Shown here piece by piece: positions 1 to 64,000 of a DNA stretch of 64,000 nucleotides. The translations under genes and the position numbers were made by a program. How positions within the stretch are numbered: position 1 is the stretch's first letter; each line of letters starts with the position of its first letter. Source of the DNA: Blasia pusilla. Taxonomy: Eukaryota. The stretch is from contig CM114271.1 in NCBI GenBank assembly GCA_050084515.1, positions 10,230,001 through 10,294,000 on the forward strand. The letters are read 5' to 3'. The notes beneath the pieces are model-generated. The model worked only from the letters and a program-made list of their open reading frames with translations, made no database searches and was not told where the DNA came from.

Positions 1-856
1 TTCTCTATTCAATTCGGGCTTCAATTTGAACCTTCTCCGGATTTTCAATTGCAGGGATTCATAGATGCTGATTGGGCAGGAAGCGTGTCTGATCGACACT
101 CCACATCGGTTTATTCATTTACTTTGGGTAGCGCAGCTATAAGTTGGGCTTCAAAGAAGCAACCTACAGTTGCTTTATCTTCAATAGAGGCTAAGTATAG
201 AGGAGCAACCAATGCAGCATGTGAGGTGGTGTGGCTTCATCGATTACTTGTTGAGATTGGTGTTAGTAACTTAGGACCTAGTGTAATATACGCAGAAAAT
301 ATTAGTAGCATCAAGCTTGCTAATAACCATGTGTTTCATGCTCGTACAAAACATGTTGAGGTGCACTATCATTTTATCAGAGAGAAAGTGCTTGCAGGAG
401 AAATTGATCTTGTGTATATAGATACAGATTAGCAAATTGTTGACATCTTTACAAAGGCATTATCTAGAGATAAGTTTGAGATGTTTAGAAAGGATTTAGG
501 CGTTAGAGATATCGATATGAGCTTGAGGGGGAGTATTGAAGATTGAGTTAGAATCAGGCTCATGAGATACCTTAATTGCTATATTTGGCACTCATACGAA
601 GTAAGGGAGCTTAATCTTGGTTAGTCAATTAAGCACGATTATCTTAACTAGGGTTAGTTAATCACATTTAGGCTAACTCGAGACTATGGTTAAGCATAGG
701 GTTAGGGTTGCTTGTACATACCCTATGTAATTGAGAAGAGGACCAGCCTCCACTCATTCTTTCATTGCAAATTCCGTTCTCCATCGTGGTGTGTGTGTGA
801 GTGTGAGAGTAGTTTTCCACCAGTTATGCTTGTTTAGCAATTTTCCACAACTTACA
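1..856 (+). mobile_element. 3' end of a Ty1/Copia LTR retrotransposon (RNase H remnant, PPT, 3' LTR ~534-856)
   Basis: ORF 49-432 has Copia RNase H motifs (DADWAG, ISWASKKQPTVALSS, HARTKHVEVHYHFIRE). PPT GAGGGGGAG at 525-533. LTR starts TATTG (decayed TGTTG) and ends CTTACA at 856. Confidence 0.9.
49..432 (+). pseudogene. pol: Copia RNase H (pol C-terminus), premature stop
   Basis: DADWAG ... RTKHVEVHYHFIRE. Homology continues past the stop (*QIVDIFTKAL). Confidence 0.9.
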
Positions 857-1495
857 TGTTACGAGAGATGGCAACGGCTTTGTGTAGCATCCCATTATTT
901 ATGGCCAGAGATTTGTTGACATGTGGAGGTCGACCTGTTGATGTTTTTCAGTTGGCGCCGATGCTCTGTGAGAGCGATGAGTTTGGTTCTTCTAGTGTTG
1001 AGATTCGCACAGGAGATGTGGCAAAGGTACCCTTGGAGCACGTGTTCAGGACAAGGACCACAAAGAGTTGGCATGCAGTAGCGGCTAGAGTGGCAGAGTT
1101 GCTAGCTAGACGAGCGATGATGCGTGCAGCTGTCTCACCAGAAGTTGCTGTCTTGGACAACCAAGATGGAGTTTTCCACTTGGTTGGTCCATCCAGAGTC
1201 GTGTATCGACCGCAGAGAGTGTTATTTGATTCACGAGCATAACCCTTTATGTTGGGGAAGGCGGAATTTATATCGATGGGATTGCAGAAGTGTGAGATCA
1301 CTCTATGTCCATTCCAGATTCAGACTTCACTGGGAGGCACATCCCTGACACAGTTCATGACTCGTGATAAGATTGGAGTGAGGATTTGGCCTGATCATCC
1401 TACAGATAGTGCAATGGTGCGAACGCGAGCGGTTGTGACATTGGCCGAGTCTTATGATGTTTTGGTAGGGGCTACCATATTGTATCCTCTAGGCA
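857..1495 (+). pseudogene. Fragment of the DNMT-carrying Gypsy family: gag-pol linker plus aspartic protease
   Basis: MATALCSIPLF...VLFDSRA*PFMLGK...CPFQIQTSLGG...AESYDVLVG aligns with ORFs 35901-36104 and 35457-35882 (LLDSGAQPLMLGK...CPFQIQTSLGG...AESYDVLVG). Confidence 0.85.
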
Positions 1496-1499
1496 TACA

Positions 1500-1980
1500 A
1501 TACCACTTGTGCATCTTGTTGTTGTGAATGGTCAGGCATCTCTCTATCATCCAACCCTCCATAATCCCCTCCATGGAAATTATCGTATTGGGCAAAACCG
1601 TCATTCAACATTTGATATATGTCAACTCCTTCATCTACACCATGTTCGTGTACACTTGCGGTCTTAGGAAACACAACTCCTTCTACTTGAGTTTGACTCC
1701 CTTCTATAGCAGAAGTAACGATAGTGGCTTGATGAAGCCTACTATCACGCTCATCTTGCAAGCACCATTCTTCATTGGAGGAGTCAAATTCCTCTATGCC
1801 TTCCCAGATCCTACAAAGGGGGAAGAGTTGGTGTTTTTGTAGATGCTCTTCTACCTTATGCAAAGATATACTCTTATAACCCTTACAAAGATTACAAGGA
1901 TACCTAACACGACTTTGCCCATCCCTCCTTGCCCTGGCGTGCTCTTGACGCCATAGCTTAAGGTCATGTCTTGCAACTCT
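1500..1980 (-). pseudogene. CACTA (En/Spm) transposase N-terminal fragment
   Basis: Minus-strand translation YPCNLCKG...VEEHL...W resembles the transposase-associated Cys/His motif. VDEGVDIYQMLNDGFAQYD matches IDEDINVHRMINKAFHKFD of the CACTA relic at 51834-52235. Confidence 0.6.
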
Positions 1981-2916
1981 CTCAACATTGTTGAGAGGTT
2001 GTCTAACCCTTATGGTTTGGATGACTCATTATGGTTTCTCCTGAATATAGAAATTTTGATGCCCTAAACCCCCATCCCACGACACCAATTCAGATTTCAC
2101 ATCTTTCCCTTTCATCTCTCAGTTTACAAATGACTAAAACACCATAACATAATACGTATTTTCATACTTGCAGAAAATACTTCAATTGTAACAGCACCCA
2201 TATGATTAGTCTTCTTCTTCTTGCAACATTAAATGTCTCCAACGCCCTACTACAACAAGCCACATGTACATATAGAACAACACGTCAACATCTTTCCTAA
2301 AGTCAATGGTTATTTGACAATCAAAAGCTTGTAAACTCTTGAAACTAAGAGAACAAAAGAGTCTTAAAATTTAGAAAACAAGAGAGTCTTGAAACTGAGA
2401 GAGCAAGAGAGCAAAGCACTGGACTTCATGCAATTGGATTGCATGAATAGATATCAAACTATTTGGATGTAGTTGAGATAGATATAAAAATGTGAAAAGG
2501 AAAATTTGTTGATAAAATCATGGTGAACCAGATTTTGGTTTAACCTGAGCCAACCCTGGTCAAGCTTGTTACTCAGATTGCCAACCACCACGATTTATAT
2601 ACAAGTAGGAATCACCAGTGAAAAAATTTTACTAACACTTTCTCCAACAAAGAAGAGAAACCCTTTGTTGTATACTATCGTAAACTTCTATGTCACAATT
2701 GCCAAGTAGCCTCTACGTTGGAACAACTACATATTGAAGGAAACATACTAAGGTAGAAGCAACACCTACAAGGAATTCCTAACTCTATCCATGCATGATC
2801 CTATTCACTATAGCATGACAAAGTATTAGAATTTGCTCCAAACATGAGTGCTTACTACAAGCAAAGGACTACTTTGTTCTAAGGAAATCTTGAAAATAGG
2901 AAACATCAAGTATAGT

Positions 2917-4430
2917 GCAGTGGTGACTTGCTGCATTGAGCATTCCACATTCAAGCCCCAAGGTGAGTGAGTTCATCAAGAGGGGGTACAAGCATCGGGC
3001 CCATACGGACAATTGGTCTGCCAAACTGTGGCGCATGGTGTATGTGCTACCCGCGGCCCCTGAGGAAGAGCTTGACTATGACGCTCTTGTCCGAGAGGAA
3101 GAGCTTGAAGAATTGGGATGTGTGATAGTAGAGCGTTTGGGAAGAAACAACTACAAGCCTCAGATGCTAAGCTCACCCTTGTTTGCACAGTTCGTAAGTT
3201 TGTAAGTTGTACCAGATTCTATTCAATTCTGGTATGACATATTATATGAGCAACAAACTCGTGAAGTAGTGTTACACTCTTTGGAACATGTATTTGCATC
3301 CCAAAGAGCCAAGAGAAGATTTTGTTGGGCTTGTACACGCCATGTAATTGATTTGGTGGGAGCCTTGACTCCGGGGGAGAAGTCTCATCTTTCTCCCTTC
3401 TTTTTCCACTTATACCTACACATCGAGGAGATTTCACCTAACAAAGCATCGTATTGGATCATTGTAATGCCAATAAGAAAGCCAAGAAGGCTCGAAGCAT
3501 GTGCTTCCGGCATCCGAGAGGCAGTAGCAACAACGCCTCAAAGTGTGCCAAGAATGAGGGAAAGACCGGCGGAAGGATCTTTTCCCCGCCCACCCTTGCA
3601 TTCACCAAAATTTCCAAGACTTAAGAGGGTCAGGCTCGAGTTGCAAGAAGATGAAGAAGCGACTAAGACACCCATGGCAGCCAAAGTTGAGCCGACTATA
3701 ATTCCTTCGAGTTGAGGAGATAGCTTTGCGATACATCCAGTGAATACGACCTTGAAGCACTTGACCTCGTTCCTAAGGGTTGCCGAACTTTTTCTTCAAG
3801 AATTGAAGAAGATCGGTAACTTATCCAACCACGCTCTTGCACAAGACTACTTGGATATCCTTACAGCGATGGAGCACAAAGCCGTGGAGACGCAATTGTA
3901 GAGAACACTTCGGGAGTCCATGGAAAGATAGACCCGCACCCATGAGAAGGAAATTGGGGAGCTTCAAAAGTCTCTTTGCAGAGCCAAGGCAGAGTTGGTG
4001 GAAGCCAGGTATGAATCCCGCAATGCCCGACAGTCGGAGAGTCTTGTAGTCGACATCGAGCATGGAGCGGATCAGCTCTTTGCACAATTATAGTAGTCTT
4101 CACTCTACACGGACAAGCTCCAAGAGCGGATTGATCTTCTCCAAGCAGGCCTTAAGACTGCAATGCTGGAGAACGCCAAGAAGGGTAAGCTCCTCATGGA
4201 CCAACAACATACAAAGATCAACTTGGTATCCCAATGGAGCCAAGCCACGGCAAAGGTTGCAGTGCTTGAGGCTGATCAAAAGCTTCACGTTGAACTACGC
4301 AAAGAACCAGAGGAGACACAAGACTTGATCAATGAAGCTCTCTAGAACTTTGAAGCCCACATAACTTAAGAATTGGAATATGTGGATAGTTTGAGCATTG
4401 GCGGCAATAGTTTGAGCAACATAATGTTGT
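2917..4430 (+). pseudogene. Extra (post-pol) ORF of the Athila-like element, unknown function, coiled-coil-like C-terminus
   Basis: ERLGRNNYKPQMLSSPLFAQF vs DRLGRNGYKATSLSPPFFGQF (13734). LVSQWSQATAKVAVLEADQKL vs LVAQWSEATARIVVLEAEQKL (14794). Confidence 0.75.
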
Positions 4431-4738
4431 GTTACCTAAGGTTGAAGAACCCCCATGTATGCAGGATCCACCCATAACTCCTTTCGTGCCTATTGAAGTG
4501 TGAATTCAGAACAAAGTCTTGGGTTCTTCGAAGGTGGTAGTAGGGTGGAGAGAAAGAATGTGGAATACTATGCCCAACATCATCAACACACCCTCGACCA
4601 TTCATGGCCGACCTCCCCCTAATGTCAAAATCATAGAATTGTTGGATGATAGGAGTCCTTAGGTATATTGCCGCAGTAGAGTAGAATAGAGGAGAGGAGA
4701 GTGTTTGAAGGGACATCTCACATTTGAGGGAGGAGGTA

Positions 4739-6169
4739 TGTAGTGCCCACCTTTTTTTAATTTTGAGAAAGAAGTCTATTTTTGTACATAATTGTAGTGA
4801 AGTCTTCATTGAGTGAAAACTAAAGACTCAATACCGGAAGTAAAGATGTATTCTTTACAAAAATCGTGTGGAAACATGGAATGACAAAACTCTAAAGAAA
4901 GGACAAGATATAGGAAGAGATTAAGGATTGTCTTGGAGGAGTGAAACTTGTATAAAAGTAGGAAAAGAGTGGGAAAGAAGAAAGAGTAAGAGGCGCGGGT
5001 ACTTCTCAGGGAAGACCGTAGTATGAATAGTAGTGAAGATTGTCAATGAGGACTGTAAAAGACTTCTTCTTTGCAGAAAAAGATCCAAAGGAGTCTTCGT
5101 GCAAAGATTGTGAACATAGAACAAAGATCGAAGACCAAAGAGCGAAGATTAAAAAATCCAAGAAGGAAGAGGACAAAGAAGAGGAAAGTAAAGAGTCTTC
5201 ACAAAGCAAAAAGGTGTATGAAGAATAGGAATAGAAAGAGAAATAATGTGTTGAAGAAAGAAAATTGAAAGGAAGTCGCAAGGAGGACTCTTCGCAAAGA
5301 TAGGAAAGCGAAGACCGCGAAGACTGTGAAGAATGAACCGTCACGGTAGTTTCAGAAGCTAGAAATGTATAGGTGCAACGGTTCAAAAGGAAGCGGAAAG
5401 GAATCAACAGAGCAACCAACTGACCTGAAGGAAGTAAAGGGTTGGAGGATCTGAACCGCCGGATTGACAATTGGAAATCTAGAGTAGAATAGGAAGAGCT
5501 AGGAATTATAAGAAACTATTTAAAGAATAGAGCAGAAGAACAAGGGATCATTCCCTTGTATCTTGAGTTCCCAGTACTTTTGGTGGATTGTGTGAGAAGG
5601 TCTTTAGGGGATGATCTAAGCCAAAGAGTCTTATACCCTCGAAAGCTTGTAATACTTTCTAGTTCTTTCCACTCTTTGATGCAGTAGAAGTGGCTTCTCT
5701 CATGCTTTCTGATGTGAGGAGTTCAATGCAAATCTATTGGGCTGCGGTATGAATTAGAGTTGAGTCTTTGGTCCTAGGATTCCAAGATTCCATAAGATAA
5801 TCATGAAGAGCATAGGAAAGCTGTTAGATAGTGAGTAACCTGTTGTGACTGATTCAGTTCATAGAGTAGGGTGAGCCCCTATCTTCTTGAGGTCTCTTTG
5901 AGATCTTCGTTGGAAGTTTGTTATCAAAGATTTGCAAGAGTCTTTATCTGCACTTGAGAAGAGTCTTTTCCAAGAGGGAAGAAAACCATTTGATCTTTTG
6001 TACTAGTGAAGATTTAGTTATTGAAGGTAGTTAAGTACTTAGTGAAGAAGGATTTATTCTTGGATTTTTCTTATAAAACCTCTCTTTACTTAGGAAATGG
6101 TGATCTCTTAGGAACAAACTTAATACTTTTGATTAAAAGAGTATCTTTTTCCTTGATTTCTACATTACA
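4739..6169 (+). repeat. 3' LTR of Athila-like element B
   Basis: TGTAGTGCCCACC...CATTACA. Reverse-complement match to 27305-28856. Confidence 0.9.
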
Positions 6170-6174
6170 AGCAC

Positions 6175-6449
<275 letters not shown>

Positions 6450-7537
6450 ATGTGATGAAACGTTTCTTGGTTGAACTTGGAAGCTCCGCACGAACAAGTT
6501 GTTTGGTCAGCACTCACACTATATGAGAGCTTCTCTGACCATGTGGTAAGTATGTTGTTGGTATTGACACATCATCTCCATGACTGGATTTAATAGGACT
6601 AAACTTAGCCACATCCATAACATCCTGGTAATCAACTGCTTTCTCCTCCTGAGTACTTAATGAGTCACTACTTAATGAGTATAGTCTCTCCTCCTGAAGT
6701 TCTCAATGCTATGGGTAGGGAGATCAAATTCAAGACCAAATTGGTACTCTGACGTAGAACTGGAATATTTGGGATTGAGTGCTTGAGCAACCTTATTTGC
6801 CACACGGAAAAAGCTCAAATATCAGCGGAGTACCACGTAATTGTCCAGCCATATGCACCAATTGCTTTATTACTGCCAACAACAGTTTGGTGAATTATTT
6901 TTACACCATAATAATTTTATGTAAGTCCAAAACATTGAAAGTTGAATGGAAATTTTGTACAAAATCCAGCCTCCTCAACCCCATTGGCTTTAGACAAGGC
7001 AGCCAAGCAATCTGCGAATGCATATCCATACTCTTGTAGGTGAGAGAGAACTTCATTGGCTACTCTTAAAGCCTTATTATGTCTCTCAAGTCCTACTCTT
7101 CTTCAACTTGGATCTTGAACTTTTTCTTTGAATTTGATGTAGCTTAAGCCATTTTTTCTCAAAGTCACAAATGTGCTTGATAAGCTCCAATGTTCAACAA
7201 TGTCAGGAAACTCTCCAGACTTTTGCAAATTTTTTTCGTTGTAACTAGCACTATACTCATATGGAAATCCAATAGGCTACTTAATGATTATAATCTCTCT
7301 GGCTCGCATGCATGCAATCCTAACGCTTTTGACTCACTGTGTCTGGGTATGAAATTGTTGAGGGTGAGCATCAGTTGTGGCAAGGAGGGTTGAAGAGTTT
7401 ACTCATGATAGATCAATCTGTCCAATGTCTGCAAATTCTCTCGCATTCAAAAGCAACAATCCAGTTTAGAAATAAAAGGTGTAGATCACAAAGACCTCTA
7501 TGTTGCATTATCACATTCAACTTGGAAGAAACCAAAG

Positions 7538-7883
7538 ATTGTGACCAATCCGCGCCAAATAACTGCCAAAAAGATCTCTCCTCTAGTGCTTCACGAAGCT
7601 CGCTTGAGATACCTAGGGCCGGGAACACTCCACACTTCATAAGAGCCATGGCCGCATCTCGAGCCATCACTTCTTGCTTCCGTTTGAGTTTGCGCGATTT
7701 CTGAATTGCCCTCTTTGGTTGGCTTTTGGGGTCCCTCAACCTCTAGCCATGTGAAGTAAGCTATTTTGCCCCTCCCTCGGCCCTCTTGGCTCATGATAAC
7801 GGTGAGTCTTACCTAACGGCTACTTCTTTCGTAACATCATCTTAGCGCTCTTCATGATTTAGTGCAAAGACCTCGAAAATAAA
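7538..7883 (-). pseudogene. N-terminus of the element B extra ORF and its upstream spacer
   Basis: ISSELREALEERSFWQLFGADW aligns with LSPELVEELEEQSLANFFQENW (13482 ORF). Joins in frame to position 2917 (W-S-Q-C-S-G-D-L-L vs W-T-L-T-S-G-E-L-L). Confidence 0.7.
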
Positions 7884-8527
<644 letters not shown>

Positions 8528-8528
<1 letters not shown>

Positions 8529-8543
8529 CAAAGAGAGGATGAG
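8528..8543 (+). promoter_or_regulatory. Putative self-priming primer-binding site of copy 1
   Basis: ACAAAGAGAGGATGAG directly after A1 is complementary (15/16) to CTCATTCTCTCTTTGT at 8353-8368. Confidence 0.65.
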
Positions 8544-10009
8544 AGGATGAGAGAGCTTCAATGGAGGAGCTTGCTGGTTACTCGCTATTGGTGCAGGTTG
8601 GGGAATAAGTTCCCAATTCAGCGGCTCATAGGAGTGCTCACCGGAGCAAGCGCTACTTATTTTTATTCTTTTCCATTGCCGATTTTTTGTGCGGAAGCGC
8701 TGCCCAAATTTCTTTAAAGATGAAGTTTGGGGGCAGATTTCCCCATTCCACTGCTCTCGAGAGCACCACGTAGCTTTCTGGTTTGTGATTTTACAGATCT
8801 GAAGTTTTATGTGGAAGAAAATAGCGTGCAAGCACTATCAATTTTGTCCAAGGAGTGCAGATCTGAAGGGTTGCACGACTGTTCCCTTCAGTTTTTGTGG
8901 GAAAGTCGAATGAAAGAAAAAAAAGACAATGTCATAGATCACAAAGCTGTGCATATTGTGGATTTAATGGTGCGTGATTTTGAGGTGTGAGCAAAAAGTT
9001 ATGGTCAATCTTGCAAAACTTCCATTGCTAGGCGATTTCTAGGGTAAAATGGTTCAAACCCTAAACTAGCCACCACACCGGCAACGGCCGTCGTAGTCAT
9101 AGTCGCCGTCACCATCAACAGTCCACCATCATCTTCAATGATCCACCTTTGCCATCACCATCGCCGTTTGGCCATTGTCCGCCATTGGTTGCCATTGCCA
9201 TTGCCGCCATGACGGAGTGGATGGTCTTTCACAACGATCGTTGATTCTCTAACTTGAGCCGCCAACACGTACTTTGTTGTGGCCACGGCCACCATCGTAG
9301 TTTGTCATCAACCAGTGATGGCAGGTGACCTCGCGTTGATGGTGTTTGAGTTTTCATCTGCTATGTTGTGATTGGTAGCCGCTTGACGATGATCAAGTAG
9401 CGTGCCATGACGCCCATAACCATAACGCGTCACTGATTGTCGCGCCGTGCCGCTTGTGGCCGCACCGCACCATCTCAATCATGGAGCCGATCCTTCACTA
9501 AGGTATAGAGTGTGTATATTGCTGATTGAGGAGGGTATGCCGCGGAGTGCCGAATCACATTATCGAGTTCCGTGCCGTTCCATGCCGCATCGTACCACTG
9601 GATCCGCACCGCATAATAAGGAGATTTGAGCATTGTCAGTACTAGAGAGGTAGGGGCTGATTGGAGAATTTTGTCGTTAGGACCGAGTTGGGGTCAAGGT
9701 TTGCAGTTGCTAAGGAGCGATCGACATTTATTCAGGTTACCCATTCTGGTCTTTTGCCTATATGTGTCAGGGAATTATGCGTATTGGGTAGTTATTTGGA
9801 ATATTTGGTTTCCTGCAGATGCTAAGAGCATCTTTGATGTATGGGTTTAGAGGACATAGATTTGTGTAGGGTGTCCAAAGTTAAGGGTATGTGTTGTTCA
9901 TGAGATGATAGGACAGTAGTTGATTTGCCGCACCACGCCGCTTGTTGTCACACAACACACTTCTTAGTGAGAGAGAGTGTAGATTGAGTTCCGCATATTA
10001 TTCTGAGTG

Positions 10010-11227
10010 TGTGATACCCACAATTTTGTAATCTTGAAGAATATATCTTTTTATTCAACGAAGACTCTTGTATATTATGATTTTGATTATGATTATTTAT
10101 TATTATGAAGAAGAATAAGTGAATCACGAAGCTCTTGGGACAAGGCAGAGAGATGGAAGATCAAGGATTTGCCTTAGAGGAGAGAAAAATGCAATAACGA
10201 AGTCTCAAGAAGCTTAACGAAGCTTAACGAAGATGTACGAAGCTCTGTCTATGAAGTGCTTTGCTACATAACGAAGCATCACGAAGAAAAGAAGAACGAA
10301 GTACTTCGCTCTTTAACGAAGCGCGAAGCACGAAGTACGAAGCACAAGAGATAAGAATGAAGCATGGAGTACTTCGTTCTCCTGAAGTCCAACAAAGTGA
10401 AGCTAAGAAGGACTGTGATTTCAAGAGACACATGTTAAAACAGTTAGACTAGGAAAGGGCGCGACCCTTTGTATCAAATTGGTAGTTAGAACAGTTTTGT
10501 ACTACGGATTCAGAGGGATCATAGGAAGAGCTAAGAGAACCATAGATCTAGGTAGTTAGAAACAATGAAGAGACACTAGCTTCATCAAGAACGTTTCGAA
10601 TCTTTGGATCACTTCCACTCCAACGAATATTTAAGAAGCAAGGCAGAAGCCATTATTATCATTCTTTTACGAAGTCCTTATGTTGTAGGAATGGTCCGAG
10701 CAAGAGAGTAGTACCCTCTCGAGCTTGTATACACTTTGAAGCTTTCTCGTTCTTGATGGAGTAGTAAAGCAATCATTCATTCATTCTGATGTGCGATGCT
10801 TATGTCTGAGTATTCTTTTTGGGTCTGTAGAATGAGGAGTGAACCAGGCGAACCTTTCTCATCAGTGAAATTATCAACATGAGTTGTAGGAAATCTGTTT
10901 GACAGAGAGTAACCTGCCGAGACGGATTGAGTTCTGAAAGTAGGAGAAGCCAGCTTTTGTGTTGAGATCTCTGTGAGGTTTCTTGATGTCGAGAGGAAAA
11001 TCTACCTGAACATGCTGTCAATTCCACTAGAGAGAATCAAGAAAAGATCCTTTGGTTCTAAGAAAGATCATAAGATATTGATAAGACATTGAATATAACT
11101 CACACACCTTTAAATACAACTATTACAACAGAATTGTAATTCCGAACTCTCTTTTCATCAAACAATGATCCTCTTGGGGATCGAACTTACTAAATCAACT
11201 ATAAAATAGAAACACTTATACATTACA
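10010..11227 (+). mobile_element. Solo LTR of Athila-like family D
   Basis: TGTGATACC...CATTACA with perfect 5-bp TSD GAGTG (10005-10009, 11228-11232). Matches the LTR at 15376-16649. Confidence 0.95.
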
Positions 11228-11349
11228 GAGTGATTGATTGATTACTCCATGATCACGTCAAAGGGGCACGAGGGTCATCACGATGTCATTTTGGGACTTT
11301 GAGAGGTGAGGTGGTGGACCCGAGAGTAGCTCTACAAGTTTTACGAGGA

Positions 11350-11830
11350 GTGGCATGAGGTTTCGAGGGTCTCCACGTGAGAGACTACCTCAACCTCCTT
11401 TAGTGTCATCTTTAGACAAGGGGGAGAGTGTAGAGGAGTGTGTTACTACATTACCACACACAATTATTTGTCCTACCGCTTGGGAGTATGAGATGGATGA
11501 TCGGGGTGGAGGACTGCGTAGGTTTTTGGGTGCTATAGGCACTATAGGGCTACACCACTTCATTGCGTAGTTTAGGAGTTGGTATGACTCATAGCGAGCC
11601 ATGAACTCTAGAGAGGTCAACCTGTTTATAGCATGGAACGGTATGTTCCACCACTTAGTGGGGGCACCCATGGATGATTACCATGAGTTCTCCCACATAT
11701 ATGCCTAGAAGATTGAGGCATTGCGACTCTACTATGACCCACACTATATATCATGGACAAAGCCATTCCCAGATGATGAGGAGGAGGAGTCATGAGAGGC
11801 TACTTCCTCTTCCACTAGTGACGTTTTAGG
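11350..11830 (+). pseudogene. gag: gag remnant of DNMT-Gypsy copy 1
   Basis: LRRFLGAIGTIGL...FIAWNGMFHHLVGAPMDDYHEF aligns with PRRYLGAVGTIEL...FLAWKGLFQRLEGPPMDDYHEF in ORF 36897-37889. Confidence 0.8.
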
Positions 11831-11983
11831 AGGGATAACTTGCATTGGAGTAGTTCTCTTCTAGTTTTTTTAACTATGGTTAGTTCTGCAAACTATGGTT
11901 GGAAGTTTATCATAGTTACAAGTCTCAGTTAGTTTACTAGTTACCTCTTTAACTATTCTTGTGAGTTTTGGTTATGCTTAATT

Positions 11984-12130
11984 GTGCACATGGTGTCTTT
12001 GGCCTACCCCTTTGTCTTTGGCTTTGTTGTCTTTATCCTGCACATGGTGTGCTGGCCTACCCCTGTTGTGCTGGCTTGTTGTGTTGTCCTGCTCATAATG
12101 TGCTAGCCTATTCCTGGTGTGCTGGCCTGC
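11984..12130. repeat. Short tandem repeat, about 3 degenerate units of ~50 bp
   Basis: Recurring GCACATGGTGTGCTGGCCTACCCC...TGGCTT unit. Confidence 0.7.
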
Positions 12131-12139
12131 TCAGCCAGC

Positions 12140-13197
12140 CAAAAAATACCGTTAAAAATACCGTTAAGAAAATCTTGGCCGCACGTTATTGGTGGCCAAC
12201 TATGTACAAAGATGTAGGTAACTTTATTCAAAGTTGTGATGCATGCCAAAGAGCAGGTCGACCAACGGCTACCTCAAGGTGGCCTTTGATACCCATCATG
12301 CCGCTAGCGCTACTTGAAAAATGGGGTATTGACTTTGTGGGCCCCATTTCCCCCGCTACTCGCCACATAAGGCGAAAATATATTTTGATAGCTACCAACT
12401 ATTGTACCAAGATGGTGGAGGCGGTGGCTACGCGCAAAGATGATAGTGAGGCTATGGTCAAATTTTTATACGAAATGATTATCACCCGGTATGGTTGCCC
12501 GTTGGAAATAGTAAGCAATCGAGGCACCCATTTTCTAAACCAGACTATTCAGTCTTTAACGTCACACTTTCTCATTAAGCATTGGAAGACCACGCTCTAC
12601 AACCCTAAAGCCAACGGGTTGACTGAAAAATGTAACGGCCTGATCTGCCAGATATTGAATCAATTGATGGTTACATATTCCTATGATTTGGACATGAAAA
12701 TCTCCGCGGCTTTGTGGGCATACCAAACAGCCAAGAAGATTACTACAAAGTATACCCCGTTCTTCTTGACTTATGGCATTCATCCCTTAACACCTATTGA
12801 ATGGGCTTTGCCCACTTATCGAGTGTTGGAAGGAACAAGAAAGGAGGCGATCGGCGAGGTTTTCCAGGGAAGGAATGAGACCTTAGTTGCGTTGGAGGAA
12901 GCACGCACGTTGGCTTTACGCCAGACCAAACGTGTGCAAAACGAACGCAAGCACCAATACGATTGACATCTCCGGCCGCAATCTATAAGCGTTGGAGACC
13001 TGGTGGTGTTGTATGATAACCGTCGGATAAAGTTCCCCGGAAAGTTAAAATTGAAGTGGATGGGACCTTATCGGGTATTGTCCATCTATGATAACGGATC
13101 ACTGCAGTTGGGGACCTTACAGGGCAAATCCCTGCCCACTCGTGTCAATGGGATGCATGTTTGGCGGTATCATGAGCCTCAACCCTACCCGGACTGA
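12140..13197 (+). pseudogene. pol: Gypsy integrase (rve core and GPY/F motif)
   Basis: YWWPTMYKDV...CDACQR, WGIDFVGPI, YGCPLEIVSNRG, YNPKANGLTEK, WMGPY. Confidence 0.95.
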
Positions 13198-13481
13198 AAC
13201 CGGAGGGAAGGGGGTGAGCGAGTGCCTGAAGCTTTGCAAAGGCGCGAAGCGCGATGTATGGGAGCTTTGCAGATGCGTGAAGCGCGAGAGTATTTGAGCT
13301 TCGCAAAAGAGCGAAGCGCCAAACTGACTATTGCACTCCCGGCACCAAGGCCAAGAACCCGCACAATGCTGGGACTATATAAGTGTCCCTACTTAACCGG
13401 ACGGGTATTTTCATGGACGGAGTCACCACAAAGTTGCGTAGCAGACCAAAGCGGGGCGTTCACTGAGATCGACCTACCAGC

Positions 13482-15168
13482 ATGCCTCGTGAAGACTCCA
13501 CGTCCATTCTGCGAAGTGCGGCCATGCCCATGGTCAAGCTGTCACCAGAGTTGGTCGAAGAGCTTGAGGAGCAATCTTTGGCAAATTTCTTTCAAGAAAA
13601 TTGGACCTTGACATCCGGGGAACTCCTCAGGGAGCTTCGTTCCTCGACTGCATCAGCCAAGTTTTGCTGAAAGGGTTTTCGGTATCGAGCTCATCCACAA
13701 CAATGGACGCCGGATGACTGGCGAGCAACTTATATGCTCCCGGCCGCTCTAGAGTTTGAGTATGACACCGAATTTATGGTAAAGCACAAAGATTTGTTGG
13801 CACTCGATTGTGTAACGTCTGATCGCCTTGGCAGGAATGGCTACAAGGCTACTTCGTTGTCTCCGCCATTTTTTGGACAGTTTTGCAAGCATGTGATGAC
13901 TTTGTTTTATCCTGCTCGTTCTTACTACCTGACGAATAAGCTCGTCTAGATGTGCTATATCCTTTGGAATCAGCACCTGGACCCTGAAGCACTGGGAGTC
14001 GACTTTGCTTCTTTTGTGGACGGGCACGTACGCGCAATGCTGGAAGCACTTCATCCGAGCACGAAGTCCTTCTTGTCTCCTTTTTTTAATCCATCTGTAT
14101 ATTTATAAGCAGGAATTGACGGCCGATGAGGCGCTGGATTGGTCGCAAGTCACTCCCGTCTGCTTGCCAAGAAAGAGCGGAACGGTCACTAGTGGGAGCC
14201 GTGAAGTCACCCCGCCACGCGAAGCAGCCCCAAAGCAACATCCGCATACTTCGGCTTCAGGGAAGGCCGAGGAGTTCACCGAATAGCCAAGACCAAAGCG
14301 CGGCATAGTCAATTTCAAAACACCCTCTGAACCAGAGCCCGCAACTCAGGAGGACTCCGACAAGAGCCTCGTGCTAACGATCACCGTCCTGCTCTTCGTC
14401 TCATGTCCCAAACAGCCAACGATATGGTGTGGTTCCTGAATTTGGCTGTCCCGGTCATAAATCAACTACAACATGTTCTCCACCTGGAAGACACAACGGT
14501 GGTGGACCAATATTTACAAGCCCTTGATGACCTCAACTATAGGGCCCAAGCTTCGTTAGAGAACAAAGCACAGCGCAAAGTGGCGGAAACAAATCTTCAG
14601 CTGCGGGATCAAGAACTCGAAGACACTAAGACGACGCTTTGTAAAGTTCTAAGCGACTTGGTCCAGAGTCAGTACAAAGCACGGAACGCACGCCAATGGG
14701 AGAGCTTGGTGATTAACATGGAGTGTGGGGCTGATTTTTTTAGCTTCGTAGGTCAAGGAAGCTTCGCAACTGATTCAACAATATCAACACCAAATGCATC
14801 GTATCAGCCACGAATTCAAGAAATTGGCCACACAACATGCTCAGTCTTTGAAGTTGCTTCAAGAACATCAAGAAACAAACAAAGACTTAGTGGCACAGTG
14901 GTCGGAGGCTACAGCTAGGATCGTTGTCTTGGAGGCAGAACAGAAGCTGCTCAATGAAGTGCAGTTAGATCCGGAAGATATGAAGGAGTTAGTCGACGAA
15001 GCAGGCAAGAATTTCGATCATCAGATGAGCGAGGAGATCGCCTATCTCAACAAACATTGGAAGTGCCAATTTGACAACCATACGAAGTCTCTCCCGGAAG
15101 TTGTTCCCAACCTCTCGATTACTCTTGAAGAACTCCCACTATTTACTCCATCCGATGTCTTAGTCTAG
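13482..15168 (+). pseudogene. Extra post-pol ORF of the Athila-like element, unknown function
   Basis: Run of sense ORF fragments between integrase and PPT, protein-level similarity to 7538-7740 (-) plus 2917-4430. Confidence 0.75.
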
Positions 15169-15375
15169 AACAAAGTATTAGGAAGTTTGCTAGTTGTTAA
15201 CAAATGGCGAGAGAGAATGCAAAATCACACCCCCAATATTATCAACAAAACTTCCACTATTCATGGTCGTTTTGCGCCTACACATGAGTTTGATAGTTTA
15301 GATAATACTTTTATGGAATTAGAAGAAACATCCTGAAGTGTTCGCCGGGGCGGCTCACATTTGAGGGAGGGGGTA

Positions 15376-16649
15376 TGTGATACCCAAACTTTCGTACTTT
15401 TGAAGAAATACATCTGTTTATTCAACGAAGACTTGTATATACATTATGGTTATGATTATTATATATTATTATGGAGAGGAATGAGTTAGATTAGAGTGAA
15501 TCACGAAGCTCCAAGGACAAGACAGAGAGATAGAAAATCAAGGATTTGCCTAAGAGGAGAGGAGAATAAAAAAACAAAGTCTAAACACCCAGCAAGAAGC
15601 TTTGGAAGGACAACAAAGCTCTGTTAAGCTCTGTCTATGAAGTGCTTTGCTCCTGAACGAAGCATAACGAAGCATGAAGAAGAAGAGAAAAAAAATACTT
15701 CGCTCTTGAACAAAGCTTGAAGAACGAAGCACGTGGAACAAGAACAAAGAATGGAGCACTTCGTCTTCAAATCAGGAGAAAGAGCTTCGTCCTCAAGCAA
15801 AGCAAAAGAGGTCCAGACTTATCAGCGAAGCAAAGCTAAGATTGACAGTGATTTCAAGCGACACATAGTTAGAACAGTTATAATAGGAATATGCGCAACT
15901 CTTTGTATCAGATAGGTACTTAAGACAATTTTGTTATGCGGATTCATAGGGATCTAAGGAAAAGAGAGGAGCACCATAAATCTAGGTAGTTACAAATGTT
16001 GAAGAGACACGAGCTTCATCAAGAACGCTTCAAATCTTTGGATTACTCCTACTTTAGAGAGTATTTAAGAAGCATGGAAGTAGCTATCATTATCATTCTT
16101 TTACGAAGTCCTCATGTTGTAGGAATGGTCCGAGCAAGGGAGTAGTACCCTCTTGAGCTTGTATACACTTTTGAAGCTTTCTCATTCTTGATGGAGTAGT
16201 AAAGCAATCATTCATTCATTTTGATGTGCGATGCTTATGTCTGAGTGTTCTTTTTGGGTCGGCAGAGTGAAGAGTGAATCAGGCAAACCTTTCTCATCAA
16301 TGGAATAATCAATATGGAGTTGTAGGAAATCTGTTTGACAGAGAGATGGATTGAATTCCGAAAGTAGGAGAAGCCAGCTTTCATGTTGAGGTCTCTGTGA
16401 GGTTTCTTGATATCGAGAGGAAATCTACCTGAGCGTGCTATCAACTCCACTAGAGAGAATTGAGAAAAGAAACCTTGGTACTAAGAAAGATCCGAAGATA
16501 TTGATGAGACATTGAATATAAATCATACACATTTAAATACAACTATTACAACAGAATTATAATTTCGAACTCTCTTTTCATCAAACAATGATCCTCTTGG
16601 GGATCGAACTCAGTAAACGACTGTAAAATTGAAACTCTTATACATTACA
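15376..16649 (+). repeat. 3' LTR, family D
   Basis: Follows the PPT. TGTGATACC...CATTACA. Matches 10010-11227. Confidence 0.95.
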
Positions 16650-17330
16650 AGGAGCACGAGTCTCGTTCTCCAACATACATTTTGGAGAATGTGCCAATTT
16701 TGGGCAATTTGAGGCCTTGTGTGGTGACGAGTGCACATCAGGTGCGTACATGGATCGTCCTGCCAATGTTGTTGGATGCGGTGAGTGTAGGTTCACAAGC
16801 ACATCATCGGTGTCTTTGGTGGACCAACTTGGTACCACAAGAGGTTTTGTTGAGGGCGTATGAGAGAGTGGAGCGCCCCTCCAATTTGTTGGTGGATTCT
16901 ATTGTGGATCTTGGTTGTTGATCATAGGCAGTAAGGCACGATGATCGACCGCCGTTGATTGTGGTCAAGAGGATTGGCATGCCACGAGTAGCCTTTCCCA
17001 CATTGGTGAGTTTTCCTCCTTCCTATGCATTCAAGGAGGCCGGGCCTGGCTTGGTTTGGGATGACTAGGTACAGTTGGTGGAGCCCAATGCCGATGAGCA
17101 AGAGCGAGAGCAAGGGATGGGATTCCCCACAGGAGTAACTATCGTCCCTCTTAGAGGCATCATGACTTCATGTCTTGGGTCAGGCGATGGACCTGAATTG
17201 CTTGAATTGGATTTAGCTTAGAAGAGGTTGAGCAACGTCGTTTGAGGATGCGACAGATCACAACTACTGTGTTGGTGAGCCCCATGCCTCTCGAGAGGAT
17301 TGAGACAGTGGCTGGGGGCGAGACCTGAGG
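16650..17330 (+). pseudogene. C-terminal half of DNMT3-like C5 cytosine methyltransferase (copy 1)
   Basis: YILENVP (motif VI), SQAHHRCLWWTNL (motif VIII region), VLGQAMDLNCL (motif X region). Collinear with 34050-34690 (-). Confidence 0.85.
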
Positions 17331-17354
17331 AGATTGACATACGTGTTTTGACAA

Positions 17355-20263
17355 TTGCAGTTACATGGGCTGAAGCTACATCTAGGCAAGTGCAAGTTCT
17401 TCTATGGCCAGATTGAATACCTGGATCATACAATATACCCAGGAGGCCTTGGTGTGCAACCGACCAAGGTAGAGGCTATTTCACGCATTCCACGCCCTAT
17501 AGATGTGAGTAGAGTTCGTGCATTCATGGGATTGGCAAACTTCTATCGACGGTACGTCAAGGGTTTCAATTTGATTGCAAAGTCGTTGACCTTGTTGACC
17601 AAGGTGGATCAGAAGTGGCACTGGGGGGATGAGCAAGAGAGAGCATTTCAGCTACTCAAGGACAGATTGACATCTGCATCCATATTGAGGAGACCGATCA
17701 AGGGGCGTCCTTTCCAGTTTCATACCGATTGGAGCATATTGGGGCTTGGAGCTGTGCTCACCCTGCATGACAATGATGGAAGAGAGTTCATGGTGGCTTA
17801 CGCTAGTCGCTCAAATAATGTTGCGAAGGCAAAGTATAGCTTGTATGAGGGTAAGTGCTTGGCTGCGGTGTGGGTTATCGCAAATTTTAGGTGTTATCTA
17901 TCTGCCAAACCCTTTACCATCATTACTGATCATCAACCACTTAAGTGGTTGAGGGATTCCGATAAGCTTATAGGGAAGCTTGCGAGGTGGGCTCTTTCGT
18001 TGCAGGAGTATGACTTCTAGGTGGTGCATGAACATGGAACGCTCAACCAGGATGCAAATGGTTTGAGCCGAAATCCATGCCTGAGTCATCAAGATGCAAC
18101 TAGAGCTTGTTGGCATGGAGAGAGTGATGAGGATTTGATGCCAAGATAGCAGGCCTGAGCCTATTTGGGCTTGTTGCTATGGAGAGCTTGATTGCTGAGA
18201 CTTTGATGGCGAGGTCTGATGGAGAGTCCTTAGATCCAAAGGCCGATCAGGAGATGATAGATGGTAGAGATATTCATGACAATGGAGTAGTCTTGGAGTA
18301 TCTGTGTGCACGCAATGTTGCAAGCACAGTGGGTGTTAGCGAGGGGGATCGGATCCTACAGTGAACCAGACGGTTCAGATGGGAGGGGACACATGTGTTG
18401 CGAGTTTGGGAGGATGGTAGAGTACCTGTAGTGCCTTATCCTTCATAGAGAGCAGGTTTAGTGTGTCATGCCCACAAGGAGTTGGATCATTCCGGAGCGA
18501 AGCAGACGTACAAGTTGGGCAGATAGAGTATTGGTGGCGAGGCATGCAGACTGACGTTTAGCACTTTGTTTCTAGGTGCATGGTTTGTGATCGGGTCCGG
18601 GCATCATTCAATGCTCCGACTCAACAATTGCATCCACTTCCAATCATGGGCTTAGGTTATAGATGGAGTTTGGATTTTGTAGGACCTTTACCTTTGACAA
18701 AGCGCCATAGTCGTTATGTGTTAGTGATGGTCGAGCACTTCTCGAAGTGGATAGAGTTGGTTGCATTGCCTGACAAAGCGAGTGAGGGAGTAGCGTATGC
18801 CTACGTAGATCGAGTGCTGAGTCATTACGGCACACGAGCTGAGGTGTTGACAAACCAGGATAGGTAGTTCTACGGGGAGTTTCAGGCCTTGTATGATCAA
18901 GCGTTCATCAAGCATCCCACCACGTCTCCGCTAGTCCATCCCGAGGCGGATGGACTAGCGGAGTGGGTTGTGCAGAGGGTGAAGAGAGGATTATGCAAGT
19001 ATGGCTTGCAGAGAGGTCACCTAGGAGATTGGGACCTCCTGTTTCTATGGTTGGCGATGGGATACAGATTCAGCACGTAGGCATTCTTAGCGTCTTTCTC
19101 ACCGTACTTGCTACTTTATGGCCGAGATCTAGATTTACTTACGGCCATTCGTTGAGATGTTGGTGAGGTATTGACCCTTGATGACCCTGATGTATGGATG
19201 CGAGCATGTTCTCAAAGGGCTGAGTTGTTTTGGAGAGTGATGCCCATGGCGTTTGAGAACTTGGCGATTGCGCAACATCGGGATATGTTGAGTTATGCGA
19301 CTATTAGAGGAGGTGGTTATCGACCTACTATCCAGAGGTTTCATCAAGGAGACTATGCCTACTTGTAGCAAGCTGCTCCCACGACGTTGGATGTGATTGC
19401 AGGGTGCACTATCTTGAGAATGCGTGAGATTTTGCCATCCGATGTTCTCTTATTAGAGGGACGCCATGGTATGGTTTGAAAGGACCATGTATGTAACTGT
19501 GGGCCACATCATCTTCCGAACATTGACGGTACAGTTGATCTGAGAAGAGTGGTAAGAGGAGAGGAAGAGAGGAGAGAGGAGAGAAGAAGAGAGGAGAAAG
19601 GAGAGAGGAAGGTATTGCCAACCCCTAGGGCTCTCTTGGTTTGAAGAGAGTTTTCGACAGGTTGGAGAGAGGAAAGTTTTGACAAGTTGAAAAAGCAATC
19701 TTTTTCCAAAAAAAATTGGTGGTGAAAAAAATTTGATTTTTTTTTTGTAAATTTTTTTTAACGTTTGCAACCCATCGAAGTCCAACGGGTTGCAAGTTGC
19801 AAACGTTAAAAAAAACCCAAAAAGATTATTTTTTTCCTTAACAATAAAATAAAATAATAATAAACAAAAAAATTGTAACCTGTCAAATTCCAAGGGGTTG
19901 CACTAAGTTTCCTTGCTTCAAAAAAATCTCCAAAAACATTACGCACTTATTATCCATAATCTTCATATTTTTTGAAGAGAGTTTCAGGTTTTAGGCCCTT
20001 TGTGCCTTTTTTTTTAAACTAGACTCTCCTCTCTTCCTCTCTTCCTCTCCTCTCTTCTTCTCTCTTGCCAAAATACTAGCCCCCATTGGTCCGAGCTTAG
20101 CCGTAGTTCCTGCATGCTTGCGATGTATGTTGTGTGGTTCTGGCCATGGTGCAGCCACGATGCTAGTCTGTGATGGATGTTCGAGAGGATGGCATGTGGC
20201 ATGTGTGACGCCACCTCTCAGTAAGGTTCCTCACGGACGATGGATGTGTCCCAGATGTACATA
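17355..20263 (+). pseudogene. pol: Partial RT, RNase H, integrase and PHD finger of copy 1
   Basis: GKCKFF..IEYL, VRAFMGLANFYRRYVKGF, TDWSILGLGAVL, TDHQPLKWL, WSLDFVGP, HPEADGLAE. C-terminal CMLCGS...LVCDGCSRGWHVACVTPPL...WMCPRC. Confidence 0.92.
19545..20085. mobile_element. Non-autonomous TIR insertion (Mutator-like MITE) in the integrase-PHD linker
   Basis: GA-rich left end is the inverted match of the CT-rich right end. Imperfect 10-bp flanking duplication TTGATCTGAG / TTGGTCCGAG. The host reading frame resumes after it. Confidence 0.6.
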
Positions 20264-20445
20264 GAGTAGGTAGTTCTAGATTCCGACTTGTGTTTGTGAT
20301 ATGGATGACAAGAAGGCGACTAACGATGGGGCCACATGAGCATCTGACCTTCTTGCTCTTAGAGTCCAATTGATGTATATCATGGTAGGTAGGGATAGAT
20401 GGCTATTTGTGAGTTAGAGGGACCTAACCACTAGCTAGGGGGATG

Positions 20446-21194
20446 ATTGGAGATATTTTGGTACTTCTTGTCTTGTTGTTTGGATGCCATAAGTTAGCAT
20501 GGGATCATGCGTGTTTATGTGTATGTTCGATGACAACCATGTATGTTGTGTAGCGATGTGTATGCGCACGATAGATGTCACGTCTTTTAGGATAGATCCG
20601 GGAGATATAGTAGAGCGCCTTTGGCAATACTAGAGGATAGCTTCGGGAGGTCGAGGATTACATGCTGAGGCCACGGATAGCCTAAGAGAACACGTTTCCC
20701 CTTTGTTTTGGCTCATTTGGAGCCATATAGAGAAACTTACAATTTCAGGTAAGTTTCCATTTGTATTATAGTTGACTTTCCACTTTGGAAAGTGGCCCTT
20801 AACCTACTATTGGAGGTCAAGAGCCAAGGAGGTGACCTCCGAGCATAGGTTACTGAGGAGAGAGCTTGGAAGAGGGAAGGGGGTATACCTCCAAGAGAAA
20901 GAGCTTGAGAGCTCATTCTCTCTTCGTTGAACCTCTTGGCATGAGGCGGCGGAGCTATGGTCTTGCTTGCCTTATGTGTGTAACCCAAGCCTCTCATAAG
21001 GAGAGTGGGTTTGGTTTGACATTAGAGAGAGTGCACACCAAGGAGAGCTTGGTGTGAGATATTGAGAGAGATTTGACCTTATTTTTATTGGAGATATTTT
21101 GGTACTTCTTATCTCATTGTTTGGATGCCATGAGTTAGCATGGGATGGTGCGTGTTTATGTGTATGTTGTGTAGCGATGTGTATGCGCACGACA
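20446..21194 (+). repeat. B1-A2-B2 3' terminal repeat block of copy 1
   Basis: 20446-20573 duplicates 21087-21194. The intervening 20576-21087 duplicates 7884-8528. Confidence 0.9.
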
Positions 21195-21359
21195 CGAAGA
21201 CAATGAAGACAAAGATGGCAAAGACACCCTTTCCTTGTCTACCTTGAGTCTTTGTAGGTCTTTGGGGGTCTTTGCGTCATAGACCTCAGAGTCTTTAAGA
21301 TGGCTCCTTGACACGCCTTGCACAAAGAGGATTGGTTGTACTTATTCCCCCTCCTTTAG

Positions 21360-24300
21360 CCTTCAGTTGGGCACATGATATCTTTGGACATACATGCCAC
21401 TCATTCGTGTCGGAAATGCTTCTCCCTTCAAAGTTTCCACTTGTAAGGAACCATTCTCAAAGATTTCCAAGACTCGATAGGGTCCCATCTAGTTTAGTTT
21501 CACCTTCCTTGGGAACTTAAGATGTCGATTGTCATAGAGTAGCACCAATCCTTTCTCGTACTGATTGTGGTCGGAGGTTCTTCTCATAGCGTCTCTTTCT
21601 TTGTGCTTGGACTATCTTTGTATGGCTAAGAGCAAGATGTCTTGCCTCCTCCAAAGCTACCAAGTCTTCGTTCCTCTTTTTGGTGATGGCCAAATCTTCA
21701 TCGTTCCTTTCTTCTTCTAGAATCTGGTAAGTGGGCAAGTCCCATTCGATTGGAATGAGGGGTTGAATCCAATACGTCAGATAGAATGGCATGTACTTGG
21801 TAGTGACCTTCTCCGCTGTTTGGTAGGCGCAGAGTGATGTAGGGATCTTGGTATCCCAATCATAGGAATAGGTGATAATTAGGCAGTTTAAGATCCAGAA
21901 AATAAGCCCATTGGACTTTTCTGTCAACCCATTGGCTTTGGGGTTGTAAGGTGTAGTCTTCCTAGGCTTGATAAGGAAGTGGTCGGTCAACATCTCAACC
22001 ATTTTTTTTAGGATAGCCATATCTAGTAATTATCATCTCATATAGAAACTTGGGCACTGCCTCATTGTCATCTTTGCGAGTAGCCATTGCTTCCACCATT
22101 TTGGTACAATAATCTGTAGCAACTAAGATATATTTTCTGCGCGTCTGCCTAGTGGCTCGTGAAATAGGTCCCACAAAATCAATGCCCCATTTCTCAAAAG
22201 GGGCCAAAGGAAGGATAGGAACGAAAGGCCAACGAGAAGTCGTTGTTGGCCTTCCTTCTCTTTGACAAGCATCACACTTAGGGATGAAGAGCCGGACATC
22301 TCGATACATTTTTGGCCACCAATAGCGTGCGGCTAGGATCTTCTTAATAGTATTCTTGAGTGCATAATATCCTCTTGCATCCTCCGAATGCATAGCAGCA
22401 ATCACTCGAGGAACTTCCTCTCTCTCTAAGCATCTTCGGTATTCTTCGTCCGTGCCAAGCTTGAATAGCACATCATGGCAAAGCTTATAGGGCCCTAACT
22501 TATGTAGAAACAGTGTCCGTTCTTCCGTTATCATGAGGGTTGGAAATCGGAGAGTGATGAGGAAGCGCATAATATCTCCATAAGCGGATCTTTGCAGAGT
22601 CTTCTTGCTGATTAGGAACAGATCTTTGTCTCGGAAGCTATCTTTGAGAGTCTTCATGAGATCAGCCTTTAGCTTCTTTAAGCGTGACAAGAAGTCCGCG
22701 TTGGTATGTATCTTTCCTGCTCTTGTTACCACGTCAAATGTGAATTCTTGCAATAGTAAAATCCACCAAGCAATCCTCCCTAACAAATCCGCTTTCACCA
22801 CTAAGGCTCGAAGCGCAAAATGGTCGACATGGAAAACAACCGTGTACCCCAGCAAGTAATGTCGGAACTTCTTGCAGGCAAAGACCATCCCCAAGGCTTC
22901 TCTCTCCCTACTAGTGTATTTTTGTTCCGTAGCCTCAAAGTTGGCGACCTGCATAGTATATTTGGGAATCCTTCTTCTTTGTTTCATCCAACCGGCTTAG
23001 TACTACTCCGATCGCAAACAAAGAAGTGTTTACATACACCTAGAATGTCTTCAGCCAATCAAGAGGAAGAAGCACAAGATCTGTCATCAACGCCTGCTTC
23101 AATTCCTCAAATGCTGCTTGGCAGGTGGGAGTCCATTCCCACTCCGTTGTCTTCTTTAGCAGGGTAGTCAACGACTTTGCCTTTATGGCATAATCCTTAA
23201 TGAACCGGCGGTAGTACCCTACATGGCCCAGGAATCCTCTTAGCTCACAAAGACTCGTGGGGGCTTCCAACTCCGCAATTATCTCCACCTTAGCCTTATC
23301 CACTTTGATACCGCGCGAGGATACTCGACGCCCCAACAAGATACCCTGCCTCATTGCAATGTAAGATTTCTCCAGGTGCAAAGATAGTTGTACTTTTCAG
23401 CAGCAAGTTAAGGTTAGCTTCAACTTCTGTAATTGCTTGGCTTCAAAACTAAAGACACAAAAGTCATCCAGAAAGATCTCTAGGAATCTTCATAAGTAGT
23501 CGTGAAAGATAGATATCATCATTCTTTGGAAGGTGGCTGGTGTGTTGCAAAGCCCAAAAAGGCATAACTCAATAGGCAAAAGTGCCTCAATCGATAGTGA
23601 AGGTAGTCAAGGCCCGGTCCTTCTCTCTGATGGACACTTGATTGTAACTTGAATATCCGTCCAAAAATGTATAACATTCATGATCGGCCACTTTAACTAA
23701 GATAGTATCAGTAAATGGCAGTGGGTGATGATCCTTCATGGTAGCTGCATTCAGCTTCCGGTAGTCCTGATAAACCTTGATCTTTCTTGACTGCTTCTTT
23801 GGTACAAGGACTAGGCCAGATACCCATTCACTACTCATCACAAGATATATGACTCTTGCTTCCAACCGCTGGTCAATCTCATCCTTAACCATTAAAGAAT
23901 ACTTGGGATTCAGCCCATACCGACGCATTCGCGCAGGCGTTGTCCCGGGTTTAAGATCAATCCTATGTTCTCCATACCTGGATGGCACTCCCTTCATCTC
24001 ATCCATAGTATAGGCAAACACGTCAAGGTACTCTGCAAGTAAGGTCTTATATTGTGAATGTTCAGAAGTAGACAGATCTGTAGATAGACGTAAAGCCTTG
24101 GTGTTGGTGAAAAAGACTTCTTGGTAGTCCTTTTCCTACACCATCTTTTCAATAAACTGATATGTTGTGAGCCCAACTCGCTCTCCCCCTGGGGAGGGCC
24201 TACTCTACTCTAAGTGTAAGAACTCTTCATCTATCTCATAACATTCCAGATAGCAAATATAGGACGAGGACTCTATGTCGGCCGCCGAGCCCTGATCCGA

Positions 24301-24860
24301 AGTGTACCCTTGATCCCTAGCGGGTGTCTCACCTTGAGGAGGCCTTGACTTCCAAGACAACTTCACCTGCTTCTTGGGAGTACTGTATGGTGCTTGAAAG
24401 GTGAATCTTCATCTTTTCCAATCCGTGTTGACTTGAGTCCCATAGACCCAAGGTCTTCCAATTAGTAGGGAGTAACTTTTGACAATCAACAGCTGGAGAA
24501 CAACGAAGTCCAATAAGAATAGCACTCCTCCTATCATGGTGGAGATCTGGGTAAGTTGCCCCAATGGTTGCTTTTGAGACTGGTTGGCAAAGCGTACGTA
24601 CTTATCTGTGGGCTCATACTTAGTGTAACCCAAAGCCTGAGCGGTTTGCTCTGTCATTATGTTGATCCCGCTTCCGGAATCAATAGGGACCTTCTTAATG
24701 GTATGCCCTTCAATTTCCACTTCCACCTCTGAGGCTCCAAGGTCTTCAACCTCTATGCAAAACATATCCACCATTTGGAGCTTCTTTGCTCGTATCTTCT
24801 TCTTGCGTCCCACTTTCCACTGTTGCAAAATCTTCCCATAAATGGGGTTATCCATGAGTA
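21360..24860 (-). pseudogene. pol: pol of element B (protease, RT, RNase H, integrase)
   Basis: VPIDSGSGINIM, DYRKLNAAT..DHHPLP, FLDGYSSYNQV, FLDDF, LRGFLGHVGYYRRFIKDY, WGIDFVGP, NPKANGLTEK. Confidence 0.95.
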
Positions 24861-25199
24861 GCTATAATAGTGATATGTTTTCTAGATTGGCTGCCAAATC
24901 CTTCAGCAAGTCATATGCCTCCATCACTAGAGGGGAAGCAACCGAGGTCTCCACCCTTGGTTCTTCTTGCTTGGTTGAGGACTCTTTAGGTAAGGTTCCA
25001 CTTGTTCGCTCTTCATGGACTTGGTTGTGGACCTGCTCCTCCACCTCATGATGGCAATACTTTGGATGATTACGATCAAAAGTCGGGTCCATGTCACCTT
25101 TCAAAATTTCCTTCCCTGCTCGAAACATCTTGGCTGCCTTCTTCGTAGCCGGTTTACTTCGTGAAGACGACGACTCTTTGGTCTTTGCGCTTGTGGTCT

Positions 25200-26870
25200 T
25201 CTAGGTCTTCGACCGTGTCTCCACCGCAAAGACTTCATTGAGGATGTCTTCAGGCCAATCTGAGGACTCTTCATTGATCTTCCTCGCAAATCCCTCTTCC
25301 TTAATGGTCACCTTCTTGATCTTCTTTGGTGACGTGACATCTTCTACTCGTAGCGGATGCACATTAACATCATTCTTGGCTTCTGCCGATACGGGTGGAG
25401 TAGTTACATATTTGACCAAGAGCCTTGGTACTTGAGGCTCTAGGCATTCCACCATAGTGTGTCATCCTTTCTTGCAATTTCCATAGAGGTGGTTCAACCC
25501 ACTAGTCTCTTTGGGTTTGGACAATTATTCGCCCAATGATCGGATGCCCTGCAATTATAGCAACAATTTCTCTTGGTAGGTGGGATGAACGCTGCTGGTC
25601 CCATCATTTGTCAAAGAGGCCTCTGCTCTCCATACTCGGGGGGCACATATATAGGGATGTAGCTTCAAGGAGCACCAGCCCCTAGAAATGCCAGGACCGC
25701 GTAGTATCCCTCCCACTGATCTGCTTCATACCATCCCTCCTCCATAGACGAGTCTTCTTGTAGCCGACGTAAATCTCGTTGGAGTGGGCACTCTTGCACT
25801 GTATGCCCTTGCATCCCACAGGAACTACACCATATGTTAGGCCACATAAGTCCCGGACTTCTTCTAAGATCCTTTTGAGCCGCTAGGTATACCTTCAATT
25901 CGGCCATTTGTTTCGTCAATTCACTGATGGTGGACTTCTCCCCATCCTTCTTGGTCTTGCAGGCGAGGCTCACTAATTTGTGGCTCCCCGACCTCATGCT
26001 CTTGTCCTTACTACCTTTCCCTGAGGAAGAAGATCATTTTGGGCGTCTTGCTTTCTTCTTGCCTTTGCCCTTGGAGTCTTCCTCGGACTCTGAGTCTTTG
26101 CTGGTACTGCCTGACAAGGTCTTTGAAGAGTTGGACAAAGACACAGACTCTTCGGACAAAGAACTAGTCCGCTTCCTTCGGTGTCTTTTCTTCCGTGTCC
26201 TCCTAGAGTTTTCCAAAGCCTCGTAGGATTTTGTAGAGGCAATGACAGCTGCTAATGAGTCCCTCTTCCCTCTAAAACAATAGCGATCCATCTCCTTGGA
26301 TAGACCCGACACACACCAATCCACCAAATGTGACAAAGTGGTGTGCTCCAGCTTGCCAACAAAGCTGCAAAATCTATGAGTGTACTCTCTCTAAGCCTCT
26401 TTCTTCCTCCTCTTGAGATCATGAAGCTTAGTAAGTAGGCAATCATCAAATTTTAGGTCCCAAAAGGCATGAAGGAACGCCTTAAGCAGGGCTTCCCAAG
26501 TTTCCATTTGTTCTGCTTCTATCTCCTCATACCACTAACTGGCACGCTTCTTTAAGAGTCCAAGAAAGACTCTAAGAAGATCCTTCTCCGATCTTTCTCC
26601 GTTCACTTTTGCTACATGGGTAAAATCCAGAATAAAGTTATCCGCATCATCTTGCTTGCTTCCAACACAGGTGGGGTACCTCAACAACGACTTGCATGAG
26701 TGCGCCATCGGTACTTTGTTGTCTTTGCTACTGAGAGGACTTCTGCCACCTGAGGGGGAAGGAAAGTCCCCTGTGGTACTGTAATCCTTCTCTCTGTCCG
26801 AGCTATTGTGGCCAGACGGATCCCCCTCCTCTTCTAGATCTGTCTTCGCAGGTGAATCAGGAGGCATAGG
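25200..26870 (-). pseudogene. gag: gag of element B
   Basis: Retrotransposon gag-like helices, knuckle CSSCGMQGHTVQEC, collinear with 46534-48435. Confidence 0.85.
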
Positions 26871-27304
26871 CGACTTCTTCTTTTTCTGTCTTCGGGCAAG
26901 AGGCTTTGGTCGAAGAGGGGAACGATTCTTTGCAGGTGTCCCTAGTGGTTTCCACGCACATCGCTCTTCTCTTTCTCTTCTTTTTCTTTCAGTTCTCTGC
27001 TTACGCCTCTCAAGACTTCATTCTCGATCCATCCAAAACTCCCAAAGATGTCCTTGTTAAACGCCTCACCCAGCATGCAATGCTCCACTCTATGGATCTA
27101 AAGAATCTTTGGATGTGCTACTTATTTCCATGGTACCCTCTTCGCAGGACAATCCTCCACCAGTAGTACGTGTCCAACACCAATGCCAAGTGGGGGATCG
27201 GCGACTTGTTCTACTCCCATACCCCACTCTCTCGCTACCTCTCTTTGCTTGGGAGATCTAGTGATCCCCAGCAACATGCAAAAATTTCCTTTTCTACTTG
27301 CTTG

Positions 27305-28856
27305 TGTTATATACAACTCAAGGAAAAAGGTACTCTTTTAATCGAAAAGTATTAAGTTTGTTCCCACTAGATCACTATTTCCTGAGTAAAGAGAGGTTTT
27401 ATAAGAAAAATCAAAAATAACTCCTTCTTCACTAAGTACTTAACTAACTTCAATAACTAAGTGTTCACTAGTACAAAAGATCAAATGGTTTTCTTTCCTC
27501 TTGGAAAAGACTCTTCTCAAGTGCAGATAAAGACTCTTGCGAATCTTTGATAACAAACTTCCAACAAAGACCTCAAAGAGACCTCAAGAAGATAGGGGCT
27601 CACCCTACTGTCAGAACTCAATGTGTCATGGCAGGTTACTTACTGTCTAACAACTTTCCTATGCTCTTCTTGATTATCTTCTGGAATCTTGAAACCAAAG
27701 ACTCAACTCTCATCCATACCGCAACCCAATAAGATTTGCATTCAACTCCACACATCACAAAGCATGAAAGAAGACACTTCTATTGTATCAAAGAGTGGAA
27801 AGAACTAGAAAGTATTACAAGCTTTTGAGGATACAAGACTCTTCTGCTTGGATCATCCCCTAAAGACCTCCTCACACAATCCACCAAAAGAACTAGGAAC
27901 TCAAGATACAAGGGAATGACCCCTTGTTCTTCTGCTTTATTCTTTAAATAATTTCTTACAATTCCTAGCTCTTCCTATTCTACTCTAGAGTTCTAACTAT
28001 CAATCCGCCGGTTCAGATCCTCCAACCCTTCACTTCCTTTAGGTTGGTTGGTTGCTCTGTCGATTCCTTTCCACTTCCTTCAGAACTGTTGCGCCTATTC
28101 ATTTCTAGCTTTCAAAACTGCCGCGATGGTTCATTCTTCATAGTCTTCGCGGTCTTCGCTGTCTTATCTTCGCGATTCTATCTTCGCAAAGACTCTTATC
28201 CTAATGCCCTTGCGAAGAGTCCTCCTCGCGACTTCCTTTCAATTCGCTTGCTTCAACATATTATTTCTCTTTCTATTCCTTTTCTTCATACAAATTTTTG
28301 CTTTGTGACGACTCTTTTCTTTCCTCTTCTTCTTTCTCTTCCTTCTTGGATTTCTTAATCTTCGCTCTTTGGTCTTCGGTCTTTGTTCTTTGTTCACAGT
28401 CTTTGCACAAAGACTCCTTTGGATCTTTTGCTGCAAAGAAGAAGTCTTTTACAGTCTTCACGACTATTCATACTGCGGCCTTCCCTGAGAAGTACCCTAA
28501 ACATCAATTATTTTTCTCTCCTGACCAGAGAAAAATAATTGACGTGGAGATATGAACATACCGCTCTTGAGTAGCCAGATCGATTTGAACCTTTGGTGGA
28601 GCCAATGACGGTGATGAAAGGACAAGAGATAGGAAGAGATTAAGGACTATCTTGGAGGAGTGAGTCTTGTGTAAAAGCACGAAAAGAGTGGGAAAGAAGA
28701 AAGAGTTTTGTCATTCCATGTTTCTACACGATTAGTGTAAAGAATACATCTTTGCTTCCAGTATTGAGTCTTGAGTCTTCACTCAATGAAGACTTCACTA
28801 CAATTCTACACCAAAATGGACTTCTTAATCAAAATTTCAAAAAGGTGGGCACTACA
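27305..28856 (-). repeat. 5' LTR of element B
   Basis: Reverse complement of 4739-6169, with a local rearrangement at ~28495-28706. Confidence 0.9.
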
Positions 28857-28861
28857 GTGCT

Positions 28862-29240
28862 CACTAGGGCAAGAACCATGCAATTTGTTATTTTTCATTA
28901 CTGATTTTTCATAGGTGAGAGTGGCACGCAGAATTGTTGCCCAATTTTCATTAGAGATTCAATATGGGGGTGGCTTGCTCCATGCTAGTGCTCTTGGGAG
29001 CACCGTGTAGCTCTATGGTTTCTGTTATGATAGGTTTTCAATTTTTATTGTGAGAAATCAGCACGGAAGCGTTGCAAAATTTTTGTAGGAGAAGAGACAT
29101 GGGGCTGCACAACAATCCTCGTTTTATTGGAAGGTTGAATGAAGAAAAAAATTTACTTGTGTTCTATATTTGGAAGCTATACACATTGTGGAAGAAATGG
29201 TGCATAATTTAAACATGTGAGGAAGAAGTTATGAGCATTT
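28862..29240 (+). repeat. Leader fragment of the DNMT-Gypsy family
   Basis: Aligns with 8640-9010. Confidence 0.7.
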
Positions 29241-29849
29241 TTGTAGAGCTGCCATAGCGAACGTACGAAGAGCAAATTTTGAAATTCTTGGTAACTTCTT
29301 AGTTGAGATAGAAAAGTTTAAAAATATTTCATTATTTTGGAAAGAAAAAGTAAAACTTAGGATCTTGAGGTTAAAGTGAGTGGAAATTTTATTTAGTGGA
29401 TGTTGACTCAATATTTATGGGGCTTAGTGGAGTATAAGCCAAATGTGAATAATTTTAGCAGTTGATCCTTAGTTTAAGGAGTTAGTGGAGTGGGAAAAAA
29501 CAAAATACATTCAATTTTTGAGTAAGGTTAAAATAGATCTATCTTTATCCACATGAATGATATCGTAATTACTATTGAATTTCATCGTCCATTCAAGCCG
29601 TTCTTACTCCGTATGTTGGCCACCGTCGACGACGTTCTTCACCGTTGTTGATTGGACAGTGACCTTTTGGATTAATGGGGTCGGAGTTTTCTTTCCGCTC
29701 TACTATGCATAGTGTTTTGTAGCCGCCTGACAATCATCAGCTACTCAGATGGTTGATGGAGTCTGAAAAGCTTACACGGAAGCTTTCTAGATGGTCACTC
29801 TTATTGTAGGAGTACGATTTTCAGGTTGTCCATCGCCTAGGACATCTGA

Positions 29850-30004
29850 ACTAGGATAAGGATGGGTTGAGCCGTAGCCCATGTACGAGCTTGAGCGATG
29901 CAGCTAGAGTGAGGTGGCATGGTGAGAGTGATGAGGATTGGTGTCGGGTTGGCACGCATCTGCCTATTTGTGTTTGTTGGCTATGTCTGGTCAGCAGGAG
30001 GCAT
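29850..30004 (+). pseudogene. DNMT-Gypsy copy 3, left part (RNase H end and linker); host of copy 2
   Basis: DGLSRSPC...RWHGESDED..GWHASAYLCLL matches GLSRNLC...RWHGEVDEE..SWHASAFLCWL (31880-32428). Confidence 0.85.
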
Positions 30005-30585
30005 TGTCGTGCCAATCCACATCATCATACAACATACATTGCTGACATACCATACTCACATACATACATAACATAGACGAGAGCATCCACAAACACAAGT
30101 GTACCACAACTGAAATCCGTGAAAGACCTATTGTCATAAAACATGTATATAATCACATACAATCGAGCCAAACCCACTCCACGATGGGAGAATCTAGGTC
30201 GAAGCTTGTAGGAAACACCATAGCCAAGAGCTCTACTCACTACCAAGGCTAACTCCCAACGCAACAGGCTCAACTCAAAGAACTAACTGTTCTTTGAGTG
30301 CACTCCACCTTATATCTTCCAACCTACGAGCGGGCCCTACTGGAAAAGTCACCCTCAACTGAGTAACCCCCAACCCTATGTATGAAATTGCATCTCTACC
30401 TAGACACTGCGGCCCTACATAAGGTATGGCCTCTACTAGCACACTATACTCTACGACATAATCCGTATGGTCATTACGGTGTCGATGAATCCACATCATC
30501 ATACAACATACATCGCTGACATACCATACTCACATACATACATGACATAGACGAGAGCATCCACAAACACAAGTGTACCACAACT
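30005..30585 (-). repeat. B1-A2-B2 3' terminal repeat block of copy 2
   Basis: 30014-30111 is nearly identical to 30488-30585. 30111-30475 is nearly identical to 39313-39676. Confidence 0.95.
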
Positions 30586-30758
30586 CGCCCCCCTAACTGG
30601 CGGTTAGGTCCCTCTAACTCCCCAGGTAGCCCTATACATCTACTACATGCTATACACCTTCTTGGGTGCACGAATCAGAAGGCCGGGTGCCAGGTTGCCC
30701 CATCGTTAGTCGCACATCTGTAATCCATATCATGCAAATATCAAGTCATCTACCTCTC

Positions 30759-32000
30759 CTAAGTACATCGAGGACAAACCCACCTTCCAGTAGGAACAAC
30801 ATCCATACGTGGAGTCAAACACATCATGTGCCAACACCTAGAACACCGATCACACACCAACATACGGGCTGAGTTACCAGCAGACCCACACAACATGCAC
30901 CTCAAGCTAGCTCGTATCATGGCTAAGCTTGGGTCAACAGTACCATCCACATTTGGAAGATGACATGGCGCACAATTACGCACATGGTCCTTCCAAACAA
31001 CTCCATCACGACCCTCCAACATGAGAACTCCATAAGCTAACACCTCGCGCATTCGTAAAATAGTGCGGCCTGCCGTCACATCCAACGTTGTCAGTGCAAT
31101 CTGCTGCAAATAGACGTAGTCCCCCACATGGAACCTACGAATCGATGGTCGATAACCTCCACCCTGAATGGTTGCATACCGCAATGTATCCCTATGTTGA
31201 GCAATGGCAAGATTCTCAAAGGCTGTTGGCATAACTCTCATCCATATCTCTCGGTCATCAAGGTTCACCACCTCACTAGACTCCCAACGAATTGCTACTG
31301 GCAAGTCTAGATCTCGGCTATATAACAGAAAATAAGGTGAGAAGGAAGCCAAGGATGCTTGGCGACTGAACCCATACCCCATGGCTTACCATGGCAACTG
31401 AATATCCCAGTCTCCAAGATGCCCCTTATGCAGGCCATACTTGCGCAATGCCCTCTTCACCGTCTGAACCACACGCTCAGCCAAACCATCCGCCTTTGGA
31501 TGATCTCAAGACGTGGTCTAATGATCAATCAACTCCTTGTCACACAAGACGTGAAACTCACCCTGAAAATCTGTACCCTTGTCGGTCAGCACTTCAGCTG
31601 GTGCACCAAAATGACTAAGCACTCTATCAAGAAACGCATACGCCGTTCCCTCACTTGCCTTATCAGGTAATGCCACCAACTCATTCCACTTGGAGAAGTG
31701 CTCCACCATCACCAAACATATCAATGATGTCGTACAGTCAACGGTAACGGTCTCGCAAAGTCCACACTCCAAAGGTAACCCAAACCCATAATAGGCAAGG
31801 GGTGTAATTGTGGTGTAGGGGCATTGAATGATACCCTCACCCGATCACAAACCATACAACATGACACCAACTGCTGCACCTAAGTATGCATGCCACGCCA
31901 CCAATACTGACCAAGGAGTAAGCTATACGTACGCTTTACCCCAAAATGTCCCAACTCCTCATGGGCATGTCGCACAATGCGCTCTCTCTGAGCCAAATGC
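30759..32000 (-). pseudogene. pol: DDE integrase with C-terminal PHD finger (copy 2)
   Basis: HAHEELGHFGVKRT...YWW (HHCC), VEHFSKW, VLTDKG. C-terminus CMLC-x9-CDRC-x4-HMMC-x14-CPRC (Cys4-His-Cys3). Confidence 0.93.
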
Positions 32001-33816
32001 GGCACTACTCGTACTCTACCATCCTCCCACACACGGAGAATATGTGTTCCCTCCAATCGATACCTCTTAGCACGTTGAAGAACACGATCTCGCTCCTTGG
32101 CACTCACTATGCCTGGCACCCTACTGGTCCATAGGAACTCCAACACCAACGCATCATCATGAATATCACGCTGATCCGTACCGCCACCTCCAACCTTAGG
32201 ATCTGAAGGCTGGCCATCTACCCTCTGACTAGAGTAAGATATCATGTGGTCCTCCATACTAGAGTCCACCCCTAACCAACATAAAAAGGCGGATGCATGC
32301 CAACTTGGCACCATCTCCTCATCAACCTCGCCATGCCATCTAGCCCCAGTTGTATCCTCTTGGCTAGTACATAGGTTCCTACTCAACCCATGAGCATCAA
32401 GGTTGGTTACTCTAGGTCTATGTACCACCTGGAAGTCATACTCATGTAAGATAAGAGCCTACCGTGCAAGCTTCCCTGTAAGCTTGTCAGACTCCATTAA
32501 CCACTTGAGCAGCTGGTGATCAGGAACAAGGGTAAACTGTGTGCCAAACAAGTAGCACCTAAAGTGTGCCATAGCCCACACTACTGCCAAGCACTCTCCC
32601 TCATATGAACTATAGCGTGACTCTGCTGCATTATTCGAATGACTTGCATAGGCCACCACAAACTCCATGTGCTCATCATCATGTTGTGTCAACACCGCTC
32701 CAAGTCCCAACCTACTCCAATCAGTATGTAACTGAAATGGGCGCCCTCTGATAGGTCTCCTCAAGATAGGCGCCGCCACCAACTAGGCCTTAAGCTCCAT
32801 AAAAGCTCTCTCCTGATCATCTCCCCAGTGCCACTCTTGATCTGATTTCAGCAATTGGTTTAAAGGCTTTGCCATAGCACTAAATCCCTTCACATACATC
32901 CGATAGTAGTTCGCCAATCCCATGAATGCTCGAACTCTACTCACATCTACCGGACACGGAATAAGTGTAATAGCCTCCACCTTTGCTTGCTGAACTCCCA
33001 AACCACCTGGATAGATCACATGACCCAAGTACTCAACATCCTCATGGAAGAACTTACACTTTCCTGGATGCAAACGTAGACCATGAGCTTTCAACCGCTC
33101 AAACACCATCTGCAAATGTATCTGATGCGCCTCCACCGTGTTACAGAATACCAAAATATCATCAATGTAACACCAAACAAAATCCAACCCTGCTAGGATC
33201 CTGTCCATCACTCTCTGAAACTCGGCAAGTGCATTCTTCAACCCAAAGGGTAAGAATTTCCACTGGTACAAACAATCCTTGCTATGAGAGTTGACACCCC
33301 AAAATGTTGTTTTGGCCTTGTCACTCTCATGAATCGGCAATTGATGGTATCTCGCCGAAGATCCAAAATCTGAAAATCTTTGCCTGTCCCACCACATCAA
33401 AGATCTCCTCGGTGTAGGCATGGCATACCTATCGCCTTGGTTTGCCGATTGATAGGACGGTAATCTCCACACATCCGCCTATCCGTGTAGTTGCCATGCA
33501 TATCCTTTTTAGCGTGATGACATGTGGTCGATGCATACTCTCCATGTGACAACTCCACTAATCCAGCCTCCAAAAGGTCCAACGTCCTACTCTGAATCAG
33601 GTCCCTCTCCATATCACTATATCGGTAGGGACGACGGAAGATTGGCGTATCACTAGCCAAATCAATCCGTATACCGGGTCCAACCAGAGCACCCAACTCC
33701 TTCATGCTGAAGGCAAAACAACTCCTATAAGCATGTAGGAACTGTGTCAAGCATCGTTTCTCACCTCCCGTAAGCTTGGGCCCAAGTAATGGCTCCCAAG
33801 TCTCCTCCACTAGCAC
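32000..33816 (-). pseudogene. pol: Reverse transcriptase and RNase H (copy 2)
   Basis: RRMCGDYRPIN, LPFGLKNA, YIDDILV, GKCKF, LHTDWSRLGLGAVL, YSSYEGECLAV, DHQLLKWL. Confidence 0.95.
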
Positions 33817-34049
33817 ACTAGAGGAGAGGGCGATGCCATTGGTCTTTCATAACCCCTCACAAGATGGTACACCCTTAGCTACACCATCATCTGAGCAAAT
33901 AACTCCTCCACCAGCATGAGCAACCAAATCCACATGCCCAGCCATCACATCCCATTTATTCCAAGGATACAAAATCCTACTCTCCTCGCCCCCAGCCGAT
34001 GCCTCTACCGTCCCGGTAGCCATCAAGCTCATTACAAGGGGTGGAAGAC

Positions 34050-35040
34050 CCACAGACATAGTCCGAAGTCGACGCTGCTCGGCCATACCAAGACTCAAAA
34101 TCCAAGTCAAACAATTCAGATCCATGGCCTGACCCAACACATGACGTCGTGAAGCCTCATAAATGGAAGCAACCGCTATCACACCACTAGCAAATCCCAT
34201 CCCATGCTCACTCTCATCAGCGTTAGGCTCCACCAACTGTCGCACATGAGAATCCCATACAAGCCCGGGACCACCTTCCCTGTAGGCATGTGACGAGGGA
34301 AAACTCACCAATGTGGGTAGTGCCATCCTAGGCTAGCCCACACGGTTCACCACTGCCATGAGTGACCGATCAATAACCCTCACCACTTGAGAAAGTCGCC
34401 CAGTATCCAAGATACTATCCACTGTAAGGCAAGGATCCCGCTGCACTACATCATATGCTCGACGTAGAACCTCCCTAGGCAACAAGTTTGTCTACCACAA
34501 GCATGGATGATGTGCACGCGAGCCAACTCGCGCTGCATCCAACAACACCATTGGTCCAATCCAAGACCGCACCTCATGAACACTTGCCATCATTTGGGTC
34601 CGAGTGTCACCCAACAATGGAACATTCTCCAGAATGTAAGCTAGAGCATGTGCCTCATGAACCTGAAGATGTCGTAACATCGTAACATCTCCCAAAACAA
34701 TCGAGACCTAGGGTCGTGTAATCCCTCACCACGACCAGCACGTGTATGACCCTGACATGGCCATCCAGCAATCACCAGATCCACATGATCAACCCTCTCA
34801 AGGTCCTCCGCCCCCAACAATGCGATGTGTGACGGCAAAGCACGCTGGTACCCACAAATAGTTGATGGCGGCAACAACTCATGATGTCTCCGCATCAACT
34901 GACCAATCTGTCGGGATGAGACTCTCTGGGCCGTCTCATCTCGCTCCACATACCCGTATCTCCGCACAGAAATACCGGCCTGCAACAATGCAGCCAAACC
35001 AATGCTTATCCCACCAAAGAGATCTAACACACAAATGCCC
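34050..35040 (-). pseudogene. DNMT3-like C5 cytosine DNA methyltransferase domain within the retroelement polyprotein (frameshifted)
   Basis: Motif I ICVLDLFGGI (~35008-35036), motif II YVE, motif IV DLVIAGWPCQG (PCQ 34752-34760), motif VI YILENV (34621-34629), motif VIII region AHHPCLW*TNL, motif X region RRHVLGQAMD. Confidence 0.92.
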
Positions 35041-35456
35041 TCCGGCGGATACTGCCATACAATGGGTGTAGTATCCAAAGGGGATAACCCAACTTGATCA
35101 GAAGTAGGAGTCCGCCGTGGGGCCTCCTCTTCCTCGTGAGGTATAATAGCCTCACACCAAGCCTCCTGCCGTAGTGCACCGCCTAAACTCCAAAGTGGCA
35201 CATCCAACGATGAGGATGCCACTGCTGCAAAAATAGGGACCTCTTCTACCTCCTCATGCACAGGAGAATCCATAGCAGAAACATTACCCTCCAAAAAGTC
35301 TCCTGGCCAAGGGACTACTCCACTAAAACCAGCCACAGATACTAACACTATTGGGGAAGACCCTCCCGGTCGAGCCCCATAAATAAATCTCACAGGAACT
35401 TGGCTCATACGTCCATCCCCGGACTGCCAACCAGGTCTATAAGACGCTGTCTCAGT

Positions 35457-35882
35457 CTAGTAATCCATCTGAAAACCCATCGGGTACAATATTGCTCCTC
35501 CAACTAGTACATCATACGACTCAGCTGATGTGACTACAGCAGATATTCCCAACCGGGAGCTATCAGTCGCATGATCTGGTCTCATCTGTACAGAAAACTT
35601 CTCCCGTGTCATGAATTGAGACCTATCATTGGCTCCTCCAAGTGATGTTTGAATCTGGAATGGGCAAGGCTCAAGCTCTGACCTCTGAATATCCAAACCA
35701 ATACATGCCGCTTTTCCCAACATCAAAGGTTGGGCACCAGAGTCTAACAATACTCTATCTGGTCTATACACCTGTCTTGTAGGACTCACCAATCGGAATA
35801 TCCCACTCCGGTTGTCCAACATACATAGACCAGGTGTAAGCCTCTCACGATCAATGGCTGGTCGGGCTGGTAATGCATCCAT
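35457..35882 (-). pseudogene. Retropepsin-like aspartic protease (copy 2)
   Basis: VLLDSGA catalytic motif and YDVLVG. Confidence 0.9.
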
Positions 35883-37889
35883 CTTCGCCGCTGCTGCCTG
35901 TCAAGTAGCACTAGTACTCAATGCTACACCTGACATAGAGGGTCGCTCCACCGCAATACCCTCATCCACCTCAGCACGTGTAGCAGTAACACCCCCACGT
36001 TCACACAACGTGGCGGCTAGGTGAAATACAGGAGCTAAGTCAACTCCTAAAGCCATCAGCTCCATGGCCGAAAACAATGGGGATCCGAACACTGAAGTTG
36101 CCATCCGCTATACTGCATTGGATGCTGCATCCGTGTCTACTACACGCGATGTAGATGCCTCAATCTCCACTTTCGGCTCAATAGGCTGCATAGGAACCAT
36201 GGATGGAGTCCTAAGCACCTCAGACAACAAGAATGACTGGGGAAGCCTAGCCTGCCTTTGAGCCTCACCCCTCTGTGGGTCCAACTCCACAGTAGCACCA
36301 CGTGGTTTTGACGTTCAAGTGGCTCCTCTCGTAACTGCAGCCGATGCCTCAACCTGTGCTGCACTTGCCATATAAGAGAGATCATCCCCTCCATAAGAGA
36401 TGGAAGCCCTTGCTCCCGAATCTGATCTATGCTGGATACCAGCCATAGTAGCCAACTTCTCCTCCAACTGCTCAATCCTGGCAGCCATGGCTGACTCTGT
36501 TGTAGTGGTAGGGGTAGCCACCGTAGGCTCCAACCACTGGTCCACCTCTACCACCCCTACCACCTCCACCACCTCGGCCTCTCGGAGCTACTCCACCACG
36601 GCCGCGGCCTGATCTCAACTCTGGATGAAGATCAAAGCAACGCTCTCAAGGATGATCTGGTCTCCCGCAATGATCACATTGAGTTGGGTCCGACTGAGGC
36701 CCATCCTCTAAAGTCCGTCTCCCATCCTCTTGGGGACAAAACTTCCTAACATGATCACCTCCACATGTCCAACATGACTGTCCTTGCTGCGGGGCAGCAA
36801 ATGAAGGCAATGGTCTCTACGCAAGTGTCCCTGTAGGACTGGCGACCGAGGTCGTGTGTACCCCCACGACTCCCACTACTACTACCACCACCACTACTAC
36901 GAGAGGCGTGAGGTGGGTGCTGAACACGAAGTAGTAGTTGTATCCCTACTAAATGCGGATGTCACCACTCTCTCCTTCACCATGTTAAGCTCAATCTTCT
37001 CAGATAGAGCAAACACATGGGTCAATGTGGGTGAATCATCACTCATAAGTGTAGCATCACATACCCTGCGGCGCAACTCCCTGTCCAAGATCCCATACCA
37101 AAACTCGACTGCTTGAGCCTCAGTCACACCCTGGGTGACTGAAATCAAACGTCGCATACGAGTGTATGCCTCACGAAGACTCTCACCAGTCTTTCGCTCA
37201 AATTCTTGAAGGCTCCTCAACTTCTCTGTCTTCACTCCCTGATAGTTCTTCTTCAACCTCTTGAAGAACTTTGCAACGGGGATAAACGATGGTGGGGCAC
37301 TAGTACCTCCACTAGTACCCCCACTGGTACCTCCAGTGGTACCCCCACTCCGGCTCGTACTCGTACCACTCAACGTCGGGCTGGCTAGCATAGTAGGAGC
37401 ACTACTACCAATACCACCATGGGTGATAGACACATAGCCTGGAGACCAATATTGTCTCCACGCCTCAATCTCAACAACATGGTCCTTCCTAAACTCATGG
37501 TAATCATCCATGGGTGGTCCCTCAAGTCTTTGAAACAACCCCTTCCAAGCCAAGAAGGGTGTAAACAACGTGGCGTTCCGCAACATTTGCATATCACACC
37601 ACGTATCAAACTCCTGCATGAAGTCCTCCAACTCAATGGTGCCCACTGCACCCAAGTATCTTCGTGGGCCCTTCATGGCCCCATATATCCCGTCCATGTC
37701 CCAAATCAATGGAGCTGCAACACTCGTTAACAACGTAGAAGACTCGGTGTTTGGAACACCCTCGTCCTCCTCTTCATCAACCGTCGAAAGTGGAAAAGGT
37801 AGCCGATACCTAAATCCACTCCGTGTGAAACCACCACTATCCGCACCACGGTCCCCAACCAGACCACCCGACAGCTCCGCGATGACCAA
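35883..37889 (-). pseudogene. gag: gag with two CCHC zinc knuckles and linker (copy 2)
   Basis: GESLREAYTRMRRL (MHR-like). CWTCGGDHVRKFC (~36735-36774) and CDHCGRPDHP*ERC (~36637-36678). Confidence 0.85.
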
Positions 37890-39301
37890 CGCCGATGCCG
37901 CACCACCACCAAATTATCACCACTAAGTAACCAAGTGACGTCGATGTCGCTATACTATTCTAGCTCTACTAGCTATGGATGTAGGCAACCTAACCTGTCA
38001 TCACCACAAGAAGCCTCCCAGAGTCTACTGGTCATCACTCCAACCTCACTACCGGTAGCACACAGGAGTAACACTACTCTCGAAATCAGCATCAACCCTA
38101 ACAATGGGCGCCCAAGCAAAAAGCAATGATGGAGGGGATCCAAACAAAGGAAGTCCAACGACAATCCTCCAATCGCAAATGGAAATCAAGGTAACACAAT
38201 CCACCAAACGTGGCGCCCCCTGAATCCACAAAACCCACCACACAATCCTAATGCAATAGCTACTCCACCGCGGGTCGGTGACGTGCTAGTCGAACTCGCA
38301 GCACCTGAAAATATCACCTGCATGGAGAGGCTACACCGTACTATGCGCTAGAGGTCCATCAACCAAAAACCTGAGATGCATAAAGCGCCTAACACCTCTC
38401 CGAACAGCACCAAATGAGCTACAACAGTGTGTACACTGGCATAGTTAAGAACTCAGCAGTTAAGCGTCTTCCAGGCAGAATAGCCCAAAGATGGGTGACC
38501 AGTTATACAACACTCAATCCACAAATCCTGCAAAAATTGCCTCACGCCCAAGCAAGCAAGCTTGCTTGCTTGCTCCTTGCTCCTTACTCCGCCTCTCACG
38601 CCCACTCGCCCTGAGCTACCACGAGTTGCCTCAAAGCCTCCAATGGGATAGGAGTCTCCAACAATGAATGAGTCACCAACCAACCAGCCCCTCCGATCCG
38701 CTGTCCACCATAGACCTTGAGCTAGTCCGCGAAATTTCGATCAGCAATTACTCCAAAAATCCTCAACCAAAATTGAATATGTTTCAATCGGAATTCAATT
38801 GACCACCATAGCTATCTCTCCACAAAAAATCAGCTACAATCAAGCTCTGTACTCCGAGCTAAAAATCAGACAAACTTGCTGTCCATACACCTCCAGAATC
38901 GCAAATCCGACAGCGCTTCCGCCAAGTTTCATGCACGCAGAAACCTGCAACGCTCCACACACTCAAGCAGATAGCTTCACATGAGATCACAATACAAGTA
39001 GCAATAGGAATCTCTCACCCTATCTGGATGAACTTTAACAGAGCTTCCGCACTCCAAGCTCTCCACATCAGAAAACCGTCGAACACGAACCAGAATCTTC
39101 AATCCTTGATAACTTCCAACTCCCTTGACGAAATCCGGCGATCTAAAGCATGTTGGAAAGCTCTTAGCAAGGCGCTTCTTTCCCAACCAACCACACACTA
39201 GATTCACACCTCCAACATAGGCCACAATCCACGGCTGAGTACATAATCAGCCCTAACCAGATCCTATTGATCTACAATCGAAGCTACCATTGATCTACTT
39301 C

Positions 39302-39313
39302 AGTTCTTTGAGT
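39302..39313 (-). promoter_or_regulatory. Putative self-priming primer-binding site of copy 2
   Basis: Minus-strand ACTCAAAGAACT at the end of A1 is the exact complement of AGTTCTTTGAGT (39486-39475) inside A1. Confidence 0.65.
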
Positions 39314-39676
39314 GAAATCCGTGAAAGACCTACTGTCATAAAACATGTATAGAATCATATACAATCGAGCCAAACCCACTCCACGATGGGAGAATCTAGG
39401 TCGAAGCTTGCGGGAAACACCATAGCCAAGAGCTCTACTCACTACCAAGGCTAACTCCCAATGCAACAGGCTCAACTCAAAGAACTAACTGTTCTTTGAG
39501 TGCACTCCACCTAATATCCTCCAACCTAAGAGCGGGACCTACTGGAAAAGTCACCCTCAATTGAGTAACCCCCAACCCTATGTATGAAATCGCATCTCTA
39601 CCTAGACACTGCGGCCCTACATAAGGTATGGCCTCTACTAGCACACTATACTCTACGACATAATCCGTATGCTCAT
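39313..39676 (-). repeat. Terminal repeat A1 of copy 2
   Basis: Near-identical to 30111-30475. Confidence 0.95.
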
Positions 39677-40694
39677 GAAAACATCCACTCTATGAGGGAC
39701 GTTGGATGGTGAGTCCTCAGATCCAGATGCTAGTGAGGATTCATCAGGGACTGGAGACATCCACGATGATAAGATGGTCTTGGAGTTCCTGCGTATTGGT
39801 GTCTTAGCAAGCACGGTGGGTGCTAAAGAGCAAGATCGAGTCCTATAGCAAGCCAGGAGGTTTAGGTGGGAGGGTGGATTGAGTTGGTGGAGTTGGTAGC
39901 AGTTCTCCAAGTGGATTGAGTTGTGTTGTGATCACGTACTGATAGATCATCGTATGACTTCTTGAGATCATCGGGAGGCAAATGGTTTGGCAGAGAGAGT
40001 TGTGTAAACAGTGAAGAGAGGATTTCACAAGTATAGACTTCATAGAGGACACTTGGGAGATTGGGACCTACAATTTCCGTGGTTGGCGATGGATTACCGC
40101 TCTGTCGGCAGGCATCCTTGGCATCATTTTCATTGTATTTCTTGCTCTATGGGAGAGAGCCAAAGTTACCATCGTCGATTTGACAAGATGTGGTTGAGGT
40201 ACTTGACCTTCATGATCCAAACATATGGGTACAAGAGTGTTCTCAACGGGCTGAGTTCTTTCAGAGAGTCATGCCAATGGTGTTTGAGGTACGGGACTAC
40301 GCGTGGAGGAGGCTATCGTCGAGGGATTCGGAAATTTCATCCTCAAAATTATGTCTACCTATAGCAAACAGCGCCGACAATATTGGACGTGATGGCAAGA
40401 CGTATTATTGTGCGAGTACGAGAGACTTTACCTTCAAGAGTCCTTGTTCTAGAGGGTCATGATGGTATCATTTGGAAAGATTATGTGCGTAATTGTGCGC
40501 CATGTCATCTTCCAAACGTGGATGGGAGGATTGATCCAAGCTTGGAAGTTGTTCTTGAAGGCCTGAGATGCATGTTGTGTGGGTCTGCCAGAGGTGCAAC
40601 CACCATGCTAGTTTATGATGGGTGTTCTCGAGGATGGCATATGTCATCTTTCACGCCGCCTCTTGACTTGGTTTCTCAGGGACATTGGCTTTAG
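39677..40694 (+). pseudogene. DNMT-Gypsy copy 3, right part (internally deleted integrase and PHD)
   Basis: DIHDDKMVLEFL, GHLGDWDLQFPW, VRNCAPCHLPNVDG..CMLCGS..DGCSRGWH. Confidence 0.88.
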
Positions 40695-40698
40695 GGTT

Positions 40699-41562
<864 letters not shown>

Positions 41563-43112
41563 AAGTTGATTCTCAACTTCCAAGCTTGGAAGATGAACCC
41601 AAAAATAAAGTTAAATATGCATTGTAAACTCTTATGAAATATGCAATCAACCGTGCTTCATCCAAACAGCCATATACGTGAATCAGATACATATTGGTAT
41701 AACAGCAAGAGAAATTATACACAAGGACTCCCAAAATATGTGTGATCTTCCTTATTGATTGCTCCTAGCCCACTCTTCAAGAGAGAATCCAAGCTCAATA
41801 CATGCAAGCCGCACTGTATCATAGATCCCAACAAGGGTTTACAATCCTGAGGAGATTAGCCCCAAATGAGCTTCATCCGAGGTATACCCTTTGGGCATCT
41901 CCATGGGTGACCTATACACATATATCATCTCCCTCCGAGCAGGTCACAACCAACCTGTAGTACACACATACAAGCTCCCTAACAACTACACATGTGGTCC
42001 CCTCATGAGACCAACTACCAACTAACCCACGATCAATTGTATAGGTCCAATTGGAGCCATACATGGCTGGGAAGGTCAACCTCTCGAAGATTGCCACTCC
42101 TCATAAAAGGAAAGGTGACCTACACTTGTAGGTCATCTCCTAAGAGAAAGTCACATATGACCTACAACCATCAACGCCCAAAGTACATCTTACTCACCAA
42201 CGGTGCTATAAATTGAAGATGGACGACCAAGGATCTTCATATGACAAGGAAAATTGAATAGTGATGCTTCGGAGTCACATCTTGAATTTGATGTTAATCT
42301 GTAGCAATCAAGTCCAAAGTCTTCAGAATTTCTCAGAGAAAGCACTTAGAAGTCTCCATTCAAGATCAACAAGCGTCCTAAACACGAAGAACAAAGTGTT
42401 AGATTCTCTCCTTATCCTTACCTTTTTCATTTCATGCTTATATAGATTGTAATGCATAGTCTAATACTAAGTTGATAAGCTTGCCAAAAAAAACAATGAG
42501 TGGAATATTCCTATCAGGTGTTGTTGATAAATTGATTGGGTATGTACACATGTTGAATGATGTGTTAACTTGAATACGTGTCTCATGGAGGGGAAGAGTC
42601 CAGCAAAGAAATCAAAGGACAACCAAGGATCCTGCTCTAATGTTGCATACCCTTGGCCAATTCATGGCTATCATCAAGGATTTCAAATGCCATCCCCATG
42701 GCCATCTATATTACTTGGTTGGAGTTTAGTTTTTCAAGTTCAATCCTTGTGTCGAAGTTCTTAAACTAGTTCAAAAAGGATTTTTTTCCTCTTTTTTCAT
42801 CGCAATGGTAGTTCATTGCTATATGTTCTAAAGCAATATGCTCTCTTGTTTTTATGCAGGTTCAATGCCTCTAGGTTGGGTCCCACTTGGGACCTTTTAT
42901 CCACCTCATCCTACATAGGGTTTTTATATACCACCATCAACAACTCCAATAGAAGTTTCGTATGAGTAGAGAGGCTAAGAAAATCCACTTGGCAAGTTGA
43001 AATTTTATGTAGGGTAATTAAAAAAATGAGATTACATTCAAGTTTTATAAAAAAAATAAATTTCCATTGTGAAACTTGGTTTTTTTCTTACTTTAACTAA
43101 ATCTTTCTTGAT

Positions 43113-43640
43113 AGATTCATAGCTTAAGCGTATGCACCGCAAAGAAGTTTACAAGAAGTGGAAGGCAACCAACTCGATTCGCGAATGCCCAAAGCTAAAA
43201 CCTACAGAAGAGGAGACAAAAAAGGATGAGATTATTTATGGTTGTGAAGCAAAAAGCCAATGGCATGATGATGTCAAGGCGAGTGTACATTGCCACTTGG
43301 ACCTTAGTATAGTTGATGTTAGTAGACAAGCCAAGCAAGACTTGAAAACCATCCGTAGAGAGATTGACAATCGTTATGAGTATGTTGATGGTGAGTTGAG
43401 TGATAGGTTTTGGCGTACTTCTCTCGAAGACATGATGAAACGAGAGCGGGCCCGTTTGAAAAATTATTGGAGAGAAAACGGGGCATCTGAAGAATGGGCT
43501 TGTCCTCTAGATGTGAATCCAAAAACATGGGAGTCATTGAAGTCGTATTAAGTATCACCCAGGGGAAAATAGAAATCTGAATGAATGAAGGCCAACAGAC
43601 CTAAGGTGGAAATCCCCAACCCTAATGGGAGACGAGGATA
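43113..43640 (+). pseudogene. CACTA accessory gene remnant (TnpA / Transposase_24-like)
   Basis: RERARLKNYW...CPLDVNPKTWESLKSY*..P..K.KSE.MKANR.KV......GRRGY pattern, with candidate splice acceptors nearby (TTTTATGCAG 42850-42859). Confidence 0.65.
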
Positions 43641-44199
43641 TTCTGGCCAAAATAATGTGTTTGTATATTATCCACTGAGTCTTCCTGGTTTCCTTGTTGG
43701 AAAAATTTAGGTTTTATAGGGAGTTCTTACATATTGGAATATGACTAAATCTTGATTTTGGTTTTTCTATTTTGGATATTGTCAAGTAGAAAAAGGAGCG
43801 GGGAGCTTCTCCTACAATACAAGAGATGCAAGAGTTCCTCAACACTCCTAAAGTGGATCCAAGCCAACAAAGTATCAACAATAAGGTATTATTGAAATCC
43901 TTCTTAATAAGAGTAACCCTCTACAATAGATTGCAAATACATGGTATGTTTCATGGCATATGATTTATCTTCTTATCCTTGGATCTTTGTTGTCTGGCTT
44001 GATCTTGTATCTTTCAATTGCACCAATCTGATTTTTTGTTTGCTGGAAACTCCAGTAGTCCTATTCTCCTTAGAGTTGCGCTAATCTGATATTTTCATCA
44101 TGGTTTCTTGGTTCTAGCCTATTGCAAACAGCTAACTTGTTTTTGTTGATGTTGATGTGTAATGTATAATAGCTAACTTGTTTTTGTTGATCCAAGCCG

Positions 44200-44494
44200 T
44201 GTCATCCTCTAACCTTGAAGGTACAGGGGAGGTGTAGGGTGAAGCACTTTCGTCCCTCTTCTTGCTCTTCTGCTTCGCACGAGGACAAGGACTAGGAGCT
44301 ACTCTTGGCGGTTTTCACGACATGTGGTCCTCTTGCTGCTTGTTCCTACGCTCAACAGGCTGATTCCGAGCTGATGGTCGGTCTTTGTCTATGGGTATCC
44401 CACGGGTTACAGTTCTTGGTTGCTCACCCAAGATTGTTACAAAGTGCAACTCCATGGATGGACAATTAGCTCTTCTCAATTTCTATGGTGGTGC
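44200..44494 (-). pseudogene. Athila-like leader / gag N-terminal fragment
   Basis: Similar to 48220-48420 (NKQQEDH..W.PP.V.PS..PR). Confidence 0.55.
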
Positions 44495-45615
44495 TGTAAT
44501 GTCCAAGTGTTTCTTATTTACAGTCAATTGTAGAGTTCGATCCCCAAGAGGATCATTGTTGGATGAAAAGAGAGTATAAAGTGATTATTATGTTGTGAAA
44601 GTAGTGTGATTGATTATGTAATTCAAATGTAGTATTCCAGTAACATCTTCCGATCCTTTTTAGTACATATGTTTTCTTCTTCAATTCTCTCGAGTGGAAT
44701 TTAAAGTACGCTCAGGCAATTTGTTCTCTCGACATCTCGGAACATCACACAGACCTCAAGAATAAAGTTGGCTTCTCCTACTTTCGGAACTTAATCCGTC
44801 TGGGTAGGTTACTCTCTGTCAAACAGATTTCATACAACTCTATGTTGATTATTCCATTGATGAGAAAGGTTACTTTGATTCATTCTTTACTTTACCGGAC
44901 CCAAAAGAATATTCAGACATAAGCATCGCACATCAGAATGAATGAATGAGTGATTTACGACTCCATCAAGAATTGGAAGACTTCAAAGTATATACAAGCT
45001 CGAGAGGGTACAACTCTCTTGCTCAGACCATTCCTACAGCATAAGGACTTCATGAGCGAATGATAATAATAGCTTCTGTCCTGTTTCTTAAATATTCTTG
45101 AGAGTAGGAGCGTTTCTATGATCCGAAGCGTTCTTGATGAAGTTGGTGTCTCTTCAATATCTGTAACTACCTAGATCTATGGTGTGCGTTCCTTTTCCTA
45201 TGATCCCTGTGAATCCGCGGTACAAAACTGTTCTAACTACCAATTTGATACAAAGGGTTGCGCCCCTTCCTAGTCTAATTGTTTTAACTATGTGCCGGTT
45301 CGAATCACAATCATGCTGAGCTTCGCTGCGCTAAATTTCCGGAGGACGAAGTTCTTCATTCTTCATTCTCTTCGTGCTTCGCTTAAGAGCAAAGTACTTT
45401 GTATACAGAGCTTTGTTGAGCTTCGCTAAGCTTCGCGTTGATCCTTTATACTTCGTTAAGGCTTTTGATTCTCCTCTAAGGCAAATCCTTGATCTTCCAT
45501 CTCTCTGCCTTGTCTTAGGAGCTTCGTGATTCACTTGAATCTTATTCGTTCTTCTCCATAATTGCATATAATAATCCAAACCATACTATACAAGAGTCTT
45601 TGTTCAATAAAAAGA
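44495..45615 (-). repeat. Family D LTR, 5'-truncated
   Basis: Reverse-complement match to ~10050-11227. Ends CATTACA at 44495. Confidence 0.88.
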
Positions 45616-45629
45616 TTCTCCCAATCCAC

Positions 45630-46190
45630 TCCTCACTGTGCAGACCCAAGAAGATTGTGCATATACACCGCACATCAGAGTGAAGAAAGGAGGTATCTGC
45701 TATTCCATCAAGAACAAGAAGGCTTCAAAGTGTTTTCAAGCTTGAGAGGGTACTATTCCCTTGCTTAGACCATTCCTACAACATAAGGACTTTGTAAGAG
45801 AATGATACAAGAACTACTTTGATGATCTTTAAATAGTCGCTCAAACGGTATCAATACCAATGATCTGAAGCGTTTCTTGAACCTTAGACCCCTCCTATGA
45901 TCTTTTAACTACTTTAATCTATAGTTCTCTTGACTCTTCTTATGATCCCTAGAAATCAGCTGGCCTGAACTGCCCTACCTTCCTATTTGCTCTAAAGAGT
46001 CACGTCTGTTCCTAGCATAAGTACTCTAATGATGTGCTGCTTGAAATCAGGGACAGTCCTATCTTTGTTGCAAAGTCTTGACATCTTCTTCTTCCTTGAC
46101 TAACGAAGATCTTTGAACTTCGTCCTTGTTTGAGGTAATTCGTTCTTCATCTTTGCTCCAAGTACTTTGTTACCAAGTACTTGGATTTAT
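45630..46190 (-). repeat. Fragment of a related Athila-like LTR
   Basis: Shares GCACATCAGA, AGCTTGAGAGGGTACTA and GACCATTCCTACAACATAAGGACTT blocks with the family D LTR but is more diverged. Confidence 0.6.
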
Positions 46191-46199
46191 CGTGCTCCT

Positions 46200-49100
46200 C
46201 CGTCTTTGTTGAGATACACCGGTGTATCTCATTAAAAATTGCAGCAGGGTTATGTTTGCCGGTGTTGACGCCAAGTCCCCGAGTTAGTCATAGGCTTCCA
46301 AGACCACAGGTGATGTCACGATGGCTTGTACTGCCGGACCCGTTCCGGTTCTCGAATTCTCTGTTGTCTACCTTCCTTCTGGCCCTTGGTCCTGGCAAAC
46401 TTGAGCCCGAACCTGGTCCTCAATATCCTGATGGAAGTACTTAGGGTGACTTCGATTGAAGGCAGGGTCAACATCGCCTTTTAGGATGGCCTTCCTGGCA
46501 CGGAAGGCGTCGACACTTTTTTTCTTGGAGTCTTTAGCTTCGCGCAAAGACGAAGCGCCTATCCGGATCTTGGTTTTCCCTCCGGGTTTGGGTTTTGGAC
46601 GTTGTGGTGACCGCGAGAGCTTCGTTCAGGAGTTCCGATGGCCACTCCGAGGAGTCTTCAGTTGCCGTCCCATCAGCCTCCTCTTCCCTAATGATAACTC
46701 GCCTTGCTTTAGGGGATACCAACTCCTCCACTAGGACGAGCTGAACATTCACTTCATTTTTGGACTCTGGTGGTGCCGCTAGGGTAGTTACATAGTTAAC
46801 CAGCAACCGCAGAACCTTGGGCTCCGTGCACTCCACTGTAGTATGCCCGCCTTTCTTACAATTCCCGCACAACGGATTGAGGCTGACAGGCCTCTTGGGG
46901 TCTGGGCAATTTTTGGCCCAATGGTCGGCCGCCCCGTAGTTATAACAATAGTTCCTTTTTATTGGCGGCGTGAAGGTCGCCGCACCCTCAATTTGTCTTA
47001 GGGGTCGTTGCTCCCCATACTCCGGGGGTACATATCTTGGTATCCAACTTCGTACTGAAGTAGGGGTTGGCATGGCCTGGATTGCATAACATCCTTCCCA
47101 TTGGTCAGCTTCATAACACCCTTCTTCCGCCGTTGGTTCTTCCTGGCTCCAATGTAAATCTCTTTGAGTATGACATTCTTGAGTTGTATGCCCTTGGGTT
47201 CCGCAGGCACTACACCACACATTGGGCCTCATCAGACCTGGTCATCTTCTGGGGTCCTTCTGGGCCGCCAGATGTACTTTTAATTCCGCCATTTGTTTGC
47301 TTAACTCTTCAATAGCAGACTTGCCCGACCTCTTCGATGTCCCTCGAACAGGGCTGATAGACCTTCGAGCACCATGCTTGGTAGGCTTGCCTTTCCTTCC
47401 TCGCTTGGGAGTATGGTGGCGTGTATATCGCTTCCGTTTGGATTTTCAGTCCTCTCCAGAGTTTGTGGACTCCGTCGTGCCATCCGTGGAGGCTTCGGTG
47501 TTTGTAGAGGACGCTTCATCCTCGGAAGAAGATCTAGTTTGCGAAGAACCTCATCGTTGATGACGCCATCTTCGCATTTTTCGGGATTTCTTGGAGGCCT
47601 CGTACGCCTGTGCGGATGCTATGACTGCTTCCAGGGAATCTCGTTGGCCTCGCCGGCAATACCAGTCCATTTCTTTGGACAATCGTGACACAAACCAATC
47701 TACCAATTGTGAGGTAGTAGTGTGTTCAAGTTTATTTACAAGGCTACAAAATCTTTGGGTGTATTCCCTGAGAGTTTCCTTCTTTTTACGTTTCAAGTCA
47801 CAAAGCTTTGTGAGAAGCCTGCCCTCAAACTCCAGGTCACGGAACTCATGAAGAAAGGCCTCCACTACCCTTTTCTAGGTTTCCGTGACATCCGCTCCCA
47901 GACCCTCATACCATTGGCTTGCTCACTTCTTAAGCAGGCCAAGAAAGACTCGCAACAAATCTTCCTTTGAGCCTTCCCCATTAGCCTTAGCTACATGGGT
48001 AAATTCAAGCACAAAGTTGTCAACATCATCTCGCCGTCCCCCTGCAAATGTGGGGTATCTTAGCAACGTCTTTCTAATGTTGGCCATTGGGAAATTTCTA
48101 CTGCTGGGTCCCGAGCTTGATGCTCAGGAGGGAGGAGGCAGTGGTTCTGATCTGGTTGATTTGGTCGGCTCCTCGTCCCTTGAGTCCCCAAAGGGATTCC
48201 AGGTTGACTCTTTGTCCGAGTGCAAACTGGCAAGAGACGTGTTGGGGAGCGTATTCCTGTCCCTCTTCTTGATCTTGGGCTTCTTACGAGGCCGAAGACT
48301 GGGAGACACCCCCGGCGGTCTCCAAGACCGGTGATCTTCTTGTTGCTTATTGGGTCGATCAGCTTGCTGATCTCGAGATGAGGGTCGGGAGACTTCCATG
48401 AGTCCCTTCTGGGATTTGGGAGCTTGCTTCCGCACCCACGATCGCCATAAGGTAGGGGTCCATGGAGGGAAATTGGATCTTCCTAATTCCTACAAGAGTG
48501 TGCGGGTGCTCTTAATCTACCTCCCGGGTTTCCCTCCCATAAATAGAAGTACCGGGTCATCACCAAGTACAACTGACGTTCATGGGCAAAGCATTGTTCG
48601 GCGACTAGTTCTTTGACAATACTAATTAGTTGTTCTATCTTTTCTAGCACCAATGCAGCAAACCGGTTGTTATCTTCTTTCATCCATTGTCTTAGGGGGA
48701 TAGCTAGAGATAGCAGATGGCCTTCAGTAAGAACTATATGGTTGGGTCTCCTAGGAGACGAGGCTTCTTTCCCCGCTCCTGGGTTCCCCATGAGTCTCTT
48801 TCTCTTCCCACCAAAGCTTATGATCCCCGGCAACGGCGCCAAAAAGTTTTATCCCTTATATGTAATGTACAATGAGTAACAAAATTGATCTTTTTACAAT
48901 AATTTAATGAGTTCGATCCCCAAGAGGATCATTGTTTGGTGGAAAGAGAGTTCAAAATTACAATTCTCTTGCAATAATTGTATTTAAGTGTATATGATTT
49001 AGATTAAATGATTTATTAACGTCGTCGGATCTATCTTAGTACCAAGATTCCTTTCCTCAATTCTCTCTAGTGGAGCTGACATCACGCTCAGGTAGATTTC

Positions 49101-49312
49101 CTCTCAATATCAAGAAACCTCAAAGAGACTTCAACATGAAAGCTGGCTTCTCCTACTTTCGAAACTCAATCCGTCTCGGCACGCTACTCTGTGTCAAACA
49201 GATTTCCTACAACTCCATGTTGATTATTCCATTGATGAGAAAGGTTCACCTGATTCACTCTTCACTCTGCAGACCCAAAAAGAATACTCATACATAAGCA
49301 TCGCACATCAGA
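46200..49312 (-). mobile_element. 5' part of an Athila-like Gypsy (partial family D LTR 48861-49312, tRNA-Asp PBS, gag with three CCHC knuckles)
   Basis: LTR end CATTACA at 48861. PBS 48822-48841. gag ORFs 47551-47865 and 46534-47232. Confidence 0.9.
48822..48841 (-). promoter_or_regulatory. Primer-binding site, tRNA-Asp
   Basis: TGGCGCCGTTGCCGGGGATC, complementary to the plant tRNA-Asp(GUC) 3' end as I recall it; typical of Athila. Confidence 0.9.
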
Positions 49313-49719
49313 ACTTTGTAAGTAAATAAAGTGGAGTTTGTATTGTACCTTCTTTCTCCACTTTCGTACATTTGGGCTCTCAACTTCCATTGTGAAAAAT
49401 TTTAAACATGCATGTCAGATCTTCTGATTAGTTGGTTTTAGATGAACTCAAGTTTGGTTCATTAAGTTTCTATTTATTGGATCTTACAATTTGCTGACCA
49501 ATACTTATCCCATCAATCTGGTTTCTAACATGAAAATGGATAGAAATTTTCTCGTTATGAGGGGAATTTTTTTGATGATCTCACTATATATTTTCTTATT
49601 CTATGGATTCTCTTACAAGAAGAAATGTACGCACAATATATCTTATTCTTCTTTTGTTAACTATTGTACAACTAAAATCACAATAATACTACCACTATCA
49701 CTGGTTAGAAGACTTATTA

Positions 49720-49873
49720 TACAACTTCAACCAGTCATAAAAAAAACTATGGGTTCTTGATACAACTACATGTAGTGATAACACACATTATCACTAGTAC
49801 TTCAACTAGTCATAAAAATAACTATACGTTCTTGATACAAGGCTATGTAGTGATAACACTCCTTATCACTAGT
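49720..49873. repeat. Two tandem ~75-bp units, each ending in a hairpin TAGTGATAA-N5-TTATCACTA
   Basis: Direct comparison of 49723-49798 and 49799-49873. Confidence 0.75.
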
Positions 49874-50328
49874 GTCCACCATAGTATCAACAATACACAT
49901 GTTTGATTATGATTTTGACATTTGTCAACACATGAATGTAATCAACAAATACCACATAATATAAAACTAACATTAGTCTCGCATCGTGAAAAATCCACGA
50001 TATGGACACATCAAACCATTACAAGTGTAACCAATTTCTTTTGTTATAGCGATTTTCAATCTTAAACAACAAAATAACAACTAGAAATAGTCTTAATAAT
50101 AACTAGGCAGAGCAATGTGGCACATTGAAAGTAATTTCATTATCACCATAACATAGTTTCCATGTCATACCGATCACATTGATGACTAGGATATTTCCTA
50201 GTTGTAAATGTTGCCATGTCATGCTCCCAACGTGCCACTTTATAACTAGAAATCCTAAATAACTAGTCTTTTGATACTATATTTTTGTAGTTGTAAATGC
50301 TAGTCACCAGTGGCTAAATATTCTTTTG

Positions 50329-50792
50329 AGAGTGCACACCATGGAGACCTTGGTGTGAGATCAAACCCACTCTCTAAATGAGAGGCTTGGATGTTACATA
50401 CAAGACAAGGATGGCGATAGCTCCGTCACCTCATGCCAAGAGGTTCAACAAAGAGAGAATGAGCTCTCAAACTCACTCTCTTGGAGGTATATCCCCTTCC
50501 CTCTCCCAAGCCCTCTCCACGATGACTTATGCTCGCGCATCACCTCCTTTGCTCTTGACCTGCTGTAGCATATCAAGGGCCACTTCCCAAAGTGGAAAGT
50601 CAACTATAACCAAAATTGGCAACTTGCCCAAAATAGCAATTTCCTCAATATGGCTCCAAATGAGCTGAAAAGAAGGGGAAACCTGCTCTCTCAAGTAACC
50701 TGTGGCCTCCTCTTCCACCTCCTGAGGCTCTCCTCTAGTCTCTCCGAAGGCGCTCTACTAGATCTCGTCGATCTATCTTAAGAGACGTAACA
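50329..50792 (-). repeat. Isolated A repeat of the DNMT-Gypsy copy-1 subfamily, last ~32 bp inverted
   Basis: 50361-50792 reverse complement aligns with 20576-21020. 50329-50360 matches 21027-21059 in plus orientation. Confidence 0.85.
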
Positions 50793-51165
50793 AATGTGAT
50801 ATTGGAACCATTGAACACATCTAGTAGCCTAGCGGTATAGCGTAAAGATCCAGCACTAGTAAGGAAGATGTAGTTAACTCTTTACACCTTGACACTTGTA
50901 AGGTCCTCATATACGGCTATAATGCTAACTCAAGCTCTACTTTCTCAAATAGTCCCTTTCTCACTCTCATCATCTCTCTCCTCTAAATTCAGAGGCAAAG
51001 TTTAAGGATATAGCTCAACTAGTATGACCACAATTATTTAAAGTATTCAAAAGTCTGCACTTAGAAGATTTTGTTTGTTGTCTTGACCAAGAAAATTTGT
51101 TAATATTGATTATATGGTGACACCAGAATTGTTGAACACGTTTAGTTGGTTATGTTAGGTACTGC

Positions 51166-52783
51166 CTAGTGAGTATAGGGAAATGTCGTAACACCTTCAA
51201 AGGCACTCAACCTCTCCAAAGTATTTGCAACTCCTTCAACAAGTGGAGCTAAGTATATATCTAGATTTTCATAAGTCACTGATTCCTTCCCTAGAATTAT
51301 AAGAGTCAATTGGAGAAAGAACTTTCTAGTACATAACCAAGGGGGTAAGTTGTAATTCACCAAAAATATAGGCCAAGTAGACCACACACTATTTTTGTCA
51401 CTAAATGGATTGACCCCATCTAATGCCAAACCAAGCCTACAATTTTGGGCTCATTCATAAACTCTGGCCATTGAAGATCAATTCCTCTCTATTGCTTAGA
51501 ATCTCCAGTGTGCCTCACCAATCCGTCAGTACTCTTATTCTTGGATGTCCATGTCATAAGTTCAACAATAAATATGTATCTATACATACGTTTCAACCTT
51601 GGAATTATAGGGAAGTGTCGTAACACCTTCATAGGCACTTTACCCTTCCCCATTTGCTTATACCTTTGTGACATGCACTTGGAACATGTATCCAAATCCT
51701 TGTGAACACCTCAAAACAACATACAACCATTTGGACACATGTGAATCTAAATGTAATTCAATCCAAGCTTTATGACAAGTCTTTTGGCTGCATAATGGCT
51801 TTTAGGGATATGGTTGTCCTCAGGTAGGACTTGTTAGCTAAATAATTTCAAGACCTCGTCAACAACCACATTTGGGATGTTATGAGCTCCACAAATATTC
51901 AGAAAATCCATTGTGAATGCTAGTTTACTAATCCTACTTCCAGGGAATAAAGGGAAACATGCTTCTCTCAATGCAATCGAGTCTGTTGCACAATCTTCCT
52001 TACCACATCCTAATCTAGAATCTTCGTCTCCTATCTCAAAGGGACTATCATCAACATCTTCTTGTGGAGCAAATTGATCTTGATCAAGGGGTTCCTCATT
52101 GCCTCCCTGATCAAATTTATGAAAGGCTTTATTGATCATTCTATGAACATTTATATCTTCATCAATATCTGTCGCACCTGATGTAGGATTGCTTATATTA
52201 CATTCAATCCCTATGGTAGGACTATCCACATGCACACTTCTATTTTCAGATCTTCACCTTCATTCGTCATCTAATGAATCATACTCATCGGTGTTTCTCC
52301 AAATCCTTTTTTGAGGAAACCTATTATACATGATGAGATGTTTCTCTATGACATCCAAAACCATCAATTTCATCCCTTTGCATTCATTACATGGAAATCA
52401 AAGCTTCTTCCACCCTAAGTTCCTTACAATCTTTTTTTCTCTTCACCACAACTTTTCATCATGTGATGCAATTCGTTGTGAATGATCAAGATTCAACTTT
52501 GGCTTGGTCTCATGATGTTGATTACAAATTCTTCCCATGGCTTGCATTTTTTTTCGTATGAGATATCCTTAACAAGAAAGGTAATTTATCTGCTTGTGAC
52601 GATTACCACATTATGATAATACTCTAGCAACAACTTCTCATGTTGATTTTCCCTTTCTTCAAGTGTAGTACGTGAACCTGTTCTACCCATAATCAGCCCC
52701 AAGGGAAGTTTCCAACAACACCCGACATGAACACAAATTAAATGAGATAATGAGATTCAATAGATATTGCATCTTCCCTAATC
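51166..52783 (-). pseudogene. CACTA (En/Spm) TnpD transposase relic (Transposase_21-like)
   Basis: LALDGVNPF...STWPIFLVNYNLPPWLC..K...L.LII.G...DIYLAPLVE, KVLRHFPIIPRLKRMY, IHMCPNGCMLF. Confidence 0.92.
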
Positions 52784-53214
52784 TCTCTCTCTCTCTCTCT
52801 CTCCACAGTGTGCCATGTTTGCATCTATTGACTCATTTTATTGTTTTCTGTTTGTTTTTGCAGTTATAATTAGGTGTCACTTTCCTTTGGAATCGTTTGG
52901 TTGCAGCGAATGGGTGAGTTCTTGCTCCAAGTTTAGAGATGTATGAACACACATGGTTTCGGTGGTTGCTAACAGAAATCCCCCTTGGTGCATTTAATAC
53001 CCCATTAGTTGATGCAATCTATGCGCTCCATCCTGATTTAACAGCCATTATTTGTTATACATGAGGATTCGTTGTGGAGGGGTAGTGTTGTAGCATGGGT
53101 TCACCCTCTACAGTGCTTCAATCTACAACACAAGCACATTAACTTTTGTTGGGAAGATTGGAAATTAGACATGGGTACACGTGAGATTGTCTTGATTTGG
53201 TGGAGTATAACTAG

Positions 53215-54113
53215 CAAGGTTGCACAGAAACGGGCAAGTCCGTCCATGGGACGGACATGCCCGACCCACACCCGAGCCCGCCTCAGAGCCCGCCACCTAG
53301 ACCCGGGCTGATAGAGCCCACACGTGATGTATGGCCCATAGGGCGGGCAGGCGCGGGCTCTGGGCCGATAACTGTGGGCTCGAGGCGGGCAGGCACGGAC
53401 TAGGGTGAGCAGGTGTGGCAGGCCTGGCAGGTGCGGGCTCCAAGCGAGCACGTGCGAGCTCTGGGCATGCAAGTGTGGGATCGAGGCGGGAAGGCACGGG
53501 CTTAAGGCGGGCAGGTACAAGCTCTAGACCGACACGCGTGGGCCCAAAGCGGACATGCGCGGGCTCTTGGCAAGCACGTGCAGGCTCAAGGCTGATTGGG
53601 TGCGGGCTTTAGGTGGGCAGGTGCGGGCTTTGGGTGGGTAGGTGCGGGCTCTGGGCGGGCAAGTGTAGGCTTCAGGCAGGCAGACGGGGGCTAGGGTAGG
53701 TAGGTGCGGGCTCTGGGTGGGCGTATGGGGGCTCAGGGTTGATTGGGCCTGGGCTCTAGGCGAGCAAGTGCAAGCTCCAAGCGGGCAGGTGCAAGCTCCA
53801 AGCGAGCAGACGCGGGCTCAAGGTGGGCAGAGCAGAGGCAAGCGCGGGCTCTAGGGCCTGCAATAATTTGGTCTGTTGGACCCAAAAATTGGTCCACTGG
53901 ATCAAAAGGTGGTCTGCCGCACCAAATCTTGGTCTAGCAGACCAAATATTGCGGGCTTTGAGCCCGCATCGAGCCCGCCCCTGGCCGGGCTGCTGGCCAT
54001 GCAATGGGTGCAGGCTTGGATGCGGGCTCGGGGTTCTTGGGCCCGCATAGACATGTTCGTCCATAGGACGGAGATAAATCCGCAGACACAGTTTTTGTCC
54101 ATATGCAACCTTG
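53215..54113. mobile_element. Non-autonomous hAT-type element (MITE) with GC-rich internal repeats
   Basis: TIR CAAGGTTGCA / TGCAACCTTG. 8-bp flanks ATAACTAG / ATAGCTGG (6/8). Subterminal inverted TCCGTCC..GGACG..CATG blocks and many GCGGGCT motifs. Confidence 0.8.
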
Positions 54114-57100
54114 ATAGCTGGGGTTGTGAACATTTATACGATGCATATCTGTCATGATTGAGAAGGCATGCGGAGAGGAGTGAGATGGGTAGACATGGAA
54201 AATTCCCTTGCTTAAATCCGGAGTGTTATTTCTTCCATGGGTTCAAACAAAAAGTTGACTCTAGAGTTCTGTCATGACATATTGACAAGCTCTGCTTTTG
54301 GTGATGGTGTCTGCTGTAGAAGGTAACCTCGTATTTTAGGAGATGATATTGCATGTGCGTGTTGTGTGTGGGCTCATGTAAAGACTTAGGAATTTGGGCT
54401 TGATCTAGTTGATACATACTCTACAATATAGCCAAGATGCAAGTAAGTTTTCAAGTTTACAAAATAAATGGTAGGTTTTGAAAGCGACACGTTGACTACT
54501 CCTACGCTTTCATTGCAGAATATTTTGCCTACATCGTAAAATGCGCTATAGTTTTTTACTAAAGGGATTTATTGGAAATATGACGAAAGTTACCAAGAGG
54601 GAGGACAACATTCAAAGTTTATACTATGTATGGTTTTGTCTTCTTCATAATTTGAGATTTGTGTAGAACACATAATTATATTGAGACTAGTACATTTCAA
54701 TGGAGATTGTCAGAATCTAACTTTCCAATCATGAAGATTAGACCCCTTCTTTTATATACTAACCATAGGAACTACTGTAACAATGGGCCTGAAGTTGAGT
54801 ATGAATTCGATTCATGTCAAGTGGGTATAAAAATCGCCATATGTACTTTGCTTTTGATGGGGTTTAGGTGCATTTATCAACATTAGCCAACTTACAAAAT
54901 TGATCATCGATGAGGACGTCGTAGGTGTAGATACAGTCCATTGGATTCCCAAAGGTAAGCTTACTCACATCCGAAGCCCCTCCGCAGATTTCATAAAAGA
55001 ATACCTCACGTATAGTCCAAGATCTTTCAACTTCTTAAATAAGTCTAAGATGCTCAAATACATAATAAGCGTGGCATAGTAATAAAGTGTATGTATTCTT
55101 TGACGTCTCTAAAATGTATAACTAAGATGATTGTTTTCACAATTAAACAGGATAATATCTACTGTGGAAAAAATGGGAGAAGATGAATACTTTTTGTTTA
55201 AACTCCGTAGTCTTTCCTTTGAAGTGAGGATGAACATCTTACATAAGAGTAGGCCAATAGGGATATTCAATCGAATAATGGCCCTGCCCGATGCTACCAG
55301 GGCTAGGATCTTATAACATGCTGCCCAAGTATGGAGGTTGTGGCAGCCATTTAGAGTTTGTAGGCAAGCTCAGAAATTGGAGATTCCACCATGATGATCG
55401 CCACATGTATGTCAGGTTTGTAGACTTTATGCTTGTCATAAGGATTGCTATACATTACTGGCATCGTTGATGGTCGGAGTGGTCTGGAGAGTGACCCTTC
55501 ACATCTGTCTCAATGATGTGGGAGTGGCCATTGGGGAGGAACAAGATGTAAAGATAGTGAAAGCTATGGACTTGATCAAATATGCAATTGGCATCGTTGG
55601 TCAAGTCGTACAAGTCTGATATGAGTTTTGCAGTTTTTTAGAAGGTGTCCTTCCCGGAACACAAGTTTGCATTAGATCTACTCGCAAGTCAGTCTCAGGC
55701 AGAGTTTGTATCTGCTACTTGGGGGTTTGTGATGGTGCAACTTGGCAAACAATATCGAGTCTTGAGCCATGTTGGTGATCAACTCCCATTTCTCCCAAGT
55801 CCACCAGTCTAGTGGACTTCATTTTGATCTTGGACTTACATAGTTTTCTGTCAAAAAATGGTATATTTTTGTACAAGTGCAAGCCGATTGTATATGATAA
55901 GCAAATTTATTTTAGATAAAGGTGTACAAGAAAAAACTTCTAAAAAAAGTTAAATTCATTGTCACATGAATGGATGTAATGTCGACATGGTAAAGCTTGT
56001 AATATACAATGTTATACAATCCATATGGATGTATTGTATTATCCTTTACCCAATCCTCAAAAATTATTTATTACTGTAATTTCAATGGAACAACACCAGT
56101 TTAGAGGATGAGCAATATCTACTAGGAAAATGAGGTATATTTTAAAGATGGACGTGCTACATTTTGCTTGCTGAACGTGCTTTACGAGCATTGGACCACA
56201 TCAATGAGCCTCTTTAGTGAAAATTAAGATCTCAATCGAGATAACTCTCAGATTAGGTATATCTGCCATGTCAAGTGTCAGACCAAGCCTACCAAGTTTC
56301 CTTCTAAACCAATGGTGGAAACAAATCTTGGCTCAAAATGAAGGAGAATAGTGAAAGGAAGCTAAGTGAATCCCCACTTCAAGCCCTCTTCTTCCACTAT
56401 CTTCTTCCTTTCTTGGCCTTGATTTTTAGTCACAAGCTCAAAAATCATGAAACTTTGTGAAATGATGCCCCCATGCTTTTGCAACATAGGGAGAAAAATA
56501 AATTCTCCAAATGCTCACTAAAGATTGAATTAAAAATGGAAGACCAAAAATATGATCTTGGATTTGTAATTACATCTTGGAGTCGATATTAGAAAATCCA
56601 AACCGTCCACATGGGAGATTACATTCTCGGGGGGATCACTATATGAAAGGCTCTACATCACCTACGACGTTTTAGGGTCTAGATTCCCTAACTTATAAGT
56701 GAAAAATTATTTTTTCTCATCCTTATGTACTTAAAAGGAATCATTCTTCATTTTTGGTACCCCTAAAATTCTTTGAGAGGAAAGGATTGCAAGACAAATG
56801 ATTTACAAGGGTGGATTTATAGATAATCTTGCCCTCATAAGTTACAGTATGCAGTATTGCATGGGGAATCGCCATAGTAGTCAATTTTCCTTGACAACCA
56901 CGCTCACAGAAAGTTGCAAATTTTCAAGTGTTTTTGGAGAGCGCAAAGATTAAAATATGATTGGTAACAAGCAGCAAAATTCGATTTGCTGATCACTCTA
57001 TACATAACTGTCCACAAGAGATGACATTGGTTTTAGTTTTCAACCACACATTTTGTGTTGGAAAACTACGGGCGCAACTGAATGCTATAGTTGAGTGCTC

Positions 57101-58542
57101 GTCCGAGGTTGGCGCATGGTGGCATTACAAGAGGCATGCGTCTGGTGGCTCCGTGGAGAAGCACATGACTACAGTGGAGAGATGGCAAGGAGAGGAAGAT
57201 TTTTTTTGGGTGCAAATATCTCTCTTTCACGACCAAATCTGATTCCCCCCACGACCAAATTTGAATCAAAAGAGAGAGAGGTCACATGCTTACCTGAATC
57301 AGCCTGAAAGCAAGAGGTTGGATAACAATAAGCCGACCAATGCCAAACAATGGTGAATCAACTTCAACAATAAGTCGAAATGATAAACATACACGAACGA
57401 TTCCAGAGAAGCACAATCTGTCCGTTCTAGGTTCTAGTATCGCAGGATGTAGATCCAATTGAAAAAAAACCGCCTTGAGCTGCTTCACAAGTAGGTATTA
57501 GTCACCACGGATCAAAGAAATCTTTTCAACCTGTCTACTATTTGGGAAGAACTCAACAAAGGATTGATCGAAGCTTGCTCTATTATCAAACCTCCCTACA
57601 ACCTACCTGCAACTTGCTTGCAAGCTCATCTTTCGAGTGGCTGTTGTTCGTCTTTCCTTGGAAGGTTTTTCCTGAAATCCAAACCTGGTTCAAGTCTACT
57701 TGGAAGAAATAGTGGGAAAATGGTTAAGGAGGGAAATCATTTAAAAAAACTATATTTTTCCCTCTAAATTTCCATGCAACGAATCAAAGAATTTCCTTCC
57801 TAGGGAGGAAAGTTATTATATAAAATTAAAATTAAAATAAATATAAATAAAATTTATGCAACAAAAATGTATTATATATATTATATGTGTATTAACCCTA
57901 TCTTATGTGAACGTCTTCCATGGAAGGGCAACTAATATAAAGACCCTATTGTTCTTTTACGAACGCCATGGAATAAATCAAACCCTATTGTTCTTCCACA
58001 AAACTTTATAAGTCTTCCGAGGGACGCAATTAAAAAACCCCTTACTTTGTCGCACATGATGGGGCGTATTTGTGAAAGTGAGACCCTCGAGATTACATTA
58101 TCAGGACGAAGCCCCCCCAAGTTCCATTCCAATCCAATGGTGGAAACAAAATTTGGTTGGAGATGAAGGAGACAAGTAAAATAATCCAAGTGAATCCCTA
58201 GAAATGATCCTAAATGTGACAAAATTCCCTTTATGTCGAATGAAGGAGGGAATCACCAGAAACAAGCCCACGATATACTATATAACATCAATATTTTTAT
58301 ATTCTATTATTGATATTTTCTTTGGAATTGCATAGCCCATTGCAACTTTTGACTTTATTATCAACTTTTTTTGGAGGAAATTTCTTCATCCCTTGTAGCT
58401 TTCGACCAAAGTCTGACCTTTTTTCCCCATTTTTGGAGGGCCTTGCTTACATCTACTTCATGTTTTTAATTTCCCCCTCCCTTGTGTAAGTTGAACAAAA
58501 TTCCAAAAAAAATCCCGTTAGCAATTAAAAATACACTTAAGT

Positions 58543-58951
58543 TTAATGTACGTTGTTGTCGACTTTTCCTTCAATGACATCCCCTAGCTTTGAAGGACCC
58601 AAATCCTTCATGTTGAACTCCTTGCTCAATTTTCTCTTCACTTGAGCAATATCTTTGATGTGCTCAGTAGGAATGATCATATCATCAACATATAACACAA
58701 AGGTCATGTAATCAAAATGAACACCTTTCTCTCTCATCCTCAAATACACACAAAAGTCATACTCACAACAAGTATATCCATGTCTTCTCATAATTGTATC
58801 AAATCTCATACCATTGCCTTGGACTCTATTTCCATCCGTACAAGGACTTCCTCAATCTGCACACCAAGTTCTCCTTCCCCTGTACTTGAAATCCCTTCGG
58901 CTATTGCATGTACATCTCCTCCTAGGGCTTTCCATGCAAGAAAGCAATTGT
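58543..58951 (-). pseudogene. pol: Older Copia RT fragment (host of the full-length Copia; resumes at 63955-64000)
   Basis: LYVDDMII, EFNMKDLG. Joined across the TSD it reads ELEQLDVTIAFLHG. Confidence 0.9.
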
Positions 58952-59291
58952 TGTAGGAAATTAGTTTGTACAATGAAACAAATCAGCAAATTGCTAATTG
59001 ATAGTAGTCGATCTAAATATTGATCACACGGATCAACCCATATGGACGATCTAGATTAGATTAGGATCAATTTTCTTCTTATGACCATTGATTACTGCTA
59101 GTAACGTTTCATCTTGCGAAACGATACATAGCTATGAGACATTTCTGAAGTGACACAGTTACCGTCACGTCTTTTGATTACGGATCTTAGTTTAGCGCAG
59201 ACTTTACTAATTATGTATCAGCTTTCAATCTATCAACACAGAGAACACAGAGAGTAAAAATGAATTTTCAATTCATTCCAAAATTCTCACA
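58952..59291 (+). repeat. Copia 5' LTR
   Basis: Direct repeat of 63616-63954. Confidence 0.97.
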
Positions 59292-59489
59292 TGGTATCAG
59301 AGTCTGGTCGCTAGTCACTACTTTTACAATTTTCAAAAAGGATTGGAATTTGAGGGACGCTTCAACATTCCTAGAGTAGAGGGGATGCCTTCTGCTCAAA
59401 CGCCTTTCTCGTTTCTATTTTCTTGGTGGCTGCTGACTTCAGATTCTTACGAATTCGAAGTCCTTGACCCTTTTCTGTCACTTTCATCA

Positions 59490-62400
59490 ATGGAAAATGG
59501 TGAATACTACCATGTTCTTCAAGATCGACGACATCCCAAAATTTGACGGGACCTATTTCTATATTTGGTGATTATGCATGAGATTTTACCTTGATGCCAA
59601 AGATCTTGTAGGCATCATAGAAGGTACAACTCCAAAGCCAACATCGGCTACCGCTCTTGCCATGGGCGTTGGGAGTGTCCACGAATGGGAGATTCTCAAC
59701 CGAATTGCCTTATCTTTCATAGGGAATCGTTTAGACAATTCGCAATTCATCATATCAATTCTGTTACGACTGCAGCAAAAGCTTGGACGAAATTAGATTC
59801 TTTATACCAAGTCCGAGATGATGTCACAAAAATGTATCTGCAAGATGAATTGCATACTCTTAATATGAAAGAAGGCAATAATCGTTACCAAACATGTCGA
59901 TCAATTTAGGACATTAATTGATCAACTCCACGCTGCTGGATCGGTGACTACTGATGAAAATCAATATCTTGCATTGATGCAATCAATGCCCAACAGTTAC
60001 CGAAATTTATTGACCTCATTGCAAGGTCAAAGTAATCTTATTTTGCAATCTGTGATCACTTTCCTTCTTACGGAGGAGAAAATGATGAAGACGTAGAATG
60101 TTGAACCGTCCTCAGCTCTTTTTGTTGGACGAGGTTTTTCCTCTTTTCAATCGAAGTCCAAATTTGGCAATTCAAGGCAAGGTGGCTCTTACAGAGGTTA
60201 CGGTCGAGACAAAGCTCCTCAGAAAAGGCTTTAGTCCTTTCAAATCAGGATTTGTTCATGCTTCTATGACGATTCCATATGGCGAAGCGTCCAATCATCA
60301 AGCTGATTGGCAGACTTCATCCTCCAATCAAAAGAACACTTATAAGAAAATGAGGTGTTTCTACTGAAATTTTCAGGGGCATCATATTAAAGATTCCAAA
60401 AAAATCTTGCAGATCAGAAAAAGCAGTCCAGACTTTCTGCTCCTATAGCCAATTTTACGTCTCATCTCTTCTTTACTGTCGCCTATTCGACTTCCGCTTG
60501 CGAAATTCAAGATAACACATGGTATCTTGATATTGGTGCTATGCATCATATGGCCTTCTCCATTGATTATTTTTTGGATTACACTCCTTATGAAAAATTG
60601 TCGTATGTTTTTGTGGGTGATAATTCTAGTGTGGAGATCAGAGGCTCTGGTCAAGTAGAGATCCTTTTGACTAATGGTACTTGACACTTTCTTCGGAATG
60701 TCCTATATATACCAAGCTTAAAGAAAAAAAATTTCTCAGTCAAGCAACTAGATGATTCAGAAGGATTTGCCTTGATTCATAAAGGACACTGCGTACTCCG
60801 TGACTCTATAGACCAAATCATTACAACGTGTTTCTTAATCAGTGATTTGTACAAACTCGGAGAAGCTGTTCTTCCACCCTTCGGATCTTCTATCATTAAA
60901 GCTGCCAGTGTGGTTCTTCCCATGATTTCTGATCTGTGGCATCACCGTTTGGGACACATTAGTACTACTCGGGTTTCTCAACTATTACAACAACAAATGG
61001 CTGGCGGTCTTCCAACGCATAGTCCCTCGCAGCTTTCTTCATGTCGAGCTTGCCTACATGGCAAACAAACCCACAAACCTTTTTCTAATACGATTCCAGT
61101 CTATAAAGCCCTCAATGTTTTAGAATTAATCCATACTGATATTTATGGGCCTCTTTCTCCCCCTACTCATTTGGGCTTTCGCTATTTCATGGTCTTTATT
61201 GACGATTTCTCCCAATATACTACTGTTTACCTCCAAAGCGTTTTCTTGTTTCACTGAATTTGTGGCTAATGTAGAGACGGAGCATCAACCTCCACGCATT
61301 CAAGCATTGTGATTTGACAATGGTGGTGAATATAAGTCATCTGCTTCTTTCTTAGACTTATGCCATTCTTGAGGAATCTCCAGGCAGTTCACTGTTCCCC
61401 ACACACCACACCAAAATGGTGTTTCAGAACGTAAGAACATAACTCTTGCTAATTCTGTACGTTCTATGCTTTTCCATTCCGCTCTCCCCATGACTTATTA
61501 GGGTGAAGCGTTGGTCACTGCCAATTATTTGCAAAATCGTCTTCCGAGCAAAGCATTGCCACATTCCAAAACACCATATGAGTTATGGTTTAATCGTAAA
61601 CCTGCATTATCTCATCTTCATATTTTTGGAAGTCCTGCATTTGCTAAAATCAATGATCCTCATTCAAAGCAGGATTTTTGCACTGAGGAATGCAATTTCT
61701 AAGTTATAGTGACCAAAGCAAAGCCCGGCCTTTCGAGAGGCTGAGGGACAAACTATCATTCTCTCATGTGATGCTAAAGTTCTTGAAGATTAGACTACTC
61801 AGACCACTCCATCGTTTGCTTCTTCTGATTGCAGAAGATTTGGCTATCAGATATGATCCTCTATTTTTCCGCTCATCCCCTAATCTTCAAACTTCCTTGC
61901 CTATTCGTGCTACTTACCTGGTCATGGGCGTTTCCATCTTTACTATGAAAGAAGAAAACGAGCTCCTACTCCTACTCTTGCTCAAAGAAAAAGTCCTCGC
62001 ATTACTCGGGCTGTTGAGCGTTACAATGCACTTATTGAAGCTAATAAGAACAAGAAGCGAGTTTCAGAGAAGCGTTGGGCCTTGCTCTCTTCTACCAGTT
62101 CTTTTCTCGAACCCCAATCTTATGAAGAGGCTATCTATGGACCTGATTCTTCACATTGGAAGGCTGCCATTTCTGCTGAACTTCAGAATATGGCTTGAAT
62201 GAAGGCTTGGACATTAGTTCCCCTTCCTCCCAATTGCTAAAGGATTTACTCAAGTTCCTGATCTTGATTACGAAGAAACTTTTTCTCCTACGGTTAAACT
62301 TCAATCTCTTTGTATTCTTATTGCTATTGATGCTTATTTCAATCTTGATTTACATCAATTAGATGTAATTGTGGCTTTTCTATATGGGTTCTTGCAACAC

Positions 62401-63585
62401 AGGATCTACATGGCTCTTCCTCCTGGCTGGCCAGTTCCAAATAATAACTTGGTCCGCCTTCTAGGAAGATCCATTTATGGTTTGAAGGAATCATCCCGTA
62501 TGTGGTATGAACGATGTCACTATGTTTTACTTGACATTGGTTTTGTCAACACCACTGTTGACTCTAATATTTACATTCTGAACAAGGACTACAATTTTCT
62601 TATCCTTGCTCTCTACGTGGATGATACTATCATTACCAGCTCCAATTCTGCATTGCTTCATTTTGTCAAAAGCAAGCTCTGCCAAGAGTTTGAAATGATT
62701 GACCTTGGTGAGGCTTATCATGTTCTGGGAATGGATATCCAGCGAGAACGGCAACAAGGATGGATCCGGCTCAACCAGACGACTTATATCACCAACAAAC
62801 TCAAACAATTCAATATGCTGGACTGCACACCTATCTCCACTTTCTTTGATTTTGGCCTTCATCTAAGTCAAGATCAATCTCATGTTGATCCCGCTGACAT
62901 CGCAACAATGCCTTATATTCCTTATAAAAGTGCTACGGGCAATTTAATCGGGGCAATGGTGTGCACTCGCCTCGATATTGCCTATTCTATTTGCATTGTT
63001 GTACAATTTATGACCAATCGTGGTCCTGTACAGAGGATTGCTGTCAAAAGTATTTTCAAGTATCTCCAAGGGAAAAAACATTACTTTCTCCAATATTAGC
63101 GCTCATCTACTCCTTTTCATCTTCAAGGATATTCTGATGCTGCCTATAGAGACAATATTGACTTCCAAAAATCTACCATCGGATTTTGCTTTGTCCTTGC
63201 AGGAGGAGCAGTTAGCTCAGCAAGTAGAAAACAAAAATCACTTGCCCTTTCCAGTACTGAGTCTAAGTACATTGCAGTGACTAAAACTAGCACCGAAGCT
63301 ATTTGGATCAGAAGATTACTTTACGAAATTGGTTTTGCTCATAAGATAACTGAGATCTTCTGTGACAACCAGAGTGCAATTGCTTTGGTCAATTCTATAA
63401 AAAAATCATGATTGGATCAAACACATCGACATTCAATACCACTATATCAAAGATCAAGTATCAAGTGGCGAAATTATTTTGACCTATTTTTCAACTGCAA
63501 AGATGACTGCACACATTTTTACTAAGGGTTTATAGAAAGGACCTCATCAGAAATACACTACATCTCTAGGGTTATCTAGTCATGA
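59490..63585 (+). pseudogene. pol: Copia gag-pol, many stops and frameshifts
   Basis: WYLDIGA, LWHHRLGH..CRAC, IHTDIYGP..FIDDFS, TPHQNGVSER, IYGLKESSRMWY, LYVDD, GYSDA, KHIDIQYHYI. Confidence 0.95.
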
Positions 63586-63615
63586 AAATGGCTTATTTGT
63601 TCCCCTGAGTGGGAG

Positions 63616-63954
63616 TGTTGGAAATTAGTTTGTACAGTGAAACAAATCAGCAAAATGCTTATTGATAGTAGTCGATCTAAATATTGATCACACGGATCGA
63701 CCCATACAGATGATCTAGATTAGATTAGGATAAATATTCTGCTTATGACCGTTGATTACTGCTAGAAATGTTTCACCTTAGAAACGATACATAGCTATGA
63801 GACATTTGTAAAGTGACACAGTTACCGTCACGTCTTTTGATTACGGCTCTTAGTTTAGCGCAGACTTTACTACTTATATATCGGCTTTCAATCTATCAAC
63901 ACAGAGAAAATAGAGAGTAAAAACGCATTTTCAATTCATTCCGCAATTCTTACA
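63616..63954 (+). repeat. Copia 3' LTR
   Basis: Direct repeat of 58952-59291. Confidence 0.97.
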
Positions 63955-64000
63955 ATTGTAACATCAAGTTGCTCCAACTCTACCTCATATAGAGCTACTA

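What the first reader, a model, noticed from the sequence alone, without database searches (positions are those of the whole stretch)
20437..21194. Independent second copy has the same split-repeat layout, with an att-like CA-nn-TG junction
Seen: copy 1 has strongly diverged repeats but the same order: A1 7884-8528, purine tract, B1 20446-20573, A2 20576-21087, B2 21087-21194. The outer ends are TGTC...GACA. The internal B1|A2 join reads CACGATA-GA-TGTCAC, i.e. right end (one C>T), 2-nt spacer, left end. Both flanks belong to Athila-like element B, and only an imperfect 9-bp match (CGAAAATAA / CGAAGACAA) in AAGAC-rich host sequence is visible. Inference: abutted ends separated by a short spacer recall the circle junctions used by IS3-family DDE transposases. 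The equivalent junction in copy 2 is less clean, so this part is tentative.
Basis: partly seen in the sequence, partly recalled or inferred. Interest (0 to 1): 0.8.

Follow-up and report, generated by a model that had tools for sequence, protein, structure and literature searches.

The report
Gypsy retrotransposon with internal attachment site
This is an old, broken copy of an abundant plant jumping-gene family whose inserted copies start and end at a short palindrome in the middle of their end repeat, which suggests they are closed into a ring and cut open there before insertion instead of being inserted by their natural ends.

Summary
Observation confirmed. Window 7884-21194 is one decayed copy of an abundant Ty3/gypsy family laid out A1-internal-B1-A2-B2, with a DDE integrase, C5-methyltransferase and PHD finger; no tyrosine recombinase was found. 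Ends are fixed (TGTC...GACA). The target duplication is 4 bp (exact in 16 of 19 copies with both ends; 0 of 342 cross pairs), not the 9-bp match proposed. The junction is a decayed CACGACA-GC-TGTCAYG (460 exact genomic hits, control 0), also kept in relatives at 47-81% protein identity. The polypurine tract precedes B1 and a Tf1-type self-priming site follows A1, so reverse transcription should give LTR = B+A, with ends that are not the inserted ends. RNA reads cross B1|A2 (340 reads); an A2|B2 joint is not among the 15 listed. One intact insertion carries primer site plus leader inside A2|B2. Best reading (0.6): cDNA ends are joined, and integrase opens the internal att of the left LTR. Circle and cleavage are inferred; why only the left site opens (40 of 40) is unexplained. 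The layout was noted in a 2018 figure legend (KnitGypsy-Dnmt3); I found no mechanism in print.

The parts
7880..7883 (+). left target-site 4-mer TAAA (right counterpart CGAA 21195-21198; 2 of 4 match)
   Evidence: family duplication length 4 bp
7884..8527 (+). A1 repeat; begins TGTCAC (left att half); contains (GA)n expansion 8202-8344
8191..8194 (+). TATA-like motif in A1, about 25 nt before the self-primer in copies without the GA expansion (promoter role inferred)
8356..8368 (+). predicted self-primer ATTCTCTCTTTGT (inferred 5' end of the RNA)
8528..8540 (+). self-priming primer-binding site directly after A1 (ACAAAGAGAGGAT; one mismatch to the primer in this copy)
8541..10009 (+). 5' leader of the element, colinear with full-length copies
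10010..11227 (+). nested solo LTR of an unrelated conventional LTR family (TG...CA, 5-bp duplication GAGTG)
11228..11855 (+). continuation of the 5' leader
11856..16649 (+). 3' half of a nested conventional LTR element (integrase 11965-12966, purine tract, 3' LTR about 15375-16649); about 2.1-2.7 kb of the host element (gag, protease, start of methyltransferase) are missing here
16650..17342 (+). remnant of the methyltransferase-to-RT region, followed by a deletion of about 0.9 kb
17343..19544 (+). broken RT end, RNase H and DDE integrase (several stops and frame changes)
19545..20085 (+). 541-bp nested insertion with 48-bp inverted repeats and an imperfect 10-bp duplication, inside the PHD-coding part
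20086..20436 (+). end of the PHD finger and 3' non-coding region
20437..20445 (+). polypurine tract AGGGGGATG directly before B1
20446..20573 (+). B1 repeat, ends CACGATA (family CACGACA)
20567..20582 (.). internal att junction CACGATA-GA-TGTCACG, decayed from the family form CACGACA-GC-TGTCAYG (10-bp palindrome GACAGCTGTC)
20576..21086 (+). A2 repeat; the 3' end of the RNA is inferred to lie inside it
21087..21194 (+). B2 repeat (20 nt shorter than B1), ends CACGACA (right att half); A2|B2 is the inferred join of the two cDNA ends
30005..39680 (-). copy 2, a younger sister family with the same layout: A1 39680-39314, gag, C5-methyltransferase, RT, RH, INT, PHD, B1 30585-about 30481, A2 about 30478-30112, B2 30111-30005; flanks ATGT/ATGC

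Best explanation
A Ty3/gypsy LTR retrotransposon whose working LTR is B+A and whose integrase-recognition (att) site lies inside that LTR, at B|A. (1) RNA runs from a start inside A1 to a stop inside A2 (sense transcription and B1|A2 read-through shown in a close relative; exact ends inferred). (2) The first 12-13 nt pair with the site behind A1 and prime the minus strand, as in Tf1; the plus strand starts at the purine tract before B1 (sequence shown, priming inferred). (3) Ordinary reverse transcription then gives linear B|A-internal-B|A, whose ends carry no TG/CA (follows from established LTR replication). (4) The two ends are joined, creating A|B (inferred). (5) Integrase cuts CA^GC-TG on both strands of the left LTR, giving two recessed CA-3'OH ends with 2-nt GC overhangs, and inserts them 4 bp apart (4-bp duplication and loss of GC shown; cleavage inferred). 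The product A1-internal-B1-A2-B2 keeps the second att as template for the next round.
For: Purine tract before B1 and primer site after A1 in three diverged families. Primer and primer site are complementary with different sequences in each family, and pair in the predicted fold. Exact 4-bp duplication in 16 of 19 copies, 0 of 342 cross pairs; exact in 3 of 4 full-length metagenome copies, the fourth 3 of 4. HHCC and DDE residues are conserved, and the best solved-structure match is Ty3 Gag-Pol. No tyrosine recombinase in 80 frames of two full-length copies. Palindrome GACAGCTGTC kept at 47-81% protein identity while A and B diverge. RNA: 340 reads join B end to A start in three runs; an A-to-B joint is not among the 15 listed. 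One insertion with an exact TCTC duplication has the primer site plus 147 nt of leader between A2 and B2, as expected from joining an over-long right cDNA end to the left end. B1 is closer to its own B2 than to others (0.112 vs 0.128; own B2 ranked first in 5 of 30). Retroviral integrases were reported to cleave palindromic 2-LTR junctions (PMC1180852, PMC1905944).
Against: A plain 2-LTR circle has two identical att sites, yet the mirror product A-B-A-internal-B was not seen: 40 of 40 intact junctions sampled are followed by A then B2, and 0 of 30 A1 starts have B upstream. No circle, cDNA or cleavage was observed. Small changes at A2|B2 (8 of 69 copies) are not clearly above background: six other 10-nt bins had as many or more. 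The tree test of whether they arise anew had no power (0 of 26 branches well supported). The RNA start was not resolved: a pile-up at L138:205 lies 34 nt before the predicted start and is not a step in depth. Twelve weaker joints were not shown. The reads come from a close relative or strain (mostly 90-99% alike) and probably mix many copies.
Confidence: 0.6

Rival explanations
1. No free covalent circle: reverse transcriptase finishes the plus strand at the A end, jumps onto the B start over 1-2 nt of microhomology and runs on, displacing the old strand up to the left att, where integrase cuts. Same att and same product, but the direction of synthesis picks the left site.
For: Explains the one-sided outcome. 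The primer site and B both start with A in families 1 and 2, and the third family has AT at both the A end and the B start, with AT lost in 2 loci. The long insert in L281 ends on a short AG match to the B start.
Against: One metagenome join has a 19-nt filler (L208) and one G000 join a 13-nt loss (L269), which look like repair-type joining. No intermediate was observed.
Confidence: 0.22
2. PAT/Ngaro-like route: the RNA reads through into B2 and the internal B1|A2 copy serves as template to complete both ends, giving a circle with a newly made B|A junction.
For: The repeat order equals that of PAT and Ngaro elements (PMC4157794 passages). It would give one-sided products without a further rule.
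Against: RNA crosses B1|A2 340 times, while A2|B2 is not among the 15 listed joints and depth falls inside A. Purine tract and self-priming site fit ordinary LTR replication. Primer site plus leader inside A2|B2 in L281 is not expected.
Confidence: 0.08
3. The junction is opened by another nuclease (host, or another part of the element), and integrase only does strand transfer.
For: Nothing here shows which enzyme cuts. HIV-1 integrase needed a tetramer for internal cleavage, and the same paper notes an earlier failure to reproduce junction cleavage (PMC1905944 passages).
Against: The inferred cut falls exactly 3' of CA on both strands, the integrase position. No other nuclease domain appeared in the Pfam scan.
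Confidence: 0.07
4. An ordinary LTR element (LTR = A+B) rearranged by recombination or nesting, or an element moved by an unnoticed tyrosine recombinase.
For: A2+B2 does read TG...CA like a normal LTR, and solo A-B and A-internal-B forms exist.
Against: No B follows A1; the primer site does. The layout holds in 27 of 30 unselected 3' ends and in families down to 46% protein identity. Variable 4-bp duplications and no recombinase hit.
Confidence: 0.02

Closest known systems
KnitGypsy-Dnmt3 of Klebsormidium nitens (de Mendoza et al. 2018, PMC5890265; passages, section 9 and a supplement text search seen, Fig. 4c itself not seen)
   Same: Gypsy Pol carrying a C5 methyltransferase; the Fig. 4c legend says the repeat structure is that of DIRS while the domains are Gypsy. 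Klebsormidium proteins are among the homologues at 39-46% identity.
   Different: The text I saw gives no termini, target duplication, junction, primer sites or mechanism, and 'PHD' does not occur in the main text. I did not show that the Klebsormidium hits are that element or that this methyltransferase is Dnmt3-type.
PAT, TOC and Ngaro split-direct-repeat retrotransposons (PMC4157794, passages)
   Same: A1-ORFs-B1-A2-B2 order.
   Different: They are tyrosine-recombinase elements; this one has a DDE integrase, TG...CA ends and 4-bp duplications.
Tf1/sushi and plant Tcn1 self-priming Ty3/gypsy elements (PMC7175516, PMC6317226, passages)
   Same: Primer site complementary to an 11-13-nt stretch of the element's own 5' repeat; Ty3-type RT, RH and INT.
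   Different: Their purine tract and primer site abut the TG and CA ends of two complete LTRs. Here they abut B and A ends that lack TG/CA. A PHD finger follows the integrase; no chromodomain was hit.
Foamy-virus and HIV-1 2-LTR circle junction cleavage (PMC1180852 abstract and section 9; PMC1905944 passages)
   Same: Palindromic junction of two att ends reported to be opened by integrase; in foamy virus 2 nt are lost on integration, as here.
   Different: There the palindrome forms only when cDNA ends are joined and circles are widely held to be a side product (recalled). Here it is encoded in the genome and RNA inside the LTR, and every insertion appears to need it.
Copy-out/paste-in insertion sequences, IS3/IS30/IS256 families (PMC7780238, passages)
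   Same: A DDE enzyme integrates a circle from two abutted ends separated by a short spacer and makes target duplications.
   Different: Their spacer comes from flanking DNA and varies; no reverse transcription. Here the spacer is a fixed GC copied through RNA.

Membership tests
Ty3/gypsy LTR retrotransposons | gag, then RT, RH, INT in that order, Ty3-type sequences | tested here: met
   best solved-structure match Ty3 Gag-Pol, E 9e-159. A protease was not hit by Pfam in these families.
Ty3/gypsy LTR retrotransposons | DDE integrase with HHCC, TG...CA ends, short target duplication | tested here: met
   TG start in 24 of 30, CA end in 23 of 30; 4-bp duplication in 16 of 19
Ty3/gypsy LTR retrotransposons | two complete LTRs at the ends, with purine tract and primer site abutting the TG/CA termini | tested here: not met
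   purine tract precedes B1, primer site follows A1, no B at the 5' end
PAT/Ngaro (tyrosine-recombinase retrotransposons) | split direct repeats A1-B1-A2-B2 | tested here: met
PAT/Ngaro (tyrosine-recombinase retrotransposons) | tyrosine recombinase instead of DDE integrase | tested here: not met
   no recombinase family in 80 frames of 75 aa or more from L138 and L079; rve present. Shorter fragments were not scanned.
Tf1/sushi-Tcn1 self-priming group | primer site complementary to the element's own 5' repeat | tested here: met
   same site matched in 16 of 21 family-1 and 5 of 6 family-2 copies, 3 of 4 copies of a third family; folds
Tf1/sushi-Tcn1 self-priming group | RNA starts at the primer and is cut by RNase H | tested here: inconclusive
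   RNA reads did not resolve the start; cleavage not testable here
Tf1/sushi-Tcn1 self-priming group | placement in the chromovirus clade, chromodomain | tested here: inconclusive
   no chromodomain hit; no tree with labelled references was built
KnitGypsy-Dnmt3 group | C5 methyltransferase in Pol of a Gypsy element with DIRS-type repeats | tested here: met
   PF00145 in copy 2, L138 and L079; layout as above
KnitGypsy-Dnmt3 group | Dnmt3-type methyltransferase and one clade with the K. nitens element | tested here: inconclusive
   Klebsormidium RT/INT homologues at 39-46%; none among the 30 longer proteins found with the methyltransferase region; no reference sequence in hand
Copy-out/paste-in IS (IS3-like) | spacer taken from flanking DNA, DNA-only cycle | tested here: not met
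   fixed GC spacer, present in RNA; RT and RH encoded

The most novel reading that the evidence does not exclude
A streptophyte-wide lineage of Ty3/gypsy retrotransposons has moved its att site from the cDNA ends to a palindrome inside the LTR. Joining the cDNA ends is then an obligatory step, and a retroviral-type integrase routinely opens and inserts a circle junction. It would be a eukaryotic retroelement that lives by the circle pathway, with a built-in rule that picks one of two identical sites.
Probability: 0.6. Interest if true: 0.85.

Novelty: new variant of a known kind. Interest (0 to 1): 0.72.

Why it matters
Whether 2-LTR circles can be true integration precursors is a long-running question for retroviruses, where the evidence is mostly in vitro or under drug block. 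Here the genomic products themselves require an internal cut, in a lineage with hundreds to thousands of copies and sense transcripts, so the question becomes testable on a natural, apparently obligatory case. It also shows that split direct repeats do not diagnose tyrosine-recombinase elements. Finders that demand two complete LTRs, as the plant reference set did (PMC6317226 passages), would miss this lineage in liverwort, moss and algal genomes. The layout itself is not new (2018 figure legend), and two earlier notes of this scan describe it in another genome.

Tried and rejected
9-bp flank match as target duplication: rejected; the family makes 4-bp duplications. A1 from a different insertion: rejected by colinearity and empty sites. 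Variable spacer as in IS circles: rejected; AC, GT and AT are the products expected from deamination of CAGCTG, and CAG/CTG sites change about 0.10 against 0.04 (CG) and 0.016 (CHH) in 48 copies. Three of those 48 had 3-4-nt spacers and 4 were not parsed. tRNA-type primer site: none seen after A1 (by eye). Tree test of de novo changes at A2|B2: no power; L029 was left out. Indel excess at A2|B2: not clearly above other bins. A 17-nt deletion in 5 of 30 B2 and 0 of 30 B1 is biased by my query, whose B2 is short; not used. Transcription start: unresolved. No RNA holder was listed by the index; the RNA runs laid were added by species label. A-internal-B forms in about half of the metagenome loci (17 of 34 by automatic tally, a few misparsed) may be assembly collapse; not used as evidence. 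Several metagenome loci are duplicates of one place (L240/L241, L243/L244, L249/L250). One search fetched the wrong side of L281 and was not used. Of 20 family-1 and 20 family-2 stretches fetched, only 9 and 10 had both ends. The rest were truncated, interrupted or rearranged, and were left out of the duplication count. Literature searches for a described mechanism returned only PMC5890265 as relevant. The library lacks most subscription papers and Repbase reports, and supplements of the 2026 preprint could not be seen. No structure or complex prediction was run.

Full report
1. Observation. A1/A2 are 86% identical and B1/B2 93.5%, so the copy is old. A second family has the same layout on the minus strand at 39680-30005. 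The window lies in a 390-Mb plant genome. The closest named homologues are from liverworts, up to 82% identical.

2. One insertion, badly decayed. I fetched 10 kb behind 20 A1 starts. Five gave A1-internal-B1-A2-B2 of 8.6-9.8 kb within the stretch, two gave deleted forms with both ends, and two more closed on extension. The window copy follows them colinearly. It is interrupted by a solo LTR (10010-11227), the 3' half of another LTR element (11856-16649) and a 541-bp insertion, and lacks gag, protease and part of RT. In 9 of 11 other copies of the host element the two flanks lie 5-20 nt apart or overlap; one holds a solo A-B and one has a weak left match. So A1 and B2 are the ends of one event.

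3. Coding content. Full-length copies of both families give gag, C5 methyltransferase, RT, RNase H, integrase core and PHD hits. No tyrosine recombinase was hit in 80 frames of 75 aa or more from two copies. HHCC and the DDE residues are conserved across 22 homologues, and Ty3 Gag-Pol is the best solved-structure match. Homologues are named from Calypogeia, Riccia, Marchantia, Sphagnum, Klebsormidium, Closterium and Chara.

4. Ends and target duplication. 5' ends start with TG in 24 of 30 loci and 3' ends stop with CA in 23 of 30, with unrelated flanks. The four bases before and after match exactly in 16 of 19 copies with both ends, against 0 of 342 cross pairs. Of the three misses, one matches 3 of 4 and two are rearranged copies. 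Three of four full-length metagenome copies are exact, the fourth 3 of 4. The window copy has TAAA/CGAA in a low-complexity repeat. A variable 4-bp duplication with TG...CA ends is the mark of DDE strand transfer (established knowledge).

5. The junction. All 30 family-1 loci have a 2-nt spacer: AC 11, GT 5, GC 4, AT 4, other 6. In the younger family it is GC in 25 of 48, AC 9, GT 6. These variants are what deamination of CAGCTG gives, and CAG/CTG sites are the fastest-changing class in these copies. CACGACAGCTGTCAYG occurs 460 times in the genome; the reversed control occurs 0 times. Metagenome relatives at 47, 50, 52, 65 and 81% protein identity keep GACAGCTGTC although their A and B differ. 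The GC is absent from inserted ends, so a cut after CA on each strand would give exactly the ends that integrase inserts (inference).

6. Primer sites put the cDNA ends elsewhere. The purine tract abuts B1, not the TG end. The bases behind A1 are complementary to a site inside A: the same site in 16 of 21 family-1 and 5 of 6 family-2 copies, and in 3 of 4 copies of a third family, where it begins about 25 nt after TATAAAA. The sequences differ between families, and the pairing appears in the predicted fold. This matches Tf1 self-priming (PMC7175516 passages). By the ordinary LTR scheme the cDNA is then B|A-internal-B|A, and the inserted form is a circular permutation of it, opened at the left B|A.

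7. Tests of that model. For it: three RNA runs from a close relative or strain (6-12% of each read) cover the element in sense. 340 reads join B end to A start, 188 of them with GC. No A-to-B joint is among the 15 listed (12 weaker ones not shown), and depth falls inside A. So B2 is probably not copied from RNA. B1 is nearer its own B2 than others; in L079 both pairs are 98% identical. One insertion with an exact TCTC duplication has the primer site and 147 nt of leader between A2 and B2, which is what joining an over-long right end to the left end would leave. Against or open: small changes at A2|B2 (8 of 69) are no clearer than in six other bins. The tree test had no power, and the RNA start was not resolved. 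Above all, only one of two identical sites is used: 40 of 40 sampled intact junctions, the first ones listed on C1, are of the B1|A2 type, and 0 of 30 A1 starts have B upstream. A-internal-B copies occur in 3 of 30 unselected 3' ends; one has an exact duplication, one 3 of 4, and one lacked A1 in the stretch fetched. They fit either a double cut or later B-by-B recombination.

8. Mechanism. Most likely (0.6): the cDNA ends are joined and integrase opens the left att and inserts it. A close variant (0.22) has reverse transcriptase jump across the ends and run on, which would explain the one-sided choice. A PAT-like RNA read-through route (0.08), another nuclease (0.07) and plain rearrangement or a hidden recombinase (0.02) are less likely. 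Layout, duplication, motif placement and RNA joints are shown. Priming, joining and cleavage are inferred.

9. What is known. De Mendoza et al. 2018 state in the Fig. 4c legend that KnitGypsy-Dnmt3 has DIRS-type repeats with Gypsy domains. The section I read and the supplement search give nothing on ends or mechanism. 'KnitGypsy' occurs in that paper only. Searches found no other description, within a library that lacks most subscription papers. Split repeats are otherwise tied to tyrosine-recombinase elements. Integrase cleavage of palindromic 2-LTR junctions was reported for foamy virus, with a 2-nt loss, and for HIV-1. IS circle junctions differ in taking their spacer from flanking DNA. Two earlier AI notes of this scan describe the same layout in another genome; they are not independent support.

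10. Verdict. Real and family-wide. The window copy is dead, and the layout has been noted once in print, so it is not categorically new. The internal palindromic att, the misplaced primer sites and the evidence that A2|B2 is a join of cDNA ends describe a replication route I could not find described. New variant of a known kind; interest 0.72.

Noticed in passing
window 8202-8344, 6325-6445, 40700-40796: Long (GA)n runs; the first two sit at the same short GA stretch of A (the second in a minus-strand family-1 fragment at 6170-6445), so this family may seed GA microsatellites.
   Followed up: partly
window 20893-20927 (A2); L138 about 223-250: In both families the self-primer is the 3' arm of a hairpin whose 5' arm repeats the primer-site sequence. 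It could mask the 3' copy in the RNA. Read by eye.
   Followed up: no
L114 (G000:C2 about 41128450-41129100): Solo A-B of the same family with AAAG/AAAG duplication, inserted about 50 bp from the equivalent site in another copy of the same host element.
   Followed up: partly
window 10010-11227 and 15375-16649, also 44494-45616: LTRs of a conventional element (TG...CA, 5-bp duplication GAGTG, purine tract abutting TG): an internal contrast to the split-repeat family.
   Followed up: partly
window 19545-20085: 541-bp insertion with GA/TC-rich inverted repeats and an imperfect 10-bp duplication (8 of 10), MITE-like; family not identified.
   Followed up: no
window 50354-50792 (-), 39927-40683 (+), 29733-29985 (+), 28891-29233 (+), 533-849 (-): Further fragments of these or related families.
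   Followed up: no
L138 joints 7584-8585, 2214-8666, 1285-1940: RNA reads show internally deleted copies being transcribed; these may be non-autonomous derivatives.
   Followed up: no
L155, L157, L163, L179: Junctions with 3-4-nt spacers, or a duplicated left end, in a few family-2 copies.
   Followed up: no
L004, L016, L025, L010: Local duplications of the 3' region (extra 3' non-coding part plus B, or an extra partial A-B).
   Followed up: no
window 60685-63099: Ty1/copia-type fragments (gag_pre-integrs, RVT_2) with repeats 58952-59291 / 63616-63954.
   Followed up: no
P0122-P0133, P0135, P0141: Many Marchantia gene models are the gag-methyltransferase part of this lineage, annotated as ordinary proteins; they may inflate counts of host methyltransferases.
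   Followed up: no

Follow-up and report, generated by a model that had tools for sequence, protein, structure and literature searches.

Within a window of 64,000 nucleotides from Blasia pusilla (the whole stretch of DNA analyzed; contig CM114271.1, positions 10,230,001 to 10,294,000), positions 30005-39676 hold a single Ty3/gypsy-type element on the minus strand. Read along that strand its order is gag (with two CCHC knuckles), protease, C5 DNA methyltransferase (MTase), reverse transcriptase (RT), RNase H, integrase and PHD finger. Both the gypsy-type retrotransposon with a C5 MTase inside its polyprotein and this domain order had been put forward in the original prediction, and Pfam matches together with colinear tblastn alignments to intact relatives bear them out. 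Taken as a whole, the locus is very probably a decayed Ty3/gypsy-type copy with a DNMT3-like MTase between protease and RT, a PHD-ended integrase and repeats in the order A-coding-B-A-B, which has inserted into an older copy. The features of the element and of the other family copies in the window are:

39313-39676, minus strand: repeat A1, the 5' terminal direct repeat of 364 nt, 96.4% identical to A2, ending ...GGATTTCA
36616-37913, minus strand: gag (tblastn to residues 1-354 of the Marchantia relative P0002, 61-71% identity)
36616-36810, minus strand: the two CCHC zinc knuckles of gag, the second broken by a stop
35460-35900, minus strand: protease-like region, colinear with P0002 residues ~560-760 (tblastn)
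34051-35042, minus strand: DNMT3-like C5 DNA methyltransferase domain, pseudogene (PF00145, tblastn to intact relatives, three-frame reading)
32786-33478, minus strand: RVT_1, reverse transcriptase (Pfam, 90 bits)
32462-32782, minus strand: RT_RNaseH, RNase H (Pfam, 104 bits)
31883-32458, minus strand: Integrase_H2C2 zinc domain (Pfam, 39.9 bits)
31521-31844, minus strand: rve, the integrase DDE core (Pfam, 32.1 bits, slightly below the cutoff of 32.6)
30765-30899, minus strand: PHD finger at the C-terminal end of the integrase (Pfam, 40 bits, E 4e-10)
~30586-30596, minus strand: purine-rich tract TTAGGGGGGCG, preceding B1
30488-30585, minus strand: repeat B1, with ~13 nt more reaching A2 (segment 30475-30596 with the purine tract)
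30111-30474, minus strand: repeat A2, 96.4% identical to A1
30005-30111, minus strand: repeat B2, the 3' terminal repeat, 98% identical to B1, ending ...GGCACGACA at 30005
29672-29983, plus strand: RNase H fragment, left half of an older family copy (tblastn to P0014 residues 1061-1139)
39720-40691, plus strand: right half of the older copy with the RNase H end, integrase and PHD (tblastn; ORFs with PHD-like sequence)
16628-20442, plus strand: second, diverged and decayed copy with MTase C-half, RT, RNase H, integrase and PHD region (blastn, tblastn)

The Pol order protease-RT-RNase H-integrase with RVT_1, RT_RNaseH, Integrase_H2C2 and rve places the element in the Ty3/gypsy type, and its integrase-PHD region (30765-32458) is colinear with the relatives P0044 and P0236 in tblastn. 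The gag shows one frame change on each side of the CCHC knuckle region and gives a weak Retrotrans_gag match (18.6 bits, under the cutoff). The protease-like piece of the window has no Pfam match, and relatives homologous to this region (P0217, P0230-P0232) carry PF13650 in precomputed Pfam annotations. Across the element we counted 14 in-frame stops and at least five frame changes; the MTase itself has one frame change near 34650-34680 and two stops at 34494 and 34335. The copy is fairly young yet dead, a state absent from the original prediction, which had described the MTase as encoded: the domain is present, but in a pseudogene that encodes nothing now. The right half of the flanking older copy resumes at 39720 with P0014 residues 1134-1186, so that the element sits within an older member of its own family. 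A further diverged copy retaining the C-half of the MTase had also been predicted, and it is indeed found on the plus strand at ~73% nucleotide identity to the 30005-39676 copy. It is without the MTase N-half, aligns over the C-half at 16628-17140 (53% identity) and 17215-17322 (42%), and continues with RT, RNase H and integrase to ~20442.

The repeats of the window element are arranged A-coding-B-A-B, unlike the LTR-coding-LTR order, and the start of A1 probably lies a few bases beyond the listed coordinate, at TTTCATGA, the counterpart of TGTCATG in relatives. Among 25 loci checked for self-repeats the A...B-A-B order was seen in seven, and five further loci have a B...B pair with LTR-like spacing. 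Reading eight elements by eye, we found the purine tract before B1, ends of the TG...CA type, a B1|A2 junction of the form CA-NN-TG in seven, and a perfect 4-bp duplication flanking A1...B2 in five; in two more, including the window copy, the duplication matches at three of four bases. No tRNA-type primer binding site was recognized adjoining A1. DIRS-type elements possess a tyrosine recombinase in place of a DDE integrase and insert without target duplication. The DDE-type integrase and the 4-bp duplications in five of the eight elements do not fit a DIRS-type identity. The repeat order is the one given as typical of DIRS elements by de Mendoza et al. (2018, PMC5890265), whose published text ascribes the same repeat structure to a Klebsormidium nitens Gypsy element. 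By analogy with the rebuilding of termini proposed for DIRS-type elements, the internal B|A junction might serve as a stored copy of the joined termini that is used to rebuild the ends in replication, with insertion by the DDE integrase, a model to which we give an even chance.

To take a closer look at the MTase, we searched its pieces with PF00145 as the original prediction had proposed, and the N-terminal piece (34644-35456, minus strand) scores 29 bits (E 9.4e-7), above the cutoff of 22. The three C-terminal pieces of the window copy, taken singly, have no Pfam match; in tblastn they show 68-74% identity to intact relatives, which score 29-45 bits with PF00145. C5 MTases are described by the motifs I (FxGxG), IV (PC), VI (ENV), VIII (RxR), IX and X. 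All six are present in canonical order in the relatives. In the window copy LDLFGGI, GWPCQ, ENV and LGQAM were found as predicted, but the claim of a full set of core motifs holds only in part, as motifs VIII (AHHPCLW*TNL) and IX (ESEHGMGF) are degraded and without the residues that are invariant among relatives. In a set of 141 domains made non-redundant at 80% identity, every one retains the catalytic Cys, the Glu of ENV and the motif VIII Arg (141 of 141 each), and with the motif I Gly included retention is 140-141 of 141 at 35-75% identity; these domains were drawn from predicted proteins, and the sample is therefore biased towards intact copies. The Pro before the catalytic Cys is replaced by Glu in 63 of the 141, which is unusual among C5 MTases and could mean an altered chemistry.

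The resemblance to DNMT3 noted in the original prediction is supported by both sequence and fold. Using the Marchantia relative P0002 as phmmer query against PDB sequences we obtained 27 matches, the top 25 all being DNMT3A, 3B or 3C (best E 1.7e-8), with M.HaeIII at 1e-3 and a DRM at 2.6e-3. Foldseek with an AlphaFold model of a relative's domain (moderate confidence, pLDDT 63, pTM 0.70) returned DNMT3A/3B/3C chains only among the matches listed (E ~3e-12), and the closest non-element proteins in a protein search were two fish DNMT3B (E 1e-12). By these alignments and the predicted fold, the element MTase is DNMT3-like, with DNMT3A/3B/3C as nearest solved MTases. It shares with the DNMT3A/3B catalytic domain the canonical, non-rearranged motifs I, IV, VI, VIII, IX and X and the motif VIII wording AHRxRxxW. 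In contrast, identity is only ~21-25%, motif IV reads GWPCQ or GWECQ where aligned DNMT3A has GSPCN, and the domain is embedded in Gag-Pol. Pfam detected neither PWWP nor ADD in the element proteins, whereas the fish DNMT3B matches have both in precomputed Pfam annotations.

In order to see how far the domain extends beyond the window, we searched proteins and metagenomes. The protein search gave 22 matches, 15 from Marchantia polymorpha, two from Calypogeia fissa, one from Sphagnum and four others; a Scenedesmus 'pol' belongs to the lineage as well. A representative-library search returned 12468 proteins at E<=1e-3 and 432 at E<=1e-30. From a metagenome scan with at least 287 relatives among 600 pattern-matched stretches we kept 80 loci, all of which contain the MTase domain, with a protease upstream of it in 65, RT downstream in 59 and RT upstream in none. 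The MTase domain is thus a trait of a very large lineage, and its description as a family trait instead of a one-off capture is borne out by the Marchantia, Calypogeia and Sphagnum proteins and by the 80 of 80 loci; when its absence from most family copies was checked for, the domain was present in the relatives. In these it is always accompanied by the integrase-PHD fusion and occupies, depending on the clade, one of two positions in Pol, one clade having it directly before the integrase. In a phylogenetic tree the 141 element domains group together against the outgroup of two fish DNMT3B, with type II forming one clade within. The majority of genomic copies are disrupted: around mid-MTase, 76 of the 80 loci have an open frame that falls short of the 350 aa of the domain.

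NG86 dN/dS between the window copy and the loci is 0.21 for the MTase (27 pairs, dS 0.84), 0.14 for RT, 0.19 for the protease and 0.17 for RNase H, so that purifying selection on the MTase is comparable to that on the other enzymes; a lack of such selection, also checked for, is contradicted by a value of about 0.21, far below 1. Among closely related loci dN/dS rises to 0.52 for the MTase and 0.43 for RT; the 0.52 is compatible with neutral decay after insertion but weakens the selection signal. Three RNA-seq runs with the same species label each place 1864-2132 reads across the element, 98-99% of them 95-99% alike to the window copy, and because of this degree of likeness we assign them to sister copies. 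First mates lie almost exclusively on the plus strand; under the usual stranded library design this corresponds to sense RNA, and close family members thus give sense-strand RNA.

In live copies the MTase domain would be translated within Gag-Pol as a putative active de novo DNA methyltransferase and might act on the element's own cDNA or on a fresh insertion, and the PHD finger may steer integration through the reading of histone tails. We tentatively regard such self-directed methylation as the single most likely role of the domain. Base composition gives no sign of it, with a CpG observed/expected ratio of 0.59 in the element against 0.57 in the whole window. The domain could instead have been kept as a DNA- or chromatin-binding module without enzymatic function, which together with the PHD finger tethers the pre-integration complex to particular chromatin like a chromodomain. 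Its constant company of the integrase-PHD fusion, its place directly before the integrase in one clade and the frequent Pro to Glu exchange would agree with this, as would the published yeast assay, in which the isolated KnitGypsy-Dnmt3 domain from Klebsormidium gave no methylation, a result its authors term inconclusive (de Mendoza et al. 2018, PMC5890265). Binding alone, however, would not need the residues that nearly every domain has kept, namely the catalytic Cys, the Glu of ENV, the Arg residues of motif VIII and the Gly of motif I, and we consider this explanation improbable. We also doubt that the enzyme acts in trans, either on host genomic DNA, where it would dampen or misdirect silencing by the host, or on RNA such as the element transcript or a primer. 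It is made within a large polyprotein, from which processing may release it, no primer binding site was recognized next to A1, and the discussion of de Mendoza et al. (2018, PMC5890265) leaves the role open and possibly host-specific. On the other hand, DNMT3-type DNA enzymes are its nearest relatives in both sequence and fold, no DNMT2-type RNA methyltransferase occurs in the 27 PDB sequence matches or among the Foldseek matches listed, and the K. nitens methylome is reported in the same paper as not unusual.

For the origin of the domain we weighed two further explanations. With just one of the four MTase pieces of the window copy passing Pfam singly, one could suspect that the similarity arose by chance, from a chimeric assembly or through a single capture of a host-gene fragment by this one copy, but this is refuted by the match to Marchantia proteins at E 2e-61 over 147 residues, by hundreds of colinear relatives and by the second copy in the window. 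An independent gain of the DNMT3-like domain in the bryophyte lineage, being a third origin besides the Klebsormidium element, is less remote, if still unlikely. Recurrent acquisition is already documented (de Mendoza et al. 2018, Nat Commun 9:1341, PMC5890265), the MTase stands in two different Pol positions according to clade, and no Klebsormidium-named sequence was among the matches of the protein and representative-library searches with the lineage. Against it stand the common grouping of the 141 element domains relative to the two fish DNMT3B, with type II as a single clade, and an unusual combination shared with the published KnitGypsy-Dnmt3, namely gypsy enzymes, a DNMT3-like domain in Pol and the A-coding-B-A-B repeats.

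The precedents in a symbiont and a charophyte named in the original prediction are confirmed as SymbioDIRS-Dnmt3 of Symbiodinium and KnitGypsy-Dnmt3 of Klebsormidium nitens, both described by de Mendoza et al. (2018, PMC5890265). SymbioDIRS-Dnmt3 likewise carries its DNMT3-like domain within a retrotransposon polyprotein and shows A-coding-B-A-B repeats and two coexisting domain orders, and its de novo CG methylation has been demonstrated in yeast (PMC5890265). It uses a tyrosine recombinase, whereas ours combine a DDE integrase (Integrase_H2C2 and rve) with 4-bp target duplications, and gypsy-type RT/RNase H are of different ancestry according to the same account. A PHD finger adjoining the integrase in a gypsy-type polyprotein is known from Chlamydomonas Gypsy-7a_cRei (Craig et al. 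2022, PMC9940879); the LTRs of such PHD-bearing gypsy elements are described as composed of subparts, and the passages compared here mention no MTase domain. In chromoviruses a histone-reader chromodomain is fused to the C-terminus of the gypsy integrase (PMC6673714), while in our elements the reader is a PHD finger and an MTase is carried in addition.

KnitGypsy-Dnmt3 comes closest, with a non-rearranged DNMT3-related MTase in the Pol ORF of a gypsy-type element, DIRS-like A-coding-B-A-B repeats, conserved catalytic residues and a published Ka/Ks below 0.2 compared with 0.21 for our deep pairs (PMC5890265). Because its published description, on which the comparison is based, agrees with our elements in the layout of the repeats and in having DNMT3 within Pol, our lineage is likely of the same kind, differing in its occurrence in bryophyte-type genomes with a chlorophyte relative. 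The novelty of the prediction is reduced by this match and by homologous proteins already present, unremarked, in public Marchantia, Calypogeia and Sphagnum annotations. It stands insofar as no well-described land-plant case was found, our literature searches of papers without their supplements having yielded none on bryophyte members. Thus, a known kind of element, described in a green alga, is now found in moss- and liverwort-type genomes and hence in genomes of the land-plant type.

On the minus strand, positions 30005-39676 of the window read as one gypsy-type retrotransposon, as judged from stop-to-stop ORFs, Pfam and colinear tblastn against intact relatives. These three lines confirmed the order that had been predicted for it, namely gag, protease, C5 DNA methyltransferase (MTase), reverse transcriptase (RT), RNase H, integrase and PHD finger. 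The quoted MTase motifs could be found in the sequence of this copy, and the N-terminal piece of the domain matched PF00145 with 29 bits (cutoff 22).

Features of the window copy, all on the minus strand, in the order in which the element is read
39676..39313, minus: repeat A1, first in order
36616-37913, minus: gag with two CCHC knuckles, a stop lying within the second
35460-35900, minus: protease-like region, colinear tblastn
34051-35042, minus: C5 DNA methyltransferase, PF00145 on the N-terminal piece
32786-33478, minus: RVT_1, Pfam
32462-32782, minus: RT_RNaseH, Pfam
31883-32458, minus: Integrase_H2C2, Pfam
31521-31844, minus: rve, Pfam
30765-30899, minus: C-terminal PHD finger, Pfam
between coding region and B1, minus: purine tract, repeat comparison
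30585..30488, continuing to A2, minus: repeat B1, repeat comparison
30474..30111, minus: repeat A2, repeat comparison
30111..30005, minus: repeat B2, last in order

The window copy is dead. Its aligned segments contain 14 in-frame stops and tblastn revealed at least five frame changes, the MTase holding one of them plus two stops, and in motifs VIII and IX residues that are invariant in the relatives are gone. Six pieces of this copy, three from the C-terminal part of the MTase, one from the protease and two from gag, had no Pfam match, so homology was shown via the intact relatives. Within gag, a Gly/Thr/Ser-rich low-complexity stretch (SGGTTGGTSGGTSGGTS; 37308-37345, near 37250-37350) contains 36 bases that are skipped by some RNA reads, which suggests that copies differ in length there. 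A leader of about 1.4-1.6 kb (37914-39312, minus) without a convincing ORF lies between A1 and the gag start; in relatives A1 is followed by a short conserved word, tctagaaaaactc or ctcaaagaactc, and no tRNA-type primer binding site was recognised by eye beside A1. Over 30001-40000 the strands are strongly asymmetric, with a plus-strand GC skew of -0.19 to -0.28 and a positive AT skew, and the coding strand of the element is therefore G/T-rich; over the second family copy, which lies on the other strand, the skew has the opposite sign. CpG observed/expected was also examined for the depletion that self-methylation might leave, and was uninformative (0.59 in the element, 0.48-0.52 in the flanks, 0.57 in the window).

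Copy 1 is nested in an older plus-strand member of the same family, whose RNase H stops at 29983 and whose integrase-PHD part resumes at 39720. A second diverged copy keeping the C-half of the MTase was found as predicted, and protease-like and gag-like fragments occur too. At least four copies or fragments of the family are present within the 64 kb. This clustering may stem from a preference in insertion or just from the region being rich in repeats; the 64-kb window showed no recognisable host gene and the remainder is other transposon debris.

Other elements and fragments in the window
29672-29983 and 39720-40691, plus: older copy into which copy 1 is nested, tblastn
16628-20442, plus: second diverged copy with MTase C-half, RT, RNase H and integrase, blastn/tblastn
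868-1500: protease-like fragment, tblastn
11511-11762: gag-like fragment, tblastn
11965-12966, plus: lone integrase ORF
21544-24135, minus: different gypsy-type element, MTase not detected
60685-63099, plus: Copia-type element (gag_pre-integrs, RVT_2)

The MTase proved to be a family trait, and a one-off capture or chance match is rejected by relatives in protein, metagenome and representative-library searches. Using the MTase N-terminal piece as query, a protein search gave 22 matches, 15 from Marchantia polymorpha, two from Calypogeia fissa, one from Sphagnum troendelagicum and four unnamed, so that all 18 organism-named proteins are from bryophytes; one of the Marchantia matches is a 1278-aa gag-CCHC-protease-MTase protein with 75% identity. 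An alignment of seven intact MTase domains, searched against a library of 50%-identity representatives, matched 12468 proteins at E<=1e-3 and 432 at E<=1e-30. A 'pol' of Scenedesmus is a named member of the lineage, and a Sphagnum fallax protein is also among the relatives. A scan of metagenome contigs examined 600 pattern-matched stretches and recovered at least 287 relatives, of which 80 were kept for analysis. In 65 of these 80 loci the protease lies upstream of the MTase by at most 1.2 kb, in 59 RT lies downstream by at most 1.5 kb, and RT or RNase H is directly upstream in none; where the expected neighbours are missing the contig is mostly short or truncated, and as all loci were collected via the MTase they give no measure of how many MTase-less cousins exist. 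The window copy and its relatives show that a gypsy-type lineage with a DNMT3-like domain reaches land-plant-type genomes and is very large.

Three relatives, from S. troendelagicum (P0007), C. fissa (P0006) and M. polymorpha (P0002), are each 74-75% identical to the N-terminal piece of the window MTase and span a moss and two liverwort classes. This likeness, and the median dS of just 0.84 that separates the window copy from the metagenome loci, could be due to a slow rate of evolution, to horizontal transfer or to mixed samples.

The predicted likeness to DNMT3 held as well. When a Marchantia protein was compared with PDB sequences, the best 25 of 27 matches were DNMT3A, 3B or 3C (best E 1.7e-8), followed by M.HaeIII (1e-3) and plant DRM (2.6e-3), and a structural model of the domain, which is of moderate quality (pLDDT 63, pTM 0.70) with a poorly predicted target-recognition part, had only DNMT3 chains among the Foldseek matches listed. 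The PWWP and ADD domains that accompany the catalytic part in cellular DNMT3 are absent here. Judged by best hits, the MTase is probably DNMT3-derived.

We compared 141 MTase domains that are non-redundant at 80% identity and, being from predicted proteins, biased to intact copies. None of the 141 has lost the catalytic Cys, the ENV Glu or the first motif VIII Arg, and the second motif VIII Arg and the motif I Gly each persist in 140. Purifying selection was borne out when the window copy was set against the closer loci: the MTase has a Nei-Gojobori dN/dS of 0.21 (27 pairs with a median dS of 0.84), RT, protease and RNase H have 0.14, 0.19 and 0.17, and as these values are alike the MTase evolves like the essential enzymes of the element. 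Within closely related loci, which are mostly decayed, dN/dS is 0.52 in the MTase and 0.43 in RT, as would be expected if a large share of the divergence is neutral and arose by decay once the copies had inserted; in 76 of the 80 kept loci the reading frame that is open at mid-MTase falls short of the 350 aa of the domain. In 63 of the 141 domains motif IV has Glu in place of the Pro that precedes the catalytic Cys (GWECQ, e.g. P0044, P0103 and P0050, vs GWPCQ, as in the window copy), and this change is found with both positions of the MTase in Pol. It keeps alive two rival explanations, that the domain is kept as a non-catalytic tether to chromatin or DNA and that its substrate is altered; a purely binding role would not call for the invariant catalytic Cys.

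No RNA run containing the exact window stretch is listed, and transcription was followed in three raw-read RNA-seq runs with the species label of the best-matching DNA run over 29500-40200, where 2003, 1864 and 2132 reads covered 28 of 30 bins including those of the MTase. Just 24-42 reads per run are at least 99% alike to the window copy; the others are 95-99% alike and thus come from sister copies. At several stop positions of the window copy the reads carry another letter, and the transcribed copies are therefore less decayed. First mates are about 10-100 times commoner on the plus than on the minus strand, which in a usual stranded library means sense RNA, of the minus, coding strand. In 14, 26 and 43 reads of the three runs 31231 is joined to 32206 with nine other letters between, which suggests that a sister copy in which about 1 kb of the integrase region is replaced or deleted is transcribed. 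The results show a selected DNMT3-like catalytic domain within the Gag-Pol of a transcribed lineage, with which it would be translated.

Long relatives analysed with Pfam revealed an alternative order, RT-RNase H-MTase-integrase-PHD, in the proteins P0044 and P0236 and in the Scenedesmus pol, vs MTase before RT in P0247 and the window copy; P0088 goes with P0044 and P0236 in this contrast. The Marchantia proteins, the window copy and the 80 metagenome loci group as MTase before RT, and the PHD finger sits at the integrase C-terminus in both orders. From 256 proteins with blast-based labels 72 fit MTase before RT and 105 MTase after RT (sums over the listed classes). In a FastTree phylogeny of the 141 domains with two fish DNMT3B as outgroup, one branch contains all 82 after-RT domains, 22 unlabelled and no before-RT domain, with SH-like support of 97, which is weaker evidence than a bootstrap, and the rest of the tree, rooted on this long two-sequence outgroup, consists of before-RT domains. 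This topology fits a single relocation of the MTase module within Pol.

The terminal repeats of the element are not simple LTRs. A1 and A2 are 96.4% and B1 and B2 98% identical, and from 25 loci examined for self-repeats seven show the full A...B-A-B order (L034, L035, L038, L045, L073, L078 and L080) and five more a B...B pair that is spaced as expected, their A1 falling beyond the contig. Read by eye, A starts TGTCATG-like, B finishes ...CACGACA, and the B1|A2 junction is CA-NN-TG in seven of eight elements. A perfect 4-bp duplication surrounds A1...B2 in five of the eight (L035, L038, L045, L073 and L078), three of four bases agree in L080 and the window copy, and L034 shows none. What is inserted is therefore a unit bounded by TG...CA and flanked by a target duplication of the sort that a DDE integrase makes, and the internal B1|A2 junction looks like a copy of both element ends abutted and carried inside the unit. 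Thus, a DIRS-like repeat layout is combined with integrase-type insertion, which may bear on the relationship between LTR and DIRS replication strategies; membership in DIRS itself is rejected by the DDE integrase and the target duplications. An RNA-read joint from 30474 back by 472 to 30003 was rejected as a circle junction, because every genomic copy has the B1|A2 junction and B1 and B2 are near-identical.

Cytosine methylation is the main weapon of the host against transposons, and a transposon keeping its own selected de novo methyltransferase is therefore a paradox. Members of the lineage sit unremarked in the annotation of Marchantia polymorpha, a transformable model plant with good genetics and methylome data. 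If the lineage is abundant there, the purpose of a transposon methyltransferase would become directly testable in a land plant and move into a tractable system.

The substrate of the putative enzyme would be DNA, with cDNA of the element itself or a fresh insertion as the likeliest target, and the PHD finger may guide the choice of the integration site. Self-directed methylation, as suggested by de Mendoza et al. and in the original prediction, is a possibility that we hold tentatively and at somewhat less than even chances. Only just short of even do we place the joint reading: a large transcribed green-plant lineage, abundant in Marchantia, would replicate in a hybrid manner with gypsy enzymes, a DDE integrase making 4-bp duplications and DIRS-like split repeats whose B|A junction stores the joined termini, and would carry a selected DNMT3-derived de novo methyltransferase that moved once in Pol, from before RT to before the integrase, with the PHD-integrase always present.

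With regard to what the element is, the original prediction stood, but its novelty was overstated, as an element of probably the same kind is already known from Klebsormidium. Three side results may be new: that the MTase occupies two places in Pol, that the abutted ends are stored inside an element with target duplications, and how large the lineage is in bryophyte-type genomes and that it is transcribed there. A full-text literature search, supplements excluded, found no paper on DNMT-bearing retrotransposons of Marchantia, liverworts or mosses, and de Mendoza et al. 2018 has none of the words 'Marchantia', 'liverwort' and 'moss' in its main text; its supplementary figures could hold bryophyte sequences or a map of the domains in the Klebsormidium element, and both would affect the novelty. 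The paradox of an own methyltransferase has been described only in a dinoflagellate and a charophyte alga, and activity of the gypsy-type enzyme could not be shown; according to a passage of de Mendoza et al. 2018 (PMC5890265) the Klebsormidium domain was inactive in yeast, as was human DNMT3B, and this assay is therefore uninformative. PHD fingers are known in green-algal gypsy elements from passages in PMC9940879 and PMC6673714. Our protein searches gave no Klebsormidium-named sequence and the representative library carries no names, so KnitGypsy-Dnmt3, the Klebsormidium nitens gypsy element with a DNMT3-like domain, was compared by its published description. The same source (PMC5890265) describes DIRS elements as typically arranged 'A-coding region-B-A-B' and the Klebsormidium Gypsy-Dnmt3 as having a DIRS repeat structure with gypsy domains. 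Both the A-coding-B-A-B repeats and a DNMT3 in Pol are common to the window element, and mainly because this repeat oddity is shared together with the DNMT3 we file it with KnitGypsy-Dnmt3, as a probable member of that kind.

What the first reader, a model, noticed from the sequence alone, without database searches (positions are those of the whole stretch)
30005..30594. Split direct repeats (A1-ORFs-B1-A2-B2) on a DDE-integrase element
Seen in copy 2: A1 39313-39676, then after pol a purine tract, B1 30480-30585, A2 30111-30475 and B2 30005-30111. The A2/B2 join is precise, B2 ends CACGACA, and there is no clean 4-6 bp TSD (only CAT at both junctions). Established: this layout is the hallmark of tyrosine-recombinase retroelements (PAT/Ngaro/TOC1), not Ty3/Gypsy, yet this element has an rve integrase and I see no tyrosine recombinase ORF. 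Inference: the reverse-transcription unit is B+A (purine tract before B, priming site after A), but integration occurs at the internal B|A boundary, as if a 2-LTR circle is the substrate. Standard LTR finders would mis-delimit such elements.
Basis: partly seen in the sequence, partly recalled or inferred. Interest (0 to 1): 0.9.

Follow-up and report, generated by a model that had tools for sequence, protein, structure and literature searches.

The report
Permuted-repeat Gypsy retrotransposon with DNA methyltransferase
This is a Gypsy-type jumping gene from a liverwort-like genome whose end repeats are arranged like those of an unrelated class of elements, probably because its DNA copy is joined end to end and then reopened at an internal site before it inserts.

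Summary
The A1-ORFs-B1-A2-B2 layout is real. It occurs in two diverged copies in the window and in related metagenome loci. The element is Ty3/Gypsy-type: gag, protease, C5 DNA methyltransferase, RT, RNase H, DDE integrase, PHD finger. No tyrosine recombinase was found.

The layout has one line in print: de Mendoza 2018 (PMC5890265, Fig. 4c legend) says KnitGypsy-Dnmt3 of Klebsormidium has DIRS-like repeats on a Gypsy body. My searches found no account of termini or mechanism.

New here:
- Ends are canonical 5'-TGTC...GACA-3' with 4-bp target-site duplications (perfect in 5 of 8 two-ended copies).
- The internal B|A junction is a palindrome, GACA-RY-TGTC.
- A polypurine tract sits just before B1. 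A self-priming primer site sits just after A1, supported by compensatory changes. So the reverse-transcription LTR is B+A.
- No copy has ordinary B+A LTRs at both ends.
- About half the copies are A-ORFs-B with a single B.

Best reading: the cDNA ends are joined at A|B and the integrase opens the molecule at the palindrome. The join was not observed, and the absence of A-B-A-ORFs-B copies is unexplained. Verdict: new member of a known kind, moderately interesting.

The parts
30001..30004 (-). Copy 2: 3' target-site duplication ATGC
   Evidence: Lies directly after CACGACA. The 4-bp length is set by relatives.
30005..30110 (-). Copy 2: B2, ends ...GGCACGACA-3' (element 3' terminus)
   Evidence: Depth step at 30007/30008.
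30111..30474 (-). Copy 2: A2. Contains a TATA-like ATATAAGG (30315-30308) and AGTTCTTTGAGT (30284-30273), which is complementary to the primer site.
30475..30479 (-). Copy 2: decayed internal B|A junction (CCGTA). The family consensus is GACA-GT-TGTC.
   Evidence: Consensus of 52 RNA loose-end reads at 30474.
30480..30584 (-). Copy 2: B1
30585..30596 (-). Copy 2: polypurine tract TTAGGGGGG plus CGA, directly before B1
   Evidence: Related families diverge exactly at 30585 (loose ends). Conserved in L004-L078.
30759..37913 (-). Copy 2 coding region, broken by stops and frameshifts: gag 36897-37913, protease-like 35457-35900, C5 DNA methyltransferase 34641-35456, RT 32783-33478, RNase H 32459-32782, integrase H2C2 31880-32458, rve 31518-31844, PHD finger at the C-terminal end of ORF 30759-31385
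   Evidence: The protease label rests on position only; Pfam gave no hit for that ORF.
39302..39313 (-). Copy 2: self-priming primer binding site ACTCAAAGAACT, overlapping the last base of A1
   Evidence: Exact 12-nt complement of A positions 195-206. Compensatory changes in L039.
39313..39676 (-). Copy 2: A1. The 5' TGTC is missing and the junction with the host falls within 39673-39677.
7880..7883 (+). Copy 1: 5' flank TAAA, facing CGAA at the 3' side
   Evidence: The 2 of 4 match fits CpG decay on both strands (inference).
7884..8528 (+). Copy 1: A1, starts TGTCAC. Contains an expanded (GA)n and CTCTCTTTGT (8359-8368).
8528..8537 (+). Copy 1: primer site ACAAAGAGAG, complementary to 8359-8368
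16982..20261 (+). Copy 1: remains of the Pol coding region through RT, RNase H, integrase and PHD
   Evidence: tblastn. 69% nucleotide identity to copy 2.
20436..20443 (+). Copy 1: polypurine tract TAGGGGGA
20446..20573 (+). Copy 1: B1, ends CACGATA
20574..20575 (+). Copy 1: 2-nt junction spacer GA
20576..21087 (+). Copy 1: A2, starts TGTCAC
21088..21194 (+). Copy 1: B2, ends CACGACA
21195..21198 (+). Copy 1: 3' flank CGAA
29726..30000 (+). Older related element X (RNase H and integrase N-terminal part) into which copy 2 inserted: left half
   Evidence: tblastn; alignment.
39677..40700 (+). Element X: right half (integrase to PHD)
50354..50792 (-). Third, truncated A-type fragment (79% to copy 1 A2). 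Starts TGTTACG with no B upstream.

Best explanation
This is a Ty3/Gypsy-type LTR retrotransposon of the streptophyte 'Gypsy-DNMT3' kind. Its order is gag, protease, C5 DNA methyltransferase, RT, RNase H, DDE integrase, PHD finger. Its integrated copies are permuted relative to the product of reverse transcription.

Shown by sequence:
1. The LTR defined by reverse transcription is B + junction + A. B1 starts 2-3 nt after a polypurine tract. A1 ends at a primer site that pairs with a segment inside A, about 30 nt downstream of a TATA-like box. That is a self-priming arrangement like the one described for Tf1.
2. The ends used for integration are different. Copies start 5'-TGTC (start of A) and end GACA-3' (end of B), a 7-bp imperfect inverted repeat, and they carry 4-bp target-site duplications. 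That is the signature of a DDE integrase.
3. Inside the element the same two ends sit abutted as the palindrome GACA-RY-TGTC between B1 and A2.

Inferred: after ordinary reverse transcription gives B.A-ORFs-B.A, the two cDNA ends are joined, creating the A2|B2 junction. The join may be a ligated 2-LTR circle or an RT-made equivalent. The integrase then cuts after CA on both strands of one internal palindrome and inserts the opened molecule. The result is A-ORFs-B.A.B. This is the smallest integrated form that still carries a full U3-R downstream for the next RNA.

Copies of the form A-ORFs-B may arise when ends from the two different palindromes are used. They may also arise by later B1xB2 (or A x A) deletion. 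My data cannot separate these routes.
For: Architecture; methyltransferase closest to DRM/DNMT3 chains.

Layout: found in two window copies about 70% alike. Complete in L004, L024 and L078, and in L039/L040 with B2 cut. B1-A2-B2 alone in L011 and L019, and in the deeper families L031, L042, L049, L050 and L067.

Termini: 9 of 11 distinct 5' ends read TGTC; L004 reads TATC and copy 2 lacks it. All 17 3'-end rows end in ACA.

TSDs (8 two-ended copies): perfect 4/4 in 5 (TCTC, AAGG, AATC, TACA, TGTT), 3/4 in L034, partial in both window copies.

Internal junction: CA + 2 nt (R-Y) + TG in 12 loci, or a one-transition variant of it at the CA or TG in some (L039, L049, L078, L050, L042), plus window copy 1 (CACGATA-GA-TGTC), plus the RNA-read consensus and a contig of a second organism.

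No ordinary form: 0 of 11 5' ends have B before A1, and 0 copies end in A.

Primer site: an exact complement of 8 to 16 nt at the aligned site in A in 7 of 11 A1 copies. L039 carries two compensatory changes (ATTCGAAG/CTTCGAAT). Copy 1 has a wholly different pair (ACAAAGAGAG/CTCTCTTTGT).

A2|B2 junction: heterogeneous in the way circle junctions are. L004 carries +17 nt plus the tract-proximal CGA, and L011 carries an extra GA.

RNA: stranded reads cover the ORFs, B1, the junction and the 5' part of A2 at depth 90-270 but B2 at only 8-11. The main RNA therefore lacks B2, which must be re-made from B1.

Precedent for integrase cutting a palindromic LTR-LTR junction: PMC1905944 and PMC1180852 (titles and starts of abstracts seen only).
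Against: No circle or joined cDNA was observed; the join is inferred from integrated copies only.

A 2-LTR circle has two identical palindromes. Cutting the other one should give A.B.A-ORFs-B, yet 0 of 11 5' ends show it. Either the cut is asymmetric or such copies collapse quickly. Neither was tested.

Three B2 copies from different subfamilies (L011, L019, L024) share a G>A at B position 24 that their own B1 lacks. That is unexpected if B2 is recopied from B1 in every cycle.

RNA ends were not mapped. 32 molecules end at 30318, upstream of the predicted start site. If that were the poly(A) site, the RNA would have no terminal redundancy.

Copy 1's A2|B2 junction (TTTTTA|TTGGAG) is not of CA/TG form.

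A1 was not found in the deeper families, so the full layout is documented only for three related families.
Confidence: 0.68

Rival explanations
1. The whole A1...B2 structure is inherited as such. A full-length RNA runs from A1 to the end of B2 and is copied without LTR regeneration, so A.B (TGTC...GACA) is the true LTR, the 5' copy has lost B, and B1 is a separately maintained segment.
For: A2+B2 looks like a canonical TG...CA LTR with inverted ends. Three B2 copies share a substitution absent from their own B1. Some RNA reads do cross A2|B2 (depth 26 in bin 30096-30139).
Against: The polypurine tract sits before B1, not before A2, and the primer site sits after A1 with no B between them. RNA depth over B2 is about 10 times lower than over B1. 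The A2|B2 join varies between copies by tract-proximal bases. Nothing after A1 resembles B in any of 11 copies.
Confidence: 0.12
2. Linear cDNA is the only substrate. The integrase cuts internally at the left palindrome (bottom strand) and the right palindrome (top strand), giving A-ORFs-B. The B.A.B copies are secondary products such as unequal exchange or gene conversion.
For: Single-B copies with perfect TSDs are common: 8 distinct loci against 9 with B.A.B. Examples are L010 (TACA) and L029 (TGTT). They are no more diverged from the family consensus than B.A.B copies of the same subfamily.
Against: An A-ORFs-B copy carries no downstream U3-R, so it cannot template the next round. The B.A.B form has the same junction in independent families. 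B.A.B copies have their own perfect TSDs, so they were inserted in that form.
Confidence: 0.1
3. Integration is done by a tyrosine recombinase supplied in trans, as in DIRS/PAT/Ngaro elements, and the rve integrase is not the integrating enzyme.
For: The A1-B1-A2-B2 layout is the one described for tyrosine-recombinase elements (listing; PMC5890265 Fig. 1 legend passage).
Against: 4-bp TSDs and TG...CA inverted ends are DDE-integrase signatures. No recombinase ORF appears in the element or in the intact polyprotein. RT and RNase H domains and their best hits are Gypsy-type.
Confidence: 0.03
4. The two window copies are chance tandem or recombination products of ordinary LTR elements.
For: None found.
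Against: The same layout is seen in three families with complete copies and in five deeper families at the 3' end. Not one ordinary B.A-ORFs-B.A copy appears among the loci examined.
Confidence: 0.02

Closest known systems
KnitGypsy-Dnmt3 of Klebsormidium nitens (de Mendoza et al. 2018, PMC5890265; section 9 and Fig. 4 legend read, supplements not seen)
   Same: It is a Gypsy-type element with a Dnmt3-like methyltransferase inside Pol. The paper states that its repeat structure is that of a DIRS element while its domains are those of Gypsy. A 2026 preprint (10.64898/2026.05.21.726589, passages read) calls the group 'streptophytes (Gypsy-DNMT3)'.
   Different: The host here is liverwort-like: best RT matches are Marchantia polymorpha at 76-79% and Calypogeia fissa at 72%. 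The parts of the paper I read give no termini, TSD, junction, primer site or mechanism, and do not mention a PHD finger ('PHD' occurs 0 times in the main text). Sequence relatedness to the Klebsormidium elements could not be tested.
DIRS / PAT / Ngaro tyrosine-recombinase retroelements
   Same: They have split direct repeats A1-ORFs-B1-A2-B2, in which the internal B1.A2 carries the joined form of the two element ends.
   Different: Here there is a DDE integrase instead of a tyrosine recombinase, 4-bp TSDs, TG...CA ends, and Gypsy-type RT and RNase H.
Retroviral 2-LTR circles cut by integrase at the palindromic LTR-LTR junction (foamy virus and HIV-1; PMC1180852 and PMC1905944, listing and starts of abstracts only)
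   Same: A DDE integrase acts on two abutted ends in a palindrome.
   Different: In retroviruses the palindrome is the joined pair of cDNA ends and the circle is a side product. Here the palindrome lies inside the reverse-transcription LTR, and the joined cDNA ends (A|B) are a different, non-palindromic site that stays in the integrated copy.
Tf1/sushi (Tcn1) self-priming Ty3/Gypsy elements (Neumann et al. 2019, PMC6317226, passages read)
   Same: The primer site is complementary to the element's own 5' RNA rather than to a tRNA. Neumann et al. report TSDs of 4 or 5 bp across plant LTR-retrotransposon lineages.
   Different: Those elements have ordinary paired LTRs and a chromodomain. This one has split repeats, a PHD finger and a methyltransferase. 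Phylogenetic placement was not tested.
Troyka (Kojima 2025, PMC12440569; abstract and passages read)
   Same: It is an atypical Gypsy-like lineage with unusual ends.
   Different: Troyka has CG...CG ends, 3-bp TSDs and ordinary paired LTRs at both ends, and is reported from animal phyla only. This element has TG...CA ends and 4-bp TSDs.

Membership tests
Ty3/Gypsy (Metaviridae) LTR retrotransposon | Domain order gag-PR-RT-RNase H-integrase, with a DDE (rve) integrase | tested here: met
   for the window (rve 32.1 bits, just under the 32.6 cut-off, in a decayed copy; gag weak at E 0.0022, 18.6 bits, below the 24.1 cut-off). for intact P0019 (rve 46.8 bits, H2C2, RVT_1, RT_RNaseH).
Ty3/Gypsy (Metaviridae) LTR retrotransposon | 5'-TG...CA-3' termini and 4-6 bp target-site duplication | tested here: met
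   TGTC at 9 of 11 5' ends and ACA at all 17 3'-end rows. Perfect 4-bp TSD in 5 of 8 two-ended copies.
Ty3/Gypsy (Metaviridae) LTR retrotransposon | Two complete, identical LTRs at the two ends | tested here: not met
   The 5' end carries A only and the 3' end carries B-A-B. 0 of 11 5' ends have B.
DIRS/PAT/Ngaro tyrosine-recombinase retroelements | Encodes a tyrosine recombinase (Phage_integrase) | tested here: not met
   No hit in 20 ORFs of copy 2 or in P0019 and P0001.
DIRS/PAT/Ngaro tyrosine-recombinase retroelements | Split direct repeats A1-B1-A2-B2 | tested here: met
DIRS/PAT/Ngaro tyrosine-recombinase retroelements | Insertion without a target-site duplication (feature recalled, not taken from a call) | tested here: not met
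   4-bp TSDs.
Gypsy-DNMT3 (KnitGypsy-Dnmt3) | Dnmt3-like C5 methyltransferase inside Pol of a Gypsy element | tested here: met
   PF00145 in ORF 34641-35456 between protease and RT. Best solved relatives are DRM (E 4.7e-4) and DNMT3A (E 0.016), both weak. P0019 and P0001 also carry it.
Gypsy-DNMT3 (KnitGypsy-Dnmt3) | DIRS-like repeat arrangement | tested here: met
   The paper's statement was read.
Gypsy-DNMT3 (KnitGypsy-Dnmt3) | Common descent with the Klebsormidium elements | not testable with these tools
   No Klebsormidium sequence was returned, no eukaryote genome is held, and the paper's supplements are closed.
Troyka | CG...CG termini and 3-bp TSD | tested here: not met
   TG...CA and 4 bp, against the definition read.
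Tf1/sushi self-priming group | Primer site complementary to the 5' end of the element's own RNA | tested here: inconclusive
   The complementarity and compensatory changes are clear. The RNA 5' end was not mapped, and clade membership was not tested.

The most novel reading that the evidence does not exclude
A whole lineage of DDE-integrase retrotransposons in bryophytes and streptophyte algae must pass through an end-joined (circular) cDNA. Its integrase sites have moved to a palindrome inside the LTR, so the integrase works on a circle junction much as IS-element transposases do. The DIRS-type split-repeat layout would then be a convergent consequence of circular intermediates, not a mark of tyrosine recombinases.
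Probability: 0.4. Interest if true: 0.8.

Novelty: new member of a known kind. Interest (0 to 1): 0.58.

Why it matters
Split direct repeats are used as a classification mark for tyrosine-recombinase elements. Here they sit on an element that integrates like any Gypsy, with TG...CA ends and a 4-bp TSD, so the mark is not reliable.

LTR finders that look for two equal terminal repeats will mis-delimit this family. The family is very abundant in its host: 44,782 contigs of one run were laid on 1.3 kb.

The anatomy gives a concrete hypothesis that can be tested at the bench. The hypothesis is that a retrotransposon integrase uses an internal palindromic junction of an end-joined cDNA.

The element also carries a methyltransferase and a PHD reader. 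It is therefore of interest for how transposons deal with host chromatin.

Tried and rejected
- The own genome is not held, so no genome-wide census was possible. I used 80 metagenome loci and one read lay instead.
- The look-up of sequencing runs listed no holder on record as RNA ('no RNA holder listed'). A raw RNA run with the same species label was laid instead.
- A 3-bp TSD (ATG in copy 2, CGA in copy 1) was my first reading. I dropped it once relatives showed 4-bp TSDs.
- Reading copy 2's TTTC as a mutated TGTC with TSD ATGT/ATGC was rejected. Element X keeps the same 12-codon spacing as copy 2's own integrase only if GTTTTC is host sequence (reading by eye).
- I compared B1-B2 identity within elements against identity between elements to test regeneration. 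It was uninformative: the family looks like a burst, with own-pair identity of 89-96% and best foreign match of 91-98%.
- I compared the age of single-B and B.A.B copies by divergence from consensus. There was no difference within the main subfamily (about 3.7% against 3.9%), so this was uninformative.
- A1 could not be found in L049, L042, L050, L067, L031, L019 or L011.
- A search for named Klebsormidium relatives with the methyltransferase region found 6 proteins, none named.
- Troyka was rejected.
- Papers on Marchantia, DNMT, Gypsy and PHD and the 2026 preprint say nothing on the repeat structure.

Full report
**1. Observation**

On the minus strand the element reads A1 (39676-39313), about 8.7 kb of internal sequence, a purine tract, B1 (30584-30480), a short junction, A2 (30474-30111), then B2 (30110-30005).
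- A1 and A2 are 96.4% identical over 364 nt. B1 and B2 are 98% identical over 98 nt.
- A2 and B2 abut exactly, and B2 ends CACGACA.
- The internal region carries, in order: gag (weak hit, E 0.0022, below the Pfam cut-off), a protease-sized ORF with no Pfam hit, a C5 DNA methyltransferase, RT, RNase H, integrase zinc-binding and rve core domains, and a C-terminal PHD finger. All are broken by stops and frameshifts.
- No tyrosine recombinase was found in 20 ORFs of both strands or in an intact 1516-aa relative.

A second copy, about 70% identical in pol, lies on the + strand (7884-21194). It has the same layout and a nested unrelated LTR element at about 10007-16649.

**2. What is already in print**

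De Mendoza et al. 2018 (PMC5890265; section 9 and the Fig. 4 legend read) describe KnitGypsy-Dnmt3 of Klebsormidium nitens. [quoted passage not shown]
- That one sentence is all the parts I read say about the repeats. Supplements are closed.
- The name occurs in no other paper of the library.
- A 2026 preprint mentions "streptophytes (Gypsy-DNMT3)" without discussing the repeats.
- A search for split direct repeats together with integrase and retrotransposon found 14 papers. Judging by the titles and abstract starts of the 12 listed, none describes a Gypsy element with such repeats.

**3. Host and relatives**

No genome is held for this window.
- The best RT matches are Marchantia polymorpha (76-79%; P0001 and P0011 also carry PF00145) and Calypogeia fissa (72%). 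Many unnamed proteins carry rve plus PHD, and some also carry the methyltransferase. The window therefore looks like a liverwort or a close relative.
- The methyltransferase's best solved relatives are DRM and DNMT3A, at weak E-values.
- An alignment of 11 such polyproteins retrieved 80 metagenome loci.

**4. Copy 2 sits inside an older relative**

tblastn and alignment show integrase sequence of a related + strand element (X) on both sides of copy 2: 29795-29995 and 39702-39875. This gives an approximate empty site.

**5. Termini and TSDs**

I used A and B of L024 as probes on all loci and the window and read the junctions.

*5' ends.* There are 11 distinct copies: L004, L007, L010, L024 (=L028), L029, L034 (=L046), L038, L039 (=L040), L078, and window copies 1 and 2.
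- All are flank|A followed directly by the primer site.
- None has B upstream, and none is A.B.A.
- Nine start TGTC. L004 starts TATC. Copy 2 lacks these four bases.

*3' ends.* All 17 rows end in ACA.

*TSDs.* Eight copies have both ends readable.

| Copy | TSD | Match |
|---|---|---|
| L004 | TCTC | perfect |
| L024 | AAGG | perfect |
| L078 | AATC | perfect |
| L010 | TACA | perfect |
| L029 | TGTT | perfect |
| L034 | GGTT/TGTT | 3 of 4 |
| Window copy 1 | TAAA/CGAA | 2 of 4 |
| Window copy 2 | ATG.../ATGC | partial |

- Copy 1's mismatch is the pattern expected from CpG decay on both strands in an old copy. That is an inference.
- For copy 2, element X keeps the same 12-codon spacing as copy 2's own integrase only if GTTTTC belongs to the host.
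- The expected copy 2 junction, TTTTC-ATGC-TGTC-ATGAGC, contains two TCATG repeats 8 nt apart. Loss of those 8 nt gives exactly what is seen. It is an inference.

The read lay agrees with these ends.
- Depth jumps at 30007/30008.
- Three contigs of X5 show non-B flank followed by TGTC and ATGACC.

**6. The internal junction**

Between B1 and A2 the two ends are abutted as CA + 2 nt + TG.

| Source | Spacer |
|---|---|
| L004, L078, L067 | AT |
| L011, L039, L050 | AC |
| L019, L024, L038 | GC |
| L031, L042, L049 | GT |
| Window copy 1 | GA |
| RNA reads, consensus of 52 | GT |
| RNA reads, 9 further | AT |
| Contig of a second organism (X7) | GC |

Sources.
- In some loci the CA or the TG itself carries one transition (for example L039 GATA, L049 CATA, L078 and L050 TATC, L042 TATT).
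- The spacer is purine-pyrimidine in every case except window copy 1 (GA), so the site reads as the palindrome GACA-RY-TGTC.
- All variants are transitions of CAGCTG, which fits decay at methylated sites (inference).
- Copy 2's own junction is decayed.

**7. The reverse-transcription unit**

- B1 starts 2-3 nt after (T)AGGGGGG in every copy. Reads of the copy-1 family diverge from copy 2 exactly at 30585.
- The sequence that begins at the last base of A1 (ACTCAAAGAACT in copy 2) is the exact complement of a segment inside A (AGTTCTTTGAGT). That segment lies about 30 nt downstream of a TATAAA-like box.
- The pairing is supported by compensatory changes. L039 has ATTCGAAG paired with CTTCGAAT. 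Copy 1 has ACAAAGAGAG paired with CTCTCTTTGT.
- An exact complement of 8 to 16 nt at the aligned site in A was found in 7 of 11 A1 copies. L007's only 8-nt match lies elsewhere in A, and L007, L004 and L010 carry deletions at the site.
- This is the self-priming arrangement described for Tf1/sushi-type elements, predicted in plants for the Tcn1 clade (PMC6317226, passages).

**8. RNA**

- Stranded reads of one raw RNA run cover the ORFs, B1, the junction and the start of A2 at depth 90-270. Depth falls across A2 and is 8-11 over B2.
- The orientation is opposite over element X, which lies on the other strand. Both are therefore read as sense transcripts, if the library is of the usual kind.
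- The main RNA lacks B2, so B2 has to be re-made from B1.
- 32 molecules end at 30318. I cannot interpret this.

**9. Mechanism**

Ordinary reverse transcription would give B.A-ORFs-B.A. What is integrated is A-ORFs-B.A.B, with integrase-type ends at the palindrome. This requires that the left B be removed and a B be added after the right A. In other words, the two cDNA ends must be joined and the molecule opened at one palindrome.
- The A2|B2 join varies as circle junctions do. L004 has 17 extra nt plus the tract-proximal CGA, and L011 has an extra GA.
- Integrase cutting of palindromic LTR-LTR junctions has been reported for foamy virus and HIV-1 (PMC1180852, PMC1905944; listing only).
- I put 0.68 on this general account. 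Whether the joined form is a ligated 2-LTR circle or an RT-made equivalent is open.

**10. What does not fit**

- A circle has two palindromes, and cutting the other one predicts A.B.A-ORFs-B. None was found (0 of 11).
- Eight distinct loci are A-ORFs-B with a single B (L006, L010, L012, L020, L029=L033, L034, L035=L017, L044), against nine with B.A.B.
- These single-B copies could come from use of ends at two different palindromes, from collapse of A.B.A, or from B1xB2 deletion. Divergence from consensus does not separate these routes.
- Three B2 copies share a G>A absent from their own B1.
- The full layout, including A1, is documented only for three related families.

**11. Verdict**

The claim of no TSD is wrong for the family. 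The claim that the layout is foreign to Gypsy elements has been overtaken by a 2018 report. This is a liverwort-type member of the Gypsy-DNMT3 kind.

The termini, the TSDs, the palindromic junction, the self-priming site and the two integrated forms are, as far as my searches show, not described in print.

Noticed in passing
window 34641-35456 (-) and 30759-30900 (-): The element carries a DNMT3/DRM-like C5 DNA methyltransferase between protease and RT, and a PHD finger at the integrase C-terminus where chromoviruses carry a chromodomain. Many relatives have rve plus PHD, and some also have the methyltransferase.
   Followed up: partly
window 10007-16649 (+); related pieces 44494-46114 and 48889-49313 (-): A different LTR retrotransposon, with LTRs at about 10007-11227 and 15373-16649 (80% alike), is nested in copy 1. 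Fragments of the same family lie elsewhere in the window.
   Followed up: no
window 8200-8346, 40697-40797, 52785-52810, 6305-6446: Long (GA)n/(CT)n runs. In copy 1 the run lies inside A just upstream of the segment that pairs with the primer site, where copy 2 has the other arm of a hairpin. The microsatellite may have grown out of that purine arm.
   Followed up: no
window 40775-41562 (+) and 52016-52803 (-): A 788-nt inverted duplicate at 97% identity, each copy starting right after a (GA)n run. It cuts off the 3' end of element X. Its nature is unknown.
   Followed up: no
window 4739-6169 (+) and 27305-28856 (-): Inverted repeats 86-92% alike over about 1.4 kb, probably two copies of another transposon.
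   Followed up: no
L011 3053-3166, L019 9319-9434, L024 10692-10805: Three B2 copies from different subfamilies share G>A at B position 24 (GTGTAT to GTATAT), which their own B1 copies lack. The first base of B2 is A in 4 of 9 copies but always G in B1; there the B2 context is a CAG site.
   Followed up: partly
window 30318 (-): 32 RNA molecules of run X22 end at this base (depth beside 111). It lies upstream of the predicted transcription start inside A. It could be a poly(A) site, a processing site or a subfamily boundary.
   Followed up: no
window 30075/30211 (table 5c): One low-depth contig of run X1 joins B2 to A through 19 letters that contain the plant telomere-type repeat CCCTAAA.
   Followed up: no
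L026 3321-3602: A deletion derivative in which pol runs straight into A position 177 and then B. It ends GACA like the others.
   Followed up: no

Follow-up and report, generated by a model that had tools for sequence, protein, structure and literature searches.

Integrase-PHD module of copy 2 and its host element

The window (the whole stretch of 64,000 nucleotides that was analysed) contains a nest of transposable elements, in which three related retrotransposon copies (copies 1 to 3) lie together with other Gypsy and Copia elements, and copy 2 is flanked by fragments of an older related element. The features of copy 2, which is encoded on the minus strand, and of its neighbours are collected in Table 1. 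Copy 2 carries an open stretch of 208 amino acids, in which the integrase C-terminal region is joined to a PHD finger. The terminal part of this stretch reads NCAPCHLPNVDG...RCMLCGSAGNSARMLVCDRCSRCWHMMCLTPRMDVVPTGRWVCPRCT, then stop, and its minus-strand translation terminates in NCAPCHLPNVDGTVDPSLAMIRASLRCMLCGSAGNSARMLVCDRCSRCWHMMCLTPRMDVVPTGRWVCPRCT, with the stop codon at 30759-30761, one codon past the last zinc ligand of the finger. The ligands form a complete Cys4-His-Cys3 set with the spacing C-x2-C-x11-C-x2-C-x4-H-x2-C-x14-C-x2-C, and the tryptophan two residues ahead of the seventh ligand (W202, in GRWVCPRC) is invariant across the alignment. In Pfam, PF00628 matched residues 163-207 of the open reading frame over the full profile (1-47) with an E value of 4.1e-10 and 40 bits, where the curated cut-off is 24 bits, and up to E 1 only PHD-type families were matched, with no ADD and no chromo family among them. 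Judged from its sequence, the domain is a canonical PHD finger and not an ADD domain.

The finger shares its reading frame with the integrase catalytic core (rve), as seen in a read-through translation in which in-frame stops separate the two, and it directly follows the SH3-like integrase C-terminal domain. In the structure model of the open stretch (mean pLDDT 82), the SH3-like barrel, with strands at 90-140, and the PHD finger reach values of 91-95. The initial annotation had proposed a PHD finger at 30759-30905, fused to the integrase C-terminus, and had named a PF00628 HMM search as its check; all of these details were confirmed, with coordinates on the minus strand. When the C4HC3 pattern was scanned through the six frames of the 64-kb window, two matches were obtained (copy 2 and copy 1), and the same pattern gave zero matches in 50 shuffles of the window.

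Table 1 Features of copy 2 and of related copies in the window (positions are those of the window).
Feature	Position	Strand	Evidence
PHD finger, copy 2 (first to last zinc ligand)	30765..30899	-	translation, Pfam PF00628, pattern scan, model and fold matches
Open stretch, 208 aa, stop-to-stop (integrase C-terminal region and PHD)	30759..31385	-	translation, Pfam, model
CAPCH motif, end of integrase C-terminal SH3-like domain	30960..30974	-	translation; 25 residues ahead of PHD
Integrase catalytic core (rve)	31518..31844	-	Pfam E 1.4e-7, 32.1 bits vs cut-off 32.6
Integrase H2C2 zinc-binding domain, other frame (frameshift near 31870)	31886..31993	-	PF17921 E 4.8e-10
RNase H	32459-32782	-	Pfam RT_RNaseH E 5e-30
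Reverse transcriptase	32783-33478	-	Pfam RVT_1 E 2e-25
DNMT3-like C5 cytosine methyltransferase region, two frames, with stops	34075..35036	-	tblastn with P0190 and K. nitens P0253
Gag-like region, weak match	36897..37913	-	Pfam Retrotrans_gag E 0.0022, under cut-off
5' repeat A1, 364 nt, 96% identical to A2	39313..39676	-
3' repeat block (B1 30488-30585, A2 30111-30474, B2 30014-30111)	30014..30585	-
RNase H fragment of related element, adjoining 3' end of copy 2	29733..29985	+	repeats, tblastn
Copy 1, related element: DNMT part, RT/RNase H, integrase, ~525 bp unmatched, intact PHD	16661..20261	+	repeats, tblastn, pattern scan
Copy 3, fragment: integrase C-terminal part and decayed PHD only	39900..40691	+	repeats, tblastn, pattern scan

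The domain order of copy 2 is gag, DNMT3-like methyltransferase (DNMT), reverse transcriptase (RT), RNase H, integrase and PHD. The Pol order of RT, RNase H and an integrase with H2C2 finger and DDE core is, by Pfam, that of Ty3/gypsy elements, and no Pfam match marks a protease in copy 2. The repeats, of which repeat B is 98 nt long (B1 and B2 are 98% identical), are laid out in element orientation as A-coding-B-A-B, that is, as split direct repeats and not as two simple LTRs, and no target-site duplication could be assigned around them. By tblastn, the intact relative P0190 (1516 aa) is collinear with 35036-30765 from the DNMT to the PHD, across three frames and several stops, and therefore copy 2 can be regarded as a dead but nearly full-length element. 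Because of its domains, its DNMT3-type methyltransferase, its homology to the Klebsormidium nitens element and its split repeats, we file copy 2 in the Gypsy-DNMT3 lineage, and on this sequence basis it is a Ty3/gypsy LTR retrotransposon of that lineage. The chromodomain at the integrase C-terminus by which chromoviruses are recognised is absent from it.

The methyltransferase of copy 2 gives a PF00145 match with an E value of 9.4e-7, within 34641-35456 on the minus strand, and motifs I (FGG), IV (GWPCQG) and VI (ILENV) are still readable. The region is 37-50% identical to the K. nitens Gypsy-DNMT3 protein P0253, and when the methyltransferase of P0190 was compared with solved structures, DNMT3A/B/C were the best matches (E ~1e-6) and made up the first 29 of the 34 PDB matches. 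Thus, as the initial annotation had held in describing a chromatin reader paired with a DNA methylation writer, a PHD finger and a C5 methyltransferase are both encoded by copy 2.

The other two copies are in different states of preservation. The PHD finger of copy 1, at 20124-20258 on the plus strand, retains the full set of ligands and shares 58% identity with that of copy 2 over 66 amino acids, and in the finger of copy 3 (~40569-40691, plus strand) two ligands are replaced (C to Y and C to S) and a stop precedes the last CxxC, in agreement with the earlier description of a finger in copy 1 and a decayed one in copy 3. The conserved CAPCH motif that had been noted just upstream of the finger is found in copies 2 and 3, its counterpart in copy 1 is CGPHH, and xAPCH is present in 121 of 151 relatives, 110 of which carry it exactly 25 residues ahead of the cysteine that opens the PHD. 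The RNase H fragment adjoining the 3' end of copy 2 and copy 3 may be the remains of one older related element into which copy 2 was inserted; the order and strand of the pieces fit this reading, with ~0.46 kb unaccounted for. All of the copies in the window are pseudogenes.

Conservation, domain orders and transcription of the family

Using the 208-aa stretch as query, an exhaustive profile-free search gave 4233 matches at E<=1e-3, of which 217 were at E<=1e-30. The C4HC3 pattern is present at the matching place in 139 of the best 150 of these 217 relatives, and over both match lists it is kept in 204 of 236 relatives, with identical ligand spacing in 150 of the 204. The PHD finger of the relatives always stands after the integrase C-terminal domain, and outside the ligands, the residues characteristic of the CLxPPLxxxPxGxWxCPxC subtype are kept in the family as well. 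All named relatives are green algae or bryophytes; the closest are from Marchantia polymorpha (78-79% identity), and the others are from Calypogeia fissa, Sphagnum, Klebsormidium nitens, Haematococcus, Chromochloris, Tetrabaena and Cymbomonas. The methyltransferase stretch of copy 2 was searched as well and gave 34 protein matches, 19 of them M. polymorpha gene models (14 of the 19 with the DNMT family PF00145) and four from Calypogeia or Sphagnum, by which the Gypsy-DNMT3 family extends to bryophytes. In liverworts, to which the source of the window probably belongs, the family is abundant. Some of the Marchantia gene models with the family PHD are annotated as ordinary host proteins.

Two domain orders can be distinguished in the family, as read from Pfam on 17 proteins and from local searches with Pfam-verified DNMT cores. 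Type A, DNMT-(PR)-RT-RH-IN-PHD, includes the element of the window, that of K. nitens, P0190 and P0223, and type B, RT-RH-DNMT-IN-PHD, includes Cymbomonas and many metagenome proteins. The queries consisted of the DNMT core only; segments that include linkers over-call the domain (for example, in P0175). A DNMT core was thereby detected in 58 of the 236 relatives, and among the 58, 56 also match the PHD segment; many relatives have no visible DNMT, but the count of these is unreliable given truncated gene models. A strict regular expression for DNMT motifs IV and VI matched only one of 71 proteins, the pattern being too narrow. The gap between RNase H and H2C2 is bimodal in the 71 proteins that have both domains, with 102-263 aa in 33 of them and 552-804 aa in 38. 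We also built a quick maximum-likelihood tree of the integrase-to-PHD region with 145 rows, leaving out proteins that had no H2C2 match or an H2C2-to-PHD span outside 300-650 residues. The element of the window and P0190 fall in an 18-row clade (support 99), which is nested in a 37-row group with K. nitens P0253 (SH-aLRT 89), and this group stands separate from a 104-row one (89) in which all type-B rows are found; the deep branches are only moderately supported. From these sequence comparisons, the integrase PHD is a constant feature of the whole lineage, and it is the methyltransferase that shifts its position. The tail that follows the PHD in type B matches no Pfam family up to E 10, and by fold search it contains a domain of the amino-methyltransferase fold.

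The family is also transcribed. Three stranded RNA-seq runs gave 3919, 3751 and 4180 reads on copy 2 at an identity of at least 92% (92-99%), spread along the full element, with a depth of 117-172 over the integrase-PHD bins. In these bins, the first mate lies on the plus strand in more than 90% of the reads (for example, 162 vs 0.4), so that related copies are transcribed in the sense orientation if the library is of the dUTP type, in which the first mate is opposite to the RNA strand. The strand bias of the reads also argues against DNA contamination. Reads at least 99% identical to copy 2 were so few (30, 25 and 41 per run) that the RNA must stem from other, related copies. As listed among the best-supported differences, changes in the PHD of the RNA reads fall on non-ligand residues only, and one of them restores the G-W-H of the family at a place where copy 2 itself has C-W-H.

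These data bear on whether the finger does anything for the element. A non-functional passenger, whether a host exon picked up by the element, a pattern arisen by chance or an artefact of annotation, would fit the decay of the copies in the window and the labelling of some Marchantia PHD gene models as host proteins. We consider this highly improbable, however, since the pattern occurs at the element copies only and in none of the shuffles, the finger keeps the same position and, in most of the pattern-positive relatives, the same spacing from green algae to bryophytes, and the listed read differences from transcribed copies spare its ligands.

Histone mark predicted for the finger

The solved PHD fingers nearest to that of copy 2 by sequence (E 1e-16 to 1e-6) are those of CHD4, KMT2C/D, DPF2/3, KDM5A/B PHD1, ATXR5, WSTF, PHF21A, BAZ2A/B, UHRF1 and AIRE, and several of the corresponding structure entries are titled 'unmodified H3'. 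In the fold search, the best single-domain matches were the ATXR5 PHD with H3 (TM 0.85, rmsd 1.8 A), the PHD fingers of BAZ2A (rmsd 1.3 A) and UHRF1 (rmsd 0.9 A), each in complex with unmodified H3, and BHC80 (rmsd 1.0 A). The copy 2 finger is thus of the PHD subtype found in the cellular readers of unmodified H3 (ATXR5, BAZ2A/B, UHRF1, BHC80/PHF21A, KDM5 PHD1 and CHD4), but it differs from them in being fused to a retroviral-type integrase, and its binding is a prediction. Since the nearest fingers, by both sequence and fold, read the unmodified H3 tail, it is plausible that the finger binds histone H3 and that integration is directed into H3K4-unmethylated chromatin.

Two features of the sequence are relevant to the mark. 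First, readers of H3K4me3 that use an aromatic cage have a tryptophan two places before the zinc histidine. The family consensus ahead of this histidine is G-W-H, with no aromatic residue two places before it, and no finger of the ING, BPTF or TAF3 type was found in the best 60 sequence matches or in the fold matches listed. Second, and counting against recognition of unmethylated H3K4, some readers of this state have an acidic residue just before the first cysteine. Copy 2 has S-L-R immediately ahead of this cysteine, and an aspartate stands at position -2 to it in 67 of the best 150 relatives. As the residues ahead of the first cysteine vary and the aspartate at -2 is common, the mark that is read may differ among sublineages.

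The same variability would also suit a finger that reads something else, such as H3K4 in its methylated form, a different histone tail or a host factor other than a histone, and that acts through other target sites, nuclear import or stability. PHD fingers are versatile, the fingers of KMT2D and the DPF proteins bind other tails or acetyl marks, and some of the closest solved ones (DPF, KMT2C/D) belong to tandem modules with other specificities. The lack of both a cage reader among those matches and an aromatic residue at the cage position stands against this explanation, as do the best single-domain fold matches, which are complexes with unmodified H3, and we regard it as rather unlikely. Recognition of the unmodified H3 tail is the reading that we carry further below.

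Proposed role in integration and relation to known elements

In working elements, the PHD finger would tether the complex of integrase and cDNA to nucleosomes through the H3 N-terminal tail, which it would bind when K4 is unmethylated, and insertion would thereby be biased away from active promoters and into silent chromatin rich in transposable elements, in parallel to the role of the chromodomain in chromoviruses. Based on the sequence and the structure model, we think it fairly probable that the finger anchors the intasome on nucleosomes whose H3 tail is unmodified and biases insertion to silent chromatin in this way. The initial annotation had also taken the TE-only neighbourhood as fitting such targeting. 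The nest in the window does agree with this, but it would look no different if insertions were selectively retained, and the neighbourhood is therefore weak evidence for targeting.

The presence of a methyltransferase on the same element raises a different use of the finger. It may serve the element's own DNMT3-like enzyme, guiding or licensing de novo methylation at H3K4-unmethylated chromatin in an ADD-like manner, through an uncleaved polyprotein or a complex. The pairing of a PHD with a DNMT3-type enzyme in copy 2 indeed echoes ADD-DNMT3, and the coding of DNMT core and PHD in one polyprotein in two domain orders, with nearly all of the DNMT-bearing relatives also matching the PHD, would fit such cooperation. 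However, the PHD is always on the integrase C-terminus and never adjoins the DNMT, Pfam gives a plain PHD and not an ADD, and relatives with no visible DNMT are many, as far as the truncated gene models allow them to be counted. Moreover, in the type A order of the window the DNMT lies upstream of RT and probably beyond the protease, and so it is probably cleaved away from the integrase-PHD part. We therefore judge service to the methyltransferase to be unlikely as the role of the finger and keep tethering of the integrase as the preferred one.

A broader possibility, which we put forward as doubtful, combines the two activities. One old green-lineage Gypsy lineage, from prasinophytes to liverworts, might keep a complete, self-contained epigenetic kit, in which the integrase bears a reader of unmodified H3 tails and a writer of the DNMT3 type accompanies it; one large subclade has, besides, a domain of the amino-methyltransferase fold behind the PHD. 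Such an element would pick chromatin that is unmethylated at H3K4 and set methylation on the copy it has newly inserted. If true, this would be a transposon-borne analogue of ADD-DNMT3, and methyltransferase-encoding retrotransposons would persist, transcribed, in land plants.

REM1 is a Chlamydomonas LTR element which Perez-Alegre, in 2005, reportedly described as carrying a PHD finger. More generally, PHD fingers are widespread in retrotransposons (PMC6673714), and fusions of PHD and chromo domains with RT and integrase have been catalogued across eukaryotes (bioRxiv 10.1101/2021.11.30.470311). In Chlamydomonas reinhardtii, the PHD is a common accessory domain of transposable elements (PMC8557442), and the LTR elements that bear it include REM1 and Gypsy-7a_cRei (PMC8557442, PMC9940879). 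Compared by description and not by sequence, these two elements resemble copy 2 in being green-lineage Gypsy elements with a PHD as a Pol accessory domain. However, the PHD of Gypsy-7a_cRei lies between RH and INT, and the account of this element mentions no methyltransferase (Craig et al. 2022, PMC9940879), whereas the PHD of copy 2 follows the integrase.

Among the elements that carry a methyltransferase, the closest to copy 2 is KnitGypsy-Dnmt3 of Klebsormidium nitens, for which a figure legend gives DIRS-like repeats together with Gypsy domains (de Mendoza et al. 2018, PMC5890265). Like copy 2, it is a Ty3/gypsy element with a DNMT3-type methyltransferase upstream of RT and A-coding-B-A-B repeats (PMC5890265), and the K. 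nitens protein P0253 is a direct homologue, with the DNMT identity given above and a place in the same integrase clade. Its host is a charophyte, whereas that of the window element is probably a liverwort. The word 'PHD' has zero occurrences in the main text of PMC5890265, of which Fig. 4c and Supplementary Fig. 13 may show one, and the only K. nitens record that we found is partial and ends ~60 residues short of the expected start of the PHD.

Two further groups combine some of the same functions. In chromoviruses, which are Ty3/gypsy elements, the integrase ends in a chromodomain (Gao et al. 2008, as cited). As in copy 2, where it is a predicted one, a histone-tail reader directly follows the integrase C-terminal domain and presumably steers the element into silent chromatin; in copy 2, however, a PHD takes the place of the chromodomain, and it would be expected to read an unmodified H3 N-terminus and not H3K9me. 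EpiLTRs are retrotransposons with a chromodomain and DNA methyltransferases, described in a 2026 preprint which counts 'streptophytes (Gypsy-DNMT3)' as a separate earlier case (bioRxiv 10.64898/2026.05.21.726589). They share with copy 2 the presence of a chromatin reader and one or more DNA methyltransferases on a single LTR retrotransposon, but their reader is a chromodomain and their writers are DAM and a DNMT4-related enzyme, as given in the preprint, and copy 2 has a PHD and a DNMT3-type enzyme.

The reader-plus-writer idea of the initial annotation is accordingly less novel than it had supposed, as publications already exist, separately, on PHD-bearing LTR elements, on Gypsy-DNMT3 elements and on retrotransposons with both a reader and a writer. 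In the literature, we found no explicit report of the integrase PHD on Gypsy-DNMT3 elements, of the abundance and transcription of these elements in liverworts and mosses, or of two alternative DNMT positions in the family. Methylase-encoding transposons have been stated to be absent from land plants 'such as tracheophytes', in a paper that gives tracheophytes as its only example and mentions neither liverworts nor Marchantia (PMC6338049). The family described here illustrates how a putative histone reader and a DNA methylation writer can come together on one mobile element, and it provides a natural setting in which to ask whether retrotransposon integration can be guided by a PHD finger, in the way that chromoviruses use their chromodomains. 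For the annotation of hosts it matters as well, as several Marchantia gene models labelled 'PHD-type' or as DNA methyltransferases are transposon pieces and can distort tallies of host chromatin genes.

Position of the methyltransferase and the domain behind the PHD finger

The relatives fall into two clades, in which a homologous DNMT core lies either upstream of RT (type A, to which the window belongs) or between RNase H and integrase (type B), and the PHD finger is attached to the integrase in both, whichever position the DNMT takes. In the type-B relatives, the PHD is followed by a conserved domain, about 220 aa long, for example within residues 1317-1651 of P0014, a protein retrieved in the database searches. 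This domain is confined to relatives and absent from the window; a local search among the relatives gave 71 matches at E<=1e-5, and a Pfam search up to E 10 gave none. When its structure was predicted (pLDDT 91.5, pTM 0.90), the domain was confidently modelled as a class I SAM methyltransferase fold. The nearest solved structure was M.TaqI, an N6-adenine DNA methyltransferase (Foldseek E 2.7e-5, TM 0.45), followed by METTL5 and then the M subunits of type I R-M systems, and atlas leads pointed to MTS/N6_Mtase clusters of phage and bacterial origin. Type-B elements would then combine a C5 methyltransferase, a PHD finger and a second domain of predicted methyltransferase fold. This kit would be like that of EpiLTRs, with a PHD where EpiLTRs have a chromodomain.

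Marchantia gene models and apparent internally deleted family members

Many Marchantia polymorpha gene models are fragments of the Gypsy-DNMT3 transposon family (P0174, P0175 and P0259-P0281 among the retrieved proteins). For example, Mp_7g09570, annotated as 'PHD-type domain', is transposon-derived, as are Mp_4g09160 and Mp_8g17980, which carry PF00145. Because P0175 (612 aa) matches both the DNMT-region ORF and the IN-PHD ORF of the window, its sequence suggests an internally deleted copy. In the window, RNA reads span two joints: one from 31231 to 32206, supported by 16, 31 and 46 reads in the respective RNA-seq runs (three in all) and containing 9 additional letters, and one from 31149 to 37611, supported by 3-5 reads. 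The ends of both joints are not intron-like, and therefore internally deleted members of the family appear to be transcribed.

Copy structure and surroundings in the window

Plus-strand remnants of a related element lie to the left and to the right of copy 2, the near full-length element on the minus strand, and their order is compatible with nesting of copy 2 inside an older copy, of which about 0.46 kb is missing; a target duplication was looked for at the copy 2 flanks, and none was found. In copy 1, a stretch of about 525 bp between the equivalent of the CAPCH motif, which ends the integrase C-terminal domain, and the PHD has no counterpart in copy 2, and is probably a later insertion.

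Features in and around the element copies of the window
Feature	Position	Strand	Remark
RNase H fragment, related element	29733-29985	+	left of copy 2
IN-PHD fragment, related element	39900-40691	+	right of copy 2
Extra stretch of copy 1	19540-20063	+	
Other TE remains	11965-12966	+	
Other TE remains	21995-24135	-	
Other TE remains	60685-63099	+	
8-bp-unit arrays	8151-8392, 40660-40841, 6305-6453		two direct, one inverted
Inverted repeat pair, 788 nt, 97% identity	40775-41562 / 52016-52803		10.5 kb apart

The other TE remains comprise two more Gypsy integrase/RT stretches of a different family and one Copia element (gag_pre-integrs, RVT_2), and no ordinary host gene was found among the window ORFs tested. 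One of the 8-bp-unit arrays adjoins the decayed PHD of copy 3. On their sense strand, the Gypsy-DNMT3 copies have clearly more G than C (GC skew of about 0.17-0.28 in window 30001-40000 and 16001-20000), and the sense strand of copy 2 additionally has more T than A.

Follow-up and report, generated by a model that had tools for sequence, protein, structure and literature searches.

What primes reverse transcription in a retrotransposon family whose 5' repeat is directly followed by no tRNA-type site? The question is raised by two copies, here called copy 1 and copy 2, in a 64-kb window of Blasia pusilla DNA (64,000 nucleotides, the whole stretch analysed). Each carries, directly after its 5' repeat, a short sequence complementary to a stretch inside that repeat. 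We consider priming by the 5' end of the element's own RNA, as in Tf1, to be the best reading of this arrangement and probably the right one. In Tf1, bases 1-11 of the RNA anneal to the binding site, with the RNase H cut falling between bases 11 and 12 (PMC7175516), and about half of the cDNA keeps the binding-site sequence (PMC11042837). Self-priming has further been predicted in silico for 12% of surveyed plant elements, bryophyte hosts included (PMC6317226, Neumann et al. 2019). As far as the cited texts go, bench proof is confined to Tf1 and Tf2, the plant cases being in-silico predictions.

Applied to the Blasia element, the model runs as follows. Transcription would begin some 30 nt past a TATA box, at 39486 or close to it in copy 2 (8356 in copy 1), and the first 11-12 RNA bases would fold back onto the complementary 11-12 bases that start right after the 5' repeat. 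RNase H would cut after the duplex, the freed 3' end would be extended through the repeat, and plus-strand synthesis would copy the primer, rewriting the binding site each cycle, so that site and primer would stay matched as subfamilies diverge. We infer the start site, the cleavage and the priming step; whereas start and RNase H cut are known for Tf1, in the Blasia element both are predicted from sequence. The family offers a clean test case, combining high repeat depth, transcription, intact liverwort relatives (among them some in Marchantia polymorpha) and two matched subfamily pairs.

Complementarity at the repeat boundary

The features of copy 2, all on the minus strand, are:

39313..39675, minus strand: 5' repeat 'A1' (363 nt; TG..CA; 96.4% identical to 30111-30474)
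39302..39312, minus strand: putative primer-binding site CTCAAAGAACT (11 nt), starting at the first base past the repeat
39475..39486, minus strand: partner AGTTCTTTGAGT, predicted transcript 5' end, its first 11 bases the would-be self-primer
39491..39501, minus strand: upstream arm ACTCAAAGAAC, a direct copy of the putative primer-binding site, forming a hairpin with 39485-39475
39511..39516, minus strand: TATA-like box, TATTAG in the 5' repeat, its T 30 nt before 39486
30111..30474, minus strand: 3' repeat 'A2', carrying the partner at 30284-30273 and TATAAG at 30314-30309
30488..30585, minus strand: repeat 'B1', preceded by a polypurine-like AGGGGGG
30014..30111, minus strand: repeat 'B2', directly after A2 and 98% identical to B1, with the element's right end ..GGCACGACA next

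Those of the copy-1 type are:

7879..8528, plus strand: 5' repeat 'A1' of copy 1, containing a (GA)n expansion at 8202-8344
8353..8368, plus strand: copy 1 partner CTCATTCTCTCTTTGT, its predicted start the A of TCATTCT (8356)
8528..8543, plus strand: copy 1 putative primer-binding site ACAAAGAGAGGATGAG, the site proper running from 8529
20571..21087, plus strand: 3' repeat 'A2' of copy 1, with the partner at 20912-20927, TATAC at 20884, B1 upstream from 20446 and B2 downstream from 21087
6266..6280, minus strand: third fragment, a repeat end plus ACAAAGAGAGAATGA, its own partner lost
50448..50463, minus strand: third copy-1-type partner CTCATTCTCTCTTTGT, in a truncated repeat

In copy 2, ACTCAAAGAACT at 39313-39302 is a perfect reverse complement of AGTTCTTTGAGT at 39486-39475, just as a preliminary description of this DNA had claimed. 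The alignment of its 5' and 3' repeats stops at 39313/30111 (96.4% identity, 364 nt), and the 12-mer thus consists of the last repeat base and the next 11 bases. Those 11 bases, CTCAAAGAACT (39312-39302), are perfectly complementary to AGTTCTTTGAG (39486-39476), and repeat base 39313 lengthens the duplex to 12 bp. At the other side of the repeat, RNA reads suggest that the left end of the copy 2 family lies 3-5 nt further upstream, near 39678, as depth falls at 39675-39701 and loose read ends stand at 39678/39682.

Copy 1, on the plus strand, repeats the arrangement with another sequence. The complementarity claimed earlier between ACAAAGAGAGGATGAG (8528-8543) and CTCATTCTCTCTTTGT (8353-8368) is borne out, with 15 of 16 positions in Watson-Crick pairs, one G.U and a 10-nt perfect core. 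The repeat ends at 8528; from 8529 the site pairs with 8353-8367, with one G.U, and 8528 itself pairs with 8368. Both copies therefore have a common geometry, in which the duplex ends ..UUUG(AG)|U with the final U paired to the last repeat base. Being rich in GA/CT, the copy 1 pair is low-complexity sequence. The third fragment gives ACAAAGAGAGAATGA as the reverse complement of 6266-6280, as had been proposed, but its partner region is replaced by a (GA)n run; without a partner of its own it shows conservation of the site only. With this proviso, the observed complementarity is real, and all three sequence pairs are confirmed at the positions first given for them.

The copies belong to distinct subfamilies, related at about 73% from RT to integrase, and copy 1 is interrupted by another LTR element (10007-16649). 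Their sites share a core, TCTTTG/CAAAGA, flanked by bases that differ between the subfamilies and match within each: in copy 2 and its relatives 5'-AGT-TCTTTG-AG pairs with CT-CAAAGA-ACT, and in copy 1 ATTCTC-TCTTTG pairs with CAAAGA-GAGGAT (GAGAAT in fragment 3). The earlier claim that the sequences differ while the pairing is kept is accurate. Such matched differences would be expected if, on the Tf1 model, each cycle renews the site from the primer; coming from two lineages, they are suggestive, not statistical.

Conservation among related loci

A gag-homologue search of metagenome contigs provided a wider sample, from which the best 80 of 386 relatives were taken. The region from the TATA box to the primer site is held by 48 of these loci; 19 have less than 600 nt upstream of gag, and 13 are truncated or unmatched, five of the latter being cut about 13 nt before the repeat end with the site still kept. 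The 6-kb flank around the gag loci is too short to reach the 3' repeats of those elements. The gag of the 48 aligned loci is 54-71% identical to that of the window family, and the copy-1-type subfamily was represented by none of the 80. Together with copy 2 they form a family alignment of 49 rows.

The loci align well, in the order GGTATAAAG, then GGGCTCAAAGAAC-ATA-GTTCTTTGAG, the conserved block GAGTGGGCTTGG, and finally ..CATTTTCA|CTCAAAGAACT. Across the 12 proposed pairs and 49 rows, 91.6% of 521 cells are in standard pairs, versus 36-55% in controls in which the partners were slid by 1-3 columns. Counted per row, pairing is perfect in 10 of the 49, perfect with G.U allowed in 18, and reaches at least 10 of 11 pairs in 33; the partner is deleted in 4. 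Conservation also stops where an 11-base primer site would end, the majority-base frequency being 1.0 at site base 11 and 0.41 at the next column.

Whether the pairing is also 'supported by covariation', as the preliminary description put it, depends on the level considered. Between the two subfamilies the matched flanks agree with it, but within the 49-row family the signal is not significant: 113 of 500 shuffles reach the covariation score and 96 of 500 reach the observed percentage paired. Double changes occur in five cells only, G:C to A:U at one pair (4 rows) and U:A to C:G (1 row), and most of the variation in the alignment is C>T or G>A decay. Tf1-like self-priming as originally proposed is thus favoured by the boundary position, the lack of an adjacent TGG, the TATA spacing of about 30 nt, the different but matched subfamily sequences and the 48 loci, but not by within-family covariation. 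A further candidate, a 3' unit of locus L031 that appeared to start exactly at the RNA start with a compensated G:C to U:A change, was set aside, its left boundary and register being ambiguous in the global alignment.

Promoter geometry, hairpin and competing readings

The partner sits where a core promoter would place the RNA 5' end. TTAGTTC (copy 2) and TCATTCT (copy 1) fit the initiator consensus. Counted from the T of the TATA box to the first partner base, the distance is 29 nt in 14 alignment rows and 31 nt in 23, together 37 of the 41 rows measured. The spacing of about 30 nt noted earlier holds in copy 2 and in the 3' repeat of copy 1, where TATAC (20884) and CTCATT (20912) are 28 nt apart, or 31 nt to the A; it fails in the 5' repeat of copy 1, where the (GA)n expansion parts the TATA box (8191) from the partner (8353). 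TATAAG, reported for A2 of copy 2, is indeed found there (30314-30309) and in nearly all RNA reads, the variant at 39513 being carried by 76/78, 127/132 and 75/76 reads of the main direction, but the 5' repeat of copy 2 differs from it and reads TATTAG (39516-39511).

Three raw RNA runs, bearing the same species label as the best-matching DNA data, were aligned to 39000-39800 at 90% likeness. Almost all reads point in one direction, which, for a library made by the usual convention, would be the sense strand of the element. Upstream of the repeat the depth is 0; it is 125-176 at the first repeat bases and 82-171 down to 39432, from where it falls steadily to 11-27 at 39297-39323, with 2.5-17 in the leader. 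Moreover, 104-128 reads per run extend upstream of 39678/39682 into the end of an internal region, indicating that most repeat coverage comes from 3' repeats. As these reads dominate, a 5' end of 10-20 reads at 39486 was not callable in the three runs. The sole flagged read pile-up is at 39519 (25 and 23 molecules, two runs). Between bins 39486-39512 and 39459-39485 the count climbs by 6-11 reads in all three runs, but this small increase was set aside, as the three-base variant at 39511-39513 confounds it. Immediately before the predicted start, at 39487, a variant giving TCAGTTC is present in 40-58% of RNA reads versus 6% of DNA word depth. By word depth, the repeat exceeds its flank about a thousand-fold.

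Between the TATA box and the partner lies a direct copy of the primer-binding site. This upstream arm, CTCAAAGAAC, and its hairpin were part of the preliminary description and are present, although at 39500-39491 and not at 39499-39490. Hairpin pairing reaches 90.0% of 448 cells across the 49 rows, a value attained in 191 of 500 shuffles; the copy 1 equivalent of the arm is the spot of the (GA)n expansion. A start about 30 nt after the TATA box would fall in the hairpin loop. The 5' copy in the RNA would then have a free primer sequence, and the 3' copy, with its arm, would be folded. The hairpin is thereby consistent with self-priming, but it is also the core of the main competing account.

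According to this competing account, the upstream arm, a short loop and the partner form a core-promoter palindrome, with a third copy of the arm just past the repeat, serving transcription control or the replication or integration of the split repeats, and minus-strand synthesis would use some other primer. We give it a minor but appreciable chance. Pairing in the hairpin is on a par with that in the long-range duplex (90.0% versus 91.6% of cells), the hairpin occurs in both subfamilies, the repeats have the DIRS-like A-coding-B-A-B order, whose replication is not understood, and the start at 39486 is a prediction for which the RNA reads give no callable 5' end. What a palindrome leaves unexplained is that the third copy begins at the exact first post-repeat base in both subfamilies, that conservation stops after 11 bases, and that no other candidate primer site is found next to the repeat; the combination of a polypurine-like tract ahead of B1 with a site after A1 also fits ordinary retroelement logic. 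Should the self-priming reading be wrong, the conserved core-promoter palindrome would still need explaining.

A host RNA (a tRNA, a half or fragment of one, or a small RNA) could alternatively prime at or near the site, or at the TGG block 24-45 nt downstream. Half-tRNA priming is known in plant copia elements (PMC6317226), but for the Blasia family we hold a host RNA primer to be unlikely. The earlier statement that no TGG-initiated site directly follows A1 stands: no TGG-type tRNA site adjoins the repeat of copy 1 or copy 2, the first TGG occurring at least 24 nt downstream in copy 2 and about 45 nt downstream in copy 1. Furthermore, the site differs by subfamily and tracks each subfamily's own repeat, and the downstream TGG regions differ between the subfamilies as well. 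A neighbour in the same window, by contrast, looks tRNA-primed: the copia-sized element at 58952-63954, with a 5-bp target duplication, has TGGTATCAGAGT directly after its LTR, at offset 0. We take TGGTATCAGAGT to be the usual initiator-Met type of tRNA primer site. Rfam gave no match in 39100-39750, and ARAGORN found no tRNA genes in the 64-kb window or the 80 metagenome loci.

The element might also prime itself from another start or register, either from upstream of the arm, with a 5' hairpin that would have to be opened, or with bases 12-16 (TTGAG) doing the pairing; we think this improbable. Predicted folds bear on the choice. In folds of RNA 39486-39290 and 8356-8552, the 5' end pairs with the site in both the minimum-energy and the centroid structure, overall z-scores being modest (-1.8 and -1.9). 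Of 45 family RNAs, 29 have 9 or more of the 11 pairs in their minimum-energy structure. RNAalifold, in contrast, did not return the 11-bp duplex, either with all 45 rows that keep a partner or without L014, L027 and L062 (dropped in the second run for indels or divergence); in both runs the first five site bases were instead paired with bases 12-16. The partner region contains TTGAG twice, and the start at 39486 is, again, predicted. Single-sequence folds nevertheless favour the 11-bp register, with a mean pair probability of at least 0.5 in 34 of the 45 RNAs, and copy 1 has no second register. A start further upstream than the arm would be too near the TATA box under the TATA-to-start spacing rule, since only about 15 nt separate box and arm.

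Finally, a chance match is extremely improbable: short inverted repeats do occur, with a 12-mer finding a perfect complement in the preceding 363 nt at 23 of 63,625 positions per strand of the window (an 11-mer at 43 of 63,626), but here two subfamilies of differing sequence have the complement at one and the same structural position, and it is found again in 48 related loci. At that boundary position, two other LTR elements of the window, the copia-sized element and the element at 10007, which served as controls, have at most 6 nt of complementarity.

Split repeats, coding content and known relatives

The family also connects priming with a second puzzle: by what means split repeats of the DIRS-like kind are maintained in a Gypsy element that has a DDE integrase. 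Both window copies are organized as A1, site, coding region, polypurine-like AGGGGG, B1, short spacer, A2 and B2. We had considered the 98-nt repeats flanking the 3' repeat of copy 2 as a local rearrangement and rejected this, since copy 1 and the literature show the same A-coding-B-A-B order. Both window copies, and no fewer than five distinct loci from the metagenomes, have the right end ..CGCACGACA; at the left the element begins with TGTCA, and locus L016 has a 4-bp target duplication, ACTA.

Primer site and polypurine tract together define an 'LTR' consisting of B, spacer and A, whereas integrated copies run from A to B with TGTC..GACA ends. In both window copies the final repeat base is the exact point at which A2 joins B2, and this is where a primer on the site would begin DNA synthesis. 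The A-B junction of integrated copies is placed where the cDNA ends would meet, and exact A-to-B junctions in turn predict those ends. In L031, the A-to-B junction keeps 10 of the 11 site bases plus two of the three bases preceding B. This single case, in a rearranged region, fits the site being a true primer site, and resembles the retention of site sequence seen in Tf1 as far as that is described in the source cited above. The internal B-A junction in the consensus of the reads is a palindrome, GACAGCTGTC. As a tentative and rather doubtful extension, a self-primed Gypsy element may insert its cDNA other than as an ordinary LTR-to-LTR molecule, the DDE integrase perhaps opening a circular two-LTR-type junction at this palindrome. 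The upstream arm hairpin would form only in the 3' RNA copy, and the arm might either mask the 3' primer copy or serve as a second fold-back primer.

Copy 2, on the minus strand, is 9.6 kb long and decayed. In element order, Pfam identifies gag (36897-37913), a cytosine-5 DNA methylase (34641-35456; PF00145, E 9e-7), RT, RNase H and integrase zinc domains, and a PHD finger (30759-31385; PF00628, E 4e-10). DNMT motifs I and IV were read by eye in translations of the 34641-35456 ORF, with ENV in the next frame. Pfam gave no match in 35457-35900, where a DSG-containing stretch looks, in our own reading, like an aspartic protease, and no chromodomain in 30759-31385. The rve and integrase zinc-binding domains mark a DDE integrase, and no tyrosine recombinase was present among the ORF pieces scanned. 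Intact relatives join RVT, PF00145, rve and PHD in one protein, for example P0092 (1516 aa), and relatives likewise carry PF00628. For gag, identities of 43-86% are seen with proteins attributed to Marchantia polymorpha, Calypogeia fissa and Sphagnum species, which points to a bryophyte-like host. Once its own family is left aside, the RT shows only about 33-48% identity to a mixed set of Gypsy elements.

The Blasia element would be an added case of already predicted plant self-priming in an unusual host element, Gypsy-type and combining a DNMT, a PHD finger and DIRS-like split repeats. Like Tf1 and Tf2, as described in the cited sources, it has no adjoining tRNA-type site, and the 11 nt directly behind its 5' LTR can pair with the first 11 bases predicted for its RNA. 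Unlike Tf1/sushi elements, it has an integrase ending in a PHD finger and not a chromodomain, a DNMT in pol, split repeats and the upstream arm hairpin. The best reading is that it works like Tf1, and we file it by mechanism, not as a member of the Tf1/sushi clade. It also resembles Tcn1 (Ty3/gypsy, moss and club-moss) and TAR (Ty1/copia), plant LTR retrotransposons listed in PMC6317226 as predicted in silico to self-prime. It differs from Tcn1, which according to the same source is of the chromovirus clade in moss and club-moss, in that its nearest named proteins are from liverworts and Sphagnum and in having a DNMT plus a PHD finger.

In architecture the family resembles KnitGypsy-Dnmt3 of Klebsormidium nitens, which has a DNMT in a Gypsy-order pol and A-coding-B-A-B repeats, an order described for DNMT-bearing retrotransposons including this Gypsy-type element (de Mendoza et al. 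2018, PMC5890265). The host is another one, however, and the main text of PMC5890265 contains neither 'primer binding' nor 'PHD'. With DIRS, PAT-like and Ngaro elements the family shares split direct repeats (A1..B1-A2-B2), but it has a DDE integrase, TGTC..GACA termini and the 4-bp target duplication of L016. Literature searches found nothing linking self-priming to the DNMT/PHD family, which the per-element tables of PMC6317226 may already list, and nothing on the combination of PHD, integrase, LTR retrotransposon and Marchantia. An RT scan of viral contigs found no relative. The nearest Atlas clusters, which provide a lead only, are commonest in Basidiomycota, Streptophyta and Chordata. The window around the two copies is transposon-dense, with a G+C content of 43.6%.

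Split-repeat architecture of the family

Beyond the site directly after the 5' long repeat (A1), the candidate self-primed family carries an unusual arrangement of its long repeat A and its ~98-nt repeat B. This element, of Gypsy type and equipped with a DDE integrase, has its repeats in the order A1..B1-spacer-A2-B2 (30014-30585 and 20446-21200 in the window; also L012, L016, L031 and L057, belonging to the best 80 of 386 related metagenome loci found through gag). The split-repeat element is bounded by TGTC..GACA termini, with ACTA as a 4-bp target duplication at L016, and the spacer between B1 and A2 contains the palindrome GACAGCTGTC in the consensus of RNA reads. Some loci of this set have B as a terminal repeat, without A2-B2. 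In layout this is equivalent to the circular two-LTR form of an element whose LTR is B-spacer-A, opened at the palindrome.

Two further domains accompany the coding region:

34492-35456 (-), cytosine-5 DNA methylase domain in pol, upstream of the reverse transcriptase (RT)
30759-31385 (-), PHD finger, after the integrase

By our own reading of the sequence, methylase motifs I and IV lie in one open reading frame and the ENV motif in a shifted frame. The same domain set is found in intact relatives among Marchantia, Calypogeia and JGI records (e.g. proteins P0074 and P0092).

Junctions with B in related loci

At L031:11892-12180, a partial A, running from the predicted RNA start to the repeat end, is followed by CTCAAAGAAAT, GCT, B and the usual right end. 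Since CTCAAAGAAAT stands between the partial A and GCT-B, most of the putative primer site, the 11 nt directly after A1, is retained at this A-to-B junction. In the deletion derivatives at L002:1613 and L051:7303, internal sequence abuts B at its first base with nothing in between; the L051 join point falls within a region that matches the window pol frame, just upstream of RT.

Transcripts and DNA depth at the copy 2 repeat

Summed DNA word depth across 39000-39800 (run X1) ranged from ~3.7e3 to 3.6e5 in the repeat, versus 5-155 in the unique flank, and the family therefore appears very abundant. Three raw RNA-seq runs were compared with the same region, which includes A1 of the minus-strand copy 2. 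The base before the predicted start, 39487, is variable (T>C in element sense), and the variant accounts for only ~6% of the word depth in DNA, against 40-58% of the RNA reads; because of this difference, the transcribed copies may represent a subset bearing TCAGTTC. In two of the three runs, 25 and 23 molecules start precisely at 39519, a position immediately upstream of the TATA box; among the rows listed, none had loose letters at 39519. Separately, RNA reads (4, 9 and 5 in the three runs) linked 39646 to 39358 through a backward step of 289 nt, a join absent from the DNA contigs compared with the region. It suggests either a variant form of the repeat in which an internal stretch is tandemly duplicated, or a junction between two repeats.

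Microsatellites and other LTR elements

Additional repeats in the window are as follows:

8202-8344, 6325-6445 and 40700-40803, microsatellites (long runs of (GA)n or (CT)n) within copy-1-type repeats
58952-63954, ordinary small LTR element, LTRs 340 nt and 91% identical, TG..CA ends
10007-16649, also 44494-45616, 48861-49313 and 4739-6169, second LTR family, LTRs ~1.2 kb, LTR end ACATTACA

The microsatellites occupy the site of the GA-rich upstream arm (39501-39491 in copy 2), a position which suggests that the arm seeded their expansion. The small LTR element, flanked by an ATTGT target duplication and carrying TGGTATCAGAGT directly after its 5' LTR, served as the tRNA-primed control. The ~1.2-kb-LTR family is nested in copy 1, the plus-strand copy, and also adjoins fragment 3 (~6266-6280, -). 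Its 10007 copy lacks a TGG adjacent to the LTR, and its 48861 copy has TGGCGCCGTTGCCGGGG ~20 nt downstream.
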